In this document: positions 1 through 64,000 of the stretch, piece by piece | How the letters are laid out: each line of letters opens with the position of its first letter | Position numbering within the stretch: position 1 is the stretch's first letter | Source: Alphaproteobacteria bacterium | GTDB lineage: Bacteria > Pseudomonadota > Alphaproteobacteria > UBA828 | Assembly: GCA_965207055.1 (NCBI GenBank) | Contig: CBDBLP010000002.1 | Coordinates: 336,152-400,151 of the forward strand | DNA: 64,000 nt | Direction of reading: 5' to 3' | Notes under the pieces: model-generated | What the model saw: only the letters and a program-made list of their open reading frames with translations | Told to the model about the DNA's origin: nothing | Databases searched by the model: none | Made by a program: the position numbers and the translations under genes

Positions 1-366
1 ACGCGGCGCTTTCCCCGCCGGGAGATCGAGGCGGCGCTCGACGCCGTCGGCCTGGAGCGGCTCGGCGATCCGCCCATCTCGACGCTCTCCGGCGGCGAGT
101 TCCAGCGGCTGTTGCTGGCGCGGGCGCTGATCGAGAGGCCCGACCTGCTGGTTCTCGACGAGCCGGCCCAGGGCGTCGATGTGAGCGGGGCGGACGTCTT
201 CCACGAGTTGATCGGGGAGATCCGCCGCACCCTTGGCTGCGGCATCCTGATCATCTCCCACGACATCGAGCTCGCGGCGCGAAGCGGCGACGATGTCGTC
301 GTCCTTGTGCCCCACGAGCATGACGCGGAGCCGGCCGGCGACGCCGCCGGTGCGCCGGGGACCTGA
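1..366 (+). CDS. znuC: Zinc-type ABC transporter ATP-binding protein (5' end outside window)
   Basis: Frame 1 is open from base 1. The translation has the ABC signature LSGGEFQR and Walker B LLVLDEP, and a ZnuB-like permease follows 3 nt downstream. Confidence 0.75.
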   Translation, partial: TRRFPRREIEAALDAVGLERLGDPPISTLSGGEFQRLLLARALIERPDLLVLDEPAQGVDVSGADVFHELIGEIRRTLGCGILIISHDIELAARSGDDVVVLVPHEHDAEPAGDAAGAPGT

Positions 367-369
367 GCG

Positions 370-1188
370 ATGCTCGACGACTTCTTCATGCGCGCTCTCA
401 TCGCCGGCATCGGGCTCGCGCTCGTCACCGGGCCGGCGGGGTGCTTCGTGGTCTGGCGCAGACTGGCCTACTTCGGCGAGACCATCGCGCACTCCTCGCT
501 GCTCGGCGTCGCGCTCGCCATCGTGCTGCAGTTCAACCTGGTCATCGGCATCCTGATCAGCGCCGCGCTGGTGGCCGTCATCATGTTCTATCTCGACCGG
601 CGCGGCACGCTGCCGACCGACACCCTGCTGGGCCTGCTCGCCCACGGCGGGCTCGCCCTCGGCCTGGTGATCCTCTCGTTCTTCCCGTCCATGCGGATCG
701 ACCTGCACGGGCTGCTCTTCGGCGACATCCTGGCCGTCCAGCGGATCGACCTGGCGGTGATCTGGGGTGGCGGCGCGGTCGTGTTGGGCGTGCTCGCGTG
801 GCTCTGGCGTCCGTTGCTGGCGGCGACCGTCAACCCGGACCTCGCCGCGGTGGCGGGCCTCAAGCCAGAGCGGGCGCGGCTGATCTTCGGACTGCTGGTG
901 GCGGCGATCATCGCCGTCGCCATCAAGATCGTCGGCATCCTGTTAATCGTGGCGCTCCTGATCATTCCCGCGGCCACCGCCCGGCGCTTCGCACCGAGTC
1001 CCGAATGGATGGCCGTGGGCGCCGCGGCGGTGGGCGCCTCCGCGACCGTGGGCGGGCTCTACGCGTCCGCGACCTGGGACACGCCCTCCGGCCCCTCCAT
1101 CGTCGTCACGGCGCTGGCGCTCTTCATCGTGACCCGCGCCGACGCCCTTCGGAAGGTGGGGCAATTGGTGGTCAGCCGGAGACGGTAA
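370..1188 (+). CDS. znuB: Zinc ABC transporter permease
   Basis: 272-aa polytopic membrane protein (MLDDFFMRALIAGIGLALVTGPAGCFVVWRRLAYFGETIAHSSLLGVALA...), typical of the ZnuB/ABC-3 family. It is tightly linked to the znuC-like gene. Confidence 0.85.
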   Translation: MLDDFFMRALIAGIGLALVTGPAGCFVVWRRLAYFGETIAHSSLLGVALAIVLQFNLVIGILISAALVAVIMFYLDRRGTLPTDTLLGLLAHGGLALGLVILSFFPSMRIDLHGLLFGDILAVQRIDLAVIWGGGAVVLGVLAWLWRPLLAATVNPDLAAVAGLKPERARLIFGLLVAAIIAVAIKIVGILLIVALLIIPAATARRFAPSPEWMAVGAAAVGASATVGGLYASATWDTPSGPSIVVTALALFIVTRADALRKVGQLVVSRRR

Positions 1189-1971
1189 CGGCCTCGTCGG
1201 CGCAGCCCTCCAGCTCGATCTGCACGGTGACGTGGCGGATGTCGAAGCGGTCCGCGAGGCGCTCCTGAATGGCGGCGACAGCCGAATCGGGATTGGTGCC
1301 CTCGGTGACACGGGCGTGGAGCGTGAGCAGCGAGTGCTCCTGCGAGAGCGACCAGGCGTGGACGTGATGCACGTCCTCGACGACGGGAACGTGCGAGACC
1401 AGATCGCGGCCGATGTCGCGAACGTCCAGCGCGGCGGGCACGCCTTCGAGCAGGACGTGCGCCGCGTCCTTCACCAGGAACCAGGCGCTGCGCAGCACCA
1501 AGAGCCCGACCACGATTGAGAGAATCGGGTCGATCGGCATCCAGCCGGTGGTCATGATGACCAGCGCCGCGCCGATCGCCGCCACCGAGCCCAGCATGTC
1601 GCCCCACACGTGGAGGAGCGCGCCCCGCACGTTGAGGTTGGTGCGGTCGGCACCATGGAGCACGGCGAACGCCGCAATGTTGACGGCCAGGCCAAGCCCC
1701 GCCACCGCCAGCATGGGGCCGGCCAGCACCTCCGTCGGGTTCAGCAGCCGCTCGGCGGCCTCGCTGAAGATCCAGATGCAGATGAAGACGAGGCTGATGC
1801 CGTTGGTGAAGGCGGCGAGGACGGGGAAGCGGTGATAGCCGTAGGTGCGTGCCGTATCGGCAGGGCGCCGGCTCAGCCTGAAGGCGAGCCAGGCGAAGAG
1901 CAGGGAGACCGAGTCGATGAGCATGTGCGCGGCATCGGCCAGCAGCGCGAGCGAGCCCGAGAGCACGCCGC
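1172..1971 (-). pseudogene. czcD: Cation diffusion facilitator (CzcD-like) gene, C-terminal 264-codon fragment cut off by transposon insertion
   Basis: CDF motifs run from VLSGSLALLADAAHMLIDSVSL onward (TM2-TM6 plus the cytoplasmic domain). The N-terminal 94 aa of the track ORF (1172..2248) are read-through into the transposon end and have no CDF character. Confidence 0.85.
1967..1971. repeat. 5-bp target-site duplication GCCGC (left copy)
   Basis: GCCGC lies directly before the TGAGCG terminus, and an identical pentamer is at 6397-6401. Confidence 0.8.
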
Positions 1972-2116
1972 TGAGCGGGCGCACGCTTTCAGCGGCGATC
2001 TGGGGCTGATCGGCTCGGATTAATCGAGGTTTTGGGATGGGTGCCCCCCGGCGATCTTGCAAGAAGGCCGCCGGAGGGCTTGTCTCGGTGACGGTGAAAT
2101 CATCTGAGACGCCCCA

Positions 2117-2731
2117 ATGTCGCACAAGCTGTTCCGCCACTCCATGCTTTCCGATGCCCGGGTGTGGGCTTTCCTGAAGCGGGTCGACGCGGCGGAGACG
2201 GAGACCTGCCGTGCGGCGGGCTGTCCGCGCTGCGGCGGGGCGCTTCACAGCGCGACCTACCCGCGCAAGCCGTACGGCCTGTCGGCCGATCTTCGGGACG
2301 ATGCCCGACGCTTCAGCCTGTGCTGTTCGGTGTGCCGGCGCCGCGTGAATCCTCCGTCGGTGCGTTTCTTCGGGCGCCGGTTCTATGTCGGGGCTGTGTT
2401 CCTCCTGGTGAGCGCTCTGGCTCTGGCCGGCGGCGTGCGGCTGCAGACGATCGCGCGGCGGTGCGGGGTTCCGGCGTCGACGCTGAGGCGCTGGCGGCGC
2501 TGGTGGCAGGAGATCTTCCCGCTCACCCGGGAATGGCGGGCCAAGCGGGGCGCGCTTGCAGCGCCGCCCGGCGAGGCGCCGCTGCGCTGGCTGCTGGGTT
2601 CGGTGCGGGGCGCCAGCTTCCGCTCGCGGCTGTTGCGCAGCCTGGTCTGGCTGATGCCGTGGACCGGCTTTTGCACGCTCGGCGCCGGGCCGGGATCTCC
2701 CGCAGAAAGCGTTTCTTTTATGAACGGATAG
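2117..2731 (+). CDS. Zn-ribbon plus HTH-like protein of the transposon, function unknown
   Basis: 204 aa with CPRCGG...CCSVCRRR cysteine pairs (putative zinc ribbon), followed by a hydrophobic segment and the HTH-like stretch IARRCGVPASTLRRWRRWW. It is the first gene inside the left end. Confidence 0.55.
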   Translation: MSHKLFRHSMLSDARVWAFLKRVDAAETETCRAAGCPRCGGALHSATYPRKPYGLSADLRDDARRFSLCCSVCRRRVNPPSVRFFGRRFYVGAVFLLVSALALAGGVRLQTIARRCGVPASTLRRWRRWWQEIFPLTREWRAKRGALAAPPGEAPLRWLLGSVRGASFRSRLLRSLVWLMPWTGFCTLGAGPGSPAESVSFMNG

Positions 2732-2780
2732 GCCGCTCTACACCGGCAACTCCCCAGGACGGCGAGGGAGGGATGCCGGG

Positions 2781-4262
2781 ATGGACAGCAACGACGGGAA
2801 CGGCCGCCGCGACCGGTGGGCGCGGCTGCGGTTCGCGGTGGTCGGGCCGCTGCTGGCCTCGCCGCCGCCGGCAGGGCGGCTGCGGGCGGAGCTTGAGCGG
2901 CTGTCGCGGCGCGACTGGGAGCACCCGTCGGGCAGGGGTCCGGTGCGCTTCGCGGCCTCCACGATCGAACGCTGGTACTACCAGGCGCGGGCGGCCGAGC
3001 ACGATCCGGTCAAGGCGCTGCGGCGGCGGCCGCGCGCCGATGCCGGGCGCGAGCGGGCGATGTCGCCGGCGCTGCTCGCGGCGCTGCGCGAGCAGTACCG
3101 GGCGCATCCGTCGTGGTCGGCGCAGCTGCACTACGAGAATCTCGGCGCGCTGGTCGAGGCCGACCCCGCGCTCGGCCCGATGCCGTCCTACGCGACGCTG
3201 ACCCGGGCGATGCGCAGCCGTGGCCTGGTCCGCAAGCGCCGGCGCCGGCGCTTCGAGCGCGAGCCCGAGCCGGTCGCGCAGACGCGCGAGGTGCTGAGCT
3301 ACGAGGTCGAGCGCAGCCACGGCCTCTGGCACTGCGACTTCCACCATGCGAAGCGCCGCGTGCTGACGCCGTCCGGCGAATGGAAGACGCCGATCCTGCT
3401 CGGGTTCCTGGACGATCGTTCGCGGCTCGGCTGCCACCTGCAGTGGTATCTGGCGGAGACCGCCGAGGTCTTCGTCCACGGGCTCTGCCAGGCCTTCATG
3501 AAGCGCGGCCTGCCGCGCGCCCTGATGAGCGACAACGGCTCGCCGATGATCGCCGGCGAGGTCGAGGAGGGGCTGCACCGGCTTGGCATCGTCCACTCCA
3601 CGACCCTCGCGGGAGCCCCTTATCAGAACGGCAAGATGGAGGTCCTGTGGGCCTCGGTCGAGGGCCGCCTGATGGCCATGCTCGAAGGGGTCGAGGCGCT
3701 CACCCTGAAGACGCTCAACGATGCCACCGTCGCCTGGGTCGAGCAGGACTACCACCGCCGCGTTCACCGCGAGCTCGGCACGACGCCGATGAAGCGACTG
3801 CTCGACAGCGTCGATGCGTCGAGGCCCTGTCCCGGCGTCGACACGCTCAGGGCTGCGTTCCGGATCACCCGGAAGCGCACGCTGAGGCGCTCGGACGGAA
3901 CCGTCTCGGTCGAGGGCGTGCGCTTCCAGATGCCGGCGCCATGGCGCCACCTGAACATGCTCTGGATCCGCTACGCGCGCTGGGACCTGTCCAGCGTCGA
4001 TCTGGTCGACGCCCCTGACGGCGAGCGGCTGTGCACCCTCTATCCGCTGGACAAGCGCGGCAATGCCGGCGGCATGCGCCGCCCCACCGCCCCTGGCGAT
4101 GACGATGGCGGCGGCAGCCCCGGCGCCGCCGGGGGCGAAGCCGCGCCGCTGCTCAGGCGCATCCTCGACAACCAGGCCGCCACGGGCCTGCCGCCGGCCT
4201 GGCTGCCCCATGCCGCAAGCCCCCGTCCCGACAAGGACGACCAACAGGGAGACCCCTCATGA
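2781..4262 (+). CDS. DDE (retroviral-integrase fold) transposase, TniA/TnsB/MuA-like
   Basis: 493 aa with an rve-type core: HGLWHCDFHH..., LMSDNGSPM..., YQNGKMEVLWASVEG (D, D, E context). The N-terminal region is HTH-like. Confidence 0.8.
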   Translation: MDSNDGNGRRDRWARLRFAVVGPLLASPPPAGRLRAELERLSRRDWEHPSGRGPVRFAASTIERWYYQARAAEHDPVKALRRRPRADAGRERAMSPALLAALREQYRAHPSWSAQLHYENLGALVEADPALGPMPSYATLTRAMRSRGLVRKRRRRRFEREPEPVAQTREVLSYEVERSHGLWHCDFHHAKRRVLTPSGEWKTPILLGFLDDRSRLGCHLQWYLAETAEVFVHGLCQAFMKRGLPRALMSDNGSPMIAGEVEEGLHRLGIVHSTTLAGAPYQNGKMEVLWASVEGRLMAMLEGVEALTLKTLNDATVAWVEQDYHRRVHRELGTTPMKRLLDSVDASRPCPGVDTLRAAFRITRKRTLRRSDGTVSVEGVRFQMPAPWRHLNMLWIRYARWDLSSVDLVDAPDGERLCTLYPLDKRGNAGGMRRPTAPGDDDGGGSPGAAGGEAAPLLRRILDNQAATGLPPAWLPHAASPRPDKDDQQGDPS

Positions 4263-5092
4263 ACCGCGAACTGCTCACCTTCTTCGGCCTCAAGTGGAAC
4301 CCCTTCTCAAGCGAGCTGCCGTTCGACGGCCTCATGGCGACCCCCGCCGTCGACAGCTTCTGCCACCGGGTGGAGCACCACCTGGTGCGCCAGGGTGGCT
4401 TCGCCCTGATCACCGGCGAGCCCGGCACCGGAAAGAGCGTCGCGCTTCGCCTGCTCGCCGACCGGCTCGCCCGCACCGACGGATTGCGCGTCGCCGCGCT
4501 CTCCCACCCGTCCTCGCGTCTCGGCGACTTCTACCGCGAGATGGGCGAGCTGTTCGGCATCACCCTGGTCACCGGCAGCCGATGGACCAGCTTCAAGGGG
4601 CTGCGCGAGCGCTGGCTCGCCCATCTCGACGACACCCGCATGCGGCCCCTGCTGCTGATCGACGAAGCCCAGGAGCTGCACGTCACGGTGCTGTCCGAGA
4701 TCCGCCTGCTCGGCTCCATCGACTTCGACTCGCGCGCCATCCTCTCGGTCGTCCTGGCCGGCGACAACCGCCTGCTCGACAGGCTCGGCCAACCCGACCT
4801 GCGGCCGCTCGCCTCGCGCATCCGACAGCGCCTCGTCATGGCGCCCGCCGAACACGAAGAACTCGCCCGGTTGCTCGACCACCTGCTGCAGGAGGCCGGC
4901 AACCCGGCGCTGATGACCGCCGACCTCAAGGACGCGCTCTGCGCCCATGCCTCGGGCAACCCCAGGACGCTCACCGTCATGGCCGATACCCTGCTCGCCA
5001 TCGCCGCCGAACAGGATCGCGAGGTGCTCGACGAGAAGCTCTTCCTGGAGACCTGGGGCGAGGCCCCGCCGCGCAGGGCAAATCGGCGATGA
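4259..5092 (+). CDS. AAA+ ATPase partner of the transposase (TniB/ExeA/AAA_22-like)
   Basis: 277 aa with Walker A GEPGTGKSV and Walker B LLLIDEAQEL. Its start overlaps the transposase stop. Confidence 0.75.
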   Translation: MNRELLTFFGLKWNPFSSELPFDGLMATPAVDSFCHRVEHHLVRQGGFALITGEPGTGKSVALRLLADRLARTDGLRVAALSHPSSRLGDFYREMGELFGITLVTGSRWTSFKGLRERWLAHLDDTRMRPLLLIDEAQELHVTVLSEIRLLGSIDFDSRAILSVVLAGDNRLLDRLGQPDLRPLASRIRQRLVMAPAEHEELARLLDHLLQEAGNPALMTADLKDALCAHASGNPRTLTVMADTLLAIAAEQDREVLDEKLFLETWGEAPPRRANRR

Positions 5093-6114
5093 AGGGCTTC
5101 CCGACCCGAACCCCGGCCGACCTCGAGAACCGGCCGCGCCGGCAGCAGTGGCTGGTCGACGGGCTCTGGGCGCGCCAGGCGGTCGGCATCGTCGGCGGCG
5201 AACCCAAGTGCGGCAAGTCCTTCCTCGCGCTCGACCTCGCCGTCGCCGTGGCCGCCGGCGTGCCCTGCCTGCGCCGCTTCGCCGCCGAACAGCCCGGACC
5301 GGTCCTGCTGTTCGCCGCCGAGGATGCCGGCCACATCGTGCGAGCCCGCCTCGAGGGCATCGCCCGCGCCGCCGGCGCCCGGTTCGAGACCCTCGACATC
5401 GCCGTCATCGACGTCCCGATCCTCCGCCTCGACCACCGCAACGACCGCCAGCGCCTGATGGAGACCGTGGAGCGCGTCGGGCCACGCCTCGTGGTCCTCG
5501 ACCCCCTGGTCCGCCTCCACGGCGTCGACGAGAACGCCGTCGCCGAGGTCGCCCCCATCCTCGGCTTCCTGCGCGACATACAGCGACGCTTCGAGACCGC
5601 AATCCTGCTCGTCCACCATGCCCGCAAGAGCGGCGCCGCCCGGCCGGGCCAGGCGCTCAGGGGATCGTCCGAGCTGCACGCATGGGGGGACAGCAATCTG
5701 TACCTGCGCCGGCGGGACAAGCAGATCGTCATGACCGTCGAGCATCGCGCCGCCCCGGGCCTCAACGATGTCGAAATCGAACTCGCCGATGACGGCGAGG
5801 GACCCGCCTTGCGCCTCCGGCGCCCGGCGCCGGCCGAAGCCGCGCCGGAGCCGGAAACCCCCGAACGGCGTATCCTCCAGGCACTCGCCGACGCCGACGC
5901 GCCGCTCTCCCAGCGCCAGATCCGCGAGCGCGCCGCGACCCGGCCGGCAACCGTCGCCGAGGCGCTGCACAAGCTCGTCCGCGAAGGACGCGTCGAGCGC
6001 GCTGCCGAAGGCGGATACCGCCTCACCGCCGACAACGCCACGCCCCCAGCCGCTGTCAATGGTCGGGGCCGCAACGACGTGTTACCGAAAACCGTTACCG
6101 CCTCGAACCCCTAG
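5089..6114 (+). CDS. RecA-fold AAA_25-type ATPase with C-terminal winged-helix domain
   Basis: The internal ATG at 5089 overlaps the preceding stop (ATGA). Walker A is GGEPKCGKSF, Walker B is LVVLDPLVRL, and LLVHHARK follows. The C-terminus ILQALADADAPLSQRQIRERAATRPATVAEALHKLVREGRVER looks like a MarR-type wHTH. Confidence 0.7.
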   Translation: MKGFPTRTPADLENRPRRQQWLVDGLWARQAVGIVGGEPKCGKSFLALDLAVAVAAGVPCLRRFAAEQPGPVLLFAAEDAGHIVRARLEGIARAAGARFETLDIAVIDVPILRLDHRNDRQRLMETVERVGPRLVVLDPLVRLHGVDENAVAEVAPILGFLRDIQRRFETAILLVHHARKSGAARPGQALRGSSELHAWGDSNLYLRRRDKQIVMTVEHRAAPGLNDVEIELADDGEGPALRLRRPAPAEAAPEPETPERRILQALADADAPLSQRQIRERAATRPATVAEALHKLVREGRVERAAEGGYRLTADNATPPAAVNGRGRNDVLPKTVTASNP

Positions 6115-6143
6115 GGAGGCAGGGTAACGGTAACGGGTAACAC
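6079..6143. repeat. GTTACC/GGTAAC inverted-repeat cluster spanning the stop codon of the AAA_25 gene
   Basis: GTGTTACCGAAAACCGTTACC (6079-6099) pairs with GGTAACGGTAACGGGTAACAC (6123-6143). As an inverted repeat 17 of 21 positions match, including two perfect 8-bp blocks. Confidence 0.7.
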
Positions 6144-6396
6144 CCCCCGCCAGCTTCCATCGCCGTACCGCGTCGAGCGATCGGCTCATGGCCGAAAGCT
6201 CTGCTTACGGCCATGGATGCACTCCGTCGGATGGACGGCGGCGGGTCACCCGAAGGGCCGGAGCGAAGCGAAGGAGCCGCGCAGCGGCTTGACGCGTCGA
6301 CGGCCGTCCGACACCCCGACAGCGTTCCTCCGAACCTGACCCGGCAACCATCGAATAACCCGATCACCGCACCATCAGATACCGGAAGCGCGCTCA

Positions 6397-6401
6397 GCCG
6401 C
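6397..6401. repeat. 5-bp target-site duplication GCCGC (right copy)
   Basis: It lies directly after the CGCTCA terminus of the transposon. Confidence 0.8.
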
Positions 6402-6525
6402 CGATCACCTCGGCGATCGTGAAGCCCGCGGTCAGCAGCAGCGCCCAGAAGATGCGGGTGGCGTTGTCGCCGTGCGCATGGTGGACGTGCGCGTGGCCAG
6501 CATGACCGTGGTGGTGGGCGGCCAT
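6397..6525 (-). pseudogene. czcD: CzcD-like CDF gene, N-terminal 43-codon fragment
   Basis: Translates to MAAHHHGHAGHAHVHHAHGDNATRIFWALLLTAGFTIAEVIGG and then runs into a TGA supplied by the transposon end (6394-6396). The His-rich N-terminus plus TM1 is typical of CzcD. Confidence 0.8.
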
Positions 6526-6657
6526 CACCGTGTAACCAGCGAATGGTCTGCCGAAGGCACCTGACGATCTCCTTCCGTCAGAACTGGGACAGTCTATTGC
6601 AAAGGGGACATGACGGGCCGCGCTTTCCCGCGATCTGCCGCTGCCCTTGCGGGCAAC

Positions 6658-7704
6658 TCAGCCGAGCGGCGTGTTGAGAAAGGCGATGAACGACACCAGG
6701 CCGACGAGGGTGACCAGTGCGGCGCCGGCGTAGTTCATGCCGTGGCGCAGCACGTTCGCCCCGCCGCCGCCCGAGCGCTCCATGACCCGCATCGCGGCTT
6801 GCCTGGCGAGGATCGCGCCGACCCCCAGCACGCAGATGCTCGAGCCGATACCGAGCGACATCGCCGCGACCAGCAGGGAGCCGGGAACGATCATGTCGTT
6901 GGCCACGGCGTAAAGCATGATCAGCACGGCGCCGGGGCAGGGGACCATGCCGGCCGCGAGCGCCAGAATGCCGCCTTCCGCCTTGCCGCCGTGACTGTGG
7001 CCATGGTGATGGCCGTGGTCGTGATGGTGGGGGTGGTCGTGATGATGAGGCGGGCTGTGCCCGTGGCTGTGATCATGGCTGTGCCCGTGTCCGTGCCCGT
7101 GTGCGCCGCCTGAGCGCGCCCTCAGCGAGGCACGCACGGCCTGGTAGAGCATGTAGAGCCCGATGCCGACGATGATGAGGAAGCTCGCGGCGCGCACGCC
7201 CGGCACGTCCGATAGCCCGAGGCCGAAGCCGCCGCGCAGCACGAGGTCGGCCAGCCAGACGATGACGACGGCGGCGATGACGTGGACGATGGCGATCTGC
7301 ACGGCCATGACAACGCCGCGCATCACCCGTGCCTCGCGCCCGAGGAAATAGGAGACGACCACGAACTTCCCGTGCCCCGGCCCGAGCGCATGGACGGCGC
7401 CGTAGGCGAACGCGACCGCAAGGGCCAGGAGGAAGGCGCCGAGGTTCTCGCCCCGCTCGATGGCGTTCATGTGGAGGGCGACCTCGGCGTTGGCGCGGCG
7501 CTGGAAGTCCATCAGGAAGTCGGTGAAACCCTCGAACAGGCCGCCGTCTTCCTCGACGATCTCGACCTCGACCGGGGCGGGCGCTGCGCCGTCGGTCTGC
7601 GAGAGCGCGAGCGGTGCCGTGAACAGGCTGGTCAGAAGCAGCACGCACACCAGGCCCAGCAGCGCGGCCGGCCTGCGGCGGCGTCTATGGGGCCGATTGC
7701 TCAT
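6658..7704 (-). CDS. RcnA/NicO-like nickel-cobalt (metal) transporter with a His-rich loop
   Basis: 348 aa with the HALGPGHGK motif, the loop HGHGHGHSHDHSHGHSPPHHHDHPHHHDHGHHHGHSHGG, and a VPCPGA motif. Confidence 0.75.
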   Translation of the reverse strand: MSNRPHRRRRRPAALLGLVCVLLLTSLFTAPLALSQTDGAAPAPVEVEIVEEDGGLFEGFTDFLMDFQRRANAEVALHMNAIERGENLGAFLLALAVAFAYGAVHALGPGHGKFVVVSYFLGREARVMRGVVMAVQIAIVHVIAAVVIVWLADLVLRGGFGLGLSDVPGVRAASFLIIVGIGLYMLYQAVRASLRARSGGAHGHGHGHSHDHSHGHSPPHHHDHPHHHDHGHHHGHSHGGKAEGGILALAAGMVPCPGAVLIMLYAVANDMIVPGSLLVAAMSLGIGSSICVLGVGAILARQAAMRVMERSGGGGANVLRHGMNYAGAALVTLVGLVSFIAFLNTPLG

Positions 7705-7710
7705 TGCGGT

Positions 7711-8301
7711 TTACCCCTCGCACGCCAGCGTGACCGGCTGGGGATGGCCGGATTGCGCGCCCTTGCCGCGCGCGATGCGGAACTTGCATCCCGGCGTCAT
7801 CTCGCCGCTAACCAGCAGGAAGTGCCCATCGGAAAAGCTGAAATCCACGAAGTTTTCGCGATCGAACAGGCTGACGGCCACCGCTTCTACCTTCGGATCG
7901 AGGGGCGGCGTAAGGCCCATGGAAAACTCGTAAACGAGGCGTGCCTGCTCGATCCGCGCCGCAAAGCGATCCACGTTGTGGACCTTCTGTTGTTCCTCCC
8001 CCGCCCAGATGTGAACGAAATAGTCTGCGGGCGCGAGCGGGTCGAAGGTCTCGGTGCGCAGGTTCCTGACCTCGAGAGAATTGAGCGTTCCATCCCCGTC
8101 CAGATCGTAGGTTTGGATGGTATGGGCGCTGTAGAAGTCATCGAATGTCCACGAAAACTCCAATCCGCTGACCCGCTGATCGTCGAACGCGACGGTGAGC
8201 GTGGTCTCGACCCACACGTCCGGATTGGCGCGCGCCTCGGCTGCTGCCAGCAGCGGGATCAGTGCGAGTGCCGGCGCCCATAGCCTGACGATCGCCGCCA
8301 T
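7711..8301 (-). CDS. DUF1007-family periplasmic protein, partner of the RcnA-like transporter
   Basis: 196 aa with a signal peptide (MAAIVRLWAPALALIPLLAAAEARA) and the stretch HPDVW-like...LSFSWTFDDFYS. It lies 6 nt upstream of the transporter gene. Confidence 0.65.
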   Translation of the reverse strand: MAAIVRLWAPALALIPLLAAAEARANPDVWVETTLTVAFDDQRVSGLEFSWTFDDFYSAHTIQTYDLDGDGTLNSLEVRNLRTETFDPLAPADYFVHIWAGEEQQKVHNVDRFAARIEQARLVYEFSMGLTPPLDPKVEAVAVSLFDRENFVDFSFSDGHFLLVSGEMTPGCKFRIARGKGAQSGHPQPVTLACEG

Positions 8302-8340
8302 GCTGGAAACTTATGACATGTTAGGTGACATGTCAACGAG
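8302..8340 (-). promoter_or_regulatory. Candidate sigma70-type promoter with two ACATGTCA repeats (possible metal-regulator operator)
   Basis: The minus strand reads cgTTGACAtgtcacctaacatgtcaTAAGTTtccagcATG. TTGACA and TAAGTT are 17 nt apart. ACATGTCA occurs twice, overlapping the -35 element and the spacer/-10 region, and TGACATGTCA is a perfect palindrome. Confidence 0.4.
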
Positions 8341-8408
8341 CCAGCGCACAGGAAATGCGCCGCCGCGCTGCCCTCCCGCGGCTGAACAAGCGAGGTGCCC
8401 GGTGTGTG

Positions 8409-9155
8409 TTAGGAGCTGAGGTCCACAGGCCCGAGGGAGATCTGCGGGGACGAGTCGGTCAGCGCCTCCATCACCTTCCTCTGGCTGCCGCGCAGCGCGT
8501 GCTCGGTCAATTGCGCGGCTCGCTCGCCGTCGCCCTCGATCAGTGCCTCGACCAGGTCGTCGTGGAAGTGGTGGAACTCGTGCTCCCGCCGCTGCATGGC
8601 GAGCCCCAAGTGCACGATGCGCTCGTGCTGCTCCATGAGGCCGACGACCAGGGTGACCAGGCGCTGGTTGCCGGAACTCTCCGCAACGTAGCGGTGGAAC
8701 TCGCGATTGGCCCGCAGGTAGGCCGCCTGGCCGGCCTTGTCGCCTTCCGGATAGGTCGCGTGCGCAGCCTCGTTGAGTGCGCGCAGGCGCTCGGCATCCA
8801 CCTTGCCGGCGGCGAGCCTCACGGCAGTGACGTCGAGCACGAGGCGGAGCTGGAAGATCTCCTGAATGTCGCGCAGCGTGACCGGGGAGACCGCGTTGCC
8901 CTGCCGCCCGCGCGAGACGATCAGCCCTTCCTGACGCAGGCGCATCATGGCGCTGCGGATGGGCGCCTTGCTCATGCCGTAGCGCGCGACGAGCAAGCCC
9001 TCGGAGATCTCCTCGCCCGGCTGCAGGGCGCAGGAGATGATCTCGTCTTTGATCGTCGCGTAGGCGATATCGTTCAGGTTCGGCTCGGCCGTTCGCGTGC
9101 TTTCGTTCAGCGATTCAGAGGGTTGCGGGGCGGCACGATGTTTCGTGGATGGCAT
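8409..9155 (-). CDS. GntR-family transcriptional regulator (FadR/FCD subfamily)
   Basis: N-terminal wHTH (ISEGLLVARYGMSKAPIRSAMMRLRQEGLIVSRGRQGNAV) with an all-helical FCD-like C-terminal domain. The start is placed at the ATG at 9155 (MPSTKH...). Confidence 0.8.
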   Translation of the reverse strand: MPSTKHRAAPQPSESLNESTRTAEPNLNDIAYATIKDEIISCALQPGEEISEGLLVARYGMSKAPIRSAMMRLRQEGLIVSRGRQGNAVSPVTLRDIQEIFQLRLVLDVTAVRLAAGKVDAERLRALNEAAHATYPEGDKAGQAAYLRANREFHRYVAESSGNQRLVTLVVGLMEQHERIVHLGLAMQRREHEFHHFHDDLVEALIEGDGERAAQLTEHALRGSQRKVMEALTDSSPQISLGPVDLSS

Positions 9156-9636
9156 GGATCGTCGGGTCCTTGCCGGCTCCTGCCGGCGTAGGCGGCCGCG
9201 CGGCGCGCCGATACTGCCCGAACGTAGCGCAAGTGTCTGCCGCTCGCGAGGGCCGGCACAACCGGGCGCGAGCGCCGCTGCGAATCGGCGAGAGACCGAC
9301 GCGTCGCGGCTGGTTATCGCACACAAATGCAGCTATAATACTGATTATGATATATCTTATACGCTATAGAATAAACTGAGAACTGTATACCATATCTAGG
9401 GCAAAAATCTATATATGGTGGGATATGATAGACTTACCAGCGACTCGAGATAGCTCGGATGCATTCGTGAACGCTAACGCCCACGAACGCTGGCCTTCTT
9501 CTGGTGCCCCGAACCGCTAATTCCGCTCATCGAAGAATGCTGTTGTCGGCCCGCGGGCTGAGGCGCTTCTGCCTCCGCTGGCCAGGCCTCGTCGTCTTCG
9601 CCGTCGTCATCGCGTTCTCAGCGCTCTGTAGCCGCG

Positions 9637-9692
9637 GAAAAGTCGTGGCCAGTCACGCGAAAGGTCGTGGCCAATCGCGCGGTGGCCACGAC
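9637..9692. repeat. Iteron-like repeats: two direct 22/23-bp copies plus one inverted copy of the GTCGTGGCCA core
   Basis: GAAAAGTCGTGGCCAGTCACGCG (9637-9659) and GAAAGGTCGTGGCCAATCGCGCG (9659-9681) match at 20 of 23 positions. The inverted core TGGCCACGAC is at 9683-9692. Confidence 0.7.
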
Positions 9693-9920
9693 GAGTAGAA
9701 AATAGCGGGTGCGAAGCTGCGGTGTGGAACAGTTAGCCGGAGCGCGCGATGGCGCGGATAACCGCCTCGCGGGAGGGCGCACTACTCCCCGCGCCGCCGG
9801 TGTTTGCGGGCTCTACGGAGACTCGCTGCGGCCACCCTGAAGGGTCGGTGCATTGCCCCTGCATGGCCCCATCACGCCTGTTTCAGGGCCGAGGAAGCGG
9901 GATTGTCGCACCCGAGTGCC

Positions 9921-10391
9921 CTACACATGCCAGCGCCTGTCCCGGCCTACCGGATCGAACAGCCGAGGCCGGCGGCCGTTGCGCTTCGCCCCGGTCCAAT
10001 CCACCGCAACTATGGTCGCGTCCGCCAGGCCTGCCCCACGGAGGTCCGCCATGGAAAAATCCGCCGCAGTGAGGTCAGCGCCCATCATGGCTGCGTCACA
10101 CAAGCGAGCGGACGCGAAGCAGGCGCGCGTTGCGTCCGCTTGTCGCAGGTCAGCCCCGATCAGCACCGCCTGGCGGAGCGAAGCTGCGATCAGGTCCGCC
10201 GAATGAAGCACCGCGCCGGTGAGGTTGGAATTGCTGAGGTCGCTGCACGTCAAATCCGACCCAGAGAGGTCAGCCTGCACGAGCCGAGCCCCGGCCAGCC
10301 GCTTGCACCGCAGGTCCAGGCGCCGCAGATCGGCGCCGGCAAAGTCCCGCTCGCCGGCCGCGTATCGGGACAGCAATTCATCGGCCGTCAT
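9921..10391 (-). CDS. Pentapeptide-repeat protein
   Basis: 156 aa. A(D/N)L-type pentapeptide periodicity is visible throughout (ADLRRLDLRCKRLAGARLVQADLSGSDLTCSDLSNSNLTGAVLHSADL...). Confidence 0.85.
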   Translation of the reverse strand: MTADELLSRYAAGERDFAGADLRRLDLRCKRLAGARLVQADLSGSDLTCSDLSNSNLTGAVLHSADLIAASLRQAVLIGADLRQADATRACFASARLCDAAMMGADLTAADFSMADLRGAGLADATIVAVDWTGAKRNGRRPRLFDPVGRDRRWHV

Positions 10392-10484
10392 CGAGGCGTC
10401 TATATCGCCCTGCCACGGCCCGCGACAAGCCCCTTCCCAACATCGCGCGGGAGGTAACAGGCGGCATCTGAGTGCCCGCCTGCA

Positions 10485-13400
10485 TCAATACTCCACTTCG
10501 GACGAAGGGCTGGCGATCACGTTATCGCGGAGTTGGTTGTACCGGTCCCGCATCCTGCGCTCGATCTCGTCGGCAACCTCTTCGGCGACCTCGCGCGGAT
10601 CGGCGGCGTTTGAATGGACCGTGAGAGAACCGATGACCGACTGGATATTTACCGTGCCCGCCCGCTCGGCCCTGCGCTGACGGCGCCCCCTCGGCCCGGA
10701 CGCGGCCGCCTCCGCCTCGGGCTCCGGCGGTGTCCACACCTGATCGCCGTGGCGCTCGGCCATATCTGCGGCCCGCCGCCGCCGCCGGCGCTGAACGTGC
10801 GGAACCTGTCTGAGCCCGACGCCGCGCCAGTTTCCGATCTCCGGTGGCGCGTTCGGGTCGCGCTTGGGAATCAGGTCGAGGATCCACTGCGCCGCGTTCT
10901 CGCTCTCCTTCGAGGTCCAGCCTGGATCGAATGCCGCCTTGGTGGCGGCGCGGCCCGCGCTCTCGCCGCCCATAAAGCCACCCAGGCCGGCCAGGAGCGA
11001 CCCGCCGAATCGGATCGGTCCCGGCAGGGATCGCATGAGGCTGCCCGCGACACGCCCGGCTGCTGAAGATCCAGCCAAGCCGCCGGCGAGGCCGCCCACC
11101 TCGGGTGCGACCTGGTCGTCCGGTATCGCGCCTGTAGCGATGTCGTGTGCCGTGAGGCCCATGAGCGCACCGGCGCTGGCCGGGCCGAGGCCGCGGGTAA
11201 GGAGCCGCCACAGGCCGCCAGCCCTCGGCCGCGAGCCCGGACCAGTGCCGCTGAGGCGGCCTTCGCCGACCCTTGGTCGGGTGCCGGGGCCTGTGCCGCT
11301 GAGACGACCTTCGCCGAGACGTGGCCTGGTACCGGGTCCTGTGCCGCTGAGGCCGCCGCCCCTGGGTCCCGCCCGCGAGCCGGGGCCTGTGCCGCTGAGA
11401 CGCCCGCCGCCTGACCTGGGCCGCGTCGTTGGACCTGTGCCGCCCAGGTGCGCCGGTGTGAGCCGAGGCCGCGAGCCGGGGCCTGTGCCGCTGAGACGGC
11501 CTTCGCCTGCTCTCGGCCGCGAGCCAGGGCCGCTGCCGCTGAGACGACCTTCGCCGACCCTTGGTCGGGTGCCGGGGCCTGTACCGCTGAGACGACCTTC
11601 GCCGAGACGTGGCCTGGTACCGGGTCCTGTGCCGCTGAGGCCGCCGCCCCTGGGTCCCGCCCGCGAGCCGGGGCCTGTGCCGCTGAGACGACCTTCGCCG
11701 AGACGTGGCCTGGTACCGGGTCCTGTGCCGCTGAGGCCGCCGCCCCTGGGTCCCGCCCGCGAGCCCGGACCAGTGCCGCTGAGGCGGCCTTCGCCGACCC
11801 TTGGTCGGGTGCCGGGGCCTGTGCCGCTGAGACGACCTTCGCCGAGACGTGGCCTGGTACCGGGTCCTGTGCCGCTGAGGCCGCCGCCCCTGGGTCCCGC
11901 CCGCGAGCCGGGGCCTGTGCCGCTGAGACGCCCGCCGCCTGACCTGGGCCGCGTCGTTGGACCTGTGCCGCCCAGGTGCGCCGGTGTGAGCCGAGGCCGC
12001 GAGCCGGGGCCTGTGCCGCTGAGACGGCCTTCGCCTGCTCTCGGCCGCGAGCCAGGGCCGCTGCCGCTGAGACGACCTTCGCCGACCCTTGGTCGGGTGC
12101 CGGGGCCTGTACCGCTGAGACGACCTTCGCCGAGACGTGGCCTGGTACCGGGTCCTGTGCCGCTGAGGCCGCCGCCCCTGGGTCCCGCCCGCGAGCCGGG
12201 GCCTGTGCCGCTGAGACGACCTTCGCCGAGACGTGGCCTGGTACCGGGTCCTGTGCCGCTGAGGCCGCCGCCCCTGGGTCCCGCCCGCGAGCCGGGGCCT
12301 GTGCCGCTGAGACGCCCGCCGCCTGACCTGGGCCGCGTCGTTGGACCTGTGCCGCCCAGGTGCGCCGGTGTGAGCCGAGGCCGCGAGCCGGGGCCTGTGC
12401 CGCTGAGACGGCCTTCGCCTGCTCTCGGCCGCGAGCCAGGGCCGCTGCCGCTGAGACGACCTTCGCCGACCCTTGGTCGGGTGCCGGGGCCTGTACCGCT
12501 GAGACGACCTTCGCCGAGACGTGGCCTGGTACCGGGGCCTGTGCCGCTGAGGCCGCCGCCCCTGGGTCCCGCCCGCGAGCCGGGGCCTGTGCCGCTGAGA
12601 CGCCCGCCGCCTGACCTGGGCCGCGTTGTTGGACCGCCGCCCAGCCCGGCGAGCCGCGTGAACAGGCGGCCAGCCCCGCGAAGAGCCTTGAACGCGTACC
12701 AGCTGCCGGCGAGCAGGCCCACCCCGACCAGCAGCTCATCCTTGAACGAGGTGAGCGCGGTCACAACCTCGCCGACCGGACCGGTGAGCTTGTCCTGCAT
12801 CCAGGCATCGACGTCGGTCTTGGTCTCCTGGACCTTCGCGGCGGACGTTTCGGCCATCCTCGCGGCATCGCGCGACAGCATGTCCGGCGGCGCCTCGATC
12901 GTGAGAAAGCGTTCGTAGTCGGCCCGCCCCTGCGCCGTGAAAAGGCCGGAAATCGCGCGTACCCCTTCGGCGTCGATAATCCCCGACAGGCGAGTGATGT
13001 CGCCGTCTACTGCGTCGACGACCTCCTTGACGATGCGGTCCAGCGGGCGGAAAGCGCCCGTGGCGTCGCGAACGTTGACGCCGAGCTGCTCCCAGATCAG
13101 GTCGATCTTCTGAGCATCGGAGAGCGTGCGCAGGAACGCTTCCACGGCGGTCGTCGCCTGTTCGCTCGATCCGGTGGACTGGCGGGCCATCTGGGCGAAC
13201 GCGCCGAGCTGGCGAGCGGCGGCGGGGCCCTGGTAGCCGAGGCGGGCAAAGGCCGAGGTCAGACGCTCGCCCTGGGCGGCCATGTTGCCGACCGTAAACG
13301 CGCCGGACTTCCCCTGCGCCGTCCACAGGTTGAAGGCCCGCGCGACGCCGGCCGGATCGGTGATGCCGAGTTTGCGCATCTCGGCGGCAAGGCGGCCGAT

Positions 13401-14174
13401 GGCGTCGCCAGTGCCGCCCGATCCCTGAATTGCCTGGGCGACCAGCACCAGATTGTCGCGCACAAAGTCCAGGTCTCCCGTCTTCTCGATGACTGCCTCG
13501 GCGGCGGCGAGAAGCTGCGACGGATCGAGGCGTATTTCCTTCAGGTTGGCAGTCGCGTTCACTTCCTGCTGAAACCGTTTGATCTCTTCCCTGGACCGCC
13601 CGGTCTGTATTTCGAGCCGCGCGTAGCGCTGCTCCAGGGTGAGCATGCGCTTGAGGCCACTGGCGATGGCAAAGCCGCCGCCTGCAATTCCGAGGACGCC
13701 TGCGCCCAGGCCGATTCCGCCGCGCAGCCTGCCTGCGGTACGGGCCGCGAGGCCGGCTTCCGTGCGGAATCCCTTCAGGCGCCGGGTGAGGCGGCCAAGG
13801 GACCGCTCGCCGTCCCGGCCGGCCCGGCGGAGCCCGTGGCCGAGGCGGTTTGCTTCCTGGGTGGTCCGCTGGATCTCGCGCCGCGCGCCGCGCGCGCCCT
13901 CACGGACGCCGCGGCCCATGAGCGAGCCGCTGCGGCTTGCCTTCATCAATCCGCCGCTGAGGCGGCTCGCTTCCTTGGTGGTCCGCTGGACTTCGCGCCG
14001 TGCGCCGCGCGTGCCCTTGGCGACGTTGCGGCCCATGAGCGAGCCGCTGCCTGCGGCCTTGCGGAGGCTGCCGCCGAGGCGCTCGGTGTCCTGCGCCGCC
14101 CCCTTCGCGCCGCGGCGGAAGCGCCCCGCCGCGAGGTCGAGGAGGACGCCTACGCGATAGGTGGAATCGGCCAT
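10485..14174 (-). CDS. Phage tail tape-measure-like protein with a large internal G/P/R-rich repeat array
   Basis: 1,229 aa. Residues about 180-420 resemble the TP901-type tape-measure N-terminal domain (LEIQTGRSREEIKRFQQEV..., LGITDPAGVARAFNLW..., AFLRTLSDAQ...). Gly-rich hydrophobic segments follow. Confidence 0.7.
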   Translation of the reverse strand: MADSTYRVGVLLDLAAGRFRRGAKGAAQDTERLGGSLRKAAGSGSLMGRNVAKGTRGARREVQRTTKEASRLSGGLMKASRSGSLMGRGVREGARGARREIQRTTQEANRLGHGLRRAGRDGERSLGRLTRRLKGFRTEAGLAARTAGRLRGGIGLGAGVLGIAGGGFAIASGLKRMLTLEQRYARLEIQTGRSREEIKRFQQEVNATANLKEIRLDPSQLLAAAEAVIEKTGDLDFVRDNLVLVAQAIQGSGGTGDAIGRLAAEMRKLGITDPAGVARAFNLWTAQGKSGAFTVGNMAAQGERLTSAFARLGYQGPAAARQLGAFAQMARQSTGSSEQATTAVEAFLRTLSDAQKIDLIWEQLGVNVRDATGAFRPLDRIVKEVVDAVDGDITRLSGIIDAEGVRAISGLFTAQGRADYERFLTIEAPPDMLSRDAARMAETSAAKVQETKTDVDAWMQDKLTGPVGEVVTALTSFKDELLVGVGLLAGSWYAFKALRGAGRLFTRLAGLGGGPTTRPRSGGGRLSGTGPGSRAGPRGGGLSGTGPGTRPRLGEGRLSGTGPGTRPRVGEGRLSGSGPGSRPRAGEGRLSGTGPGSRPRLTPAHLGGTGPTTRPRSGGGRLSGTGPGSRAGPRGGGLSGTGPGTRPRLGEGRLSGTGPGSRAGPRGGGLSGTGPGTRPRLGEGRLSGTGPGTRPRVGEGRLSGSGPGSRPRAGEGRLSGTGPGSRPRLTPAHLGGTGPTTRPRSGGGRLSGTGPGSRAGPRGGGLSGTGPGTRPRLGEGRLSGTGPGTRPRVGEGRLSGTGPGSRAGPRGGGLSGTGPGTRPRLGEGRLSGTGPGSRAGPRGGGLSGTGPGTRPRLGEGRLSGTGPGTRPRVGEGRLSGSGPGSRPRAGEGRLSGTGPGSRPRLTPAHLGGTGPTTRPRSGGGRLSGTGPGSRAGPRGGGLSGTGPGTRPRLGEGRLSGTGPGTRPRVGEGRLSGTGPGSRPRAGGLWRLLTRGLGPASAGALMGLTAHDIATGAIPDDQVAPEVGGLAGGLAGSSAAGRVAGSLMRSLPGPIRFGGSLLAGLGGFMGGESAGRAATKAAFDPGWTSKESENAAQWILDLIPKRDPNAPPEIGNWRGVGLRQVPHVQRRRRRRAADMAERHGDQVWTPPEPEAEAAASGPRGRRQRRAERAGTVNIQSVIGSLTVHSNAADPREVAEEVADEIERRMRDRYNQLRDNVIASPSSEVEY
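11215..12645. repeat. About 30 tandem in-frame copies of a 48-bp (16-aa) unit organised in higher-order repeats
   Basis: The unit is GEGRLSGTGPGSRPRx. The TPAHLGGTGPTTRPRS variant recurs at 528-bp and 384-bp spacing (11 and 8 units). Long stretches are nearly identical at the DNA level. Confidence 0.85.
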
Positions 14175-14177
14175 CGG

Positions 14178-14666
14178 CTAATTCGGCGGCCCGGCACCGG
14201 CGAAGCGCCATTGCGTGCCTGGAGAGGTATGCACGGCCGCGCGGTTCTTGGTCGGGGTGGCAACCCCGGACAGGTCCGCGTCGCCGACCCAGGTGCCGCC
14301 CATGTCCGCATCCGTGAGCACGGCGCCCGCCAGGTCGACGGCGCTCATATAGGCGTGGCGCAGGTCGGCACGCTCGAGGTTCGCGCCAGCCATATAGGCA
14401 TTGGTCAGGATCGCATGGCGCAGGTCAGCGGCGCCCAGGTACGCGCCGGCAAAGCAGGCTCCGATGAGATTCGCCCCCCGAAGATCCGCGCCGCCGAGAA
14501 AGGCGCCAGCGAAGCGCGATCCCTCCAAATCGGCAGCTTGGAGACAGCACCCGGTGAGGTCCGCCCCCGCAAAATCGGCGAAGGGCAGACGCGCCGCCCA
14601 GAAGTCAGCATGCGACAGGTCGAAGCCGGCAAAATCACGGCCGGCTACGAGCAGTGCGGCCGCCAT
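14178..14666 (-). CDS. Pentapeptide-repeat protein
   Basis: 162 aa with continuous pentapeptide periodicity (ADFAGADLTGCCLQAADLEGSRFAGAFLGGADLRGANLIGACFAGAYLGAADLRHAIL...). Its stop is 4 nt upstream of the tape-measure start. Confidence 0.85.
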   Translation of the reverse strand: MAAALLVAGRDFAGFDLSHADFWAARLPFADFAGADLTGCCLQAADLEGSRFAGAFLGGADLRGANLIGACFAGAYLGAADLRHAILTNAYMAGANLERADLRHAYMSAVDLAGAVLTDADMGGTWVGDADLSGVATPTKNRAAVHTSPGTQWRFAGAGPPN

Positions 14667-14667
14667 G

Positions 14668-15666
14668 TCAGGCGGCCCGCGCGACCAAGTCGAAATTCGG
14701 ATCGTTCACGAGCGCGACGGATGACAGGCCGGTTACCTCGCCCGCGCTGTCGTGCGTGAGGGCCGGCGACAGGTGCCGGTACTCCCCGTTTGCGATCGCC
14801 GCAGCGGCCGCGTCGCCGAGCTGCATGTCCGCGTCGAGTCCGCCGTTCCCGTTGACGCGGAAATTCGAGAGCCAGCCCTCGGCCCGCGTGCTGCCGGCGA
14901 AGGTCGGCGAAACGCGCTCCGACCTATGGTCGAAGTCGATGCGGGGCGCCACGGCCTGCGCGTTGATGCGCGCCGCGAGCGCGGCCATGCTCTTGACCCG
15001 AAAGCGGCGGCCGTCGCGGCCTGTCAGGTAGCCGCCGCGCGGGGGAGGAATCACCTCCATCGTGAGCGAAGCGCCGCGCAGGTTCAGGGAAACCACCCAA
15101 GGATTGAGTGCAGAATCCGACGCCGCCATCATCGCCCGCTGGCGCGGCGGTGCGCTGCCCGGCGTTTTGCTGGTCAGCGCCCTATAGAATACCGCTCGCG
15201 CGTCGCGGTGCTCCATGGCGACCTCGCCGAGCCGATAGAACACGCGGGCGGTGCCCGCTTCGTCCGGATCGCCGCTACCGAGATCAATGTCCATGACCTC
15301 GGCCACCGCGCGCTTCTCCGCAGGCAAGGCGGCCACCCATGCCTGGACTACCAACTTGATGCTCTTGTCGCCGCCCTCCGCCATGAGGCCGATGGCGAAG
15401 GCGTCCCGCGAGGCGAAGTCAACCCCGCCCATCGCCTCGGCCACCACGTCGTGGGGCGTAGGTATGAGCGCCTGGCGAATCTGTTCCTGGTCGACATGCA
15501 TGCCCATGGCGCCCACGCCGTACCAAAAGCACGCCGTGGCCTTTTCGCCCTTCTCGCCGGCCGCGTAGAGCGGCCCGAGGCCTACCGATTCGGCGGCGCG
15601 CTTGCGCCGAGCCTCGGCGGCCCCGCACCATGCAGCGATTATGCTGTCCGGACCGCCCAACATCAC
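14668..15666 (-). CDS. Protein with a C-terminal Mu gpI-like (Mu-like_Pro) prohead protease domain and an unknown N-terminal half
   Basis: The C-terminal half (IPPPRGGYLTGRDGRRF...RIDFDHRSE...AEGWLSNFRVNGNGGLDADMQL...ANGEYRHLSPAL...GLSSVALVNDPNF) parallels Mu gpI landmarks recalled from memory: RARDGRP, IDYEHQ, AGWF, EYRYISPVF, ALTNxPAL. Confidence 0.6.
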   Translation of the reverse strand: MMLGGPDSIIAAWCGAAEARRKRAAESVGLGPLYAAGEKGEKATACFWYGVGAMGMHVDQEQIRQALIPTPHDVVAEAMGGVDFASRDAFAIGLMAEGGDKSIKLVVQAWVAALPAEKRAVAEVMDIDLGSGDPDEAGTARVFYRLGEVAMEHRDARAVFYRALTSKTPGSAPPRQRAMMAASDSALNPWVVSLNLRGASLTMEVIPPPRGGYLTGRDGRRFRVKSMAALAARINAQAVAPRIDFDHRSERVSPTFAGSTRAEGWLSNFRVNGNGGLDADMQLGDAAAAAIANGEYRHLSPALTHDSAGEVTGLSSVALVNDPNFDLVARAA

Positions 15667-16175
15667 GCCGCCCTCTGGCCGCGCAGCTGCGCCAGGCGGT
15701 CTTCGGCTGCCCGCTCGGCCGGAGTGAGTGCCGCCCGGCGGGCCTTCTCGGCCTCGGCCGCTTCGCGCTCGGCCGCCTTGCGCTCGCCTCTCTCTTTCGC
15801 CAGGCGCTCGCGCTCGGCTTTCTCGGCCGCCTTGCGCTCGGCCTTCTCGGCGGCCTCGTCCAGCGCGCGCTGCTGGGCCTCCGCCTCCCGCATTTCGGCG
15901 GCGAACTGGCGCGCCTCGATCATCCGCGCCTGGATGCGCTCAATGATTGTGACGGCATTCTGGTGCGCGGCAGCCACCTTTCTCCAGTCGTCAACGGCGG
16001 CTTCGCAGTAGTTCTCATCGCCGCTGTACCGGCGGCCGCATATCGACCCCTGAAACTCGGCGTCGTGCGAAACTCGCGCCAGCTCTCGCCGGTCCTTGGT
16101 ATCAGCCTCGCCGAGAGCGGCCAGCGCCTCCGCCAGGGTGGCCGCGTGGCGGCCGGGATCACTCCATTTGCTCAT
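15663..16175 (-). CDS. Coiled-coil, charge-repeat protein (scaffold-like), function unknown
   Basis: 170 aa from the ATG at 16175, which forms an ATGA overlap with the upstream gene. The C-terminal half is AEKAERKAAEKAERERLAKERGERKAAEREAAEAEKARR. Confidence 0.5.
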   Translation of the reverse strand: MSKWSDPGRHAATLAEALAALGEADTKDRRELARVSHDAEFQGSICGRRYSGDENYCEAAVDDWRKVAAAHQNAVTIIERIQARMIEARQFAAEMREAEAQQRALDEAAEKAERKAAEKAERERLAKERGERKAAEREAAEAEKARRAALTPAERAAEDRLAQLRGQRAA

Positions 16176-16549
16176 GTTTCCTCGCTTCGTTGCGGCCCGT
16201 CCGGGCCGGCCAGTATCGACGTTGCGTCCGCCGCGAGTCTGTGTGTCGCCCGCGCCAGCGCATACGCTCTCAGTTGCTCGCGCGTCCAGCCGCTGCGACC
16301 GGTTCCGGCGACATTGCGGGCGGCCGGCGCCAGGTGGCGCGCCTCCGCCGAATCGGGGTGGTCGCGCCTGTAAAACGGTTTGCTGTAGATCTCGAAGGTC
16401 CCAGGGGCGGGCGCAAACGGTCCCATGAGCTCGCTGAGATATCGGGCGGCTTCCTTCGTTGTCAGGAGGCCTTCGTATGCAGCGAGGCGGGCCATGGTCG
16501 GCTGGCTGTCGTTTCCGGGTTGCGGCAGGTCCACCATGCGATACCACAC
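16172..16549 (-). CDS. Small putative DNA-binding protein (HTH-like LLTTKEAARYL)
   Basis: The ORF is coupled to the downstream gene. The motif GLLTTKEAARYLSEL resembles MerR/excisionase-type HTH proteins. The real start may be the internal ATG at 16495. Confidence 0.4.
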   Translation of the reverse strand: MWYRMVDLPQPGNDSQPTMARLAAYEGLLTTKEAARYLSELMGPFAPAPGTFEIYSKPFYRRDHPDSAEARHLAPAARNVAGTGRSGWTREQLRAYALARATHRLAADATSILAGPDGPQRSEET

Positions 16550-16640
16550 TTCACCGGGGGTTTTTGGAACAAAACGGAGAAAATTGCAGAGGGCCCTGGG
16601 GGCGGCTCACCACGGGACACGACCGGACAATGTGTGCGCG

Positions 16641-17780
16641 TCAGACCACCCGATCGGCGGCGCGTGCGGCACCTTCCTCGGGCTCTTCGTCGTCCATCTG
16701 AAGGAAAAGCGCACGGATATCGGCTTGGAGGCGCTCGGACTCCTCGTCGCTCAGATTCCTTCCTAGGGGACCAATCGTGGTGATAACCAAATCAATGATT
16801 TGGTCGAAGAGGTCATTGTGGTCGCCAACACTGGGCGCCTCAGCCCGATCGCGATTCGCCAAGGCCTTGACGCGTGGCGGCAGGGGCTGTCCCGGTTCAA
16901 GCCTGCCGTCTCCGTGCTCATCTTGCCAGCGATTGAGCCAGCGGCGAATTGTCGAGACATTGGGTGCCTCGCCATGGTGTTCGATCAGCGCCTGTCGCGC
17001 ATCCTTGGCCGTGAGATGGCGACCGCGAAGCGTGGCGAGGCCCTCGAGCGTCTTCTGCATCGACGCGTCCAGCGACGTCGGTCTTCCCGTTCGGGGCCTG
17101 TCGAGTAGCGCCTCCTGTCGCGCTATTGGGTTGGCGATCCCCTTGACCTTGCCGCGCCAAGCCCCTACCGCAGATGCTGACACGCCTGCCTCTTTCCCAG
17201 CTATGGCATCAGCCTCGGCGCGCGACTTGCCCTCGCTCTTGAGGGCGTCGGAGCGCTCGATCACTGCAAGCCGTTGCGTGGCCTGTTCGCGTTGGGCTTC
17301 TGTGGCGGGTTCCGAGGCGCCGGCACCCAACACCGCTTTCGTTCCGGCGTCCTGCAGCGGCTGGTGCGGAATGGCTGCAACGGTCAGTGCCGCCACCTCC
17401 CGGCGTAAGGTGGCAATCTCGTTGAGAAATTCTCCAAGGCGGTTGCTGAGAGCGGCTTGACTGCGCTCTACGCGCTGCCGGTCTGGCGCCTCATCGATGT
17501 CGCCCGCGCCGCCCGCGAGACCCCACTCTCGAGGCGGGCCGATATAGAACTCAAGGCCCAGAGCGTCACATACGTCGGCGACGCGCGAAAGCTTTGGCTC
17601 GTGCCCGTCGAGGATGCTGCGTATAGCATCACGCGGCAGTCCGGCTGCCGTTGCGACGCCGGCCCTGGAACGACGGCCAAGCGCCGCCTCGACCGCCTTC
17701 CGAAAATCATCGAGAACTGGCGGCATAGGGTACTTGTGCCACGTTTGCCGTGCGAACACAACGGGGCGCGTGGAATACAC
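16641..17780 (-). CDS. Repressor-like protein: N-terminal XRE-type HTH plus a domain shared with the MuA-like transposase N-terminus
   Basis: The XRE-like stretch is GVATAAGLPRDAIRSILDGHEPKLSRVADVCDALGLEFYIG. Residues about 160-237 align with the transposase N-terminus. The gene is divergent from the early operon, as for Mu c. The start is uncertain (GTG 17780 or ATG 17729). Confidence 0.6.
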   Translation of the reverse strand: MYSTRPVVFARQTWHKYPMPPVLDDFRKAVEAALGRRSRAGVATAAGLPRDAIRSILDGHEPKLSRVADVCDALGLEFYIGPPREWGLAGGAGDIDEAPDRQRVERSQAALSNRLGEFLNEIATLRREVAALTVAAIPHQPLQDAGTKAVLGAGASEPATEAQREQATQRLAVIERSDALKSEGKSRAEADAIAGKEAGVSASAVGAWRGKVKGIANPIARQEALLDRPRTGRPTSLDASMQKTLEGLATLRGRHLTAKDARQALIEHHGEAPNVSTIRRWLNRWQDEHGDGRLEPGQPLPPRVKALANRDRAEAPSVGDHNDLFDQIIDLVITTIGPLGRNLSDEESERLQADIRALFLQMDDEEPEEGAARAADRVV

Positions 17781-17827
17781 TCGACGAATCTTTTGACTCT
17801 TCGTGTAATTCGTGCCACGATCGACGT

Positions 17828-18142
17828 ATGGATTCGACGCTGAGGTTGATGGAGCTCTATTCGGAGCACCGCGGCATTGCCCCGACGACGTTGGGCAGGC
17901 TCACGGTCAGCTCCTCTACTGTGGCAAAGCGCATCGGCCGAGGAGCGGTCACGATCCGCACCACCCGGAAGATTGAACGTTGGCTTTCCGACCATTGGCC
18001 AGCGGGCCTTGAGTGGCCATCCGATATCCCTCGACCGACGCCCAACCAATCACAACCTGCGGCCCGGCCAGAGGGGGGGGCGATGACTGACCCCTCGCCC
18101 GGCACCGGCGCGCGCGCCATCCGAAACCAACTTCACACCTGA
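17828..18142 (+). CDS. Small protein in the Ner position (first gene of the early operon)
   Basis: The internal ATG at 17828 gives MDSTLRLMELYSEHRGIAPTTLGRLTVSSSTVAKRIGRGAVTIRTTRKIERWL. The call rests on position and size only. Confidence 0.4.
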   Translation: MDSTLRLMELYSEHRGIAPTTLGRLTVSSSTVAKRIGRGAVTIRTTRKIERWLSDHWPAGLEWPSDIPRPTPNQSQPAARPEGGAMTDPSPGTGARAIRNQLHT

Positions 18143-18156
18143 CAGGGAGGATCACA

Positions 18157-18480
18157 ATGAGCGACGCGACACATGGCGACAATAGAAGAACGGTTGCGCT
18201 GGCGGGCGACGCGCTGACGGCCGTGGGCGACGTGCGCAGGCTCTCTGAGCACTTCGCCTGGTATGCGGACCAGGTCGCCTCGGAGGACGCTAAGGGGTGC
18301 AAAAACGGTCTCGCAGTCCTGGAATCCGCATTGCGCAGCATGAATGCGCTCGCAGACGAGGCGGAGCGGCCGCTCGAAGAGGTCTATGACCGGGCGTGCA
18401 GGGAGGAGATGGACCATGGCTCTCACCAGGAACCAGTACGCAGTTGTCCACATTGCGCGGAAGGCGCTCGGCCTGTCTGA
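18157..18480 (+). CDS. Hypothetical early-region protein
   Basis: 107-aa ORF in operon context. Its 3' end overlaps the GemA-like start by about 65 nt, so its extent is uncertain. Confidence 0.3.
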   Translation: MSDATHGDNRRTVALAGDALTAVGDVRRLSEHFAWYADQVASEDAKGCKNGLAVLESALRSMNALADEAERPLEEVYDRACREEMDHGSHQEPVRSCPHCAEGARPV

Positions 18481-18880
18481 CGGGGAATATCGCGAGGTTC
18501 TGCGAAAGATGGCCGACGTGGAGAGCTCCAAGGATCTCGACCAGGACGGCTTTGAGCTGGTCATGCAGGGCTTCGCCGCCATGGGCTACCGCTCTGATTT
18601 CACCAAGAGTTTCTACGGCCGCCGTCGAGATCGGGCCACACCGGCGCAGGTCTCCCGAATCCGCCAGCTCTGGGGCGAGTACACCGGGGGCGGTGGCGGG
18701 CAACTCTCCCTCGACAATTGGATTGAGCGCACCTTCCGGGTCTCTGCGCTGAGATTTCTCACCGCCGAGCAGGCGGAGAAGGCTGTCAAGGCCTTGTGGG
18801 CCATGCGGAATCGCCAGAAGGCCGAGCGGCGCAAGCGGCGGACCACCGCCACACCCGCTGCGGTGGGGCCTGCGGAGTGA
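18416..18880 (+). CDS. GemA-like (Mu gp16, DUF1018) regulatory protein
   Basis: MALTRNQYAVVHIARKALGLSDGEYREVLRKMADVESSKDLDQDGFELVMQGFAAMGY... is the typical DUF1018 opening. Confidence 0.65.
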   Translation: MALTRNQYAVVHIARKALGLSDGEYREVLRKMADVESSKDLDQDGFELVMQGFAAMGYRSDFTKSFYGRRRDRATPAQVSRIRQLWGEYTGGGGGQLSLDNWIERTFRVSALRFLTAEQAEKAVKALWAMRNRQKAERRKRRTTATPAAVGPAE

Positions 18881-20622
18881 CACGCACGGCGCACCACGAG
18901 CCCCGCGATGATGGGGCCTGGGAACGCGCCAGCGAGGCGCAGCGCGCTGCGGCCACGGCGCGCCTCGAAGCCGTGCGGCGAGCCGTTGCCCTCCACGCCG
19001 AAGGGCTTCCGTGTGGAGATGCGGATGCGCTCGCGGCCGAGGAGGCCGGCGTCTCGGCCAAGTCTGTCAGGCGTTGGCGTAGGGCGGTCAAGCGCGCGCC
19101 GCGCGGCATGGAGCTCGGCGCGCTGATTGACAGGCCCCGCACCGGCAGGCCGGCGGGCAAGTGGAGCGGCGCCGGGGCGCGGGAGCTCTGGCGTTTCTGG
19201 TGCAGCGACTACATGCGCGAGGAGGCGCCGCCCGCGCCGGCCGTACACCGGCGCCTCGCCGACGTAGCGGGGCAGCGGGGCTGGGAGCTCCCGCCGCTCG
19301 ACGCCTTCGTCCGGCGCACCAGGAAGGAATTCACGCGGACGGAGATCGTCCGTGCCCGGGAGGGCGCACTCGCGGCCATGAACCTGGTGCCCCACCAGAC
19401 CCGCTCCGTCGCCGGCCTCAAGCCGCTGGACATCATCAACGGCGACGGGCGCCGCCACGACGTGCTGGCGACGCTGCCCTCCGGCAAGGAGGGGCGCCCC
19501 GTAATCTGGGCGTGGCAGGACGTGCGCACGCGCAAGATCCTCGCCTGGCGCGCCGGCGAGACCGAGAGCGCCGACCTGGTGCGGACCTCGCTGCACCAGG
19601 TCATCGACGAACATGGCGTGCCCGGCCGGGTCCTCATCGATTCGACCCGCGCCGCATCGGCAAAGTGGGCGACGGGCGGACAGCCCGGCCGCAAGCGCTG
19701 GCGCTCCACCGACGAAGAGCTGCCAGGCCTGCTGAAGACGCTGGACATCGGTTATTCGGCGACGAAGGTGGACCGGGACGCGGCCGGCCGGGGCAAGGGC
19801 CGCGGGCGGGCCAAGCCCGTCGAGCGCGCGTTCCTCGATCTCGCCAACCATATCGACACGCACCCACTGCTGGCCGGCGCCTACACCGGCCGCTCGACGG
19901 TCGACCGGCCCGAGACCCACCGCATGCGTCCGGTGCCGTGGGAAACCTTCATCGACGTCGTCACCCGCTGTGTCGCCGAACACAACGCCCGCGAGGGGCG
20001 GCAGACCGAGGCCGCTGCGGGCCGGAGCTTCGACCAGGTGTGGGCGGAGGAGATCGCCGACACCGTCGTCAGCCGCCTGTCTCCGGCGCAGGCGGCGATC
20101 CTGCTGCTCGCGGCCGAGCCCTCCACGATCGACCGCTCCGGCTGCCTGATGCTGAAGGCGGGCAGGGGCGCAGGGCTGCCGGCAAACCGCTACCACAATC
20201 CCGACCTGGTCGAGCGCACCGGTGAGCGGGTGGTCGCCCGCTTCGATCCCGAGGACCTGCACGGCACGGTCCACGTCTTCGACGCCAAGGGACGCTACGT
20301 CTGCGCCGCCGGCTGCATCGCGCCCACCGGGTTCGGCGACACCGCTGCCGCCAAGGAGTGGGAGGCCGCGCGCCGACGCCGGCGCCGCAGCGCCGAGCAA
20401 GGGCTCGCGGCGCAGCGAGATATGGACGAGCTGCAACGCACCATGGCGGCGCTGCCCCCGACGACGGCAGCGCCCGAGCCCCAGCCCGCCGCCGTCCGTC
20501 TCGTGACGGGCGAGAGCGTGCCGCGGCCCCCGACCGGCGGTGATGTGCCAGCCCCGCGCGGCCGCAGTGCATTCATGACGGCGCTCAGGACCGTCCGGCA
20601 GATCGAGGAGAGCGAAGAATGA
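18877..20622 (+). CDS. MuA-like DDE transposase
   Basis: The GTG at 18877 overlaps the GemA-like stop (GTGA). N-terminal HTH modules are present. The catalytic core has DIINGDGRRHD, VLIDSTRAAS and AKPVERAF. The C-terminal region is typical of Mu-transposase-family proteins. Confidence 0.75.
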   Translation: MTRTAHHEPRDDGAWERASEAQRAAATARLEAVRRAVALHAEGLPCGDADALAAEEAGVSAKSVRRWRRAVKRAPRGMELGALIDRPRTGRPAGKWSGAGARELWRFWCSDYMREEAPPAPAVHRRLADVAGQRGWELPPLDAFVRRTRKEFTRTEIVRAREGALAAMNLVPHQTRSVAGLKPLDIINGDGRRHDVLATLPSGKEGRPVIWAWQDVRTRKILAWRAGETESADLVRTSLHQVIDEHGVPGRVLIDSTRAASAKWATGGQPGRKRWRSTDEELPGLLKTLDIGYSATKVDRDAAGRGKGRGRAKPVERAFLDLANHIDTHPLLAGAYTGRSTVDRPETHRMRPVPWETFIDVVTRCVAEHNAREGRQTEAAAGRSFDQVWAEEIADTVVSRLSPAQAAILLLAAEPSTIDRSGCLMLKAGRGAGLPANRYHNPDLVERTGERVVARFDPEDLHGTVHVFDAKGRYVCAAGCIAPTGFGDTAAAKEWEAARRRRRRSAEQGLAAQRDMDELQRTMAALPPTTAAPEPQPAAVRLVTGESVPRPPTGGDVPAPRGRSAFMTALRTVRQIEESEE

Positions 20623-21578
20623 CCGAGACCGTCACCGCGTTCCCCGGCCCGGACGCGATGCCCACCGCTCACGAGGCGGCCGTAGAGGCATGCCGGGCGG
20701 AGATAAAGGCCACGGGCCTCTCCATCGCCCAGGCGGCACGCGAGATGGACCGCGTCTCCAACACCACGCTCTCGAAGTGGCTGCGCGGCGTCTATGACGG
20801 CGACGTGCCGGCGGTCACCGAGTGCGTGATGGCCTGGCTTGCGACACGTCAGGAAAAGGCCCGCCGCGACATGGGCGCGGCGGGGCTCGATCGCTTCGCC
20901 GATCTCCGGGTCACTGCGGAGGTCGAAGACGCCCTCAGCTATGCCCAGGCCACCGGTGACATCGTTCTCGTGCACGGCCGCTCCGGCTGTGGCAAGAGCT
21001 GGGGCGTAACGCGCTACTGCAACGGGCACGGCGCCACCCATCGCCTCACCGTCACCAAAGCCGTGGTGAGGCTGGCCGGGCTGGTCAACCGCATATCGGC
21101 TGCCGTCGACGCGGGCACCGGCCATTCCTCCACCCTCGCGGCCGAGACGGCGGTGATCCGCAAGTTGGAGGGGCGGGGTGCGTTGCTCTGCATCGACGAG
21201 GCGCAGCGCCTCTCGGTCCCGCTTCTCGACGAAGTCCGCAGCATCCGCGACGAAGCCGGTTGCGGCGTCGCGCTGATCGGCGACAACAGGATCTGGAATA
21301 CGTTGACCAAGTCCGAAGACTGCGATCAGATCGTCGGCCGCATCGGAATACGCCTGCCCCTGGAGCCCACCTACGATTCCGACATCCTCGAGCTCGCCCG
21401 CAGCGTCCTCGGCCGCGATCCCGGCAAGGGCGAGATCAAACGCCTCAGAGCAGCCGCCTGCGGTGCGGGCGGGTTGCATGCGCTGCGCCGACTTCTGGCC
21501 CGCGCCTGGATGATCGCGCGTGCCGGCGATCGACCGATCGCGGCGGACGATGTTGCCGCTGCGGCCGAGGCGGCGTGA
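20619..21578 (+). CDS. MuB-like AAA+ transposition ATPase
   Basis: N-terminal HTH (GLSIAQAAREMDRVSNTTLSKWLRG), Walker A GRSGCGKSW and Walker B LLCIDEAQRL. Its start overlaps the transposase stop. Confidence 0.75.
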   Translation: MTETVTAFPGPDAMPTAHEAAVEACRAEIKATGLSIAQAAREMDRVSNTTLSKWLRGVYDGDVPAVTECVMAWLATRQEKARRDMGAAGLDRFADLRVTAEVEDALSYAQATGDIVLVHGRSGCGKSWGVTRYCNGHGATHRLTVTKAVVRLAGLVNRISAAVDAGTGHSSTLAAETAVIRKLEGRGALLCIDEAQRLSVPLLDEVRSIRDEAGCGVALIGDNRIWNTLTKSEDCDQIVGRIGIRLPLEPTYDSDILELARSVLGRDPGKGEIKRLRAAACGAGGLHALRRLLARAWMIARAGDRPIAADDVAAAAEAA

Positions 21579-21609
21579 GTTTTCTCAGCGAACACCGGGG
21601 CGCGTAGCG

Positions 21610-22653
21610 GTGGCCGGGAGATTCGGCGGGGCCTTCGCCCCCACGCCCTTCGATCTGCACCACGGCTCCACGCTGCGGGTGCTGACCAGGGACAACGCCC
21701 GCAGGGTCGACAAGCTGCTCTCGCAGTGGGGCGGGGAAGGCCCCGTAACAAGCAAGTTGCGGGACGCCATCACCGCCGAACACGATGCGAAGGTCTTGCG
21801 TGCGGTGACCGAGCCGCTCTGCCGGGGCTGGTCTCTCCAGTGGATCGCGAACTTCCTGGAGCGGGAGCCCCATCTGCTCCCTCCAGCTGACTACCGGGAG
21901 TTGCGGTTGGGTCGGGACGCGTCCGGTGGCGGCTGGTACCCTGAGACGGTGGCCAGAATATTCCGGCGCAACGGCATTTCCACCGTGGATGCCACCTGGC
22001 GGCACAAGCTTTGCGAGGCCGTCGAGGCAGTGGTTGGTCACGCGCCCCACGCCGGCTGCGACTTCAAGCAGGCCGTGCGCGAGATCACGGATAGGCGCGT
22101 CCTTACTGAAGCCCAGGCGCGGGCATGGCAGGCGCGGATCGAGCCGCCCTCCGACAAATGGGGGGTGAGGACGCTCAAGGCGTTTCTCATGCTCGGCGGC
22201 GGCGACTATGGGGCCGTGCACACCCCTCCTGCCGAGTACCAGGCCGGTCTGTGGCGGGAGCACATTGGGTGCCGCTGGCTGGACGGCGAATCACCTGAAG
22301 CGATCGCAGACGCGCTGGATGCGGCCGGCGTTCTCACGCCCTCCCAGCAGCGCGCTCTCTACGAGGGGCGGCTCGTGTGGAAAAGGAAGTGGACCGCCTC
22401 GACCGTCCGCGGCCTGGTGCGGCGGCGGGGCAAGCACCGCACCTGGTCAGAAGCGGAGAGGCAGGCGCACCGCTGCGCCTCTCGCGGGCACATCTCCCCG
22501 CTCCGCGCTGTCGGCAAGAGCGCACGTGCCGTAGCCGACGCGCTGAACGCTGCCGGCGTCCTAACGCCTTCCCAGCAGCGCGCGAGGGATCAAGGGCGGG
22601 CACCGCCCGATGCCCGCTGGAGCGCCGGCTCCGTACTTCGCCTCGCCGCTTGA
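21610..22653 (+). CDS. Protein with three serine-recombinase 'Recombinase'-domain-like modules and no catalytic domain
   Basis: Module 1 is WIANFLERE...GGGWYPETVARIFRRNG, module 2 is IADALDAAGVLTPSQQRALYEGRLVWKRKWTASTVRGLVRR, and module 3 is VADALNAAGVLTPSQQRARDQGRAPPDARWSAGSVLRL. The start is uncertain; the GTG at 21610 is the first start codon after the MuB stop. Confidence 0.45.
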   Translation: MAGRFGGAFAPTPFDLHHGSTLRVLTRDNARRVDKLLSQWGGEGPVTSKLRDAITAEHDAKVLRAVTEPLCRGWSLQWIANFLEREPHLLPPADYRELRLGRDASGGGWYPETVARIFRRNGISTVDATWRHKLCEAVEAVVGHAPHAGCDFKQAVREITDRRVLTEAQARAWQARIEPPSDKWGVRTLKAFLMLGGGDYGAVHTPPAEYQAGLWREHIGCRWLDGESPEAIADALDAAGVLTPSQQRALYEGRLVWKRKWTASTVRGLVRRRGKHRTWSEAERQAHRCASRGHISPLRAVGKSARAVADALNAAGVLTPSQQRARDQGRAPPDARWSAGSVLRLAA

Positions 22654-23074
22654 CTCTGGTGAGCGCAACCGGATAACGGGAGCGCTTTTGCCGTTTTGCG
22701 CCAGTTAAGCGATTTCGGCGCCGCCGCACTCTACTTTCCCTGAACTTAGACTCCCGGAGCCGCGAAGCCCCCATGCCGGGGCTGACGCCGCTCTGACTCA
22801 GTATTGCGCTCATAACGTTAAGAAGTCGTGGGAAACGCCTTCCGGAGGCCTTGATCGCAGCGCGCGCCACCCACCACGGGCGCCACGTCACCGGCCCCTC
22901 AGCGCTCGTTCTGGATAACCGGCCCGACTGTGCGGCGCCCATTCATATGCCCTGCACGGTCCTTGTATCCCGCTGTCACCGCCGGTTTCCGGCCGGCGCG
23001 GCGCCCTTGCCCGACTGCTCTCCGCACCCGCGCCTGGCGCTCCGGGCGGATCGCGAGATTCGAGATGCTTCCGG

Positions 23075-26000
23075 ATGATTCCACCCATCGCACCTCATCA
23101 GGCCTACTCAGGACTAGTCAGCCCACGACTTAACCGTATCTACACGCTCCTCTCCACCTTCCTAGGACCTCAGCCCCACGCCCAGAGCCAAGACAGGAAT
23201 GCTACCGATATTTGGGTCGACGAAGGCGGGAATGTAGAGGCAAGCACTGCCACGTTGACGATCAACGAAGGAGAGACCAAGAGCTACAGCGTGCGACTCA
23301 CGAAGCAACCACATTCGGAAGCCGACCAAGACTGGTGGGTCATGATCGTGGTCGACGGCAAGCGGCGCAACGACAGATTCTATCCCAACGAAGAGAATCC
23401 GATCGTCAGCTGGTCACCGTCGATCGGGAGAACATTCGACAGGGGCAACTGGAACCGATGGAAAGACATCACAATTACGGCGCACCAGGATGACGACGAC
23501 GATGATCACACAATAATCTTTTCCTCCGAACTGTGGGATCACGACGCCTACTGTCCTCCAGACTTGCACGGGGGTGGCACACCCCTGGCGATGGTGACCG
23601 TCCACATTATTGACGACGATGGCGACTTGCCGAGCCTGTCTATCGAAGACACGACGGTCGACGAGGGAGACGAGGCAGAATTCGTCGTAAAGCTGAGCAA
23701 GGTGAGCGACGAGACCGTGTCGGTGAGGTACGCGACGTCGGGAGGAACCGCCACCGAGGGCACGGACTACACCCGTGAAACCGGCACACTTACCTTCGAG
23801 CCTGGCCAAACACAAAAGTCCATCGAAGTACAGACAACCCAGGACGAGCTCGACGAACCGAACGAGGAGTTCTCCCTAACCCTGAGCAACCCCGACCGCG
23901 CGGCACTGAGCAGGGGCACGGGAACCGGGACGATCAAGGACAACGACGATCCGAATCTCTCCATCGCGGATGCGACGCCGGTGGTCGAGGGCGGGACGGC
24001 AGAGTTCGTCGTGACGATGAGCATAGAGAGCACGCGAAGCGTGACGGTCAACTACCAGACCAGGAGCGGGACGGCAGTCGCGGGACAGGATTTCCAGACG
24101 ACGTCGGGCATCCTGACTTTCAACCCGAACACCACGCAGCAGACCATCTCGGTGCCCACAACCGACGATGCGACCGACGAGGTGGACGGGGAGACCTTCA
24201 CGGTGACGCTGAGTGCTCCCAACGGCGCGACGCTCGAAGACGGCTCCGCAACGGGAACCATCAACGACAACGACGAGGCGAAGCTCTCCATCTCGGATGC
24301 CACGGCGGTTGAGGGAAACCCGGCGCGATTCGACGTGACGCTGAGCCCGGCGAGCGACCGGACCGTGACGGTGAGCTACGCGACGTCGGGGGTGACGGCG
24401 ACCGAGGGCACGGACTACACCGGGACGTCCGACACAACACTCACCTTCTCGGCCGGCGAACTGCAGAAAAGGATCGAGATAGCGACCCACACGGACTCTA
24501 CCGTCGAGCCCGATGAAACCTTTAGGGTCACGTTAAGCAGCCCGAGCGAAGCGGGCATAGAGGACGGCACCGCGACGGGGACGATCACCGACGATGACCT
24601 GCCGGCGCTCTCCATCGCGGACGCGCCGGCGGTGACCGAGGGTGAGACGGCAGAGTTCGTCGTGACTCTGAGCGCGCCCAACATGGATCCCGTGACGGTC
24701 AGCTACGAAACGGCAAGCGGGACCGCGACCGAGGGCACGGACTTCACCCGGACGACCGACACGCTGAACTTCAGCGCAAACTCGAACACACCGCAAATCC
24801 GGACCATCTCGGTGCCGACGGAAGATGACGGTGACGAGGAGACGAGCGAGACCTTCACAGTCCGACTGACCAACGCCGACGGCGCAACAGTGGAGGACGG
24901 CACTGCAACGGGGACCATCAACGATAACGACGACCCAGAACCAAACCCGAATCCGAATCCCAACCCGAACCCCAACCCCAACCCCAACCCCAACCCCAAC
25001 CCCAACCCCAACCCCAACCCCAACCCCAACCCCGACCCGGGTGATAACAACGACAACAACGACAACGGGGGCGACGGAAATGGCGGCAACGGGGGCAACG
25101 GCGGCAATGGTGGGAACGGCGAGAACGGCGAGAACGGTGGAAACGGTAACGGTGACGGAAACGGCGGAAATGACGGCAACGGCGAAAATGGCGAAAACGG
25201 TGAGAGCGGTGGCAACGGTGAGAACGGCGGCAACGGAAACGGCGACGGAAACGGCGGAGGCAGCCTCCCGACCCTCTCCATTGCGGACGCGACGGCGGAC
25301 GAGGGAGAAAGAGCAGGCTTCGCAATAACGCTGAGCGCGTCCAGCGACCAGGACGTGACCGTGCAATATCGGACGGTGGACGGAACGGCGGAATCGGGCA
25401 CTGACTACACCGCGATATCCGACACGCTCACCTTCCCCTCCGGCACCACACGGCAACTTGTGGAGGTGTCCACCCTCGACGATGCATCCCGAGAAGCGGA
25501 CGAGACGTTCACGGTGACGCTGGGCAACCCCACCGGCGCGACGCTGGAAGACGGCTCCGCAACGGGGACGATCATCGACAATGACGACGCACCAACCCTC
25601 TCCATCGCTGACGCGACTGCCATCGAGGGAGGAGGTGCGGAATTCCTCGTAACGCTCAGCCCGGCGAGCGCGGAAACCGTGACGGTCGACTACCGGACGG
25701 CCAGCGGAACGGCCATCGCGGGAGAGGATTTCGACACCACATCGGGCACTCTGACCTTCGCTCCCAATGCCACAGAGCAGACCATCACGGTTCAGACCCG
25801 CGAGGACGACCTGGACGAGCCGGAAGAGATCTTTGCCTTGACGCTGAGTAACCCCGACGGGGCGACGCTGGCGGACACCAGCGCGACGGGGACGATTGTC
25901 GACGATGACGTGTCGGGCTTCTCCATCGCGGACGCGGCGGTGGAGGAGGGAAGCACGGCAGAGTTCGTCGTGACGCTCAGCGTGCCAAGCTGGCAGAGAA

Positions 26001-29000
26001 TGACGGTCAATTACCAGACATCGAACAGAACAGCGGTTGCGGGCCAGGACTACGAGGCGACGTCCGGTACGCTCATCTTCTACCCTGGCGACACGCGGAA
26101 GCCTGTCCGGGTGCATACGCGCGAGGACGATCTGGACGAGCCGGACGAGACCTTCACGGTGTCGCTGATCGGACCGAGCGGCGCGACGCTGGCGGACGCC
26201 ACCGCCACAGGCACGATCACCGACGACGATCAGGCGAGCCTCTCCATCGCGGATGCGATGGTGGAAGAGGGGAGCACGGCGGCATTCGTCGTGACGATGA
26301 GCGTACCGAGCACGCAGAGCGTGACGGTGAGCTTTCGGACGGCGAGCGGCACGGCGGCCGAGGGCACGGACTACGACGCGGCGTCAGGCACTCTCACCTT
26401 CTCGGTCGGAGAGGTCGAGAAGAGAATCCTGGTGCGGACTATCGCGGACGAGCTCGACGAGCCGGACGAGACCTTCACGGTGTCGCTGATCGGACCGAGC
26501 GGCGCGACGCTGGCGGACGCCACCGCGACGGGCACGATCACCGACGACGACCATGCGAGCCTCTCCATCGCGGATGCGATGGTGGAAGAGGGGAGCACGG
26601 CGGCATTCGTCGTGACGATGAGCGTACCGAGCGCGCAGAGCGTGACGGTGAGCTACCGGACAGCGGGCGGCACGGCGGCCGAGGGCACGGACTACGACGC
26701 GGTGTCGGGCACTCTCACCTTCTCGGCCGGCGATGTAGAGAAGACCATCCGGGTGCAGACCCGCGAAGACGACCTGGACGAGTCGGAAGAGACGTTCAGG
26801 GTGACGCTGAGCAACCCCAGCGGCGCGACGTTGGGGGACGCCACCGCGACGGGGACGATTGTCGACGACGACCGGGCGAGCCTCTCCATCGCGGATGCGA
26901 CGGTGCTTGAGGGGAGCACGGCGGCATTCGTCGTGACGATGAGCGTACCGAGCACGCAGAGCGTGACGGTGAGCCTTCGGACAGCGAGCGGCACGGCGGC
27001 CGAGGGCAGGGACTACGACGCGGCCTCGGGCACTCTCACTTTCTCGACCGGAGAGGTCGAGAAGAGAATCCTGGTGCGGACTCTCGCGGACGACCTCGAC
27101 GAGCCGGACGAGACCTTCACGGTGTCGCTGATCGGACCGAGCGGCGCGACGCTGGCGGACGCCACCGCAACGGGCACGATCATCGACGACGATCAGGCGA
27201 GCCTCTCCATCGCGGATGCGACGGTGCAAGAGGGGAGCACGGCGGCGTTCGTCGTGACGATGAGCACTCCGAGCACGCAGAGCGTGACGGTGAGCTACCG
27301 GACAGCAAGCGGCACGGCGGCCGAGGGCACGGACTACGACGCGGTGTCGGGCACTCTCACCTTCTCGACCGGCGATGTAGAGAAGACCATCCGGGTGCAG
27401 ACCCGCCAAGACGACGTCGACGAGCCGGACGAGACGTTCGGGGTAACGCTGAGCAACCCCAGCGGTGCGACGCTGGCGGATGCCAGCGCGACGGGGACGA
27501 TTGTCGACGATGACGTGTCGGGCTTCTCCATCGCGGATGCGCGGGTGGCGGAAGGCGGAACGGCGCGCTTCACGGTGACGCTCAGCCCGCCAAGCGAGCA
27601 GACCGTGACGGTCGACTACCGGACGGGCAGCGGAACCGCGGCGGCGGGCCTCGACTTCGACGCGGCATCCGGCAGGCTGACCTTCGGTCCCCGCGTCACA
27701 CGGCAGATCATCGCGGTGCAAACCCGCGCGGACGACCTCGACGAGCCGGACGAGACCTTCACAGTGACGTTGAGCAGCCCGGGCGGCGCGACGTTGGCGG
27801 ACGCCACCGCGACGGGGACGATCACCGACGACGACGTGAGACCGCTGGCGCCGATCAATGAGGAACTCATTCCCGAGCTGGGCCGCGCACTGGCGTTCAC
27901 TGCCGTCCGCTGCCGGATCGAGCAGGTGTTCTCCGACATGGCGCGCGGCTGGGCGAAGCCTTACGTCAATACGTCGTTGTCCGCCGCCCCGACATCCGTT
28001 GCGCCCGCCTCTCTCGATTGGGCCGAGGACGACGACGACGATCGTTCGCCGGCGCTCGAGCAGGTGCTCGACAACACGGCGTTCCTCCTGCCGGTGCTGG
28101 ATGAGAATGGCGAAAGCACGCGTTTCGCGGCTTGGGGCTGCGGCGACTACCGTGCCCTCTCTGGCGACGGAGGAGGCTCCGCCGGAGCCTGGGACGGCCA
28201 GGCGTTCAGCATGCAGGTGGGGGCCGACGCGATCGTCGGACGCAATCTGCTAGCGGGCGTATCCCTCTCCCAGTCGCAGGGCTCGCTCGAATTCGATGGC
28301 GTGGGGATCGGTAACGACCGCTCCGATGGGGGCTACGATCTGCAGCTCACCGGAGTGCACCCCTATCTCGCCTGGTGGATGTCGCGCGATCTGGAAGTCT
28401 GGGGGACCATCGGCCTGGCCCGGGGCGAGCTGCAGGTTGCGGACGACGCCTCCGGATCGTCCCACGCCAGCGAGGCAACGCTGGCCTCGGGCACGATCGG
28501 CCTCAACGGCCGGCTGCTGGAGCTCGGCGGGACGACGCTCCGGCTGAAGGGCGAGTGGGCCCTCGCGCAGCTCGATGTCGCCCGCAGGACCGCTGCGTTC
28601 CGCAACGCGGCGGTGGACCTGCAACGGCTGCGGCTCGCGGCCGAAGTCGAGCATGAGGAAGTCGTCCCCTACGTCGGCGTGCTCGCGCCCTGGGCGGAGC
28701 TCGGTCTGCGCCACGAGGGCGGCGACGGGGCGACCGGCTCCGGCCTGGAACTCGGCGGCGGGCTGCACTACCGGCAAATCGAGCAGGGCTGGAACGCGGA
28801 GCTCTATGGCCGCTGGGTCCTGGTGCAGGACGACGCGCTACCGGAAGAGCAGGGGTTCGGCCTGCGCTTCCGCTACGATCCAGAGGCGCCCAACTTCGGC
28901 CCGTGGGTGAGCCTGTCGCAGACCTGGGGCGAGCCGGCGAGCGGCTTGCAGCAGCTGTGGGAAGACGGCCTGCGCGCTTCGGCCACGGACGAGCCGTTGG

Positions 29001-29233
29001 CGGGGCGCCTGGAACTGGAGATTGCTTACGGTGTCCCGGCGTTCAGGGAACAGGGCGTGCTGGTACCCTTTGGCGCGTTGAGCCTGGGGAAGGACGGTGA
29101 GCGGACCTTGAGGGTGGGCAGCCGCCTGGTGCTGGGATCGATAGGCGTCCTGAGCCTCGAGGCGGTGCGCCGCGAATACGCCTCCACGCCGACGCACCAC
29201 GCGGTCATGCTGCGGGGCATCCTCCGCTACTAG
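23075..29233 (+). CDS. Giant autotransporter with at least 12 Calx-beta-like modules, a PN/GN low-complexity linker and a C-terminal beta-barrel
   Basis: The module LSIADAxVxEGxTAxFVVTLSxPSxxxVTVxYxTxxGTAxxGxDYxxxSGTLTFxxGxxxKxIxVxTxxDxxDEPDETFxVxLSxPxGATLxDxxATGTIxDDD recurs at least 12 times. The C-terminal roughly 360 aa has alternating-strand barrel character and ends ...VMLRGILRY. Confidence 0.8.
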   Translation: MIPPIAPHQAYSGLVSPRLNRIYTLLSTFLGPQPHAQSQDRNATDIWVDEGGNVEASTATLTINEGETKSYSVRLTKQPHSEADQDWWVMIVVDGKRRNDRFYPNEENPIVSWSPSIGRTFDRGNWNRWKDITITAHQDDDDDDHTIIFSSELWDHDAYCPPDLHGGGTPLAMVTVHIIDDDGDLPSLSIEDTTVDEGDEAEFVVKLSKVSDETVSVRYATSGGTATEGTDYTRETGTLTFEPGQTQKSIEVQTTQDELDEPNEEFSLTLSNPDRAALSRGTGTGTIKDNDDPNLSIADATPVVEGGTAEFVVTMSIESTRSVTVNYQTRSGTAVAGQDFQTTSGILTFNPNTTQQTISVPTTDDATDEVDGETFTVTLSAPNGATLEDGSATGTINDNDEAKLSISDATAVEGNPARFDVTLSPASDRTVTVSYATSGVTATEGTDYTGTSDTTLTFSAGELQKRIEIATHTDSTVEPDETFRVTLSSPSEAGIEDGTATGTITDDDLPALSIADAPAVTEGETAEFVVTLSAPNMDPVTVSYETASGTATEGTDFTRTTDTLNFSANSNTPQIRTISVPTEDDGDEETSETFTVRLTNADGATVEDGTATGTINDNDDPEPNPNPNPNPNPNPNPNPNPNPNPNPNPNPNPDPGDNNDNNDNGGDGNGGNGGNGGNGGNGENGENGGNGNGDGNGGNDGNGENGENGESGGNGENGGNGNGDGNGGGSLPTLSIADATADEGERAGFAITLSASSDQDVTVQYRTVDGTAESGTDYTAISDTLTFPSGTTRQLVEVSTLDDASREADETFTVTLGNPTGATLEDGSATGTIIDNDDAPTLSIADATAIEGGGAEFLVTLSPASAETVTVDYRTASGTAIAGEDFDTTSGTLTFAPNATEQTITVQTREDDLDEPEEIFALTLSNPDGATLADTSATGTIVDDDVSGFSIADAAVEEGSTAEFVVTLSVPSWQRMTVNYQTSNRTAVAGQDYEATSGTLIFYPGDTRKPVRVHTREDDLDEPDETFTVSLIGPSGATLADATATGTITDDDQASLSIADAMVEEGSTAAFVVTMSVPSTQSVTVSFRTASGTAAEGTDYDAASGTLTFSVGEVEKRILVRTIADELDEPDETFTVSLIGPSGATLADATATGTITDDDHASLSIADAMVEEGSTAAFVVTMSVPSAQSVTVSYRTAGGTAAEGTDYDAVSGTLTFSAGDVEKTIRVQTREDDLDESEETFRVTLSNPSGATLGDATATGTIVDDDRASLSIADATVLEGSTAAFVVTMSVPSTQSVTVSLRTASGTAAEGRDYDAASGTLTFSTGEVEKRILVRTLADDLDEPDETFTVSLIGPSGATLADATATGTIIDDDQASLSIADATVQEGSTAAFVVTMSTPSTQSVTVSYRTASGTAAEGTDYDAVSGTLTFSTGDVEKTIRVQTRQDDVDEPDETFGVTLSNPSGATLADASATGTIVDDDVSGFSIADARVAEGGTARFTVTLSPPSEQTVTVDYRTGSGTAAAGLDFDAASGRLTFGPRVTRQIIAVQTRADDLDEPDETFTVTLSSPGGATLADATATGTITDDDVRPLAPINEELIPELGRALAFTAVRCRIEQVFSDMARGWAKPYVNTSLSAAPTSVAPASLDWAEDDDDDRSPALEQVLDNTAFLLPVLDENGESTRFAAWGCGDYRALSGDGGGSAGAWDGQAFSMQVGADAIVGRNLLAGVSLSQSQGSLEFDGVGIGNDRSDGGYDLQLTGVHPYLAWWMSRDLEVWGTIGLARGELQVADDASGSSHASEATLASGTIGLNGRLLELGGTTLRLKGEWALAQLDVARRTAAFRNAAVDLQRLRLAAEVEHEEVVPYVGVLAPWAELGLRHEGGDGATGSGLELGGGLHYRQIEQGWNAELYGRWVLVQDDALPEEQGFGLRFRYDPEAPNFGPWVSLSQTWGEPASGLQQLWEDGLRASATDEPLAGRLELEIAYGVPAFREQGVLVPFGALSLGKDGERTLRVGSRLVLGSIGVLSLEAVRREYASTPTHHAVMLRGILRY
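24935..25262 (+). repeat. Low-complexity coding tract: (PN)n encoded in part by a perfect (CCCCAA)11 run at 24968-25033, then a GNG/GEN-rich segment
   Basis: A direct read gives aaccccaaccccaacccc... The translation is PNPNPNPN...DPGDNNDNNDNGGDGNGGNGGNGGNGGNGENGENGG... Confidence 0.9.
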
Positions 29234-29377
29234 AGCGCATCCGTTTCACCCGGAAGCGCTCTGATTCTCTGTCGCTCACGGCAGCCGGCCTAAGGCCGGC
29301 GCCTCCGCGAGGGCGCCGCATTCGCGGCGGGCCGCGGTCGCGGCCTGTCGCGCATCCGTCAAGGACGGACGCGCTCT
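29232..29377. repeat. REP/MITE-like palindromic element bounded by 13-bp inverted repeats
   Basis: AGAGCGCATCCGT (29232-29244) pairs with ACGGACGCGCTCT (29365-29377), matching at 12 of 13 positions as an inverted repeat. Internal hairpins include GCCGGCC-taa-GGCCGGC (29284-29300) and GGCGCC...GGCGCC. Confidence 0.6.
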
Positions 29378-29489
29378 AACCCGGAATTCCCGGCAGAGGT
29401 CACGCTTTGCGCGGCGCAGGACACTCGGGGCTGCTTGCGCGGGCGCGCCGATCGGCTAGGCTCGGGCCGCCACGCCAAGGGAGAGCCCA

Positions 29490-30008
29490 ATGAGCCACGC
29501 CACCGCCTCCGTCACCCGCATCTCGGCGCCGAGCGCCCATCCCTTCTCGCCCCCCGATATCGTGCTTCAGACCGATCCCGAGGACGAGCGGATCTGGGTG
29601 CCGCTGAAGGAAGGCGTCTGGCTGCGCCCGCTGATGTACAACACCGTGCAGGGCGGCTGGTGCGAGGTGGTGAAGGTCAGGGGCGGCGGCTTCGTCTCGC
29701 GCCACCGGCACCCGGCGCCGGTCCACGGCCTCGTGCTCAAGGGCGCCTTCCGCTATCTGGAGCACGACTGGATCGCCGATCAGGGCACCTACATCTACGA
29801 GCCGCCGGGCGAGGTTCACACTCTGGTGGTGGATGACGACTGCCCCGAGATGCACTGCTTCTTCGCGATCTCCGGCTCGGTCAACTACGTGGACGAGGAT
29901 GGCCGGGACGTCCGCGCCGAGGACGTTTTCCACCGCCTCGACCGTGCCCGGGAGCACTACGAGGAAGTCGGCCTCGGCGCCGACTACGTCAAGAACTTCG
30001 TGCGCTAG
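29490..30008 (+). CDS. Cupin-fold protein, 2,4'-dihydroxyacetophenone dioxygenase-like family
   Basis: 172 aa with a cupin core (RHRHPAPVHGLVLKGAFRYLEHDWIADQGTYIYEPPGEVHTL). Confidence 0.6.
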   Translation: MSHATASVTRISAPSAHPFSPPDIVLQTDPEDERIWVPLKEGVWLRPLMYNTVQGGWCEVVKVRGGGFVSRHRHPAPVHGLVLKGAFRYLEHDWIADQGTYIYEPPGEVHTLVVDDDCPEMHCFFAISGSVNYVDEDGRDVRAEDVFHRLDRAREHYEEVGLGADYVKNFVR

Positions 30009-30072
30009 GCAACGCCGGCGATCGTGCGACGCGGATCGGGTCGGCAGGCAGTCAAAGCGGGAGTGGGTCACC

Positions 30073-30285
30073 ATGCAGGACGGGTTTAGGGCTGTCGTGA
30101 AGCAATCCGGTCCCTGGTGGATCGGCTGGATCGAGGAGATTCCCGGCGTCAATTGCCAGGAGCGCACCAGGGAGGAACTGCTGGAAACGCTCCGGGTGAC
30201 CCTGCGGGAAGCGCTGGAGCACAATCGTCGCGAGGCCATCGAGGCCGCAGGGCAGGACTATGAGGAAGCCACCGTCGTCGTATGA
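30073..30285 (+). CDS. hicB: HicB-family antitoxin (short form)
   Basis: 70 aa (MQDGFRAVVKQSGPWWIGWIEEIPGVNCQERTREELLETLRVTLREALE). An ATGA overlap couples it to the hicA-like gene. Confidence 0.75.
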   Translation: MQDGFRAVVKQSGPWWIGWIEEIPGVNCQERTREELLETLRVTLREALEHNRREAIEAAGQDYEEATVVV

Positions 30286-30470
30286 AACGACGCAAGCTCC
30301 TGCGGCACCTGCGCAGGCATGGCTGCGTGCTGCTGCGTGAGGGCGGGCGGCATTCCTGGTGGCACAACCCCGCGTCGAACAGGCGGTCCGCTGTTCCGCG
30401 TCACGCGGAGATCGACGACCGCTTGGCGCGCAAGATCTGCAAGGACCTCGACGTACCCTTTGTTGAATGA
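30282..30470 (+). CDS. hicA: HicA-family mRNA interferase toxin
   Basis: 62 aa (MKRRKLLRHLRRHGCVLLREGGRHSWWHNPASNRRSAVPRHAEIDDRLARKICKDLDVP). Confidence 0.8.
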   Translation: MKRRKLLRHLRRHGCVLLREGGRHSWWHNPASNRRSAVPRHAEIDDRLARKICKDLDVPFVE

Positions 30471-30589
30471 TCGAACGAGCCGGGGCCCAGGCGAGCGGGG
30501 CACTGGGGGCCCGCCCGTCAAACTACCGTGCATGGGCGCGCCTGCGGCTCCTATAATGGCGCGCCGGTGAGCGAGGGGGAGCAGCCACC

Positions 30590-31468
30590 ATGTATCCAGC
30601 ACCGATTGACGAGTACGTGCGGCCGGCGACGGTCTCGGACGCGCTCGCCGCACTCGGCCGCTACGACGAAGGCGACGCGGTCTTCGTGGCCGGCGGCCAG
30701 AGCCTCATGCAGGCCGTCAAGGCGCGCCTCGTGCGCCCGCGCTGCCTGATTGACCTTCAGGCGGTGGACGGGCTTTCCGGCATCGATGTCGGCGCGGACG
30801 GGGTCCGCATCGGGCCCATGACGCGATATGTGGAGATCGCCCGCGACGAACGGCTCGGCGGCGCCTACGGCGCGCTCCGCGACGCGGCAGAGCGTGTCGG
30901 CGACCGCCAGGTCCGCAACCGGGGCACCATCGGCGGAAGCCTTTGCTGGAACTACGTCGCCGCCTGCACGCCGCCCACGGCGATCGGGCTGGGCGCTGAG
31001 CTGGAGCTGACGGCGGCCGACGGCGCCACGCGCACCCTGGCTGCAGAAGACTTCATCGGCGGCCCCCTGGAGACGGCGCGGGAGGACAACGAGATACTCA
31101 CCGCCATCACCATCCCGGCCGCCAGGGGGAGCGCCGGCAGCGCCTACAAGAAGTGGGGCCTGGTGACCGACGCGCTGCCCGTAATCGGTGTTTGCGTCGC
31201 GCTGGAGGTGGCGGACGGGCGTTGCGCCAGCGCGCGCGTCGCGGTCGGCGGTCTCGCGAACGGGCCCACGCGCTCCGGCGCCGCCGAGGAGGCGCTGGCC
31301 GGCGTGGCTGCCGGCGATGGGGACGGCATCGCGGCGGCACTCGCCAAGGCCGCAGACGAGATCGAGACCCAGGGGGATCTCTGGGCCGACAGCGACTATC
31401 GAAAGCAGCTCATCCGCTCGCTCGGCGCCGAGGTCACGGCCACGGCGTTTGCGCGAGCGGCCGGCTAA
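30590..31468 (+). CDS. Molybdopterin dehydrogenase FAD-binding (medium, CoxM-like) subunit
   Basis: 292 aa with an FAD_binding_5-type N-terminus (FVAGGQSLMQAVKARLVRP...RNRGTIGGSL) and a CO_deh_flav_C-like C-terminus. Confidence 0.8.
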   Translation: MYPAPIDEYVRPATVSDALAALGRYDEGDAVFVAGGQSLMQAVKARLVRPRCLIDLQAVDGLSGIDVGADGVRIGPMTRYVEIARDERLGGAYGALRDAAERVGDRQVRNRGTIGGSLCWNYVAACTPPTAIGLGAELELTAADGATRTLAAEDFIGGPLETAREDNEILTAITIPAARGSAGSAYKKWGLVTDALPVIGVCVALEVADGRCASARVAVGGLANGPTRSGAAEEALAGVAAGDGDGIAAALAKAADEIETQGDLWADSDYRKQLIRSLGAEVTATAFARAAG

Positions 31469-31490
31469 GGGCGGGGAGAGGAATCCGGCA

Positions 31491-31964
31491 ATGAGCACGA
31501 CCACGATCACGGTGACGATCAACGGCGAGGTCTTCGAGGAGACCGTGCCGGTCCGCATGCTGCTGGTCGACTTCATCCGCGAGCGCGCGGCGCTCACCGG
31601 CACCCACATCGGCTGCACCTACGAGGGCGTCTGCGGCGCCTGTACGGTCCAGCTCGATGGCGAGGCGGTGAAGTCCTGCCTGATGGTGGCCGCCCAGGCC
31701 GACGGGCACGAAATCACAACCGTCGAGGGCTTGGCCCAGGGCGGCGAGCTCTCGCCCCTGCAGCGGGCCTTCAACGAGCAGCACGCCCTGCAGTGCGGCT
31801 TCTGTACGCCGGGCATCCTGATGAACATGGAAGAGTTCCTGCGCGAGAACCCGGACCCGACGGATGACGAGATACGCCGCGGGCTGGTCGGCAATCTCTG
31901 CCGCTGCACCGGGTATGCGCACATCGTCGATGCGGTCCGCCAGGCCGCGAAAGAGACCAGGTGA
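31491..31964 (+). CDS. (2Fe-2S)-binding small (CoxS-like) subunit
   Basis: Cysteine motifs CTYEGVCGACTV and CGFCTPG...CRCTGY are present, and a GGAGAGG-like RBS lies upstream. Confidence 0.85.
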   Translation: MSTTTITVTINGEVFEETVPVRMLLVDFIRERAALTGTHIGCTYEGVCGACTVQLDGEAVKSCLMVAAQADGHEITTVEGLAQGGELSPLQRAFNEQHALQCGFCTPGILMNMEEFLRENPDPTDDEIRRGLVGNLCRCTGYAHIVDAVRQAAKETR

Positions 31965-34384
31965 CGGAGGCGACGCGGATGACCGGGACAAGCCAAGGCT
32001 GGGTCGGCAGCCACTTCCACCGCAAGGAAGATCATCGCCTCATCACGGGGAGGGGCCGGTTCCTGGCCGATCTCGCGAAGCCGGGCGCACTCCACATCGT
32101 GTTCAGGCGCAGCGACCACGCGCATGCCATGATCGAGAGCATCGACGTGAGCGCGGCCACGGCGATGCCGGGCGTCGTCGCGGTGGTCACCGGCGACGAC
32201 ATCAAGGACGAGATCCTGCCGATGCCGCAGCCGGTGGTGCAGCCGGCGCTGCCCGCCACCTATCCCAAGCACTGGCCGCTCGCGGTCGGCAGGGTGAAGT
32301 GGCACGGCGAGCCGGTGGCGGCGGTGATCGCCCGCGATCCCTACATTGCCGCGGACGCGGCCGAGGCCATCGAGGTCGAGTACGACCCGCTCCCCTATGT
32401 CGGCGATCCGGAGAGTGCGCTCGCCGAGGGTGCCACCATCGTCCACGAGGGCTGGACCGACAACATCATCTTCCAGATGGACTTCACCGGCGGCGCCGAC
32501 GAGGAGAGCCAGAGGGCGCACGAGGCCAAGGTCCAGGAGGTCTTCGACGGCGCCGATATCGTGATCAAGCAGCGCTTCACCTGCCACCGCTGCGGCGTAG
32601 CCCCGATGGAGACCAGAGGCGCGCTCTTCGAATGGGACGAGTCCGACGGCCTGACCGGCTGGCTCACCACCCAGCGCCCGCACATCGACCGCCTCGCGCT
32701 CTCGGACATTCTCGATATCCCGGCGGAAAAGGTCCGCATCATCGCCCCGCGCGACCAGGGCGGCGGCTTCGGCGTCAAGGCGCCCTTCTACCGCGAGCCC
32801 ATGCTGATCGCCTACATGGCGAAGAAGCTGAACCGACCGGTTCGCTGGATCGAGACCCGCCAGGAGCACCTGATGGCGGTGAGCCAGGAGCGCGACCAGA
32901 TTCACGATCTCGAGGTCGCGGCGGCGAGCGACGGCAAGCTGCTGGCGATCCGCGATCGCGGCCTCGCCGACTGCGGCGATGGCTGCGAGGGGGTCTACTG
33001 GGGCTTCCTGATGCCCTTCCTCGGCGCGGTCGAGCTGCCCAACGCCTACGACTGGCCGATCGGCGACATCAAGGTGAAGGTCGCCATCACCAACAAGTCA
33101 GCGCTCTCGCCGGCGCGGGCCTTCGGCGAGCTGCCCACCCGCTTCGCCATGGAGCGCGCCATCGACATGGTGGCCAAGCGCTGCGGCATGGAGCCGGCGG
33201 ACGTCCGCCGCAAGAACCTGGTCGCCTCGCTCCCCTACACCTCGATCACCAACGAGTATTTCGACAGCGGCGACTTCATCAAGGTGTGGGACAACCTGAT
33301 GGCGGAGGCCGATCTCCCCGCCTTCCGCGCGCGTCAGGCTGAGGCGCGGGCCGAGGGCCGCTATCTCGGCATCGGCTTCGGCCTCGGCGTGGAGCTTTCG
33401 GGCGTCGCCTCCGAGCTCTTCGTGCCGATGGAGAACCAGCCGGGCTACGGTGCGGCGACCGTGCGGCTCGACCCGCGCGGCAAGGTGCTGGTCTTCGAGG
33501 GCGACGCGCCCGGCGGGCAGGGGCACGAGACCACGGTGGCCCAGGCCGTCGCCCAGAGCTTCGGCATCCATCCCAACGATGTGGTGGTGACGACCGGGGA
33601 CACGGGCACGACGCCCTTCGGCTCCGGCACCGTCGGCGCCCGCGCGGGCTCCTACTTCGTCAGCGCTGCGGTCCAGGCCTGCGATTTCCTGAAGGACAAG
33701 ATCGGGCGCATCATGGCCCACGACCTGGCCCTTGGAGATACGACGCCGGCCGACTTCTCCTTCCAGGACGGCTACGTGACCTACCAGAAGGACACCAACA
33801 TCAAGAAGACCTTCCGCGAGGCGGTGGAGCGCATCATCATGGCGCCGATCAACCTGCCGGACGGAGAATCCGGCGGCCTCGAACACACCGCCTTCTTCGA
33901 GGCCGAGAAGCCGATGATCGCTTTCAACGCCGATGTCTGCACGGTCGAGGTCGATATCGAGACCGGCCAGTTCAAGATCCTGAGCTGGACCACCTCGGAG
34001 GACGTGGGGCAGATCATCAATCCCCAGATCGTCGAGGGGCAGATGCAGGGCGCCATCGTCCAGGGCCTCTCGAACACCATGTTCGAGGAGTTCGTGTACG
34101 ACGAGAACGGCCAGCAGCTCACCGCCGACTTCGAGAACTACAAGCTCGCGACCGCGGCGGACGTGCCCGACATCAAGGTGACCCATGCGCCAACGCCTTG
34201 CCCCTACACGCCGCTCGGCAGCCGGGGCATCGGCGAGGGGCGGCCGTCGGACGTGCCGGGCACGCTCTGCAACGCGATCTGCGACGCGCTCAGCCCCTTC
34301 GACATCGAGATCACGGACCTGCCGCTGCGGCCGGATTCGCTCTGGCGCAAGATCCGGGCGGCGCGCGGCAACGGAGCCTCCTGA
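31961..34384 (+). CDS. Xanthine dehydrogenase/aldehyde oxidase-family molybdopterin-binding large subunit; substrate unknown, not a CO dehydrogenase by signature
   Basis: 807 aa with the typical opening HFHRKEDHRLITGRGRFLADL. The active-site-loop region reads SPARAFGELP rather than the CODH signatures (V)AYRCSFR or AYRGAGR. Confidence 0.8.
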   Translation: MTEATRMTGTSQGWVGSHFHRKEDHRLITGRGRFLADLAKPGALHIVFRRSDHAHAMIESIDVSAATAMPGVVAVVTGDDIKDEILPMPQPVVQPALPATYPKHWPLAVGRVKWHGEPVAAVIARDPYIAADAAEAIEVEYDPLPYVGDPESALAEGATIVHEGWTDNIIFQMDFTGGADEESQRAHEAKVQEVFDGADIVIKQRFTCHRCGVAPMETRGALFEWDESDGLTGWLTTQRPHIDRLALSDILDIPAEKVRIIAPRDQGGGFGVKAPFYREPMLIAYMAKKLNRPVRWIETRQEHLMAVSQERDQIHDLEVAAASDGKLLAIRDRGLADCGDGCEGVYWGFLMPFLGAVELPNAYDWPIGDIKVKVAITNKSALSPARAFGELPTRFAMERAIDMVAKRCGMEPADVRRKNLVASLPYTSITNEYFDSGDFIKVWDNLMAEADLPAFRARQAEARAEGRYLGIGFGLGVELSGVASELFVPMENQPGYGAATVRLDPRGKVLVFEGDAPGGQGHETTVAQAVAQSFGIHPNDVVVTTGDTGTTPFGSGTVGARAGSYFVSAAVQACDFLKDKIGRIMAHDLALGDTTPADFSFQDGYVTYQKDTNIKKTFREAVERIIMAPINLPDGESGGLEHTAFFEAEKPMIAFNADVCTVEVDIETGQFKILSWTTSEDVGQIINPQIVEGQMQGAIVQGLSNTMFEEFVYDENGQQLTADFENYKLATAADVPDIKVTHAPTPCPYTPLGSRGIGEGRPSDVPGTLCNAICDALSPFDIEITDLPLRPDSLWRKIRAARGNGAS

Positions 34385-34419
34385 GCCGAGTCTCCGCCAT
34401 GCCACGCCGGTAGGGGGCG

Positions 34420-35766
34420 ATGGCGGGAGACAGAGTACGGATCGGCTCCGGCGCGGGATTCGCCGGCGATCGCTGGGAGCCGGCGGTCGAGCTGGTCGAA
34501 CGCGGCGGCCTCGATTACATCGCCTTCGAGTGCCTGGCCGAGCGCACCATTACGCGTGAGACCCTTGCGCTGAGGCGGGGGCAGGGGAGCGGCTACAACC
34601 CCCAGCTTGAGGAGCGCATGCGCGCGGTATTGCCGGCGGCGGCGGCGCAGGGCGTGCGCGTGCTCAGCAACATGGGCGCGGCCGACCCGCTGGCGGCGGG
34701 CCGCAAGACTTCGGAAATCGCGGTCGAGCTCGGGCTCGCCGACCGGCGCTGCGCCGTGCTGCTGGGCGACGACGTGCGCGACGCCGTCGCGGCACGCCCG
34801 GATCTGCCCCTGATGGAGACCGGCGCGCCGCTGGAGAGCATCCTGCCGCGCATGGCGTCCGCCAACGCCTATCTCGGCGCGGATGCGGTGGCGGCTGCGC
34901 TCGCGACCGAGGCGCCGGTGGTGGTGACCGGCCGGGTCGCCGACCCTTCGCTCTTCGTCGGCCCCATCCTCCATGCTCTCGGCTGGGGCCACGACGATTA
35001 CGGTCGTCTCGCCCAGGCCACGGCGGCGGGCCATCTGCTGGAGTGCGCGGGCCAGGTGACGGGCGGCTATTTCGCCGACCCCGGCGTCAAGGACGTGCCC
35101 GGTCTGGCGCGCCTCGGCTTCCCCTTCGCCGACGTGACCGACGCGGGCGCCGTGACCATCGGCAAGTGCGCCGGCTCGGGCGGGCGCATCGACGCCGCCA
35201 CCTGCACCGAGCAGCTTCTCTACGAGGTCGACGATCCTGCGGCCTACGTTACACCCGACTGTGTGCTCGACATGACCGGCATCGCCATTCGCGAGGTCGG
35301 GCCCGACCGGGTGGCGGTCAGCGGCGCCCAGGCACAGCCGCGCACCGACGCCTACAAGGTGAGCATCGGCTATTTCGACGGCTATCTGGGCGAGGGGCAG
35401 CTCTCCTACGGCGGGCCCAACGCGGTCGCACGCGCCCGCCTTGCCGGCGAGATCGTGGCGGAGAGGCTGCGCCTGCGCGGCTTCGCCTACGACGCGCTCG
35501 ACGCCCGCCTGATCGGGATCGACAGCCTGCACGGGCCCGGCGCGGGCCGGCCCGAGCCATACGAGGTCAGGCTCCGCGTCACCGGCCGCACGCAGGATGA
35601 GAAGGCGGCGCAAGCGGTGGGCTTCGAGGTCGCGGCGCTCTACACCAACGGGCCGGCGGGCGGGGCAGGGGACGCGGCGAGCGTGCGCGAGATCCTCGCG
35701 GTGCAGTCGGTGCTGCTGCCGCGCGATCTGGTCACGCCCCGCGTCGAGGTGGTGGACGCCGGCTGA
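34420..35766 (+). CDS. DUF1446 (AtuA-like, acyclic terpene utilisation family) protein
   Basis: The opening VRIGSGAGFAGDRWEPAVELVERGGLDYIAFECLAERTI is characteristic of the family. Confidence 0.7.
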   Translation: MAGDRVRIGSGAGFAGDRWEPAVELVERGGLDYIAFECLAERTITRETLALRRGQGSGYNPQLEERMRAVLPAAAAQGVRVLSNMGAADPLAAGRKTSEIAVELGLADRRCAVLLGDDVRDAVAARPDLPLMETGAPLESILPRMASANAYLGADAVAAALATEAPVVVTGRVADPSLFVGPILHALGWGHDDYGRLAQATAAGHLLECAGQVTGGYFADPGVKDVPGLARLGFPFADVTDAGAVTIGKCAGSGGRIDAATCTEQLLYEVDDPAAYVTPDCVLDMTGIAIREVGPDRVAVSGAQAQPRTDAYKVSIGYFDGYLGEGQLSYGGPNAVARARLAGEIVAERLRLRGFAYDALDARLIGIDSLHGPGAGRPEPYEVRLRVTGRTQDEKAAQAVGFEVAALYTNGPAGGAGDAASVREILAVQSVLLPRDLVTPRVEVVDAG

Positions 35767-36089
35767 TGCTCACCGTGCATGACCTCGCTCACGCCCGCGC
35801 CGGCGACAAGGGGCACAGCGTCAACGTCTCGGTGATCGCCTATGACGAGGCGGGCTACGAGCGGCTCAAGCGGGAGCTGACCGAGGCGCGCGTCGCGGCG
35901 GCCTTCGCGGCGCTGGCCGACGGTCCCGTGCGCCGCTACGCCCTGCCGGGGCTCGGGGCGTTCAACTTCGTCATCGAGCGGGTGCAGGGCGGCGGCGTCA
36001 CCGCGACCGGCGCGCTCGACATCCACGGCAAGAGCCTGTCCTCGCTGATGCTCACGATCCCGCTGCCCGGCAACGAGCCGGAGGGTTAG
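35766..36089 (+). CDS. Small partner protein of the AtuA-like gene
   Basis: 107 aa (DLAHARAGDKGHSVNVSVIAYD...), translationally coupled through a TGATG overlap. Confidence 0.55.
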   Translation: MLTVHDLAHARAGDKGHSVNVSVIAYDEAGYERLKRELTEARVAAAFAALADGPVRRYALPGLGAFNFVIERVQGGGVTATGALDIHGKSLSSLMLTIPLPGNEPEG

Positions 36090-36098
36090 TCGAGGCGC

Positions 36099-36542
36099 TC
36101 AGGCCGCCGTATCGATCCAGATCGTAACCGGGCCGTTGTTGACGAGGTGGACCTGCATCTCGTGGCCAAAGCGCCCGGTCTGAACCGGCACCCCGTGCTC
36201 GGCGAGGGAGGCGGTGAAGAGTTCGTAAAGGCGCTCGCCCTCGTCCGGGGGTGCGGCGTAGGAAAAGCCCGGCCGGTTGCCGCGGCTGGTGTCGGCGGCG
36301 AGGGTGAACTGGCTCACTACTAGGGCGCTGCCTTCGCTCGCCAGCACCGAGAGGTTCATCTTGCCGGGCTCGCTCTCGAAGATGCGCAGGTTGGCGACCT
36401 TGCGCGCGAGGAACTGCGCCTGCTCGTCGCCGTCGCCCTGCATCGCGCAGACGAGCACCAGCATGCCCTTGCCGATCTCGCTGACGGTCTCGCCGGCAAT
36501 ATCGACGCGGGCTTGCGCGACCCGCTGGATCAGCGCCCTCAT
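36099..36542 (-). CDS. dtd: D-aminoacyl-tRNA deacylase
   Basis: [32 protein letters not shown]...[17 protein letters not shown]...[11 protein letters not shown]. Confidence 0.85.
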
Positions 36543-36832
36543 GAGTCGATCGGCGCGTAGTAGGTGCGGACGGGCGCTTCGGCGAGCAGCGCCAGGAAGT
36601 CGTCCAGCGCACCCGCTTCTTCCAGGGCGGCGAGGCTGGCCTTGTGCGCCTCCACCGAGGTCCATTCCTCGATGATGATCAGCCCGTCCGGCGCGGCGGC
36701 ATCCACCACGAGCTCGACGCGGGAGCAGCCCTCCAATCCAGGGTTCTCACCCACGAAGGGGGCGAGCATGTCGACCACCTCCTGCCCCTTCCCGGGCTTC
36801 GCGGTCGCCCGCACCAACACCAGCACGCTCAT
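36539..36832 (-). CDS. ABM-domain (antibiotic biosynthesis monooxygenase-like) protein
   Basis: 97 aa ([23 protein letters not shown]...[16 protein letters not shown]). Confidence 0.6.
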
Positions 36833-37023
36833 CGTCCTCTCCCTCGCACGAAGGGCAGGCGCCGGGAGGCCGGGGCGGCGTACCTCCGGCCCCCGCGACG
36901 CGGCTATATCGCTATATAGGGGGTTGGCCCAACACGCCAGTCGTCGCGCAGGCCGCCCTCCGGATTGCGGCCGCGGGGCCACCGTGTACCATCGGCGCGA
37001 GCGGGGAAACGCGGAGGGAGAGA

Positions 37024-38436
37024 GTGACGAGCTGGCCCACTCAGGCGGAAGGCGCGAGCGGCGCCACGCTCAGGCTCGGGCGCTGGGTCGCCGAGGTGCC
37101 CCGTGCGTGGAGCAAGGAGGCGGAGCGCCGAGCCGCGAGCGCCTTCGTGGACACGGCCGCCTGCATGCTGGCGGGCGCGGACGATCCCGCGCCACGTGCG
37201 GCCCATGCCGGCGTCGCCCGCTGGGGCGCGGGCAGCGCGGTCGTCGCCGGCACGCCGCAACGGCTTGCCGCGCCCTGGGCCGCGCTGGTCAACGGCACGG
37301 CGGCCCATGCGCTCGATTACGACGACATCCTGGAGATCAGCAACGCCCACGTCAGCGCCGTGCTGGTGCCCGCCCTGCTCGCGCTCGGGCAAGAGCGGGG
37401 CGCCGACGGCGCGGCCTGCGTGGACGCGTTCATCGTGGGCGTCGAGGTCATGGCCCGCCTCGGCGAGGCGCTCAACCCCACCCTCTACTTCAAGGGCTGG
37501 CACACCACGTCGACCCTGGGCGCACCTGCTGCTGCCGCCGCCTGCGCCCGGCTGCTTCGCCTCGACGCCGCCAAGGCCACGGCCGCGCTCGGCCTCGCCA
37601 CCAGCCTCGCCTCCGGCGGCAAGCGACAGTTCGGCACCATGGCGAAGCCGCTCCACGCCGGGCTCACGGCCAAGAACGGCATCCTGGCGGCGGCGCTGGC
37701 CGAGTCCGGCGTCAGCGCTGCGGCGGACGCCTACGAGGGCGCGCGCGGCTTCGTCGACCTCTTCGCCGGCGTGCCGCGCGAGCGGCTGGAGGCGGCGGTC
37801 GCGGCCTTCGACGGGCCGCCCGCGATCGAGCGCTACGGGCTCTGGCAGAAGGTCTACCCCTGCTGCGGCAGTGTTCATCGCCCCCTCGATGCCCTGCTCG
37901 ATATCCGGGGGGAGGGCGGCCTCGCACCGCAGGCGGTGGCCGGGATCGACGCGCTGCTGGCGGAGATCGAGACGCACAACCTGCCCTATAGCGCGCCCGC
38001 CGATGCCATGCAGGCGCGCTTCAGCCTGCCCTACCTGCTGGCGAGCGCGCTGGTGGACGGCCGCCTCGCCCTCGACGCCTTCACCGTAGACGCGCTTGCG
38101 CGGCCCGGCGTGCGCACGCTGCTCCGCCGAGTGAATATGCGCCCGGACCCGTCCCAGCCCGGCGATGCGAACGACGACGAGGCGCCGCTCAGGGCGACGG
38201 TCACGGTGCGGCTCGCGGGCGGGGCCGAGCGCTCGCGCACGGTGCAGGAGCCGAGGGGCCATCCGTGCCGGCCGCTCGGCCGGAACGCGCTCCACGCCAA
38301 GTTCGTGGACTGCGCCTCGCGCGCCTTGCCGCCGACGGCACACGATGCCGCCTTCGCGGCCTTCGACGAACTCGCCCAGGCACCTGACCTCGACGCCCTA
38401 GCGGCGCATCTCGGGGGAGGCCATGGCCCAGGCTGA
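37024..38436 (+). CDS. MmgE/PrpD-family protein
   Basis: 470 aa with family landmarks FVDTAACMLAGADDP, NGTAAHALDYDD and KPLHAG. Confidence 0.75.
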   Translation: MTSWPTQAEGASGATLRLGRWVAEVPRAWSKEAERRAASAFVDTAACMLAGADDPAPRAAHAGVARWGAGSAVVAGTPQRLAAPWAALVNGTAAHALDYDDILEISNAHVSAVLVPALLALGQERGADGAACVDAFIVGVEVMARLGEALNPTLYFKGWHTTSTLGAPAAAAACARLLRLDAAKATAALGLATSLASGGKRQFGTMAKPLHAGLTAKNGILAAALAESGVSAAADAYEGARGFVDLFAGVPRERLEAAVAAFDGPPAIERYGLWQKVYPCCGSVHRPLDALLDIRGEGGLAPQAVAGIDALLAEIETHNLPYSAPADAMQARFSLPYLLASALVDGRLALDAFTVDALARPGVRTLLRRVNMRPDPSQPGDANDDEAPLRATVTVRLAGGAERSRTVQEPRGHPCRPLGRNALHAKFVDCASRALPPTAHDAAFAAFDELAQAPDLDALAAHLGGGHGPG

Positions 38437-39436
38437 CGTGAGCACGCCCGACGCTGCCGCCTTCACCCGGGCGGCTACGGTGTTCGACTGCCTCGGGCTC
38501 TACTACGTGCTCGACGAGCCCTATGCGACCCGCTGCCTGGAGGCGGGCGTCAACATCTGCAACGTGACCTTCGCGCTGGAGAGCACCTGGGACCAGACCA
38601 TGAGCGCCGTGGACGAGGGTTTTGGCAAAATCGAGGCCAGCCCCGTGCTCGCGCTCGCCCGCAACCGGGCGGAGATCGAGGCGGCGCTCGCGGCCGGCCG
38701 GCTCGCCGTGGTCCCCGGCACGCAAGGCTCCAGCATGATCGACAAGGAGCTCGCGCGCGTGGGCGTCCTCGCCCGGCTCGGCTTCCGCTTCTTCGGCCTC
38801 GCCTACACCGGCGCCACCCTCTTCGCCGACGGCTGCGGCGAGAAGCGCGACGCGGGCCTCAGCTTCCTTGGCGAGGAGCTGATCGCGGCGGTGAACGAAA
38901 CGCCGATGATCCTCGACCTCTCCCACGCCGGCCACCGCTCCCGCGCCGAGGCGGTGCCGCTCGCCCGCGCGCCGGTCTGCACCCATTCCAACGCATGGCA
39001 CCACGTGCCCAACGAGCGCAACACCAGGGACGAGACCGTGCGCGCCATCTGCGCCAAGGGCGGCATGATGGGCGCCTGCTGCCTGCCCCTCTCGGTGAGC
39101 CCGGCGGACCAGACCCTCGACCGCCTGGTCGACCACATCGACCACTTCAAGGCGCTGGTGGGTGCGGAGCACATCGGCATCGGGCTCGACTTCACCGAGG
39201 CCTATCAGGAGTCCAAGACCGTGCTGCCGGAATCGGTCCGCTGGCGCACGCTCCGCCCCGACATCTTCGGGCCGGTCGAGGCCTTCGTGACCCAGCGCTA
39301 TCCGGCGGGTCTCAGCGGCATCGCCGAGCTCCCCAACCTCGCCCGGCGGCTCCTTGAGCGCGGCTACGGCGAGGACGAGGTCGCCGGCATCCTCGGGGCA
39401 AACTGGCTCCGCACTTTCACCCGCTTCGTCGGCTGA
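38423..39436 (+). CDS. Membrane dipeptidase-family (peptidase M19) protein
   Basis: MILDLSHAGHRS..., PVCTHSNAW...NERNTRDE..., HIGIGLDF. Confidence 0.75.
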   Translation: MAQADVSTPDAAAFTRAATVFDCLGLYYVLDEPYATRCLEAGVNICNVTFALESTWDQTMSAVDEGFGKIEASPVLALARNRAEIEAALAAGRLAVVPGTQGSSMIDKELARVGVLARLGFRFFGLAYTGATLFADGCGEKRDAGLSFLGEELIAAVNETPMILDLSHAGHRSRAEAVPLARAPVCTHSNAWHHVPNERNTRDETVRAICAKGGMMGACCLPLSVSPADQTLDRLVDHIDHFKALVGAEHIGIGLDFTEAYQESKTVLPESVRWRTLRPDIFGPVEAFVTQRYPAGLSGIAELPNLARRLLERGYGEDEVAGILGANWLRTFTRFVG

Positions 39437-39478
39437 GCACCGCGCCCCGTCGCTACATGCCGCCGTCTACCGCCACCG

Positions 39479-42025
39479 TCACCAGCGGAGCGCGCCGCGC
39501 AGCATCAGGCCGTGCGCGGGGCCGTTGTCGTTGGCGGCCTCGTGCAGGGTGCCTTCGACGCTGAGGCTCGCGTCCGCCGCTAGCTGCCAGCGGGCTCCCA
39601 TGCGCCACGACCGCGCGCCACCGCCGCTGAGCCCGAGCCCCGTGTAAGGCGTCACCAGCCCGAGACCGTGCGCCGCGCCGAGACCGTAGCCGATCTCCGT
39701 GTTCAGGCGTGCCCTCGCCTGGTCGGCCGGTGAGGCGCCCGCGGCGACGCCATTCTCCCACAGCTGCTGCACGCCGCTGGCCGTCTGGCCCCACGCCGGC
39801 TCCACGCTGAGCGCGAGACCCTGGCCGGACGCACCCGGATCGATGCGCACCAGCCCGCTCACGCCGGTCTCCTCGTAGTCGCCGCTGTGGTTGAGCAGGG
39901 TCCGGACCCGGCCTTCGACGGTGAGCCCCGACTCCGCGTCGGCGTAGCGAAGCGCGCCCCCAGCCTCGATGCCGGTGCCGGTCTCGCCGTCGCCGCCGTC
40001 CTTGCGCAGGCCGAGCTCGAGCGAGGGGGTGAGTGTCGCGCCCGAGTCGAGCTTCTGGTCATGGCTCCCTTCGAGCAGCAGCCGCTGCCGGCTGGCGCTC
40101 AGCGACATGCTCTCGAGAGTCCCGGGGCCGTCGACGTCGGCCGACGTGAAGGCCACCTCGCCCTTGAGCCGCAGGTTCGTGGTGCCGCCGGCGATCATCT
40201 GATCGCTGGACATGAGGGTCCCGCTCACGCCCGCCGCGACCATCCGCTGGGTCAGGTCGCTGGTTTGCGCGCCCGCCGACTCATCGTCGATCTCCACCTC
40301 GCCCGAGCCGAAGCCGGCCATGGCCCACAGGTTCATGCCGCCCGGCATCTGCCAGCCCAGGTAGGGACTGACGCTGGTCAGAGAGGTCGTGAGCTCGCCC
40401 GTCAGCGCGTAAGAGTCCGTGTAATCCACGGTCCCGCTCGTCTGGGTCATCGACACACCCGCGAGCATGTCCGCGCCAATCCGGGTGTCGATCCCGAGGC
40501 TGGCGCTCACCACGCTGCCGTCATAGTCGACGGACTGCGGGCTGCCGCCGGAGATGCTGCGGTAGTCCCCGCTGCCCCAGAACGACAGGTTCCCGAACAG
40601 GCCGCCGCTCCCCTTATCCGCCGCGCCGAGCGGCATGGTGAAGGAGGAGTTCGCCAGCAACCGACTGAGGTCGAAGGTGCCGCTATCCAGCGCATGCCCG
40701 TTTGCCAGGATGGCGTCGGAGAGGGTGGAGGCGCCACCGAAGCTGAGCTCTGCGGCAGGTGGGATGTCGGAGATTGCCTGCTCGATGCGGCCCGAGACGG
40801 CATCGACCGTGCTCGCGGTCATGGCCCGCACCACCTGCGGCAGCACCGATTCGACAGCGGAGTTCTGGCGCGCTGCGATCACCTCCGGTGTGCTCAGATA
40901 AAAGCCCGAATTGATGATGAAGTGGGCTGGGCCGATGGTTCCGTCCGGCGACGGGATGTTGCCGGTGATCACGCGGGCGTAGCCCACCTTGGGAATGTCA
41001 GCGCTGTCGCTATCGTCGGCGGGATCGTCGAAGTGATACGTCCAGAAACCGCCTTCCGGGCCGCTTTCCGCCGCTTGGATGAGCTGATCCACGATGAGCT
41101 CTCCAGTCACGACGTCGTGGGAAACCCCTCCTCTTCGATACTCGAACCTGTTCGGAAACGCTCCATGAAACAGGATGAGCTTGCTGTCAGCTCGCATCAC
41201 GCCGAGATACACGGGACCATGCCTCCAGGGCCCGTTCGGATCCCGCAAGGCGATCTTGGCTTGCGAGATAGCGGACGGATCGCCGGACTCCATGAGTTCG
41301 ACGAAGTACTCCCCCGCAGCGGTGACGAAGGCTTTCAAGGTTGCGCGATCCACCACGTCCCTGGCCGTAACGGCCGGTTGGCGGTGATCGATTTGTTCAT
41401 CAACCAAGTGAGACTCGTCGAGATCGAATCCCGCCAGCAGCACGATCGGAGACCGCAATTCAGTCGAGAAATATGCGGTGGCGTAGCCGGCGTCGGCGCC
41501 TACATTGAACTGACCGCCATTCCCCATTGTCGCGCTCACGAGCGCAGTATAAACCGCAGCAGTGTCGGTTAGAGTAGCCGGGTCAATTCCCAACGCTTTA
41601 AGGATCGCTCCGTAAGTCATCTGGTTCAGCAGCCCGCCTGACAGCGACATGTCCTTGGCGTGAACGAACACGCGACCATCGGGCGTCAGGGTCACGATGT
41701 AGGTGTCACCGGAGCGCCAGTGCCCGCCTTCCACCCTTATGAGACATCCGATATAGAACCCTTGTTCCACGTTCGTAGCCTGTTGCGAATGTTCTACGGA
41801 CTGTTCTCTCACAGCCAGCGCGAAGCCCATCTGGCTGGCGCTGCCGTCCTCCACCTCTTGCGCTGTCACACGTGGGGGGTCAACAGGATCTACGCCGGCG
41901 GGACGGGGACAAGCGTCCTCCGTCTGCGCCAAGGCGGGGTACGCATTGGAAAACGCGACTGCCAGCCCAATAAGGCCGACTGCGAGAAACGAACGACACC
42001 TAGTTTTCAATGTCGCGGTTTTCAT
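39479..42025 (-). CDS. Autotransporter with a passenger resembling tandem Cache domains
   Basis: Signal peptide MKTATLKTRCRSFLAVGLIGLAVAFSNAYPALAQ. The C-terminal barrel is homologous to that of the 23075..29233 protein and ends LMLRGALRW. The passenger contains GDTYIVTLTPDGRVFVHAKD and GPVYLGVMRADSKLILFHGAFP...GGFWTYHFDDP...KVGYARVI...FIINSGFYL. Confidence 0.75.
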   Translation of the reverse strand: MKTATLKTRCRSFLAVGLIGLAVAFSNAYPALAQTEDACPRPAGVDPVDPPRVTAQEVEDGSASQMGFALAVREQSVEHSQQATNVEQGFYIGCLIRVEGGHWRSGDTYIVTLTPDGRVFVHAKDMSLSGGLLNQMTYGAILKALGIDPATLTDTAAVYTALVSATMGNGGQFNVGADAGYATAYFSTELRSPIVLLAGFDLDESHLVDEQIDHRQPAVTARDVVDRATLKAFVTAAGEYFVELMESGDPSAISQAKIALRDPNGPWRHGPVYLGVMRADSKLILFHGAFPNRFEYRRGGVSHDVVTGELIVDQLIQAAESGPEGGFWTYHFDDPADDSDSADIPKVGYARVITGNIPSPDGTIGPAHFIINSGFYLSTPEVIAARQNSAVESVLPQVVRAMTASTVDAVSGRIEQAISDIPPAAELSFGGASTLSDAILANGHALDSGTFDLSRLLANSSFTMPLGAADKGSGGLFGNLSFWGSGDYRSISGGSPQSVDYDGSVVSASLGIDTRIGADMLAGVSMTQTSGTVDYTDSYALTGELTTSLTSVSPYLGWQMPGGMNLWAMAGFGSGEVEIDDESAGAQTSDLTQRMVAAGVSGTLMSSDQMIAGGTTNLRLKGEVAFTSADVDGPGTLESMSLSASRQRLLLEGSHDQKLDSGATLTPSLELGLRKDGGDGETGTGIEAGGALRYADAESGLTVEGRVRTLLNHSGDYEETGVSGLVRIDPGASGQGLALSVEPAWGQTASGVQQLWENGVAAGASPADQARARLNTEIGYGLGAAHGLGLVTPYTGLGLSGGGARSWRMGARWQLAADASLSVEGTLHEAANDNGPAHGLMLRGALRW

Positions 42026-42355
42026 CGTGAGGGGCTCCTGCTGCGGAAAGGCGGGACATCTATTGCCGAAAACGACTCAATGAGGAGCCGAGTCGTACGG
42101 GTTGTCTTTGCCGAAATCAAGTTGCAAAAAACTAGAATCACGAAAGAAAAGCGCAGCGCATATCAAATTTTCATGGGTTGTTACTGAATAGAGATAAGTG
42201 ATTCGATAAAGCAGATTACTCAGCGGAGCCAGTGAGAGTGTTGGACACACTCGCGAACTTTCTACGGGCAGGACCCCATCCTGCTGATGAAGTTGCAGAC
42301 GTCGCCCCGCCACCCGATGGCCGAACTCAACGGGGCGAATCGGGAGCCTTGGTCG

Positions 42356-42934
42356 TTACCGTAACTGATCCAGGTCAGGGTCGGCGGTTGCTTCCAGCCA
42401 GCGGGGGGCGAAGGCGAGGATCGGGATGTCTGGCGGGAGCTGCGGGTTGAAGAGCGCGTTGTGCCACCAGGTCTCGTCGCGGCGCGGGTCGTCGGGCCTG
42501 AGCCTCCGGACGGTGCAGGGTAGCGTGTAGCGCTGGTTGTCCTGGGCGAAGGCTAGGGTGCAGCGCCGCTCATGCTCCAGGTCGGCGGCAAGCGCCGAGC
42601 CGGGCGCGAAGGTCGCCGTGAGATGGTCGCTGAAAGCGCGCGCGTGCTGGTAGTAGCGCTCCGCCAGCAGGGCGAGCGCCGCCTCGCGCTGATCGCGCGG
42701 ATCGTGGGTGCGCCGCGCCAGGTGGCGGAACTCGGGCGCGAAGGACTCGGCCTCCCGCCGAACCAGGAGTGTGGTCACCGCCGGCGCAAGCTCCTCGCCT
42801 GCAGCGCTCAGCACCTGCGGTCGCATCCCGGGCGACGGCTGACCGGCGCGGCGGCGCATGGCGTCGGCGCGGATGCGGCACTGCCAGCCGACGAAGTGAT
42901 CGCGCAGGCGCTCGGCCCGCGGCGCAGCTGTCAC
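42356..42934 (-). CDS. Hypothetical protein (no recognisable family)
   Basis: 192-aa ORF, divergent from the amidase gene, with codon usage like its neighbours. Confidence 0.45.
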   Translation of the reverse strand: MTAAPRAERLRDHFVGWQCRIRADAMRRRAGQPSPGMRPQVLSAAGEELAPAVTTLLVRREAESFAPEFRHLARRTHDPRDQREAALALLAERYYQHARAFSDHLTATFAPGSALAADLEHERRCTLAFAQDNQRYTLPCTVRRLRPDDPRRDETWWHNALFNPQLPPDIPILAFAPRWLEATADPDLDQLR

Positions 42935-43241
42935 GGCCCCTCAACCCCTGTTCGCATGGTTCGCGTGCATGGTGCGCCGGCGATGGTAGCCGCGGCCTCC
43001 GCTTCGGGCCATCGGGTTCGGCGCCCCCTGTATGCGGTGCTCTCACGGTCCTGTCGAGGGCGGCTGCCGCCTGCCACGTGGCGGCTCGATCATCGCACTC
43101 GTCCCGCCTGTCCCGCTTAATCCCGGCAAATCCCGCATCAAAATTTCTTGCCGTCCGTATCGGGCCCCGCGCGTGCAGCGTGACCGTGCCGAGAATTCCG
43201 CTAGGATCGCAGGCCGCCCCCACCAACCGAACGAGGCCCCC

Positions 43242-44807
43242 ATGTCGCGCGGTCCGGAACTTCCCTCCGTCAATCAACTCGCCGCCATCGCCCAGGACTT
43301 CAAGCTCGACATGACGCTGGAGGATGTGACGAACCAGCGGGAGGCCATGCGGGGCGCCATCGCGAGCCTGCGCCATATCGACGACCTGCCTGAGGAGCGG
43401 CCTGCCGTTACCTATCCGCGCACCTCCGGCTACCGGCCGCACCCGGACGAGAACCCCTACAACGCCTGGTATTGGCGGACCGAGGTCAAGGGCGCGGACT
43501 CAGGCCCGCTCGCGGGCGAGGAGATCGGCGTCAAGGACGTGGTCTCGCTGGCCGGCGTCCCGATGATGAACGGCTCGCGCGCCCTCGAAGGCTATGTGCC
43601 CACCATCGACGCCACCATCGTGACCCGCATGCTCGACGCGGGCGCCACCATCGTCGGCAAGACCGCCTGCGCCGACTTCTCCTTCTCCGGCGGCGGCCAC
43701 ACCAGCGGCTACGGCCCGGTGCGCAACCCGCGCAAGCCCACCCATGCGCCCGGCGGCTCGTCCAAGGGGAGCGCCGCGGCGCTGGCCGCAGGCGATGTGG
43801 CCATGGCGATCGGCGGCGATCAGGGCGGCTCGATCCGCATCCCCGCTTCCTGGTGCGGCGTGGTCGGCCACAAGGCGACCTTCGGCCTCATCCCCTATAC
43901 CGGGTGCCTCGCGATCGAGATGACCCTCGATCACATCGGCCCGATGACGAACACCGTCGAGAATTGCGCCCGCATGCTCTCGGTCCTCGCCGGCCCCGAC
44001 CCGCTCGATCCGCGCCAGCGGGGCGTGGTTCCGGCCGACTACGTGCAGGACTACATGCCGGCGATCGGTGCCGGCTGCGAAGGTGTGCGCATCGGCGTGC
44101 TGACCGAGGGCTTCGGCCAGACCGAGGAGAGCTGGCCCGAGTTCGGCCTGCCGGGGAGCGACCCGGCGGTGGACGATGCGGTCCGCGCCACGGTGCGCCG
44201 GCTGGAGGAGCGGGGTGCCGAGGTCACCGAGGTCTCGGTGCCCGAGCATTACCACGGGCTCCGGCTCTGGTTCGCGATCGCGGCCGAGGGTGCGACCGAG
44301 TTCATGCTGAAGAACGGGGGCGTCGGCACCGGCTGGTTCGGCTACTACGACACGCAGTTTCTCGAGCATGCGTCGCGCGCGGCGAAGACCCGCCAGAACG
44401 ACTATCCACTCACCGTGAAGAACGTGCTCCTGCTGGGCGCTTACCTCAAGCGCTACTACCACGGCACCTACTACGCAAAGGCGCAGAACCAGCGCGGACG
44501 GCTGACCGCGGCCTACGACAAGGCGCTTCAGGATGTGGACGTGCTGGTGCTGCCGACCATTCCGCACCTGCCGGGGCCGATCCCCGGCCCGGATGCGGAT
44601 TTTGGGGAGTACATGTCGCGCGCGCTTTGCATGATCAACAACACGCCGCAGCTCAACCTGACCGGCCATCCCGCGATCAGCGTGCCCTGCGGCGTGTCGG
44701 ACGACCTGCCCATCGGATTCCAGATCGTCGGCCGCCACTTCGACGATCTCACGGTGCTCAAGGTCGCCGACGCGGTGGAGAAGAGCGCGGATTGGCAGAG
44801 CGTGTAA
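43242..44807 (+). CDS. Amidase-signature family amidase
   Basis: The start is the ATG at 43242. The GGSSKGSAAALAAG signature region and the Ser-cisSer-Lys context (GGDQGGSIRIPAS) are present. Confidence 0.8.
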   Translation: MSRGPELPSVNQLAAIAQDFKLDMTLEDVTNQREAMRGAIASLRHIDDLPEERPAVTYPRTSGYRPHPDENPYNAWYWRTEVKGADSGPLAGEEIGVKDVVSLAGVPMMNGSRALEGYVPTIDATIVTRMLDAGATIVGKTACADFSFSGGGHTSGYGPVRNPRKPTHAPGGSSKGSAAALAAGDVAMAIGGDQGGSIRIPASWCGVVGHKATFGLIPYTGCLAIEMTLDHIGPMTNTVENCARMLSVLAGPDPLDPRQRGVVPADYVQDYMPAIGAGCEGVRIGVLTEGFGQTEESWPEFGLPGSDPAVDDAVRATVRRLEERGAEVTEVSVPEHYHGLRLWFAIAAEGATEFMLKNGGVGTGWFGYYDTQFLEHASRAAKTRQNDYPLTVKNVLLLGAYLKRYYHGTYYAKAQNQRGRLTAAYDKALQDVDVLVLPTIPHLPGPIPGPDADFGEYMSRALCMINNTPQLNLTGHPAISVPCGVSDDLPIGFQIVGRHFDDLTVLKVADAVEKSADWQSV

Positions 44808-44853
44808 CGCACCCGGCGCCCGGCGCACGCTCAGGCGGCCGCGAGGTGGGGCG

Positions 44854-46416
44854 GTGACGGAAAAGCCGGAACGCTGGCTCGTGCGCAAGCCGGCGGTGAC
44901 GAGCCGCGCCGGCGTGGTTGCGACCCAGCACCAGGCCGCGTCGGAGGTCGGCGCGCGGGTGCTGGCCGAGGGCGGCAATGCAGTCGACGCCGCCATCGCC
45001 GCGAGCCTTGCGCTGGCGACGGTCGAGCCCTGGATGAGCGGCCTCGGCGGCGGCGGGTACATGCTGGTCCGCCCAGCCGGCGAGGAGCGGACGCACGCCC
45101 TCTCCTTCGGCATGGTGGCGCCGGGCGCGCTGGACCCTGCGGACTACCCGCTCACCGGTGAGGCCGGCGCTGACATGTTCGGCTGGCCGGCGGTGCTGGA
45201 GGACCGCAACATGCGCGGCCCGCTCGCGGTGGCGGTGCCGGGTCAGGTCGCGGGCCTCGGATTGGCGCACGAGCGCTTCGGCACCCGGAGCTGGTCCGAC
45301 CTCGTGGCGCCCGCATGCGAACTCGCCGAGCGGGGCATGGAGGTGGACTGGCACGCCACCCTCGCGATCGCGGCGTCGGCGCCTGAGCTCGCGTATGACA
45401 CCGGCTGCGCCGCCGCGTATCTGGCGGACGGGTTCCCGCTGGCGACGCCCTGGACCGGGGACGCGCCGCGTATCCGGCTGGGCCGGCTCGCGGAGACCCT
45501 GCGCCGGCTTGCGGAGGCGGGGCCTCGGGACTTCTACACGGGCGAGATCGCGGGAGCGATCTGCGCCGACATGGCGGCGCTCGGCGGACGTCTTTCGGCG
45601 GATGACCTCGCGGCCTACGAAGCGCAGGTCGAAGAAGCCCCGGCGACCCGCTACCGCGACGCCCTGGTGATGACCGCGCCGGGGCTGACCGCAGGGCCGA
45701 CACTGGTGGACGTGCTGGACCGTCTCGCCGCCTCGCTCGAGCCGGGCGAGGCGCCCGGCGGCGAGGCCTACGTGGCTTACACTGAGGCGTTGCAGGCGGC
45801 CTACGCCGAGCGTCTTCAGGGCATGGGCGCGGGCACCGACGGAGACCCCGCATCCTGCACCAGCCATCTCGGCGCGGCCGACCGGGACGGCACCGTGGTC
45901 GCGCTGACCCAGACCCTGCTCTCGCCCTTCGGCGCCAAGGTGATGCTGCCGCAGACCGGGATCCTGCTGAACAACGGGATCATGTGGTTCGACCCCCGGC
46001 CGGGCGGCCCGAATTCGATCGCCCCCGGCAAGCGGCCGCTTTCCAACATGTGCCCGACCATCGTCGAGTTCGCGGACGGCAGACGTGCGGCGCTCGGCGC
46101 CTCCGGCGGGCGGCGCATCCTGCCCGCCGTCGCGCAGCTGCTCTCCTTCCTCGCGGACTTCGGCATGAGCCTCGACGATGCCGCGCACTGCCCGCGCGTC
46201 AATTCGGACGGTGCCGACCTCGTCGATGCGGATGCCAGGTTGCCGGCGGAGACGCTGGCTCTGCTCGAGGCCCGGTTCGCGCTCTCGGTGCGCCCGCACG
46301 GCGTCCACCCGTCCCTCTACGCCTGCCCGAACGCGGTCGTCTGGGACCCGCACAGCGGGACCGCAAGCGGCGCTGCCCACGTCATGTCCCCCAACGCCTG
46401 CGTCGGCGCGCCCTGA
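44854..46416 (+). CDS. Gamma-glutamyltransferase-family protein
   Basis: 520 aa with the autoprocessing/catalytic Thr context SCTSHLGAADRDG, and GILLNNGIMWFD...GKRPLSNMCP. Confidence 0.8.
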   Translation: MTEKPERWLVRKPAVTSRAGVVATQHQAASEVGARVLAEGGNAVDAAIAASLALATVEPWMSGLGGGGYMLVRPAGEERTHALSFGMVAPGALDPADYPLTGEAGADMFGWPAVLEDRNMRGPLAVAVPGQVAGLGLAHERFGTRSWSDLVAPACELAERGMEVDWHATLAIAASAPELAYDTGCAAAYLADGFPLATPWTGDAPRIRLGRLAETLRRLAEAGPRDFYTGEIAGAICADMAALGGRLSADDLAAYEAQVEEAPATRYRDALVMTAPGLTAGPTLVDVLDRLAASLEPGEAPGGEAYVAYTEALQAAYAERLQGMGAGTDGDPASCTSHLGAADRDGTVVALTQTLLSPFGAKVMLPQTGILLNNGIMWFDPRPGGPNSIAPGKRPLSNMCPTIVEFADGRRAALGASGGRRILPAVAQLLSFLADFGMSLDDAAHCPRVNSDGADLVDADARLPAETLALLEARFALSVRPHGVHPSLYACPNAVVWDPHSGTASGAAHVMSPNACVGAP

Positions 46417-46435
46417 CGCCGGAAGGGAGAACTCG

Positions 46436-47194
46436 ATGAGCAATCACACGCGCCTCGGCATGATCACGCCCTCGCTCAACACGGTGCTGGAGCCCGTGAC
46501 CTACGCCCTGCTCGCGGACCTGCCCGACGTGACGGCGCATTTCAGCCGGGTGCAGGTGACTCAGATATCGCTAGGCGAGGACTCGGCGGCCCAGTTCGCC
46601 GACGAGCCGATGCTCGCTGCTGCGCGCATGCTGGCCGACGCCCGCGTTCACGCGATCTGCTGGAACGGAACGGCAGGCAGCTGGCTCGGCCCCGACTTCG
46701 ACCGCCGGCTCTGCCAATCAATCGCGCGCGAGACCGGCATTCCGGCGACGAGCGCGACGCTGGCGCTGGCCGAGCTCTTCCGCAGCCGGGGCATCAGGCG
46801 CTTCGCCCTGGTCACGCCCTTCGAGGACGCGCTGCAGCAGGCGATCATCGAGACCTACGGGCGCGAGGGCTTCGAGTGCGTCGCCGAGCGTCATCTCGAC
46901 AGCGACGATACCTTCGGCTACGCGAGCATCCCGCCGGCGACGACCGAAGGGATGATCCGCGACGTGGTCGGCGCGGAGCCGGACGCGATCGCCGCGGTAT
47001 GCACGAACCTGAAGGGCGCGTCCCACGCCCGGGCGCTGGAGGCGGAATGCGGCCGGCCTGTCTACGACAGCGTGGCGGCGGCGCTCTGGGGCACGCTCGC
47101 GCTTGCCGGCGCGGACCCGAGCCGGATCGCGGGCTGGGGAGAAATCTTCTCCGTCGCGCCCGCTTCGCTGGAACGCCTCGGCGCCCTGGCTTAA
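46436..47194 (+). CDS. Asp/Glu/hydantoin racemase-superfamily protein (maleate cis-trans isomerase/arylmalonate decarboxylase-like)
   Basis: RLGMITPSLNTVLEPV...ICWNGTAGSWLG...AVCTNLKG. Confidence 0.65.
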   Translation: MSNHTRLGMITPSLNTVLEPVTYALLADLPDVTAHFSRVQVTQISLGEDSAAQFADEPMLAAARMLADARVHAICWNGTAGSWLGPDFDRRLCQSIARETGIPATSATLALAELFRSRGIRRFALVTPFEDALQQAIIETYGREGFECVAERHLDSDDTFGYASIPPATTEGMIRDVVGAEPDAIAAVCTNLKGASHARALEAECGRPVYDSVAAALWGTLALAGADPSRIAGWGEIFSVAPASLERLGALA

Positions 47195-48123
47195 GCGCTC
47201 GCGGCCTGTTCCTCCTCGGGCTCGAGCAGGTCGGCCACCGGCGTCGAGTGCCAGCCGTCGGCGCGCTTTGCCCAATAGAGGTCGGAGAGCCGGCCGGTGG
47301 TGATACCCGGCGCGCCGTTGCCGATGGGCTTGTCGTTGACCCGGACGACCGGCACGACCCCGCCGGCCGACGACGAGATGAAGGCCTCGCCGGCCTCCTC
47401 CAGGTCCTCGGCCTTGAGGTCGGTGGCCTCGGCTTTCAGTCCGATGTCCTGGCAGAGATCGAACACGGTCTTGCGGGTGATCCCCTCCAGCAGGTTGTCG
47501 CCGGGGGTGAGCGCCTTGCCGTCGCGGATGATCCAGACGTTGAAGCCCGGGCCTTCCGTGACGTAGCCGTCGGTCGAGAGCAGCACGGGCTGGTCGGCGC
47601 CGGCATCGAGCGCCTCGAAGTGGGCGGCGGTCAGATCCATCCGGTTAAAGTTCTTGCACTTCTGGTTGATCGCGGCGTCGGGCGCGCGGCGGGTCTGGGC
47701 AATCCAGAGGTGGGCGCCGGACTTCACCTTGGGCTCGGCGACGATGGTGTAGTAGGGCACCGCATAGGCGATCAGCTCGTTCTCGGCAGTGCGCGGGTCG
47801 CCGAACGCGCCGCCGCCGGCGTAGCGGCCGCGCGTGCAGAGCACGTAGACGATCGAGTCCGTGAAGCCGGCGCGATGCACGCACTGCGCCATGATGCTTC
47901 TGATCTGCGCATCCGGCATGGGCGGCGTGAGCCGGATGTGATCGCACGAGGCGTAGAAGCGGTCCATATGATCGTCGAGCCGGAAGAACGCGTTGTCACA
48001 CACCGTGACCGCGTCGAACACCACATCGCTCTTGTGGAAGGCCGGGTCGAGGATCGGTACCGACGCTTCCTCGATCGGCAGGTATTGTCCCTGGCAGTAG
48101 GCGATTCCCTTCGAATCCGACAT
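47191..48123 (-). CDS. Class IV (branched-chain/D-amino-acid) aminotransferase
   Basis: 310 aa from the ATG at 48123. Landmarks are FHKSDVVFDAV, KNFNRMDL and EGPGFNVW...GITRKTV. Confidence 0.8.
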   Translation of the reverse strand: MSDSKGIAYCQGQYLPIEEASVPILDPAFHKSDVVFDAVTVCDNAFFRLDDHMDRFYASCDHIRLTPPMPDAQIRSIMAQCVHRAGFTDSIVYVLCTRGRYAGGGAFGDPRTAENELIAYAVPYYTIVAEPKVKSGAHLWIAQTRRAPDAAINQKCKNFNRMDLTAAHFEALDAGADQPVLLSTDGYVTEGPGFNVWIIRDGKALTPGDNLLEGITRKTVFDLCQDIGLKAEATDLKAEDLEEAGEAFISSSAGGVVPVVRVNDKPIGNGAPGITTGRLSDLYWAKRADGWHSTPVADLLEPEEEQAASA

Positions 48124-48360
48124 GGTTGCAGCCTCCCTGGCGGCGTTGCGGTTCGAAGCGGACGGTAAGGCGGTGCAGCCCTCGCCGTCAATGTCCCGCG
48201 TCTCGGTCCCGAAAGCGCTTTTCGAAAAATTCGCAGCGAACCCTGCGAAAAGCGCAGAATCGGATGGGGAGGCGGCACGGAAGCCGCTATGATGGATCAT
48301 CCATACGAAGCGGGAGTACCCGCCGAAGCGCCCGTCTCACAGAAAACAAGTTGGTCCATC

Positions 48361-48909
48361 ATGTCAGACATCGGTTCGCCGCCCAGCGAAGGCGGCTCAA
48401 TCACGGCTCAGGTCAAGTGGTTCAACCCGACCAAGGGGTTCGGCTTCCTCGTGCCCGATGACGGCTCGCCTGACGTATTTTGCCACGTCTCGGCGGTCGA
48501 ACGGGCGGGCTACGACACGCTGCCCCAAGGAGCCACCGTCAGTTGCGAGATCGTGCAGGGGCAAAAGGGCCCGCAAGTCTCGCAGATCCATAACGTCGAC
48601 ACCTCGACCGCGACCGTCATGCCGCCGCGGGGCGACCGACCGCGCCGCCCCAGCCCCGGCGGTTTTCAGGCCCGGCGCTTTGACGAGCCAATGGGCCCGA
48701 CCGAGGAGATCGAGGGCACGGTCAAGTTCTACAACGTCGGCAAGAGCTACGGCTTCGTGACGCCGGACAGCGGCGGGCAGGACGTGTTCATCCACGCCAA
48801 GGTGCTTGCCCGCTCCGGCCTCGACGACCTGGAGCCTCAGCAGCGCGTACGGATGGAGATCACGCAGGGTCCGCGCGGGCCGCAGGCGACCAACGTCGAG
48901 CTGATCTGA
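48361..48909 (+). CDS. Cold-shock protein with two tandem cold-shock domains
   Basis: There are two CSD cores: GSITAQVKWFNPTKGFGFLVPDDGSPDVFCHVSAV and IEGTVKFYNVGKSYGFVTPDSGGQDVFIHAKVL. Confidence 0.85.
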   Translation: MSDIGSPPSEGGSITAQVKWFNPTKGFGFLVPDDGSPDVFCHVSAVERAGYDTLPQGATVSCEIVQGQKGPQVSQIHNVDTSTATVMPPRGDRPRRPSPGGFQARRFDEPMGPTEEIEGTVKFYNVGKSYGFVTPDSGGQDVFIHAKVLARSGLDDLEPQQRVRMEITQGPRGPQATNVELI

Positions 48910-49063
48910 GCCTGGCTATCGGCGCGCGGCCCGCTTCGGCAGGCCGCGCCGCCGGACCTTACAGGGGGCGCGGCCCCACAGGACGACCGGAATGATAGGG
49001 GATACGGTCGCCACGCCCATCCTTGCGCGCCGTATCGACGCCATCGTGCGCGGCGCAGGGTGG

Positions 49064-49966
49064 TCAGTCGGCGCGGGCGGAGCGCCGGCGGGACAGAATC
49101 GAGCCGATTACCATCATGACGAAGGCGGTGAGCATGAGCCCGGCCGCGCCCCAGATGTAGGCCGAATGGACTTCGTCGAAGAAGAGAATGCCCCAGCCGA
49201 TGCCGCCGACCACTCCGATGATGGTCATGATGGAGAAGAGCGATGCGCCGGCGCGGCGCACGATGACGTAAAACATCGGCCACATGATCGCGTTGATGAC
49301 GACTGCGGCGCCGAGCGCGAGGTCGCCGTCCAGCTCCGGTCCGGGGAAGAGGTAGAGCTGGCCGGTTGCAGGCAGGAAGGGAATCAGCAAGAGCGCGCCC
49401 GCGAAGAGGTTGCCGATGGCGAGGCCGAGCGAGGACGATTCCGGTGGACGAAAGCGCTCGACGATCACGTTGAGCGCGCCGAACCCGAAAGGGATGAGCA
49501 GCGCGACAAGAAACCAGACGGCCATGCTCGGCGCCGGCAGGCTGTCGCCGGGGACGACGATGAGGAGAACCCCGCCGATTCCCGCAAGCAGCCCCACCGC
49601 GCAGATCGGCTGGAAGCGCTCGAGCCGGGCGAGGACCGCGAGGGTATAGGTGAAGAGCGGCGTCAGCGTGATCAGGAGCACGGTGACACCGGAAGGAAGC
49701 TTGGTCGCGATGAAGGCGAGCAGCGCAAAGGGAAAGGCGAAGCCCAAGGCGGCGCTGGTGAAATAGAGCCTGAGGTGCGGCCACGTGAACTGCGGTAGCT
49801 CGCGGCGGATCACCGCCGGCACCAGCAGAATCAGCCCGGCGCCGAGCGCGTACCAGAAGACATAAGCGAAATGGGGGAAGCCGGCGTCGCCCGCGATCTT
49901 GTTGACCGGGATCAGCAGGCTGAAATTGATGCCGGCGATCAGGATGAGAGCGAGCGAAAGGGCCAT
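49064..49966 (-). CDS. EamA/DMT-family transporter
   Basis: 300-aa protein with 10 predicted TM segments and two EamA-like halves. Confidence 0.7.
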   Translation of the reverse strand: MALSLALILIAGINFSLLIPVNKIAGDAGFPHFAYVFWYALGAGLILLVPAVIRRELPQFTWPHLRLYFTSAALGFAFPFALLAFIATKLPSGVTVLLITLTPLFTYTLAVLARLERFQPICAVGLLAGIGGVLLIVVPGDSLPAPSMAVWFLVALLIPFGFGALNVIVERFRPPESSSLGLAIGNLFAGALLLIPFLPATGQLYLFPGPELDGDLALGAAVVINAIMWPMFYVIVRRAGASLFSIMTIIGVVGGIGWGILFFDEVHSAYIWGAAGLMLTAFVMMVIGSILSRRRSARAD

Positions 49967-49987
49967 GACGTTGGTACGTAATCGGGA

Positions 49988-51169
49988 TTAGCGCGCGTTG
50001 AAACGGGGGGCGCCCGTCCCGATGACGTCCAGAATCACTTTGGCGGCGCGTTCGCTCGGCGGTGGGCCGCCGCGCCCGAGTCGGGCGGCGATTTCCCGAA
50101 AACTCTCGATCTGGTCCTGCCGTTGGCCGGGGTCCTGCAGCAACTGCTCGAGCGCCGGCACCAGGCGCTGAGGGGAGCAGTCGTGCTGCACGAACTCCGG
50201 TGCCGCCCGGCGCTCGGCGATGATGTTGGGCATCGCGATGTGCGGCACGATGAGGATGCGCCGCGCGATCGCCGCGGTGAGCGGGTTCACCCGGTAGCAG
50301 ACGATCATGGGAAGGGCCGCGAGCGCCAGTTCCAGGGTCGCCATTCCCGAAGCTGTGAGCGCTGCGTTGCTCGCAGCAAAGGCGGCGTACTTCTCGGCCT
50401 TGCCCTCCACCACTGTGACGGGCGCGCCCCACGACGCTGTCTTGTCGGCAACGGCTGCGCGATTCTGCGGCAGCGTCGGCACCAGGACGCGGAGCCCCTC
50501 GATGCGCCGGGCGAGCGTGCGCACGGTCTCCGCGAACACCGGCTCGTGCCGGCGCAACTCGCTCGTCCGGCTGCCCGGCAGGGCGGCGATCACGGGTTGT
50601 GCGGGCGCGATACCCAGGCGTTTGCGGAAGCCCGCCCCGTCGGCCTCGCCGATGGGCTCCTCGATCAGGGGATGGCCGACGAAGCTGGCATCCAGACCCT
50701 CGGCCTCGAAGTAGGGCGGCTCGAAGGGGAAGAGGCAAAGCACGTGGTCGAGGTAGCGCGCGATCTCGGCCGCGCGACCCGCCCGATAAGCCCAGACCGT
50801 TGGCGCCACGTAGTGGATCAGGGGAAAGCCCGCGCTCTTCAGCCTGCGCGCGACGCGGAGCGCGAAGCCCGGCACATCGACCGAGACGAAGGCTGCCGGC
50901 CGCAGCCGGCGGGCGGTGCGCGCCGTGGCCCGGATGCGCCCCAGCAGCCGCCCTATGTGGGGGACGACCTCCAGAAAGCCCATCAGCGACAGCTCGGAGT
51001 AGGGAAAGAGGCTCTCCAGCCCCTGCTCGGCCATGAGCGGGCCGCCGATGCCGGCGAAGCGCACGCGATTGCCGGTGCGCCGCTTGAGCGCGACCATCAG
51101 GCGGGAGGCGATAAGGTCGCCGGAGGGCTCGCCGGCGATCAGGAAGATCAGCGGCGCGTCTCGATCCAT
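49988..51169 (-). CDS. lpxB: Lipid-A-disaccharide synthase
   Basis: The opening IFLIAGEPSGDLIASRLM plus conserved synteny with lpxA/lpxI. Confidence 0.85.
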   Translation of the reverse strand: MDRDAPLIFLIAGEPSGDLIASRLMVALKRRTGNRVRFAGIGGPLMAEQGLESLFPYSELSLMGFLEVVPHIGRLLGRIRATARTARRLRPAAFVSVDVPGFALRVARRLKSAGFPLIHYVAPTVWAYRAGRAAEIARYLDHVLCLFPFEPPYFEAEGLDASFVGHPLIEEPIGEADGAGFRKRLGIAPAQPVIAALPGSRTSELRRHEPVFAETVRTLARRIEGLRVLVPTLPQNRAAVADKTASWGAPVTVVEGKAEKYAAFAASNAALTASGMATLELALAALPMIVCYRVNPLTAAIARRILIVPHIAMPNIIAERRAAPEFVQHDCSPQRLVPALEQLLQDPGQRQDQIESFREIAARLGRGGPPPSERAAKVILDVIGTGAPRFNAR

Positions 51170-51177
51170 TCCCGCCG

Positions 51178-51996
51178 TCAGCTCACGCCGACCATGAACA
51201 CGCCGTGCTCGTCGGCCCGTGCGACCGCCTTCGCACGCTCCAGGATCAGCGTCTCGCCGGCCTCGACTGCGATCCCCCGGAAGCCGGCTTCGGCGAGCCT
51301 CTCGATCGTGGTCGCCCCGATCGTCGGCAGATCGGCCCGGCGCTCCTGATCCGGTTTCTTCATCTTGACCAGCACGGCGCCTGGCCCTGCCTCCTGAAGC
51401 GCGGCGCAGCGCTTGATGAGTTCGTCCGTCCCTTCGACCCCTTCGACGCCCAGCACCCGACCGGCCTGCACCACGACGGCCTGTCCGATATCCTGCGCCC
51501 CGAGCGCACGAGCGGCCTCGATGCCGATTGCAATGTCGCGCTCGGCGTCTTCGTCGGGCGCGCGCCCGCCGAGCACGCCGGCGGGCGCGCAGAGCGTTGC
51601 GATCAGGTCGTCGGCGCCGATCACGCTAAAGCCCTCCGCCTCGAGCTCTTCGATCACGACCGAAAGGAGCGCATCGTCGCCCCTGCCCTTCGCACGCGCG
51701 ATGCGTCCCATGAGGCGCATGCCGCGCAGATCGACCTTGAGTGAGGAGAGAGAGGGCCGGCGGATCGCCCCGGCGAGCACCACCTCGCGGCAGTCTGCCT
51801 GGCGCAGAGACTTGAGCAGGGTCCCCACTGCGCCGAGCCCGAGCCAGCGGTGAGGAACGCCCGCGCAGGTCGCGGGGTCCGTTTCGCCCTCGAAGGCGAT
51901 GACCAGGATCTCGCGGCCTTCGCCCTCGCACGCCCGGGCGATGAGGCCGGGTAGCGCCCCCCCGCCCGCGATGATTCCCAGCCTACTCGCCGCCAT
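51178..51996 (-). CDS. lpxI: UDP-2,3-diacylglucosamine pyrophosphatase LpxI (DUF1009)
   Basis: RLGIIAGGGALPGLIA...KPDQERRADLPTIG, located between lpxA and lpxB as in alphaproteobacteria. Confidence 0.8.
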   Translation of the reverse strand: MAASRLGIIAGGGALPGLIARACEGEGREILVIAFEGETDPATCAGVPHRWLGLGAVGTLLKSLRQADCREVVLAGAIRRPSLSSLKVDLRGMRLMGRIARAKGRGDDALLSVVIEELEAEGFSVIGADDLIATLCAPAGVLGGRAPDEDAERDIAIGIEAARALGAQDIGQAVVVQAGRVLGVEGVEGTDELIKRCAALQEAGPGAVLVKMKKPDQERRADLPTIGATTIERLAEAGFRGIAVEAGETLILERAKAVARADEHGVFMVGVS

Positions 51997-52783
51997 CGTC
52001 CCGCGGCTGACAGATCGAGCGTTCGCGGTCGAGTTGCATGAAGTCGACGATGTCCATGACCGGCTCGTTGTCCTGAAACAGCTCGGTGACGTCGGCGAGC
52101 CGCTCGGACATGGTGCCCTCGTGCGCAAAGAGCAGGCGAAAGGCGCGTCTGAGGTCGTGGACGATGTCGCGGCTGAAGCCCCGGCGCTTGAGCCCGATCA
52201 GGTTGAGCCCGGTAAGCCGTGCGCGGTCGCCCATGGCCGAGCCGTAGGGAATGATGTCGTGCTCGACCCCGGACATGCCGCCGACGATCGCATGGCGCCC
52301 GATGCGGACGAACTGATGAATGCCGGCGAGGCCGCCGATGATGGCCCATTCGTCCACCGTCACGTGGCCGCCCAAAGTCGCGTTGTTGGCCATGACGACA
52401 TGGTCGCCGACGATGCAGTCATGGGCGACGTGGGTCGCAATCATGAAGAGGCAGTTGTTGCCGACGCGCGTGAGCATGCGACCGTGGGGCGTCCCCGGGT
52501 TCATGGTCACGTGCTCGCGGATGACATTGTCGGCGCCAATCTCAAGACGCGACGGCTCGCCCCGGTACTTTGTGTCCTGGGGCGGATGGCCGATCGAAGA
52601 AAAGGGATAGATGCTGGTGCGCGCTCCGATCGACGTGCGCCCGGTAACGATGGCGTGCGAGATCAAGCGGACGTCGTCGCCGAGGACGGCATTGGCCCCC
52701 ACGATGCAATAGGGGCCGATGCTGACGCCGTCGCCGAGCTCTGCGCCCGGCTCGACGATCGCGGTCGGGTGGATGTCCGTCAC
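51983..52783 (-). CDS. lpxA: Acyl-ACP--UDP-N-acetylglucosamine O-acyltransferase
   Basis: Hexapeptide-repeat N-terminus (IHPTAIVEPGAELGDGVSIGPYCIVG...) with the LpxA-type helical C-terminal domain. Confidence 0.9.
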   Translation of the reverse strand: MTDIHPTAIVEPGAELGDGVSIGPYCIVGANAVLGDDVRLISHAIVTGRTSIGARTSIYPFSSIGHPPQDTKYRGEPSRLEIGADNVIREHVTMNPGTPHGRMLTRVGNNCLFMIATHVAHDCIVGDHVVMANNATLGGHVTVDEWAIIGGLAGIHQFVRIGRHAIVGGMSGVEHDIIPYGSAMGDRARLTGLNLIGLKRRGFSRDIVHDLRRAFRLLFAHEGTMSERLADVTELFQDNEPVMDIVDFMQLDRERSICQPRDDGGE

Positions 52784-52784
52784 G

Positions 52785-53255
52785 TCAGGTATCTTCCAGG
52801 ATCATCGCCGAATACGTTGCTTCCGCGACCGCCTGGCCTTCCACTTTCGCCGTTGCCTCGAACTTCCAGACGTTCCGGCGGCGGTGCTTCTTGATGACAT
52901 GAACGAAGAGCTGATCGCCCGGCACGACAGGCCGTCGAAAGCGGCAATGTTCGACCGACATGAAGTAGACGAGCTTGCCGGCCATGGCAGGGCCGAGCGT
53001 CGCCACAACGAGCACGGCAGCGCTTTGCGCCATCGATTCGATGATCAGCACACCCGGCATGACCGGCCGGCGCGGAAAGTGGCCGTGGAAATACGATTCG
53101 TTGATCGACACGTTCTTGATGCCGATGGCGCTCGCATCGGGAACCACGTCGATCACGCGGTCGATCATGAGGAAGGGATAGCGATGCGGGATCGCATGGA
53201 GGATCTCCTCGATGTCCATGCGCTCCACCGTTTCCCTCGGTGCGGTCTCGTTCAT
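52785..53255 (-). CDS. fabZ: 3-hydroxyacyl-ACP dehydratase
   Basis: [13 protein letters not shown]...[15 protein letters not shown]. The ATG at 53255 overlaps the lpxD stop. Confidence 0.9.
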
Positions 53256-54280
53256 TCCGGTGCTGCCTTGCCTCTTGCCAGCCGCGCCAGCTGCGCGCTT
53301 TGACGGTGCCATTGCCGGATCGGCACGGCGGGCGTGCCGCCATAGGTCCCGCCCGGCTCGATATCACGGGTCACGCCGGTCTGGCCTGCAAGGCGCACGC
53401 CGTCGCCCACCGTGCGGTGGTCCGCCACACCCACCTGGCCCGCAATCTGAACGAATTCGCCGACCCTGGCGCTGCCGGCCACCGCACTCTGGGCGGCGAT
53501 CACGCTGCCCTTCCCGACACGGACGTTGTGGGCGATCTGCACCAGATTATCGATCCGGCATCCCTGGGCGATCACCGTGTCGGGGCCGGAGCCGCGGTCG
53601 ATCGTGGTGTTGGCGCCGATCTCGACATCGTCCTCGATCAGGACACGGCCGAGTTGCGGAATTTTCACGTGGCCGCCTCGATCGATCGCAAAGCCGAACC
53701 CCTCCTGACCGATCCTTACGCCGGGGAAGATCGACACCCGGGCGCCGATCAGGCAATGACTGAGAGTGGTGCCGGCCCCGACCCGTGTGTCGTCGCCGAT
53801 CTCCACCGCGTGTCCGATCGTGACGTTGGCTCCGATCAGGCAGCGCGCGCCGATACGCACGCCTGCGTCGATCACGGCACCGGCCTCGACACGACACTCC
53901 GGGCCGAGATCCGCCGTCGGGTGGATCTCCGCCGCCGGGTGCATCCCAGGCTCCGGCGCCGGAACCGGGTAAAAATGCTGGGCAGCCAGCGCGAAGGACT
54001 TGTAAGGGTTCTCGCTGGTCAGAACCGCCACCTCCGCCGGCGCGCGGTCAGCCAGCTTGGCCGGCGCGATGCAGGCACCCGCACTGCAGGCGGCGAACGC
54101 TTCGACATATTTTGAGTTCACGAGGAAGCTCAGATGCTCGGGCGTGGCGTGGCTGAGCGGTGCTACGTCGGAGACCCGCCTTTCCGGGTCCGCGCCGGCC
54201 GTGAGCTCCGCCTCCACGACCTGGGCAATCTCGGCCAGCGTGAACGGCCCCGCCACGGCGTAGAAGCGTGGATCGGGCAT
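53252..54280 (-). CDS. lpxD: UDP-3-O-acylglucosamine N-acyltransferase
   Basis: 342 aa with hexapeptide repeats and conserved position. Confidence 0.9.
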
Positions 54281-54840
54281 CAGTTCTCGTCGAAGGTTAG
54301 CGCAATCTCGGGAAACGATTCGTTCAACCGTCCGATCACCAGATCGGTCAGATTGAACTCGTCGACGGCGAATATGGACACGTGAACCGGCAGCACGACG
54401 TCGATTCCCTGCTCGGTCGCGACGGCCTCGACGACGACACCGAGGGCTTCCCGGAACCGGACCTCACCCTCAGCCACGGCGCGCTGCAGGAATTGCCCTT
54501 GGGCCTTTGCCCTTTGATCGGCCGCCGCTACCAGTGCATTGAATGCCCGCTGCCGTTCCTCGAGCGCTGCGGGCGCGAGTAGCGTCGCCTGCTGCTGGAG
54601 CTCGTCACGGATTTCCCGCAGCCGCACCGACTCGCGCTGAGCCTCCTCGGCGTACGTCTTGCGCTGCGCTTCGCCCTGGCTACGGATCGAGTGGATCGCC
54701 GACGCCTCTTCGAGAACTCGCGCCATCTCGATGACGGCCACGCGGGTTCCGTGCTGCTCCGCCCAAGCGCCAGTATTGCCAATCAGCACGCTCGCAAGGG
54801 CGAGCGCAAGGGCGAGCGAGAGCCGCCGAAAACTCTGCAT
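54280..54840 (-). CDS. OmpH/Skp-family periplasmic chaperone
   Basis: 186 aa with a signal peptide and a coiled-coil body, located between bamA and lpxD. Confidence 0.75.
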
Positions 54841-54841
54841 C

Positions 54842-57157
54842 CTAGAACCTCGTTCCGAAACTGAAGCGGAAGTTTTCGGTTCGATCGAAATCTTCCTGGA
54901 TCAGGGCTTGTGAGAAGTCGAGCCGAATTGGACCGATTGGCGAGCGGAAGTTGAGCCCGACACCCACCGAAAGCCGCGGCGAGGCCTCGTCCAGAAGTTC
55001 CGGCCCCGAGACATCAATTGTGGTGAGGCTGCCGACGTCGGTGAAGATGGCGCCTCGCAGGTTGAGCTCGTCTGCCAGACCCAACGGAAAGCCCAACTCG
55101 CCCGACACCGAATAGAACAGATTGCCGCCGAGCGCATCGTCGGTCTCGGCGTCGCGCGGTCCCACGCCACTCGGCTCGAAGCCCCGGAGCGTGCGGCCCC
55201 CGATGAAGAACCGGTCGGCGATTCGAACGTCGTCGTCGATGCCCATGATGTGGCCGGATCGAAGCACGCCGCTCAGAACCCACCCATCCGCTATCGGGAA
55301 GAAGTGGCCGTAGGTAAGGGTATGCTTGAGGTACTGGGTATCGCCGCCGAGCCCGGCGAGCTCCTGTCCGAAGCGGACGAAGTACCCTTCGGTGGGGTCG
55401 ATACGGCTATCGCGCAGATCGTAGCTCAGCCGGTGCGCGATGGCAGAGGTGAGCGCTTCGGCCTCTTGTTCGCGAATAAATCGCGAGGTGTCCGCCGCAA
55501 AGTCGCTAACCTCGTCGTGCTTGAGCGTGTAGGAAACGGTCTGCCGCAGATGCTCGGCCAGCGGATACCCCGCACGCACCGAGAAGCCGATGGTGTCGCG
55601 ATCGTACGAACTCTCCTCCTGCAGATCGATCGTCCTGTTGAACACGTCGAATCCGGCGGCGACATCACGATCCAGGAAGTAGGGCTCGGTGAAGCTCAGG
55701 TCGATCTCCTGTCGCCGCGCCGAGGCTGTCAGCCCGAGCCGGAGATCCTGGCCACGGCCAAGCAGATTGCGCTCCCGAATGGAAATATCGCCGAGGACGC
55801 CGTCCGCCGACGAGACGCCGGCGCCGAAGCTGAGCTCGCCGGTGGGCACGTCGCTGACTTCCACCGTCAGCACCGAGCGATCCGGCGCTGAGCCGGCGCC
55901 GGTGCCGATTTCAACCTTGTCGAAGAATCCCAGGTTCATGATGCGTTGGCGGGAGCGGCGGATGAGCGCCGAATTGAAGGCGTCGCCCTCGGCCAGCCGG
56001 AACTCGCGGCGGATCACCTCGTCAAGGGTGCGGACGTTGCCCACGATGTCGATGCGCTCGATGTAGACCCGCGGGCCCTCGTCGATCTGGAACGTCACGT
56101 CGACGGTCGTGGCCTCGCGGTCGCGCTCGACGCGAGGCTGAACATCGACGAACGCGTAGCCAAGGCTGCCCACGGCTTCTGAGAGCGCGACCAGCGTCTC
56201 TTCGACCTGCTCTGCGTCGTACCAATCGCCCGCTTCGATCTCGACGGTCGGCAGAAGTTGCTCCGGCGCGAGGTCCCGCAGCTGGCTTTCGACATCGATG
56301 GCCGCCACCCGATAGCGCTCTCCTTCTTCGAGCGAGAAGGAGACGATGAAATCACTACGGTCGGGCGTGAGCTCGGCAACCGCCGAGATGACGCGAAAGT
56401 CGATGTAGCCATTGGCGAGATAGAACCGGCGGAGCAGCTCACGATCGAAGGTCAGGCGGTCGGGATCATAGGTGTCGGCGCTCGTGGCAAAGCGATACCA
56501 GGCGCTCTCCACAGTCTGGATGACGTCCCTGAGTGCGCTGTCGCTGAAGCGGCTGTTGCCGATGAAGTTGATCCGCCGGATGCCGGTAACCGGCCCTTCG
56601 TTCACCTCGAAGACGAGATCGACCCTGTTCTGCGGAAGTTGGATGACCTTGGGCTCGATGGTGGCGGCAAACCGGCCGCTGCGCCGATAGATTTCCGTCA
56701 ACCGCTGCAGGTCTTCCTGCACCCGCGGCCGGGTGTAGACCACCCGGGGCTGAAGCTGGATCTCGGACTCGAGCTCTTCGTCCTCGATCGCGTCGTTACC
56801 CTCGAAGACCACGCGGTTGATGATCGGGTTCTCGACCACGCTGACGACCAGGGCATTTCCTTCCTGCCGGATCGCCACGTCGGCGAAGAGGCCGCTCTCG
56901 AACAGGCTCTTGAGGGACTGGTTGACCGCGCTGGAATCGAACGCGTCTCCGGGGCCGACCGACAGATAAGACCGCACGGTATCCGCTTCGATGCGCTCGT
57001 TCCCCTCGACGAGCACGGAGTCGATCGTCTGCGCCTGCGCCGCGGCCGCGCTCATCCACACACCGATGACGACCGCCGCCAGCCAGACGACGCGCCGCAT
57101 CCGGCCCCTTGAACCTGCCGTTGTCATTCCAGGCATTTGTCTTGCTCGCCGGGTCAT
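54842..57157 (-). CDS. bamA: Outer membrane protein assembly factor BamA
   Basis: POTRA repeats plus an Omp85 barrel ending RFSFGTRF. The ATG at 57157 overlaps the rseP stop (ATGA). Confidence 0.9.
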   Translation of the reverse strand: MTRRARQMPGMTTAGSRGRMRRVVWLAAVVIGVWMSAAAAQAQTIDSVLVEGNERIEADTVRSYLSVGPGDAFDSSAVNQSLKSLFESGLFADVAIRQEGNALVVSVVENPIINRVVFEGNDAIEDEELESEIQLQPRVVYTRPRVQEDLQRLTEIYRRSGRFAATIEPKVIQLPQNRVDLVFEVNEGPVTGIRRINFIGNSRFSDSALRDVIQTVESAWYRFATSADTYDPDRLTFDRELLRRFYLANGYIDFRVISAVAELTPDRSDFIVSFSLEEGERYRVAAIDVESQLRDLAPEQLLPTVEIEAGDWYDAEQVEETLVALSEAVGSLGYAFVDVQPRVERDREATTVDVTFQIDEGPRVYIERIDIVGNVRTLDEVIRREFRLAEGDAFNSALIRRSRQRIMNLGFFDKVEIGTGAGSAPDRSVLTVEVSDVPTGELSFGAGVSSADGVLGDISIRERNLLGRGQDLRLGLTASARRQEIDLSFTEPYFLDRDVAAGFDVFNRTIDLQEESSYDRDTIGFSVRAGYPLAEHLRQTVSYTLKHDEVSDFAADTSRFIREQEAEALTSAIAHRLSYDLRDSRIDPTEGYFVRFGQELAGLGGDTQYLKHTLTYGHFFPIADGWVLSGVLRSGHIMGIDDDVRIADRFFIGGRTLRGFEPSGVGPRDAETDDALGGNLFYSVSGELGFPLGLADELNLRGAIFTDVGSLTTIDVSGPELLDEASPRLSVGVGLNFRSPIGPIRLDFSQALIQEDFDRTENFRFSFGTRF

Positions 57158-58500
57158 GAGGTCAGACCAATTATGTCCTTCGTCGTCACCCATACCATCA
57201 ATGCGATAACGAGCGTTAGCCCGACCGTCGTGCCGATCTGCTGAATCCGGGCGTTCAGCGGGCGCCTGAACAACGCTTCCAGGCCGTTGTAAAGCAGGTG
57301 TCCGCCGTCGAGCGGCGGGATCGGGAACAGATTGATCAGGCCGAGGGCTATGGAGATCAGCGCAGCAAACTCCACGAAGCCGGCGACGCCGCGCTCGAGC
57401 ACGCTTCGCGACATGACGGCGATGCCGACGGGGCCGCTCAATTGCTCGGTGGAGCGGGTGCCGGCAATCATCTGGCCGACCGCGCGGAGATTGGCGGCGG
57501 CCAGGGCATAGGTGTGTTCGACGCCGGCCCAGATCGACTCGCCAATCCCCAGATCGCGGAACGCCGACTGATCCTGGGGGTAAACGCCGACCCGCCCCGT
57601 CCCGTTCATATCGTCCGGCGTCACGGTCAGCGTCTCCTCGCGCCCGCCCCGCTCAACGACGAAGGTTAGCGGCACGCCCGCGCTCCCTTCCACGATGCTG
57701 CGCAGGTGATCGAAGCTCTCGATCGCCACGTCTCCGATACGGAGGATGTCATCGCCCGGTTGGAGACCGCCCCGCTCGGCTGGGCTATCTGCGACCACCT
57801 GCGAGACCGAGGCCGGCATGAAGGGCCGGACTCCGATATCGCCCAACTGCTGCGGCCGGTCGAAGGCGTCCAGAACCTCGATGATCTCCGGCTTCACCGC
57901 GAACTCGAGCTCTGCGCCGCCGCGCTCGATCGCCAGCGTGATCGGCTCGCCCAAACTCTGCAGCAGGGCAAACTCCAGCTCCTCGAAGCGCTCGACGCGG
58001 TTGCCGTTCAGCTCGACCAGCCTGTCACCCGGTTGAAGCCCGGCGACATCTGCCGGGCTGCCCGCGCGCACGGTGCCGATCTCCACCGGCGTGTAGCGTT
58101 GACCCACGACGATGAAAAAGATGGCGAAGATCGCTGCCGCCAGCACCAGGTTCGCCATTGGGCCCGCGAACGCGATCGCCGAGCGCCGGCCCACGGACTT
58201 GGCGAAGAATGAATCGGCCGGCGGCGGCCCGTCCTCTTCCTCGGCGGACGAGCTGGCAACGTCGGCGTCGCCGTGGAACTTGACGTAGCCGCCGAGCGGC
58301 AGCGCGCAGAGCTTCCAGCGCGTGCCGTGGCGGTCGTCGATGCCGACGATCTCCGGCCCGAAGCCGACCGCAAACACCTCCACGCGCACGCCGTTGAGCC
58401 GGGCTACGAGGTAATGGCCGAGCTCGTGGAAGAACACGACGGGCGTGATCACCGCGAGAAAGGGCCAAATATAGTTTAGTTTGTCGACGAGCAGGTCCAT
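57154..58500 (-). CDS. rseP: RIP zinc metalloprotease RseP (M50 family)
   Basis: HELGH motif within FFHELGHYLVA, PDZ-like middle regions and an NLFPIPPLDGGH motif. Confidence 0.9.
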   Translation of the reverse strand: MDLLVDKLNYIWPFLAVITPVVFFHELGHYLVARLNGVRVEVFAVGFGPEIVGIDDRHGTRWKLCALPLGGYVKFHGDADVASSSAEEEDGPPPADSFFAKSVGRRSAIAFAGPMANLVLAAAIFAIFFIVVGQRYTPVEIGTVRAGSPADVAGLQPGDRLVELNGNRVERFEELEFALLQSLGEPITLAIERGGAELEFAVKPEIIEVLDAFDRPQQLGDIGVRPFMPASVSQVVADSPAERGGLQPGDDILRIGDVAIESFDHLRSIVEGSAGVPLTFVVERGGREETLTVTPDDMNGTGRVGVYPQDQSAFRDLGIGESIWAGVEHTYALAAANLRAVGQMIAGTRSTEQLSGPVGIAVMSRSVLERGVAGFVEFAALISIALGLINLFPIPPLDGGHLLYNGLEALFRRPLNARIQQIGTTVGLTLVIALMVWVTTKDIIGLTS

Positions 58501-58752
58501 GGTGGCAGACGAGTGGTTATGATTGAACGAAGGCGAAAGGCCGAGCTACGCCGGGCAATCGAACTGGAGGGGCGATTGCGGCGCCGCGCGGGATTATACA
58601 TGACCGCGCCGCCCGCGCCCCGCAATTCCCTGTGAGCGTGCGGGCGCTCGCCAGATGGGGGCAGGTTGCAACGCGATGGGACCCGTTTCGGCCAATGGAT
58701 TGCGTTACCGCGAGGGACGGCCCTGGGCAGCCTGCGGCCCGTACCGGCAGCG

Positions 58753-61524
58753 ATGAACGCGCCTGACGCGAGGCCGGAGCTCTTCGACCGACAGGCTCTC
58801 GCCGGGGCGATCGCCGGGTTCGGGCGAGACAACCGAAAGGGCGCCCTCGAACTCCTGCGGCGTGCCCGCGACGATGGCCGCCGGGAGCTTTGCCGGCGCC
58901 TCGATGCGGGAGCATCGGGCGCGGAGATTGTCGCGGCTCAAACCTCAATGATCGACCTTCTGCTCCGCGTGGAGCTCGATCGCGCGGCACGCACGATTTA
59001 CCTCGAGCCGAATCCGACCACCGCCAACCGTCTCTCGCTGGTGGCGGTCGGCGGCTACGGCCGGGGCGACCTGTCGCCCCATTCCGATATCGATATCCTC
59101 TTCCTGCATCCATACAAGCTGACCGGCCGCGGCGAGCAGATCATCGAGCATCTGCTCTACATGATGTGGGACTTGGGGTTCACCGTCGGCCATGCAACCC
59201 GTTCGGTCGCCGATTGTTTGCGGCGGGCACGGGAAGACATGACGATCCGGACCTCGGTGCTCGAATCGCGCCTCGTGTGGGGCGACGAGGCTCTCTACGA
59301 CGGGTTCCGCCGGCGTTTTCTCACCGAGCTGGTGCCCGGCACCGAGGCCGAGTTCGTCGCCGCCAAGCTCCGCGAGCGCGACGAGCGCCACGTACGCGCG
59401 GGCGGTTCCCGCTATCTCCTGGAGCCCAACGTGAAGGACGGCAAGGGCGGCTTGCGCGACCTCCACGTGTTGTTCTGGATCGCGAAGTACCTCTTCCGCG
59501 TCGACCGCTTCGGCGAGCTCCTCGGGCGCGGCGTGCTCAATCAGCACGAGTACGATCGCTTCGCCCGGGCGGAAGACTTCCTCTGGAGGGTCCGCGCCCA
59601 CCTCCACATCGTCTGCGACCGCGCGGAGGACCGACTCACCTTCGACCGGCAGCCTGAAATTGCGGTGCGCATGGGGTACGGACCGCGCGGCGGCAATCTG
59701 GCCGTCGAGCAGTTCATGAAGCACTACTTCCTGGTGGCGAAGGAGGTGGGCGAGCTCACGCGGGTCTTCTGTGCGGTGCTGGAGGCGGAACGGCTCCACA
59801 CCGCTCCGGTCCACCGATCCGGCACGGTGACGGGGCCTGCCCGCGACGGGCTCTTCGTCTCGGGCGGGCGAATCGCCGCGGTCGGCGAGGACACCTTCAA
59901 CGAGCGCCCGACGCGGCTCGTCACGATCTTCCGCCGCGCGCAAACCGAAGGCCGCGACATCCATCCGGCGACATTGCGCCTGATTCATCAGGGGCACGGG
60001 CTGATCACCGCCGAGGTGCGCGACGACCCGGAGGCCAACCGGGCCTTCCGCGCGATCCTCACCGACCGGCGTAACCCCGACATGATTCTTCGGATGATGA
60101 ACGAGGCCGGGGTGATGGGTTGCTTCCTGCCGGATTTCGGCCGTGTCGTCGCGCAGACCCAGCTCGATCTCTATCACGTCTACACCGTCGACGAGCACAG
60201 CATCCGGGCTGTCGGCGCGCTCGCCGCCATCGAGCGCGGCGCTCTCTCCGACGAGCTCCCGCTCGCCAGCACCCTCATTCACCAGTTGCGAATGCGCGAC
60301 GTGCTCTATCTCTCGATCCTCCTGCACGACGTCGCGAAGGGGCGGGGCGGCGACCACTCGGAGATCGGCGCCGCTATCGCGCGCGAGGTCGCCACCCGGC
60401 TGAAATTCACGCCGGACGAGGTCGAGACCGCCGCCTGGCTCGTGCGCTGGCACCTCCTGTTCAGCATGACCGCGTTCAAACGCGACCCCAACGATCCGCG
60501 CACCGTGGACGATTTCGTCGGCCGGGTCCGCTCACTGGAGCGCCTGCGGCTTCTGCTGGTGCTGACCGCCGCCGACATCACCGCCGTGGGACCGGGGCGC
60601 ATGACGGCGTGGAAAGGCTCGCTCCTGCGCATGCTTTACCACCGGGCCGAGGCGGTGCTCGCCGGCGGCCGCGAGGCCGAGGACCGGGAAGCACGGGTGG
60701 CGAAGGCCCGGCAGGCCCTGCGTGCCCGCCTCGCGGACTGGACCGAGGCCGACATCACGTACTTCGAGGCCAGACTTCCCGTGAATTATTGGCTCTCCAC
60801 CGACAGCGCGGTGCAGGAGCGCCATGCCCGCCTCGTGCAAGGCGGGGGCAGGGGGCCCCTGGTCGAGACCCGAATCGACCGGGCCAGGGAAGCGACGGAG
60901 ATGACGCTTTATACGCCCGACTACATCGGCCTCTTCGCCGCCATTGCCGGCGCGATGGCGACGTCGGGCGCGAACATCGTCGACGCCCGCGTCTTCACCA
61001 CCAGCGACGGGATGGCAATCGACACGATCTGGATTCAAGCCGCGGATGGCCGCGCGATCCGCGACGAAGAGCGCTTGGAGCGGCTCAAGCAAAGCGTGGT
61101 CCGCGCCCTCTCCGAAGATCATTCAGGTGCCGGACACACGGATGAAGTGGCCTTCGATGCCGCGCCGCAGCCAGTGCGCTCCGCCCCGATTGCCCTCGAG
61201 CCGCATGTCCTCGTAGATAACGGCGCGAGCCGCGGCTACACGGTGATCGAGGTGAGCGCGCGCGACAGGCCGGGGCTTCTCCACGACATTACGCGGACGC
61301 TCAGCGCCTGCGGCGTCTCGATCAACTCGGCGCATATCTCGACGGTCGGCTCCCGCGCCGTCGATGTCTTCTACGTGAAGGACCGCTTCGGCCTGAAGCT
61401 TTCTCACGATACCCAGTTCGCGCAGGTGCATGAGCGCCTGACCGAGATGCTCGAGCGCCAGCCCGGCGTCGCGCCCGGCAGGGGCGCGGACGATCCCGCG
61501 CCGCTTCGCCGCGCGGCCGGCTGA
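58753..61524 (+). CDS. glnD: [Protein-PII] uridylyltransferase/uridylyl-removing enzyme
   Basis: Nucleotidyltransferase motif (AVGGYGRGDLSPHSDIDILFL), an HD domain (LLHDVAKG) and two C-terminal ACT domains. The start is the ATG at 58753. Confidence 0.9.
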   Translation: MNAPDARPELFDRQALAGAIAGFGRDNRKGALELLRRARDDGRRELCRRLDAGASGAEIVAAQTSMIDLLLRVELDRAARTIYLEPNPTTANRLSLVAVGGYGRGDLSPHSDIDILFLHPYKLTGRGEQIIEHLLYMMWDLGFTVGHATRSVADCLRRAREDMTIRTSVLESRLVWGDEALYDGFRRRFLTELVPGTEAEFVAAKLRERDERHVRAGGSRYLLEPNVKDGKGGLRDLHVLFWIAKYLFRVDRFGELLGRGVLNQHEYDRFARAEDFLWRVRAHLHIVCDRAEDRLTFDRQPEIAVRMGYGPRGGNLAVEQFMKHYFLVAKEVGELTRVFCAVLEAERLHTAPVHRSGTVTGPARDGLFVSGGRIAAVGEDTFNERPTRLVTIFRRAQTEGRDIHPATLRLIHQGHGLITAEVRDDPEANRAFRAILTDRRNPDMILRMMNEAGVMGCFLPDFGRVVAQTQLDLYHVYTVDEHSIRAVGALAAIERGALSDELPLASTLIHQLRMRDVLYLSILLHDVAKGRGGDHSEIGAAIAREVATRLKFTPDEVETAAWLVRWHLLFSMTAFKRDPNDPRTVDDFVGRVRSLERLRLLLVLTAADITAVGPGRMTAWKGSLLRMLYHRAEAVLAGGREAEDREARVAKARQALRARLADWTEADITYFEARLPVNYWLSTDSAVQERHARLVQGGGRGPLVETRIDRAREATEMTLYTPDYIGLFAAIAGAMATSGANIVDARVFTTSDGMAIDTIWIQAADGRAIRDEERLERLKQSVVRALSEDHSGAGHTDEVAFDAAPQPVRSAPIALEPHVLVDNGASRGYTVIEVSARDRPGLLHDITRTLSACGVSINSAHISTVGSRAVDVFYVKDRFGLKLSHDTQFAQVHERLTEMLERQPGVAPGRGADDPAPLRRAAG

Positions 61525-61558
61525 GCGCTCGGCCGCCCGCAGGCCAGACGCGCGAACG

Positions 61559-63136
61559 ATGGCACTTGCCCGCTGGGCCGCGACGGTCGGCGGCTACACC
61601 TTGGGCTCGCGCGTTCTCGGCTTCCTGCGCGATATCCTGATTGCCTCGGTGCTCGGCGCAGGCCCGGTCGCCGATGCCTTCTTCGTCGCCTTCAAGCTGC
61701 CGAACTTCCTGCGGCGGCTGTTTGCGGAAGGCGCGTTCAACGCGGCCTTCGTGCCGCTCTTCGCCGGCACGCTGGAGCGCGACGGGCGCGAGGCGGCCAA
61801 GTCGTTCGCGGAAGACGTGCTGACCGTCCTGCTGTGGACGCTGCTCGTGCTGGTCATCGTGGCGCAGATCGTGATGCCGTGGCTCATGCACGCGCTGGCG
61901 CCCGGCTTCGCCGACGAGCCCGGCAAGCTCGATCTGACCGTGCAGCTCACGCGGCTCACGTTCCCCTATATCCTCCTGATTTCGCTAGTCTCCCTCCTCG
62001 GCGGGGTGCTGAACTCGCTCTATCGCTTCGCTGCGGTGGCGGCCACGCCGATCCTGCTCAATCTCTGCCTGATCGGGGCCCTGCTCGGACTCGCGCGCTG
62101 GACCGAGACGCCAGGCCACGCACTGGCAGTGGGCGTCACGGTCGGCGGGATCGTCCAGTTCGTCTGGCTGATCGTCGCCGCCTCGCGCGCAGGCATGTCG
62201 CTCCGCCTGCGCTGGCCCCGGCTCACACCGGGGGTCAAGCGCCTGCTGATCCTCGCCGCACCGGCGGCGCTCGGCGCCGGTGTCGCGCAGATCAATCTCG
62301 TCGTCGACATCATCATCGCGTCGCTGCTGCCGCCGGGCTCGGTTTCCTTTCTCTATTACGCCGACCGCGTGAACCAGCTTCCCCTCGGCGTCGTCGGGGT
62401 CGCCGTGGGGACGGCGCTGCTGCCCCTGCTCAGCCGGCAGCTGCGCGCGGGCGATACCGAAGATGCCGCGAACAGCCTCAACCGGGCGATCGAGATGGCG
62501 CTGCTGCTGGCGATCCCGGCGGCGGTCGCGCTCGTCGTCATCGCGAGCCCCGTGATTGCGGTCCTGTTCGAGCGCGGCGCGTTCGGCGTGGCGGAAAGCG
62601 ATGCCACGGCCGGGGCGCTGATAGCCTACGCCGCAGGGTTGCCCGCGTTCGTGCTGATCAAGGTTCTGGTACCCGGCTATTTCGCGCGTCAGGACACCAG
62701 GACGCCGGTGCGCATCGCGGTGCTCTGCCTCGTGGTGAATGTCGCGCTGAACCTCGCGCTCATGGGGCCGCTCGCCCATGTCGGGATAGCGCTGGCGACC
62801 ACGCTCGCCGGTTGGCTCAATGTCGGCCTGCTGGCTGCCGGCCTCGCCCGGCGCGGCTACCTGAAGCCGGACGGCAGGCTGAGGCGCCGGCTGCCGCGCA
62901 TGGTCGCGGCCTCGGCGGGCATGGCGGTCGTCCTCTGGGCGCTCGCGCTTGCCCTGGAGATGGCCCTCGAGATGGGGGGCATGCGCATTGCGGCGCTCGC
63001 GGCTCTCGTCGCCGCCGGCCTCGTCGCCTATGGCGCTCTCGCCATCGTCTCGGGCGTCGTGTCAGTGGGCGAAGTGCGTGCGCTGTTGGCCCGGCGGGAA
63101 GGCCAGGATCAAGGCCAAGACCAGGCCGGAGGTTGA
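61559..63136 (+). CDS. murJ: Lipid II flippase MurJ (MviN)
   Basis: [50 protein letters not shown]. Confidence 0.9.
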
Positions 63137-63188
63137 CGGCGCCGCGCGGGAGCGCGATAAGGCGCGCCCCCGGTGGAGCGTTCCTGAC

Positions 63189-64000
63189 ATGAAGCGGGTC
63201 TTTTCCGGCGTACAGCCGACCGGCAATCTGCACCTCGGCAACTACCTCGGCGCGATCAAGAATTGGGTCGCGATGCAGCGGGAGTACGACTGCATTTATT
63301 GCATCGTCGATCTGCACGCGATCACGGTGCCGCAGGATCCGGAAGAGCTCACCAACAACACGCGCGAGGTCACCGCCGGACTGATCGCCGCCGGGCTCGA
63401 CCCCAAGACCTGCATCATCTTCAACCAGAGCCGCGTGGCGGGACATGCGGAGCTCGCCTGGATCCTCAACTGCTTCACCCCGCTCGGCTGGCTCAACCGC
63501 ATGACCCAGTTCAAGGAGAAGGCGGGGAAGAAGCGGGACAGCGCGCTCCTCGGCCTCTACGCCTACCCGGTGCTGATGGCGGCCGACATCCTGCTCTACC
63601 ACGCGACAGCCGTGCCGGTGGGCGAGGACCAGAAGCAGCACCTGGAGCTATCCCGCGACATCGCCAGCGCCTTCAACCGCGCCTACGACCGGGAGTTCTT
63701 CCCCCTGCCCGAGCCGATGATCTTCGGCGCCGCGACGCGGGTGATGAGCCTGAGAGACGGCCGCAAGAAGATGAGCAAGTCGGACGGGTCCGACTACGCG
63801 CGGATCAACCTGACCGACGACGCCGACACGATCGCGCTCAAGATCAAGCGCGCCAAGACCGACTCCGAGCCCGGTCTCGCTTACGACGTCGAGCGCCGGC
63901 CCGAGGCCTCGAACCTGCTGAGCATCTACGCCGCGCTCGTCGACGAGCCCATCGAGAGGGTTGCCGCCGAGCATTCCCTGATCGGCTTTTCCGACTTCAA
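63189..64000 (+). CDS. trpS: Tryptophan--tRNA ligase (3' end outside window)
   Basis: The frame is open from the ATG at 63189 to the window end. It carries a HIGH-type motif ([16 protein letters not shown]) and KMSKS. Confidence 0.9.

Follow-up and report, generated by a model that had tools for sequence, protein, structure and literature searches.

The 64,000-nucleotide stretch of alphaproteobacterial DNA analysed here (the window) carries a reverse-strand gene at 10485..14174 whose 1229-aa product consists of an N-terminal domain (aa 1-505), a tandem repeat array (aa ~509-984) and a C-terminal domain (aa 985-1229). Sequence similarities identify this product as a genuine tape-measure protein (TMP) that has relatives elsewhere. 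A PhageMin_Tail domain (Pfam PF10145) at aa 223-391 scores 49.5 bits against a curated cut-off of 33.2, and the protein matches the PHROG TMP families phrog_973 (1.8e-25) and phrog_794. The NCBIfam model TIGR01760 (tape_meas_TP901) falls just under its cut-off of 28.8 with 27.3 bits. Alteromonadaceae phage B23, Shewanella phage vB_SspM_MuM16-2 and Vibrio phage martha 12B12 have annotated TMPs that match the protein distantly. A previous sequence-only reading had called the gene tape-measure-like, which these scores bear out, and had also called it an orphan, which is contradicted by 21 clear homologues, ~70% identical at best, in which both terminal domains are conserved (22 database matches at E <= 1e-5).

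The conserved N-terminal domain ends in a membrane-like hydrophobic helix (..LLVGVGLLAGSWYAFK..), which the array follows directly, and the conserved C-terminal domain begins at ..GLGPASAGALMGLTAHD.. Both domains are intact and in frame, and their dN/dS against four relatives is 0.23-0.47. Tandem Repeats Finder also detects a second in-frame repeat near the N terminus (13839..14093, reverse strand) with a 117-bp (39-aa) unit in 2.2 copies; a rough motif count gives one to five copies of this unit in full-length homologues.

The array occupies 11223..12647 on the reverse strand and is composed of 48-bp (16-aa) units with the consensus xGEGRLSGTGPGSRPR. Cutting the open reading frame into 16-aa rows yields 29 complete units (aa 521-984, window 12614..11223) and one partial unit directly upstream of them that starts at about 12647. 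Tandem Repeats Finder recovers a single array at 11227..12626 in which every period is a multiple of 48 bp, with the top score (1516, 84% matches) at period 384. There are 11 distinct variants of the unit at the DNA level. The units follow one another as (F)ABCDEF / ABC'BCDEF / ABCD'BC'BCDEF / ABCD, so that the F units (LTPAHLGGTGPTTRPR) are spaced 6, 8 and 11 units, or 288, 384 and 528 bp, apart. Neighbouring units are only 66% identical, whereas the array contains an exact 537-nt match at offset 528 and exact 342-nt matches at offsets 384 and 912, and repeats of this kind are not attributable to chance. Because of the 537-nt match, a 1,065-bp tract (11229..12293, reverse strand) has a perfect 528-bp, 11-unit period, and this tract is the latest higher-order duplication in the array. 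The array described in the sequence-only reading is confirmed. Its limits for the array (11215-12645) were correct to within a few bases, and its estimates of about 30 units, of block spacings of 528 and 384 bp and of about 40% of the gene (39% of the 1229 aa) are matched by our counts. The recent expansion of blocks that it proposed is also supported, since the exact 342-537-nt repeats are very recent duplications. Finally, it had described the repeat as Gly/Pro-rich and probably disordered. Gly and Pro make up 47% of the array, no unit contains an aromatic residue, and the segment is predicted to lack regular structure: AlphaFold2 returns pLDDT values of 33-43 and no secondary structure, in a model that was built on 15 sequences and is therefore weak evidence for disorder.

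Two known repeat classes do not fit the 16-aa unit. Collagen-like repeats are rejected because Gly is conserved at positions 8 and 10 (positions 2, 4 and 12 are usually Gly) without G-X-Y triplet periodicity, and the aromatic 11/18-aa class of TMP repeats is rejected because the units are 16 aa long and carry no Trp/Phe marking. A search of 1.84 billion representative proteins found no convincing relatives of the repeat outside the TMP family. The repeat DNA is 70% GC, and all reading frames are open across it. Comparison of the distinct units gives a pN/pS of 0.39 in the TMP frame versus 1.1-2.0 in four other frames. Unit residues L6, G8, G10, P11 and R14 are invariant, each by way of two to four synonymous codons, and the R-P-R unit end is nearly constant; R14 and this end together use several synonymous codons. 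The unit is thus under peptide-level constraint, and in the TMP frame only. A 684-aa antisense ORF and a 622-aa alternative-frame ORF over the array are not genes and reflect repeat and GC content, since low pN/pS is found only in the TMP frame. The array has a net charge of +65 over 479 aa. Three other arrays from the family, both helix-prone and Gly/Pro types included, have net charges of +50 to +54, and all four have a pI of ~12 despite unrelated unit structures.

The TMP gene is contained in a Mu-type transposable element of 13,518 bp (9627..23144). Both termini read inward as 5'-TGTAG...AAGTCGTGG and provide TG..CA ends, with 5'-TGTAGCCGCGGAAAAGTCGTGG at 9627 and 5'-TGTAGATACGGTTAAGTCGTGG at 23144 on the reverse strand. 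Copies of a 5-bp target-site duplication, CGCTC, lie at 9622..9626 and 23145..23149, and homology to the related elements L007 and L008 breaks off precisely at the two ends. Comparison with L008 revealed where the right end lies; the TGTAG...AAGTCGTGG core is all that it has in common with the left end. Immediately within the left end (9637..9692, forward strand), two direct 22-bp repeats and an inverted GTCGTGGCCA core are candidate transposase-binding sites. The 22-bp repeat has no exact or near-exact second copy elsewhere in the window, and an inverted-repeat scan of the element revealed no long terminal pair among the longest 25 of 305 pairs.

The element is organized in two divergent arms. 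A MuA-type DDE transposase (18796..20622, forward strand; PF02914 at 2.9e-49, PF09039, PF09299 and phrog_310 at 9e-105) is divergent from the TMP operon. A MuB-like AAA+ transposition protein is encoded at 20619..21578 (forward strand; AAA_22 and phrog_296 at 4.4e-48). The element also has a GemA-like gene. On the reverse strand, a protease fusion of 331-332 aa (14668..15666) joins a novel helical N domain of ~200 aa, which has no significant structural match in a PDB search, to the N-terminal (protease) domain of the Mu I prohead protease. The fusion lacks the scaffold half that is found in ordinary Mu I proteins, and one 1.76-Mb contig bears both types of protease. A 162-aa pentapeptide-repeat protein (14178..14666, reverse strand) immediately upstream of the TMP sits where complete relatives have the tail chaperone. 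A second one of 156 aa (9921..10391, reverse strand) lies downstream of the TMP and is the last gene before the left end. This order of protease fusion, pentapeptide protein, TMP and pentapeptide protein is conserved in at least four diverged elements. A role as a defence system is unsupported, as PADLOC matches none of nine element proteins.

The usual partners of a TMP are missing here. No tube, sheath, chaperone, gpU, gpX or gpD gene was found in the window by tblastn, and 9627..23144 holds no capsid, portal, terminase, sheath, tube or baseplate genes. Neither this lack of tail-gene neighbours nor the discrete element around the TMP gene had been noticed in the sequence-only reading. At five related loci (P0001, P0002, P0004, P0008 and P0009), by contrast, the TMP lies between the tail chaperone and tail completion/hub genes, in the order sheath-tube-chaperone(PF10109)-TMP-gpU-gpX-gpD downstream of MuA/MuB, and in complete relatives the same contig carries the head genes on its divergent arm. 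Other related elements are reduced to different degrees: L023 retains gpD, L029 retains the chaperone, and L028 has no TMP and half of gpD left. These reduced relatives resemble a deletion series, which hints at decay.

Word-index protein searches found no homologue of this TMP above ~72% identity, a scan of genome contigs gave a single, previously known MAG, and a scan of metagenome contigs returned only one distant locus. IMG/VR scans with single proteins found nothing, a scan with the alignment found only relatives with 27-38% identity, and phage and plasmid collections yielded distant TMPs only. The array itself is homologous to the L001 array at 75-79% DNA identity. Between conserved anchors, the middle region of family members ranges from 123 to 611 aa, and the N and C parts measure 451-496 and 193-230 aa, respectively. 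The middles have dominant periods of 16/32/48/64/96 aa or of 13/15 aa, and their units are of several types: 16/32-aa Gly/Pro, 48/64-aa helix-prone, 13-aa and 15-aa. The TMP middle is thus hypervariable across the family. The array unit of P0003 is a 64-aa composite of a 16-aa Gly/Pro unit and a 48-aa helix-prone unit, which suggests differential amplification of sub-units.

Since the TMP occurs between the chaperone and gpU in related complete Mu-like myophages, the array is most likely an expandable ruler or spacer. We think it probable that the array forms a central, expandable spacer within a tail TMP from a Mu-like contractile-tailed phage lineage of alphaproteobacteria. A strongly cationic region of variable length between conserved N and C domains would change by whole units and always in frame, driven by slippage or unequal recombination that may have acted on 48-bp units first and on blocks of several units later. 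In the lineage of the window only the Gly/Pro-rich 16-aa sub-unit would have been amplified, to 29 copies, with the perfect 528-bp duplication as the last step. In complete phages of the family, spacer length may set tail length, a relation demonstrated by experiment for other TMPs, and the conserved positive charge could help the protein to contact the tube lumen or DNA. No ruler function is possible for the element alone, because it has no tube, sheath, chaperone, gpU, gpX or gpD. Since this reduced element lacks tube, sheath and baseplate genes, the TMP of the window could act only with parts from a co-resident phage, or it could be heading for loss.

A different explanation, which we regard as possible but rather unlikely, is a neutral runaway expansion in the decaying TMP gene of a defective Mu-like element, in which in-frame gains cost nothing and neither length nor sequence is selected. 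The missing partner genes fit this scenario, as do the stepwise deletions in relatives, which extend to the TMP itself in L028. The gene has also diverged beyond its neighbours, with a dS of 0.50 against L007 compared with 0.17-0.31 for the adjacent genes and a dN/dS of up to 0.47. Moreover, with every frame open across such GC-rich repeats, the open frame is no evidence of selection. However, the flanking domains are still intact, in the right frame and at dN/dS values far below 1, the units are under frame-specific constraint, the gene order around the TMP is held in diverged elements, and complete family phages (P0001, P0004 and P0002) have equally long arrays. Alternatively, the array might be selected for its charge and flexibility and not as a ruler, with length variation in a cationic disordered segment as a by-product. 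Such an array would line an acidic tube lumen, bind the DNA end, or aid the ejected TMP across the periplasm and membrane. The similar pI and charge of four arrays with unrelated units, the invariant R14 and near-constant R-P-R end encoded by several synonymous codons, and the membrane-like helix immediately before the array all favour this idea. A fivefold range in length is hard to account for by charge alone, though, and selection for charge is compatible with a ruler; as a replacement for the spacer function we consider it unlikely.

Part of the apparent organization could also stem from assembly, with a real array in which the 528-bp duplication or other blocks are misassembled because the repeat is longer than the reads. 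Repeats that match exactly over 537 and 342 nt are a well-known assembly hazard, and in P0011, a low-coverage assembly, part of the array is translated in a shifted frame, which shows that sequencing errors occur inside such arrays. An artefact of copy number or block order is nevertheless quite improbable. Independent assemblies of relatives hold equally long, regular arrays (11 x 32 aa in P0001, 8 x 48 aa in P0005 and 10 x 48 aa in P0004), the array is in frame and joined to intact flanking domains, and the source contig is 1.39 Mb long.

Internal TMP repeats are already known as a theme, of which the Gly/Pro-rich cationic 16-aa array is a new variant. In long-tailed phages, tail length is attributed to an alpha-helical ruler with ~1.5 Å per residue, and a Gly/Pro-rich, non-helical ruler is at odds with this coiled-coil picture of TMPs in tail tubes. 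Lactococcal TP901-1 and mycobacteriophage TMPs resemble the family described here in having central repeats between essential N- and C-terminal parts and beside hydrophobic segments, and in repeat length changes that stay in frame. Those siphophage repeats are 11 or 18 aa long and marked by Trp/Phe, whereas the window unit has 16 aa, is non-aromatic with 47% Gly+Pro, is strongly basic and is predicted to be unstructured. TMP deletions lead to linearly shorter tails, as repeat deletion does in TP901-1, and it has been suggested that repeats make duplication and deletion easier in nature (PMC5099701). Part of the length variation among TMPs is due to tandem repeats, but most myovirus-type TMPs lack them, and they are reported to be unusual in the contractile-tail type to which this family, unlike TP901-1, belongs (PMC13585406).

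The gene order at the related loci matches that of P2 gpT and Mu-type myophage TMPs (P2 FI-FII-E/E'-T-U-D operon). Unlike in these operons, a pentapeptide-repeat protein stands on either side of the TMP in the window, and a truncated prohead-protease fusion comes before it. With phage Mu and Mu-like prophages the element shares the MuA DDE transposase, the MuB-like ATPase, the GemA-like gene, TG..CA termini, repeated sub-terminal sites and a 5-bp target duplication; it differs from Mu in its size of only 13.5 kb, its two divergent arms and its lack of virion structural and terminase genes. Like laboratory mini-Mu and the satellites P4, PICI and PLE, the element is small and mobile and is without most virion genes but still has one or two that are virion-related. 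No satellite family is known to move by Mu-type transposition. It is conceivable, but very doubtful, that the element is not debris but a Mu-type transposable satellite that uses its own tape measure and scaffold-less prohead protease to enter or remodel the virions of a co-resident complete Mu-like phage; the occurrence of a fusion-type and an ordinary I protease on the 1.76-Mb contig is suggestive context for a satellite.

As a clean, bounded, reduced Mu-type transposon with a tape measure and a protease domain, the element raises the question of whether Mu-like phages have satellites. For assembly, its array poses a copy-number hazard, and it may serve as a hypervariable marker. The TMP family combines the same conserved ends with interchangeable middles, some with helix-prone 48-aa units and others with Gly/Pro-rich 16-aa units that are predicted to be unstructured, over a fivefold range of length. 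It is suited to asking which of residue number, contour length and charge determines the length of the tail, and how a non-helical segment fits in a tail tube. If the element is indeed a satellite, then the alternative cationic spacers of the family, helix-prone or Gly/Pro, would be a natural experiment to show that coiled-coil structure is not required of a tail ruler.

The gene that carries the 48-bp repeats (10485..14174, minus strand) is the sole long ORF across the array with a coherent product, a 1229-aa tape-measure protein (TMP). Its residues 223-391 match Pfam PhageMin_Tail (PF10145) at 49.5 bits (cut-off 33.2), and several PHROG tape-measure families also match, in agreement with the tape-measure-like label of the earlier sequence-only reading; a match to TIGR01760 falls just below its cut-off. 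More remote tblastn hits fall in genes annotated as tape measures, in Alteromonadaceae phage B23, Shewanella phage vB_SspM_MuM16-2 and Vibrio phage martha 12B12. The gene is not the orphan it had been called, since a search of 5.8 billion proteins returns 22 hits that include 21 clear homologues. Almost all of these stem from assembled metagenomes (one of them, by its name, from a Rhodospirillaceae MAG), and the closest is about 72% identical. Relative to the twelve closest full-length homologues, identity is about 65-72% over the N-terminal 505 aa and 50-74% over the C-terminal 245 aa. A second in-frame tandem repeat lies near the N terminus (13839..14093, minus strand; 117 bp or 39 aa, 2.2 copies), and full-length homologues have 1 to 5 copies of it by a rough count of the motif, with five in P0017.

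Tandem Repeats Finder delimits a single array at 11227..12626 in which every period is a multiple of 48 bp and period 384 scores best (84% matches, score 1516). Splitting the product into 16-aa rows yields 29 complete units (aa 521 to 984, window 12614..11223), preceded directly by a partial unit that starts near 12647, so the array described earlier is real. The units fall into types A (SGGGRLSGTGPGSRAG), B (PRGGGLSGTGPGTRPR), C (LGEGRLSGTGPGTRPR), D (VGEGRLSGSGPGSRPR), E (AGEGRLSGTGPGSRPR) and F (LTPAHLGGTGPTTRPR), in the order (F)ABCDEF, ABC'BCDEF, ABCD'BC'BCDEF, ABCD. This order puts the F units 288, 384 and 528 bp apart, which bears out the two larger block spacings noted before and adds the smallest. 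Neighbouring units share only 66% DNA identity, whereas an exact match of 537 nt at an offset of 528 bp makes the 528-bp period of the assembled sequence perfect over 11229..12293, and offsets 384 and 912 give further exact matches of 342 nt. The array is therefore made of old 48-bp units that have diverged, on which very recent duplications of several units at a time are superimposed, as the proposal of recent expansion had it. In the homologue P0011, on a 4.5-kb contig, part of the array is read in a shifted frame (RRQRPRHQATRRRRPA... repeats) before the normal frame resumes, which points to indel errors within such arrays in low-coverage assemblies.

The array peptide is constrained in the TMP frame. 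Eleven distinct DNA variants occur among the 29 units, and L6, G8, G10, P11 and R14 are invariant even though two to four synonymous codons are in use for each. Between distinct units, pooled pN/pS is 0.39 in this frame and 1.1-2.0 in four others; the antisense frame that has its third codon positions in common with the TMP frame gives 0.46. Long ORFs on the opposite strand or in another frame across the array are therefore by-products of the repeat and its 70% GC content. The domains that flank the array have dN/dS values of 0.23-0.47 against four relatives.

An AlphaFold2 model of residues 459-1229, built on an alignment of 15 sequences, predicts a confident helix for the hydrophobic anchor preceding the array and a small beta-hairpin-plus-helix domain (pLDDT about 85) at the extreme C terminus. 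The entire array has pLDDT values of 33-43 and no secondary structure. Together with a Gly+Pro content of 47%, this supports the earlier view that the array is not helical; for the true disorder proposed with it, so shallow an alignment makes it weak evidence.

Two near-invariant anchors (..LLVGVGLLAGSWYAFK.. before and ..GLGPASAGALMGLTAHD.. after) frame the array. Across homologues, the N-terminal part spans 451-496 aa and the C-terminal part 193-230 aa, and the middle from anchor to anchor ranges from 123 to 611 aa. The middle is built of 16-aa Gly/Pro units in the window; of 32-aa Gly/Pro units in P0001 (11 copies) and P0011; of 48-aa helix-prone units (GPxxRPNNAWRAAVR..AREAARIDREAA..) in P0004, P0005 and P0010 (10, 8 and 2 copies); of 15-aa units in P0008, P0012 and P0015; and of 13-aa units in P0014. 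P0002 has a dominant period of 96 aa, and the middle of P0006 is essentially one unit. P0003 carries a 64-aa composite in which a 16-aa unit is joined to a 48-aa unit; this and the shared GxGPxxRP motif suggest a single origin. If so, sub-segments of an ancestral spacer would have been differentially amplified to give the present types. The arrays of the window and of L001, a complete phage, are homologous rather than convergent, because their DNA is 75-79% identical. All four arrays measured, Gly/Pro and helix-prone alike, have a pI of about 12 and net charges between +50 and +65. An eight-unit phmmer query of 1.84 billion representative proteins finds one strong hit, in this same TMP family, and nine others that are marginal.

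The TMP homologue of five related loci is part of a tail operon like that of P2 (sheath, tube, chaperone [PF10109], TMP, gpU, gpX, gpD) downstream of MuA, MuB and GemA. The P0001 contig also has Mu gp27, terminase, Mu portal, an ordinary I protease and a capsid gene, on an arm that diverges from MuA. The TMP family is therefore one of complete, contractile-tailed Mu-like phages. One 1.2-Mb MAG contig (CAXXMU010000006.1) encodes an identical 966-aa TMP twice (L002 and L003), as expected of a phage that multiplies by transposition; host genes directly follow gpD in L002, and in L003 gpD is followed by a Mu F gene and further genes.

The window TMP has a different setting. None of the sheath, tube, chaperone, gpU, gpX or gpD genes is found in the 64-kb window by tblastn, and DNA homology to L001 starts exactly at the TMP start codon. 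Comparison with the related loci L007 and L008, where homology stops at 9627 and 23144, delimits a Mu-type transposable element of 13,518 bp with TG..CA ends. Both termini read 5'-TGTAG...AAGTCGTGG inward and are flanked by CGCTC, the 5-bp target duplication that Mu transposition typically leaves. The sequence-only reading had the feature right and its interpretation largely so, but missed this genomic context. On the minus strand, the element encodes, in this order, an HTH_32 protein (379 aa), small proteins of 101 aa and 169 aa (the second one coiled-coil-like), the 331-332-aa product of 14668..15666, one pentapeptide-repeat protein (14178..14666), the TMP and another pentapeptide-repeat protein (9921..10391), with 57-92% amino acid identity per product in L007. 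Divergent from this arm, on the plus strand, are a GemA-like gene, MuA (18796..20622), a MuB-like gene (20619..21578) and a gene for a 377-aa protein. Capsid, portal, terminase, tube, sheath and baseplate genes are absent from 9627..23144, and nine element proteins have no hit to PADLOC models.

Inside the left end, at 9637..9692, two direct 22-bp repeats (GAAAAGTCGTGGCCAGTCACGC, GAAAGGTCGTGGCCAATCGCGC) and then an inverted GTCGTGGCCA core are likely transposase-binding sites; the right end has only the AAGTCGTGG core in common with them. The pentapeptide-repeat proteins are paralogous and bracket the TMP at the tail chaperone and gpU positions of complete relatives, and a 427-aa pentapeptide protein (L026 1..983) is encoded by the complete phage of the P0001 contig as well. 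A giant ORF of 2052 aa with 12 Calx-beta domain matches (23075..29233, plus strand) has its sole upstream ATG within the element's right end, and in-frame starts follow only at 23255 (TTG) and 23291 (GTG). This gene may thus have had its 5' end or promoter altered by the insertion.

The 331-aa protein, which has about 15 homologues of full length, is the element's most conserved product (92% amino acid identity to L007). Over its C-terminal 130 aa it aligns with the N-terminal domain of ordinary Mu I prohead proteases; D218, G219, R220, D244, H247 and S300 are invariant. Its model only weakly resembles herpesvirus assemblin-type proteases (Foldseek E about 0.03, probability up to 0.99). Unlike ordinary Mu I proteases, this fusion lacks the scaffold half and has, ahead of the protease domain, a novel helical domain some 200 aa long. 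A TMP lies downstream of the fusion in L007, L008, L023 and L029, and none is nearby in L027 and L028.

Without its tail partners, the window TMP either works with the parts of a co-resident phage or is a relic, and the evidence points both ways. Function is favoured by domains that are intact, by moderate purifying selection and by the conservation of synteny. The left arm recurs in the metagenomic loci L007, L008 and L023, where the element's synteny is kept and whose TMPs are 839, 1005 and 1168 aa long. Decay is favoured by the faster divergence of the TMP, whose dS against L007 is 0.50 compared with 0.17-0.31 for its neighbours. It is favoured too by the reduced elements, which resemble a series of deletions from an ancestor with chaperone, TMP, U, X and D: L023 retains gpD after the TMP, L029 has a chaperone in place of the upstream pentapeptide gene, L028 no longer has the TMP and, of gpD, keeps just the C-terminal half, and in L027 the protease fusion is present and a TMP is not. 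Over aligned codons, the N domain of the window TMP is 79% identical to L001 and 68-70% to the syntenic reduced elements, while the flanking genes are 83-92% identical to L007, which suggests that the TMP gene was exchanged by recombination.

The best-supported reading of the array is an expandable, cationic TMP spacer whose length would shift by whole units through slippage or unequal recombination. In other TMPs, tail length changes linearly with deletions and duplications, for which repeats have been proposed as natural facilitators (PMC5099701). Tandem repeats are known to contribute to TMP length variation and are reported to be unusual in myovirus-type TMPs (PMC13585406). What is unusual here is the non-helical, Gly/Pro/Arg-rich unit, the presence of both helix-prone and Gly/Pro spacers within a single family, and the conserved positive charge. 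The element around the window TMP is possibly a Mu-type satellite, and in the complete phages of this family, by analogy, spacer length would set the length of the tail.

What the first reader, a model, noticed from the sequence alone, without database searches (positions are those of the whole stretch)
16565..22703. Mu-type early region with no late genes and candidate TGG..CCA inverted termini: a possible natural mini-Mu or satellite-like transposable element
A repressor-like gene faces a rightward operon encoding a Ner-position protein, a GemA-like protein, a MuA-like DDE transposase and a MuB-like ATPase, which is the Mu early-region layout. Just outside these genes, TGGAACAAAACGGAGAAA (starting at 16565) and the reverse complement of the sequence ending at 22703 (TGGCGCAAAACGGCAAAA) match at 14 of 18 positions, begin with TG, and are A-rich in a GC-rich context. 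The 6.1-kb unit would contain no lysis, head or tail genes. It could be a decayed prophage, an autonomous Mu-derived transposon, or an element mobilised and packaged by a helper Mu-like phage. The flanking pentamers (GTTTT and GTTAA) are not identical, so the ends are tentative. Non-identical flanks would also be expected after intramolecular replicative transposition, which might explain the oppositely oriented phage block next door.
Basis: partly seen in the sequence, partly recalled or inferred. Interest (0 to 1): 0.7.

Follow-up and report, generated by a model that had tools for sequence, protein, structure and literature searches.

The report
Compact Mu-like transposable element, probable satellite
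The flagged Mu-type early genes are real, but they sit inside a larger 13.5-kb Mu-like mobile element (9627-23144) with proper ends and a 5-bp target duplication; it belongs to a small conserved family of stripped-down Mu relatives that look like parasites (satellites) of complete Mu-like phages, a kind my literature searches did not find described.

Summary
The genes are as described: a leftward repressor-like gene, then rightward Ner-position, GemA, MuA (DDE intact) and MuB genes. The 14/18 inverted match at 16565/22703 is also there. It does not mark the ends.

Right ends of three complete relatives give the signature TGT-N10-AAGTYG. It occurs exactly twice in the window, at 9627(+) and 23144(-), facing inward around the whole phage-derived block. 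Both copies are flanked by the same 5 bp, CGCTC. The element is therefore 9627-23144 (13,518 bp) and includes the "oppositely oriented block next door".

The same compact layout recurs at unrelated sites in three metagenome contigs:
- Shared genes: Recombinase-domain protein, MuB, MuA, GemA, a repressor lacking the S24 domain, a coiled-coil protein, a prohead protease with a novel N-domain, a pentapeptide protein, tape measure, and a second pentapeptide protein.
- The ends are conserved on each side, and one contig shows a second target duplication.
- dN/dS is 0.18-0.47 for the nine genes tested.

The family has no capsid, portal, terminase, sheath, tube or baseplate genes. It is at most 0.36 the size of a complete relative (≥38 kb).

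Best reading: a self-transposing, helper-dependent Mu-type satellite. Helper dependence is inferred, not shown. The mini-Mu/satellite idea is partly supported; the proposed termini and extent are refuted.

The parts
9622..9626 (.). Left copy of the 5-bp target-site duplication, CGCTC
   Evidence: Read directly. Identical to 23145-23149.
9627..9720 (+). True left (tape-measure-side) end: TGTAGCCGCGGAAAAGTCGTGGCC... It has two 22-bp direct repeats (AAGTCGTGGCC at 9640, AGGTCGTGGCC at 9662), an inverted copy at 9681-9692, and a block GAGTAG-N9-GGTGCGA
   Evidence: Matches TGT-N10-AAGTYG, a pattern derived only from the right ends of complete relatives. TRF finds the 22-bp repeat at 9637-9681. The end sequence is conserved in L015 and L016. 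It matches the right end at 17/22, or 20/30.
9860..9892 (+). Conserved subterminal hairpin-like motif (TGCATGGCCCC..CGCCTGTTTCAGGGCCGA)
   Evidence: 29/34 identical to the right-end region of complete prophage L012. Function unknown.
9921..10391 (-). Pentapeptide-repeat protein 2 (156 aa)
   Evidence: PF00805. 82-88% identical in L014, L015 and L016. dN/dS 0.22-0.27.
10485..14174 (-). Tail tape measure protein (1229 aa) with an internal array of 96-bp-based repeats at 11227-12626
   Evidence: PF10145 and phrog_973. The first ~500 aa are 72-74% identical to the tape measure of complete prophage L001/L011, and a conserved C-terminal-proximal stretch (~160 aa) is about 75% identical. TRF.
14178..14666 (-). 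Pentapeptide-repeat protein 1 (162 aa)
   Evidence: PF00805, 3.8e-32. 55-60% identical in L014 and L015; absent from L016.
14668..15666 (-). X332: a prohead (Mu gpI-type) protease domain at residues ~184-331, fused to a novel helical N-terminal domain at 1-165
   Evidence: PF10123 and phrog_328. A conserved family of 325-339 aa, 51-88% identical over the full length. Residues 184-328 are 58% identical to the N-terminal protease domain of a complete phage's 327-aa protease-scaffold protein. H246 and S299 are invariant. The model shows an assemblin/prohead protease fold.
15663..16175 (-). Coiled-coil protein (170 aa), conserved partner upstream of X332
   Evidence: 54-79% identical in L014, L015 and L016. 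No Pfam hit.
16172..16495 (-). Small ORF (107 aa) found only in the window's copy. An excisionase/MerR-type HTH is my reading of the motif LLTTKEAARYL, with no family hit
   Evidence: Translation. No counterpart in L014, L015 or L016. No Pfam hit.
16565..16582 (+). Internal, not an end
   Evidence: Lies in a segment specific to the window's copy. See the observation check.
16641..17780 (-). Repressor-position protein (379 aa): a CI-type N-terminal DNA-binding domain, a domain resembling the MuA N-terminal DNA-binding domain, and an acidic tail. No S24 peptidase domain
   Evidence: HTH_32. Residues 1-91 are 63% identical to the N-terminus of the S24 (LexA-type) repressor of complete prophage L004. 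Residues ~157-290 resemble MuA N-termini. 56-70% identical in L015 and L016.
17750..18142 (+). Ner-position small protein
   Evidence: phrog_7669. 63% identical to the gene following the repressor in L004.
18157..18480 (+). Small conserved ORF (107 aa)
   Evidence: 38% identical counterparts in L014 and L015.
18344..18880 (+). GemA-like protein (true start probably near 18416)
   Evidence: PF06252, 9.7e-20. 70-83% identical in L015 and L016.
18796..20622 (+). MuA-type DDE transposase
   Evidence: DDE_2, 2.9e-49. Aligns to the Mu transpososome chain 4FCY at 2e-91, with the motifs INGDG, IDSTR and PVERAF holding D, D and E. 84% identical to the MuA of complete prophage L001.
20619..21578 (+). 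MuB-type AAA+ transposition ATPase
   Evidence: AAA_22, Phage-MuB_C and phrog_296. 73% identical to L001.
21520..22653 (+). Protein of 377 aa with repeated 'Recombinase' (PF07508) DNA-binding modules and no catalytic domain. Family-specific gene after MuB
   Evidence: The direct repeats are 228 bp apart. 44-84% identical in L014, L015 and L016. Absent from complete relatives.
22686..22703 (-). Internal conserved non-coding block, not an end
   Evidence: Homology to L015 continues on both sides, and the motif itself is not conserved.
22812..22834 (+). Inverted internal copy of the terminal repeat (ACGTTAAGAAGTCGTGGGAAACG), about 320 bp inside the right end
   Evidence: One of only three exact AAGTCGTGG sites in the window. 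An equivalent site sits at the same distance in L015 and L016.
22880..23144 (-). True right (MuA/MuB-side) end region. Read inward it is TGTAGATACGGTTAAGTCGTGGGC..., with subterminal GAGTAG-N9-GGTGCGA and GGTGGAATCATCCGGAAG
   Evidence: Matches TGT-N10-AAGTYG. Aligns to the right-end regions of L011 and L012; CTTCCGGATGATTCCAC matches L011's CTTCCGGGTGATTCCAC at 16 of 17. The end is conserved in L014 and L016.
23145..23149 (.). Right copy of the 5-bp target-site duplication, CGCTC
   Evidence: Read directly.

Best explanation
The flagged genes are one arm of a 13,518-bp Mu-type transposable element at 9627-23144. It inserted between a GntR-family regulator gene and a Calx-beta protein gene and made a 5-bp duplication (CGCTC).

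The element belongs to a small conserved family of compact Mu derivatives.
- One arm carries regulation and transposition: a repressor without an S24 cleavage domain, a Ner-position protein, GemA, MuA, MuB, and a Recombinase-domain DNA-binding protein.
- The other arm carries a few virion-related genes: a coiled-coil protein, a prohead protease fused to a new N-terminal domain, two pentapeptide-repeat proteins and a tape measure.
- It has no capsid, portal, terminase, sheath, tube or baseplate genes.

Most likely mode of action. It moves and replicates with its own MuA/MuB acting on its TGT...ACA ends. It depends on a related complete Mu-like myophage for particles, which makes it a satellite. 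Its protease, coiled-coil and tape-measure proteins would enter or redirect the helper's head and tail assembly.

Shown: the ends, the target duplication, the gene content, the conserved family at unrelated sites, purifying selection, and close kinship to complete phages.
Inferred: helper dependence, packaging, and any capsid or tail remodelling.
For: Ends
- The right ends of complete relatives were fixed where L011 and L013 diverge, immediately after ...ACA.
- The pattern derived from them, TGT-N10-AAGTYG, hits the window exactly twice, at 9627(+) and 23144(-). Chance expectation is 0.22 hits.
- The two flanks are identical, CGCTC.
- Exact AAGTCGTGG occurs three times in the window, all in the two end regions. 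There is a 22-bp tandem repeat at the left end.

Family
- L014, L015 and L016 carry the same genes in the same order.
- 11.3 of the 13.5 kb align colinearly with L014 and L015.
- The flanks share no similarity, so the insertions are independent.
- The end sequences are conserved separately for each side, and L016 has a second duplication, GGGGG.
- dN/dS is 0.18-0.47 for each of the nine genes tested.

Kinship with complete phages
- MuA is 84% identical, MuB 73%, the first ~500 aa of the tape measure 72-74% with its conserved C-terminal-proximal stretch about 75%, and the protease domain 58%.
- The repressor N-terminus and the Ner-position protein are each 63% identical to L004.
- The complete relative spans at least 37,995 bp, a size ratio of at most 0.36.
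- The compact elements L016 and L015 come from the same samples as the complete phages L001/L013 and L002.

Protein integrity
- The protease keeps its invariant His and Ser and has a prohead protease fold.
- The MuA DDE motifs are intact.
Against: - There is no evidence of packaging or of a helper in this genome. The rest of the 64-kb window is host DNA, and the source genome was not in the searchable genome collection.
- Nothing was found in IMG/VR viral contigs or in JGI metagenomes.
- The family is narrow: 5 cluster representatives among 1.84 billion proteins.
- The tape measures are not consistently shorter or longer than those of complete phages. Compact elements have 1005-1229 aa and complete phages 966-1203 aa, so tail-length remodelling has no support.
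- L016 lacks the tape measure and one pentapeptide gene, so those genes are dispensable for persistence.
- The left ends of complete relatives were not reached, so shared packaging signals are untested.
Confidence: 0.55

Rival explanations
1. Autonomous Mu-derived transposon. The compact family spreads only by its own MuA/MuB within and between replicons and is never packaged. Its virion-related genes are exapted for something unrelated to particles.
For: MuA and MuB are intact, and the ends and target duplications are proper. Insertion sites are independent. No virome or IMG/VR hit was found. L016 persists without a tape measure.
Against: The prohead protease domain keeps its catalytic His and Ser and stays 58% identical to that of complete phages. 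The tape measure keeps both conserved end regions at 72-82% identity to complete phages. Both genes are under purifying selection. This is hard to explain without an interaction with virion assembly.
Confidence: 0.2
2. Interference or defence island. This is a domesticated defective prophage lineage kept because its variant protease, tape measure or repressor poisons the assembly of related Mu-like phages, or blocks their superinfection. It gains no transfer of its own.
For: The variant assembly proteins are close to those of complete phages. The repressor N-terminus and Ner-position protein are 63% identical to those of complete prophage L004. Assembly-interference defences carried on mobile elements are documented (PMC10884400 and PMC11364771, found).
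Against: No PADLOC family hit. The element keeps full transposition machinery and has moved to unrelated sites, which is behaviour of a selfish element. Interference and satellite lifestyles are not mutually exclusive.
Confidence: 0.17
3. One-off decayed prophage. An ordinary Mu-like prophage inserted here and later lost most genes through internal deletions and an inversion.
For: All identifiable parts have homologues in complete Mu-like prophages. The tape measure is on the opposite strand from its position in complete relatives.
Against: The same compact gene order recurs in three other contigs at unrelated sites. The ORFs are intact and tightly packed, and dN/dS is below 0.5. The protease fusion is a conserved family of constant length.
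Confidence: 0.04
4. The first reader's 6.1-kb mini-Mu, bounded by TGG..CCA at 16565 and 22703.
For: A 14/18 inverted match with TG starts, reached in only 0.3% of shuffles under that constraint. CAAAACGG is unique to these two sites.
Against: There is no duplication (GTTTT versus GTTAA). The match is not conserved. Homology with related elements runs straight through both sites. The true ends, with a duplication, lie elsewhere.
Confidence: 0.01

Closest known systems
Bacteriophage Mu and Mu-like transposable prophages (Mu, D108, SfMu; Mu itself is among the closest isolated phages, 38% MuA identity)
   Same: A MuA DDE transposase and a MuB ATPase. A repressor facing a rightward early operon with a Ner-position gene and GemA. 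5'-TG...CA-3' ends with repeated subterminal sites. A 5-bp target duplication.
   Different: It is 13.5 kb rather than about 37-39 kb. It has no capsid, portal, terminase, sheath, tube, baseplate, fibre or lysis genes. The transposase genes lie mid-element in a divergent two-arm layout rather than next to the left end. The repressor carries a domain resembling the MuA N-terminal DNA-binding domain and has no S24 domain.
Uncultured complete Mu-like myophages of Rhodospirillales-type alphaproteobacteria (loci L001/L011/L018, L004/L012, L013)
   Same: The same lineage: MuA 70-84% identical, MuB 61-73%, the first ~500 aa of the tape measure 67-74%, the protease domain 58%. The terminal signature TGT-N10-AAGTYG is the same. 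The right-end subterminal motif is shared. The divergent arm layout is the same.
   Different: The complete phages are at least 38 kb and carry full head, lysis, tail and baseplate modules. Their protease carries a C-terminal scaffold domain rather than the novel N-domain. L004's repressor is S24-type. They lack the Recombinase-domain gene and the two small pentapeptide genes.
Laboratory mini-Mu elements (Mu ends plus A/B; reviewed in PMC3145075)
   Same: Mu ends with the transposition genes and without the morphogenetic genes. From general knowledge of Mu, such elements are transposition-competent and can be packaged only by a helper Mu.
   Different: This one is natural, conserved and under selection. 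It carries its own immunity region and a specific set of virion-related genes.
Phage satellites (P4, SaPI/PICI, cfPICI, PLE)
   Same: About one third of the helper genome size, the same ratio as P4/P2 and SaPI1/80alpha (from general knowledge). Its own regulation and replication functions. Only a handful of assembly-related genes that resemble helper proteins. A repressor lacking an SOS-cleavable domain.
   Different: It has no integrase and no site-specific attachment. It integrates and presumably replicates by Mu-type transposition. It has no recognisable terminase small subunit or capsid-size genes of the known types. Helper dependence is not demonstrated.

Membership tests
Mu-type transposable element | MuA-family DDE transposase with an intact catalytic triad | tested here: met
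   PF02914, PF09039 and PF09299. Alignment to 4FCY/1BCO at 2e-91 with the D, D and E motifs conserved.
Mu-type transposable element | MuB-type AAA+ target-selection ATPase encoded after the transposase | tested here: met
   AAA_22, weak Phage-MuB_C, and phrog_296 at 4e-48.
Mu-type transposable element | 5'-TG...CA-3' inverted ends with repeated subterminal transposase-binding sites | tested here: met
   TGTAG...CTACA. 17/22 terminal identity. 22-bp repeats of AAGTCGTGGCC. In register with the ends of relatives. Binding by the transposase itself was not tested.
Mu-type transposable element | 5-bp target-site duplication | tested here: met
   CGCTC on both sides of the window's element. GGGGG on both sides of L016.
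Complete Mu-like prophage (transposable phage) | Full head, packaging, tail and lysis gene set | tested here: not met
   Only a tape measure and a protease variant lie between the ends. Complete relatives carry terminase, portal, F, capsid, sheath, tube, baseplate and lysis genes.
Phage satellite (general definition) | Cannot build virions itself; has its own replication and regulation; size a fraction of the helper's | tested here: met
   Gene content. 13,518 bp against at least 37,995 bp for the L001-contig phage.
Phage satellite (general definition) | Induced, packaged and transferred only with a helper phage | not testable with these tools
   No particle or induction data. No IMG/VR hits.
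Known satellite families (P4-like, PICI, cfPICI, PLE) | Integrase-mediated site-specific integration, and each family's marker genes | tested here: not met
   The Pfam and PHROG scans of the proteins between the ends found no integrase catalytic domain. The 377-aa protein has only non-catalytic 'Recombinase' modules. Insertion is by transposition, as the duplication shows.

The most novel reading that the evidence does not exclude
This is the first recognised family of Mu-type transposable phage satellites. They are compact elements that integrate and amplify by MuA/MuB transposition rather than by an integrase and a replicon. They share end sequences and an immunity type with complete Mu-like myophages. 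They use a retargeted prohead protease, a coiled-coil partner and their own tape measure to take over the helper's head and tail assembly. At about one third of the helper's genome size, they may be packaged into small capsids.
Probability: 0.4. Interest if true: 0.8.

Novelty: new variant of a known kind. Interest (0 to 1): 0.62.

Why it matters
Every established satellite family I know of, and those retrieved in my three literature searches, integrates with an integrase or a comparable site-specific system and replicates from its own origin. A satellite that rides on Mu-type replicative transposition would be a new way of parasitising a phage.

It would matter for gene transfer. Mu-type headful packaging takes flanking host DNA. 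A 13.5-kb element packaged into full-size heads would carry about 25 kb of host DNA per particle. Packaged into small heads, it would exclude the helper genome.

The family also offers three natural experiments:
- A prohead protease whose scaffold/targeting domain has been swapped for another domain.
- A repressor that has exchanged its SOS-cleavable domain for a domain resembling the transposase's DNA-binding domain.
- End sequences of an uncultured alphaproteobacterial Mu lineage, defined here together with target duplications.

For annotation, the result shows that a leftover early region plus a neighbouring phage block can be one intact, conserved mobile element.

Tried and rejected
- The 16565/22703 termini. 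I searched for the motif in relatives and found none, aligned the spacers with the related elements and ran a shuffle test. Rejected as ends.
- A blind scan for any TG...CA inverted pair with equal 5-bp flanks. It returns about 7 chance pairs at >=15/22, and 2 at >=17/22. It is not decisive alone, so I relied on the pattern derived from relatives.
- My first alternative right-end candidates (CA at 23100, 23110 or 23121, with GAGTAG as the terminus). Dropped once the in-register TGT-N10-AAGTCG match and the duplication were seen.
- tblastx of the element against the loci. It was dominated by sum-statistic noise in GC-rich wrong frames, so I discarded it and replaced it with ORF-based tblastn.
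- Looking for a remnant of the baseplate-hub gene (gpD) at 22704-22880. None was found.
- A look-up of the window's own MuA. It is not on record, so other copies and a possible helper in the source genome could not be examined. The genome is also not in the genome collection.
- The left end of a complete relative. It was not reached, because the head/baseplate arm runs beyond the 10-kb flank.
- Searches of IMG/VR and JGI metagenomes with MuA, the X332 alignment and both end patterns. All were empty.
- PADLOC, Rfam and tRNA searches. Nothing found.
- The N-terminal domain of X332. No structural match.
- Sequence similarity between the small pentapeptide proteins and the 439-aa pentapeptide protein in the baseplate module of a complete phage. 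None was detected.

Full report
**1.

The two 18-mers are at the stated coordinates and match at 14 of 18 positions. The flanks are GTTTT and GTTAA. CAAAACGG occurs only at these two places in the 64-kb window, in inverted orientation.

The genes are also as described:
- a leftward repressor-position gene at 16641-17780;
- a Ner-position gene at 17750-18142 (phrog_7669);
- GemA at 18344-18880 (PF06252);
- a MuA-type transposase at 18796-20622 (DDE_2, HTH_Tnp_Mu_2, Mu-transpos_C);
- a MuB-type ATPase at 20619-21578.

The transposase aligns to the Mu transpososome chain 4FCY at 2e-91, and the three catalytic motifs are intact. As a candidate pair of termini, however, the match is weak. It reaches 14/18 in 9% of shuffles of the two spacers, and in 0.3% if TG starts are demanded. 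The region holds 537 inverted pairs.

**2. Where the ends really are**

The closest MuA relatives (70-84% identical) lie in complete Mu-like myophage prophages in metagenome contigs. Extending three of them through their tape measure genes reached host DNA about 250 bp after a gpD-like gene. L011 and L013 are nearly identical in this stretch and diverge immediately after ...ACA, which fixes the right end to the base.

Read inward, the three right ends are:
- TGTTAGGGGGCAGAAGTCG
- TGTCAGAGGGCAGAAGTCG
- TGTGAAGACGCAGAAGTTG

This gives the pattern TGT-N10-AAGTYG. The pattern owes nothing to the window, yet it matches the window exactly twice, at 9627(+) and 23144(-). Chance expectation is 0.22 matches. 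The two sites face inward around the whole phage-derived block. The five bases outside each site are identical: CGCTC at 9622-9626 and at 23145-23149.

Further support:
- The two ends match each other at 17 of 22 positions, or 20 of 30.
- Exact AAGTCGTGG occurs three times in the window, all in the two end regions.
- The left end carries two 22-bp direct repeats of that motif.
- Both ends share a subterminal block, GAGTAG-N9-GGTGCGA.
- The stretch 22880-23144 aligns with the right-end regions of L011 and L012. Within it, CTTCCGGATGATTCCAC differs from L011's CTTCCGGGTGATTCCAC at one position in 17.

The element is therefore 9627-23144, 13,518 bp. It sits between a GntR-family regulator gene and a Calx-beta protein gene. 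The mechanical start of the Calx-beta ORF at 23075 lies inside the element's end and must be wrong.

**3. The proposed termini are internal**

The left site (16565) lies in a roughly 400-bp segment that the three related elements lack. The right site (22703) lies in a conserved non-coding block. In L015 that block reads CGGCGCGAGACGGTAAAAGCGCTCCCGTTATCCGG, with homology continuing on both sides. Colinear DNA alignment with L014 and L015 runs through both positions.

**4. A conserved compact family, not a wreck**

The 332-aa protein at 14668-15666 looked like a decay fusion. It is instead a family of constant length (325-339 aa), 51-88% identical over its full length.

The contigs carrying its closest members have the same gene order as the window:

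Recombinase-domain protein, MuB, MuA, GemA, small ORFs | repressor with HTH_32, coiled-coil protein of 166-170 aa, X330, pentapeptide protein, tape measure, pentapeptide protein.

Other points:
- 11.3 of the 13.5 kb align colinearly with L014 and L015.
- L016 is an 11.9-kb variant. It has a more divergent, rve-type transposase and lacks the tape measure and one pentapeptide gene.
- The flanks of the four copies share no similarity at DNA or protein level, so these are independent insertions.
- The end sequences are conserved separately for each side. On the MuA/MuB side they read TGTAGATACGGTTAAGTCGTGGGC, TGTGGACTCTGTTAAGGCGTGGGC and TGTAGAATCTGTTAAGTCTTGGGC. On the tape-measure side they read TGTAGCCGCGGAAAAGTCGTGGCC, TGTGGCGCGGGGAAAGTCGTGGCC and TGTCGCCGCGGGAAAGGCGTGGGC.
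- L016 has its own 5-bp duplication, GGGGG.
- Pairwise dN/dS is 0.18-0.47 for X332, the coiled-coil protein, the pentapeptide protein, GemA, MuA, MuB, the Recombinase-domain protein and the tape measure.
- The family is narrow. The N-terminal domain of X332 finds only five cluster representatives among 1.84 billion proteins.

**5. Relation to complete phages**

The complete relatives have a divergent layout. Lysis, terminase, portal, F, protease-scaffold, capsid, head completion, PAAR, baseplate and fibre genes run leftward from the repressor. The early genes run rightward, followed by sheath, tube, chaperone, tape measure, gpU, gpX and gpD. A minus-strand late arm beside the repressor is therefore normal for this lineage and needs no intramolecular transposition to explain it.

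The phage in the L001 contig spans at least 37,995 bp, so the compact element is at most 0.36 of its size.

The compact elements keep close versions of only some phage parts:
- MuA 84% and MuB 73% identical.
- The first ~500 aa of the tape measure 72-74%, and its conserved C-terminal-proximal stretch about 75%.
- The protease domain 58% identical. Its His and Ser are invariant, and the model has an assemblin/prohead protease fold.
- The repressor N-terminus and the Ner-position protein each 63% identical to L004.

Two domain swaps stand out:
- The complete phage's protease carries a C-terminal scaffold domain. The compact version carries a new helical N-terminal domain instead, and a separate coiled-coil gene lies upstream.
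- L004's repressor has an S24 peptidase domain. The compact version has a domain resembling the MuA N-terminal DNA-binding domain.

The immunity region is the most divergent part between copies (gap at 17329-18072).

**6. How it most likely works**

Shown: a bounded Mu-type element with a target duplication, intact MuA and MuB, its own immunity region, a conserved gene set under selection, independent insertions, and no means of building a particle.

Inferred:
- After derepression it amplifies by MuA/MuB transposition on its own ends.
- Its repressor lacks S24, so it probably does not respond to SOS directly. It may respond to a helper function instead.
- Particles come from a related complete phage.
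- The protease variant, the coiled-coil protein and the tape measure enter helper assembly. The size ratio of about one third matches that of P4/P2 and SaPI1/80alpha (general knowledge), which suggests small capsids.

I give about 0.95 to the boundaries and the family, and about 0.4-0.55 to the satellite reading. The main rivals are a never-packaged autonomous transposon and an assembly-interference island. They overlap with the satellite reading and cannot be separated without particle data.

**7. Against the satellite reading**
- No helper is visible in the window.
- The source genome could not be searched.
- Searches of the viral-contig (IMG/VR) and JGI metagenome collections found nothing.
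- Tape measure lengths overlap those of complete phages.
- L016 does without the tape measure.

**8. Known or new**

Three full-text searches found natural Mu-like prophages, laboratory mini-Mu elements and many satellite families. None described a Mu-type transposable satellite or a conserved natural mini-Mu family. This is absence in the searched library only. I rate the finding a new variant of known kinds.

Noticed in passing
window 2117-5092 (+): A second, unrelated transposition module about 4.5 kb left of the element. It has an HTH_23 protein (2117-2731), an HTH_32+rve transposase (2781-4262) and an AAA_22 ATPase (4259-5092), a TniA/TniB- or Mu/Tn552-like pair. Its ends were not sought.
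   Followed up: partly
window 23075-29233 (+): The mechanical start of the 2052-aa Calx-beta ORF (ATG at 23075) lies inside the element's right end. The real start must be downstream of 23149, for example the ATG at 23200-23202.
   Followed up: partly
L016 2097-2139: Two Mu-type ends abut tail to tail, separated only by GGGGG (...CATTTACA GGGGG TGTGGACTC...). The compact element lies directly against the end of another MuA/MuB-carrying element, and the 5 bp equal the compact element's duplication. This is unexpected if Mu-type target immunity operates.
   Followed up: partly
L017 2595-13022: A distant relative of the X332 module sits between the MuB and MuA genes of what looks like a complete prophage. 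The module has a 683-aa HTH protein, GemA, a 166-aa protein and a 332-aa protease variant (53% identical). CTTCCGGATGATTCCACC, identical to window 23068-23085, follows it. The same gap holds about three tandem copies of a roughly 200-bp repeat (GGTCCTCAATCAGCCAAT...).
   Followed up: partly
proteins P0012, P0014, P0026, P0049: Several MuA homologues (59-65% identical, 676-734 aa) carry an N-terminal PF03592 domain, which I recall to be a small terminase subunit family. If so, the transposase is fused to a packaging-type DNA-binding domain.
   Followed up: no
L018 15046-16703: In the complete phage, a 439-aa pentapeptide-repeat protein follows a PAAR protein inside the baseplate module. Pentapeptide proteins may therefore be tail-tip components in this lineage. 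No sequence similarity to the element's small pentapeptide proteins was detected.
   Followed up: partly
window 9860-9892 and 22937-22985; L012 14542-14575: A hairpin-like motif (TGCAyGGCCCC...CGCCTGTTTCnGGGCCGA) occurs in the same orientation about 160-265 bp inside both ends of the element and in the right-end region of complete phages. Function unknown.
   Followed up: partly
window 11227-12626: The tape measure gene contains about 14.6 copies of a 96-bp unit (also seen as periods of 144, 240 and 384 bp). This likely explains the length differences among relatives, 1005-1229 aa.
   Followed up: no
window 9325-9470: A sharply AT-rich stretch upstream of the GntR-family gene, about 160-300 bp from the insertion point, in a genome of 68% G+C.
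   Followed up: no
L005-L008 (MAG CBDBIK01, contigs 2, 5, 6, 9): One alphaproteobacterial MAG carries four nearly identical copies (98-99.8%) of a related, apparently full-length Mu-like prophage (MuA 59% identical). This suggests recent transposition bursts.
   Followed up: partly
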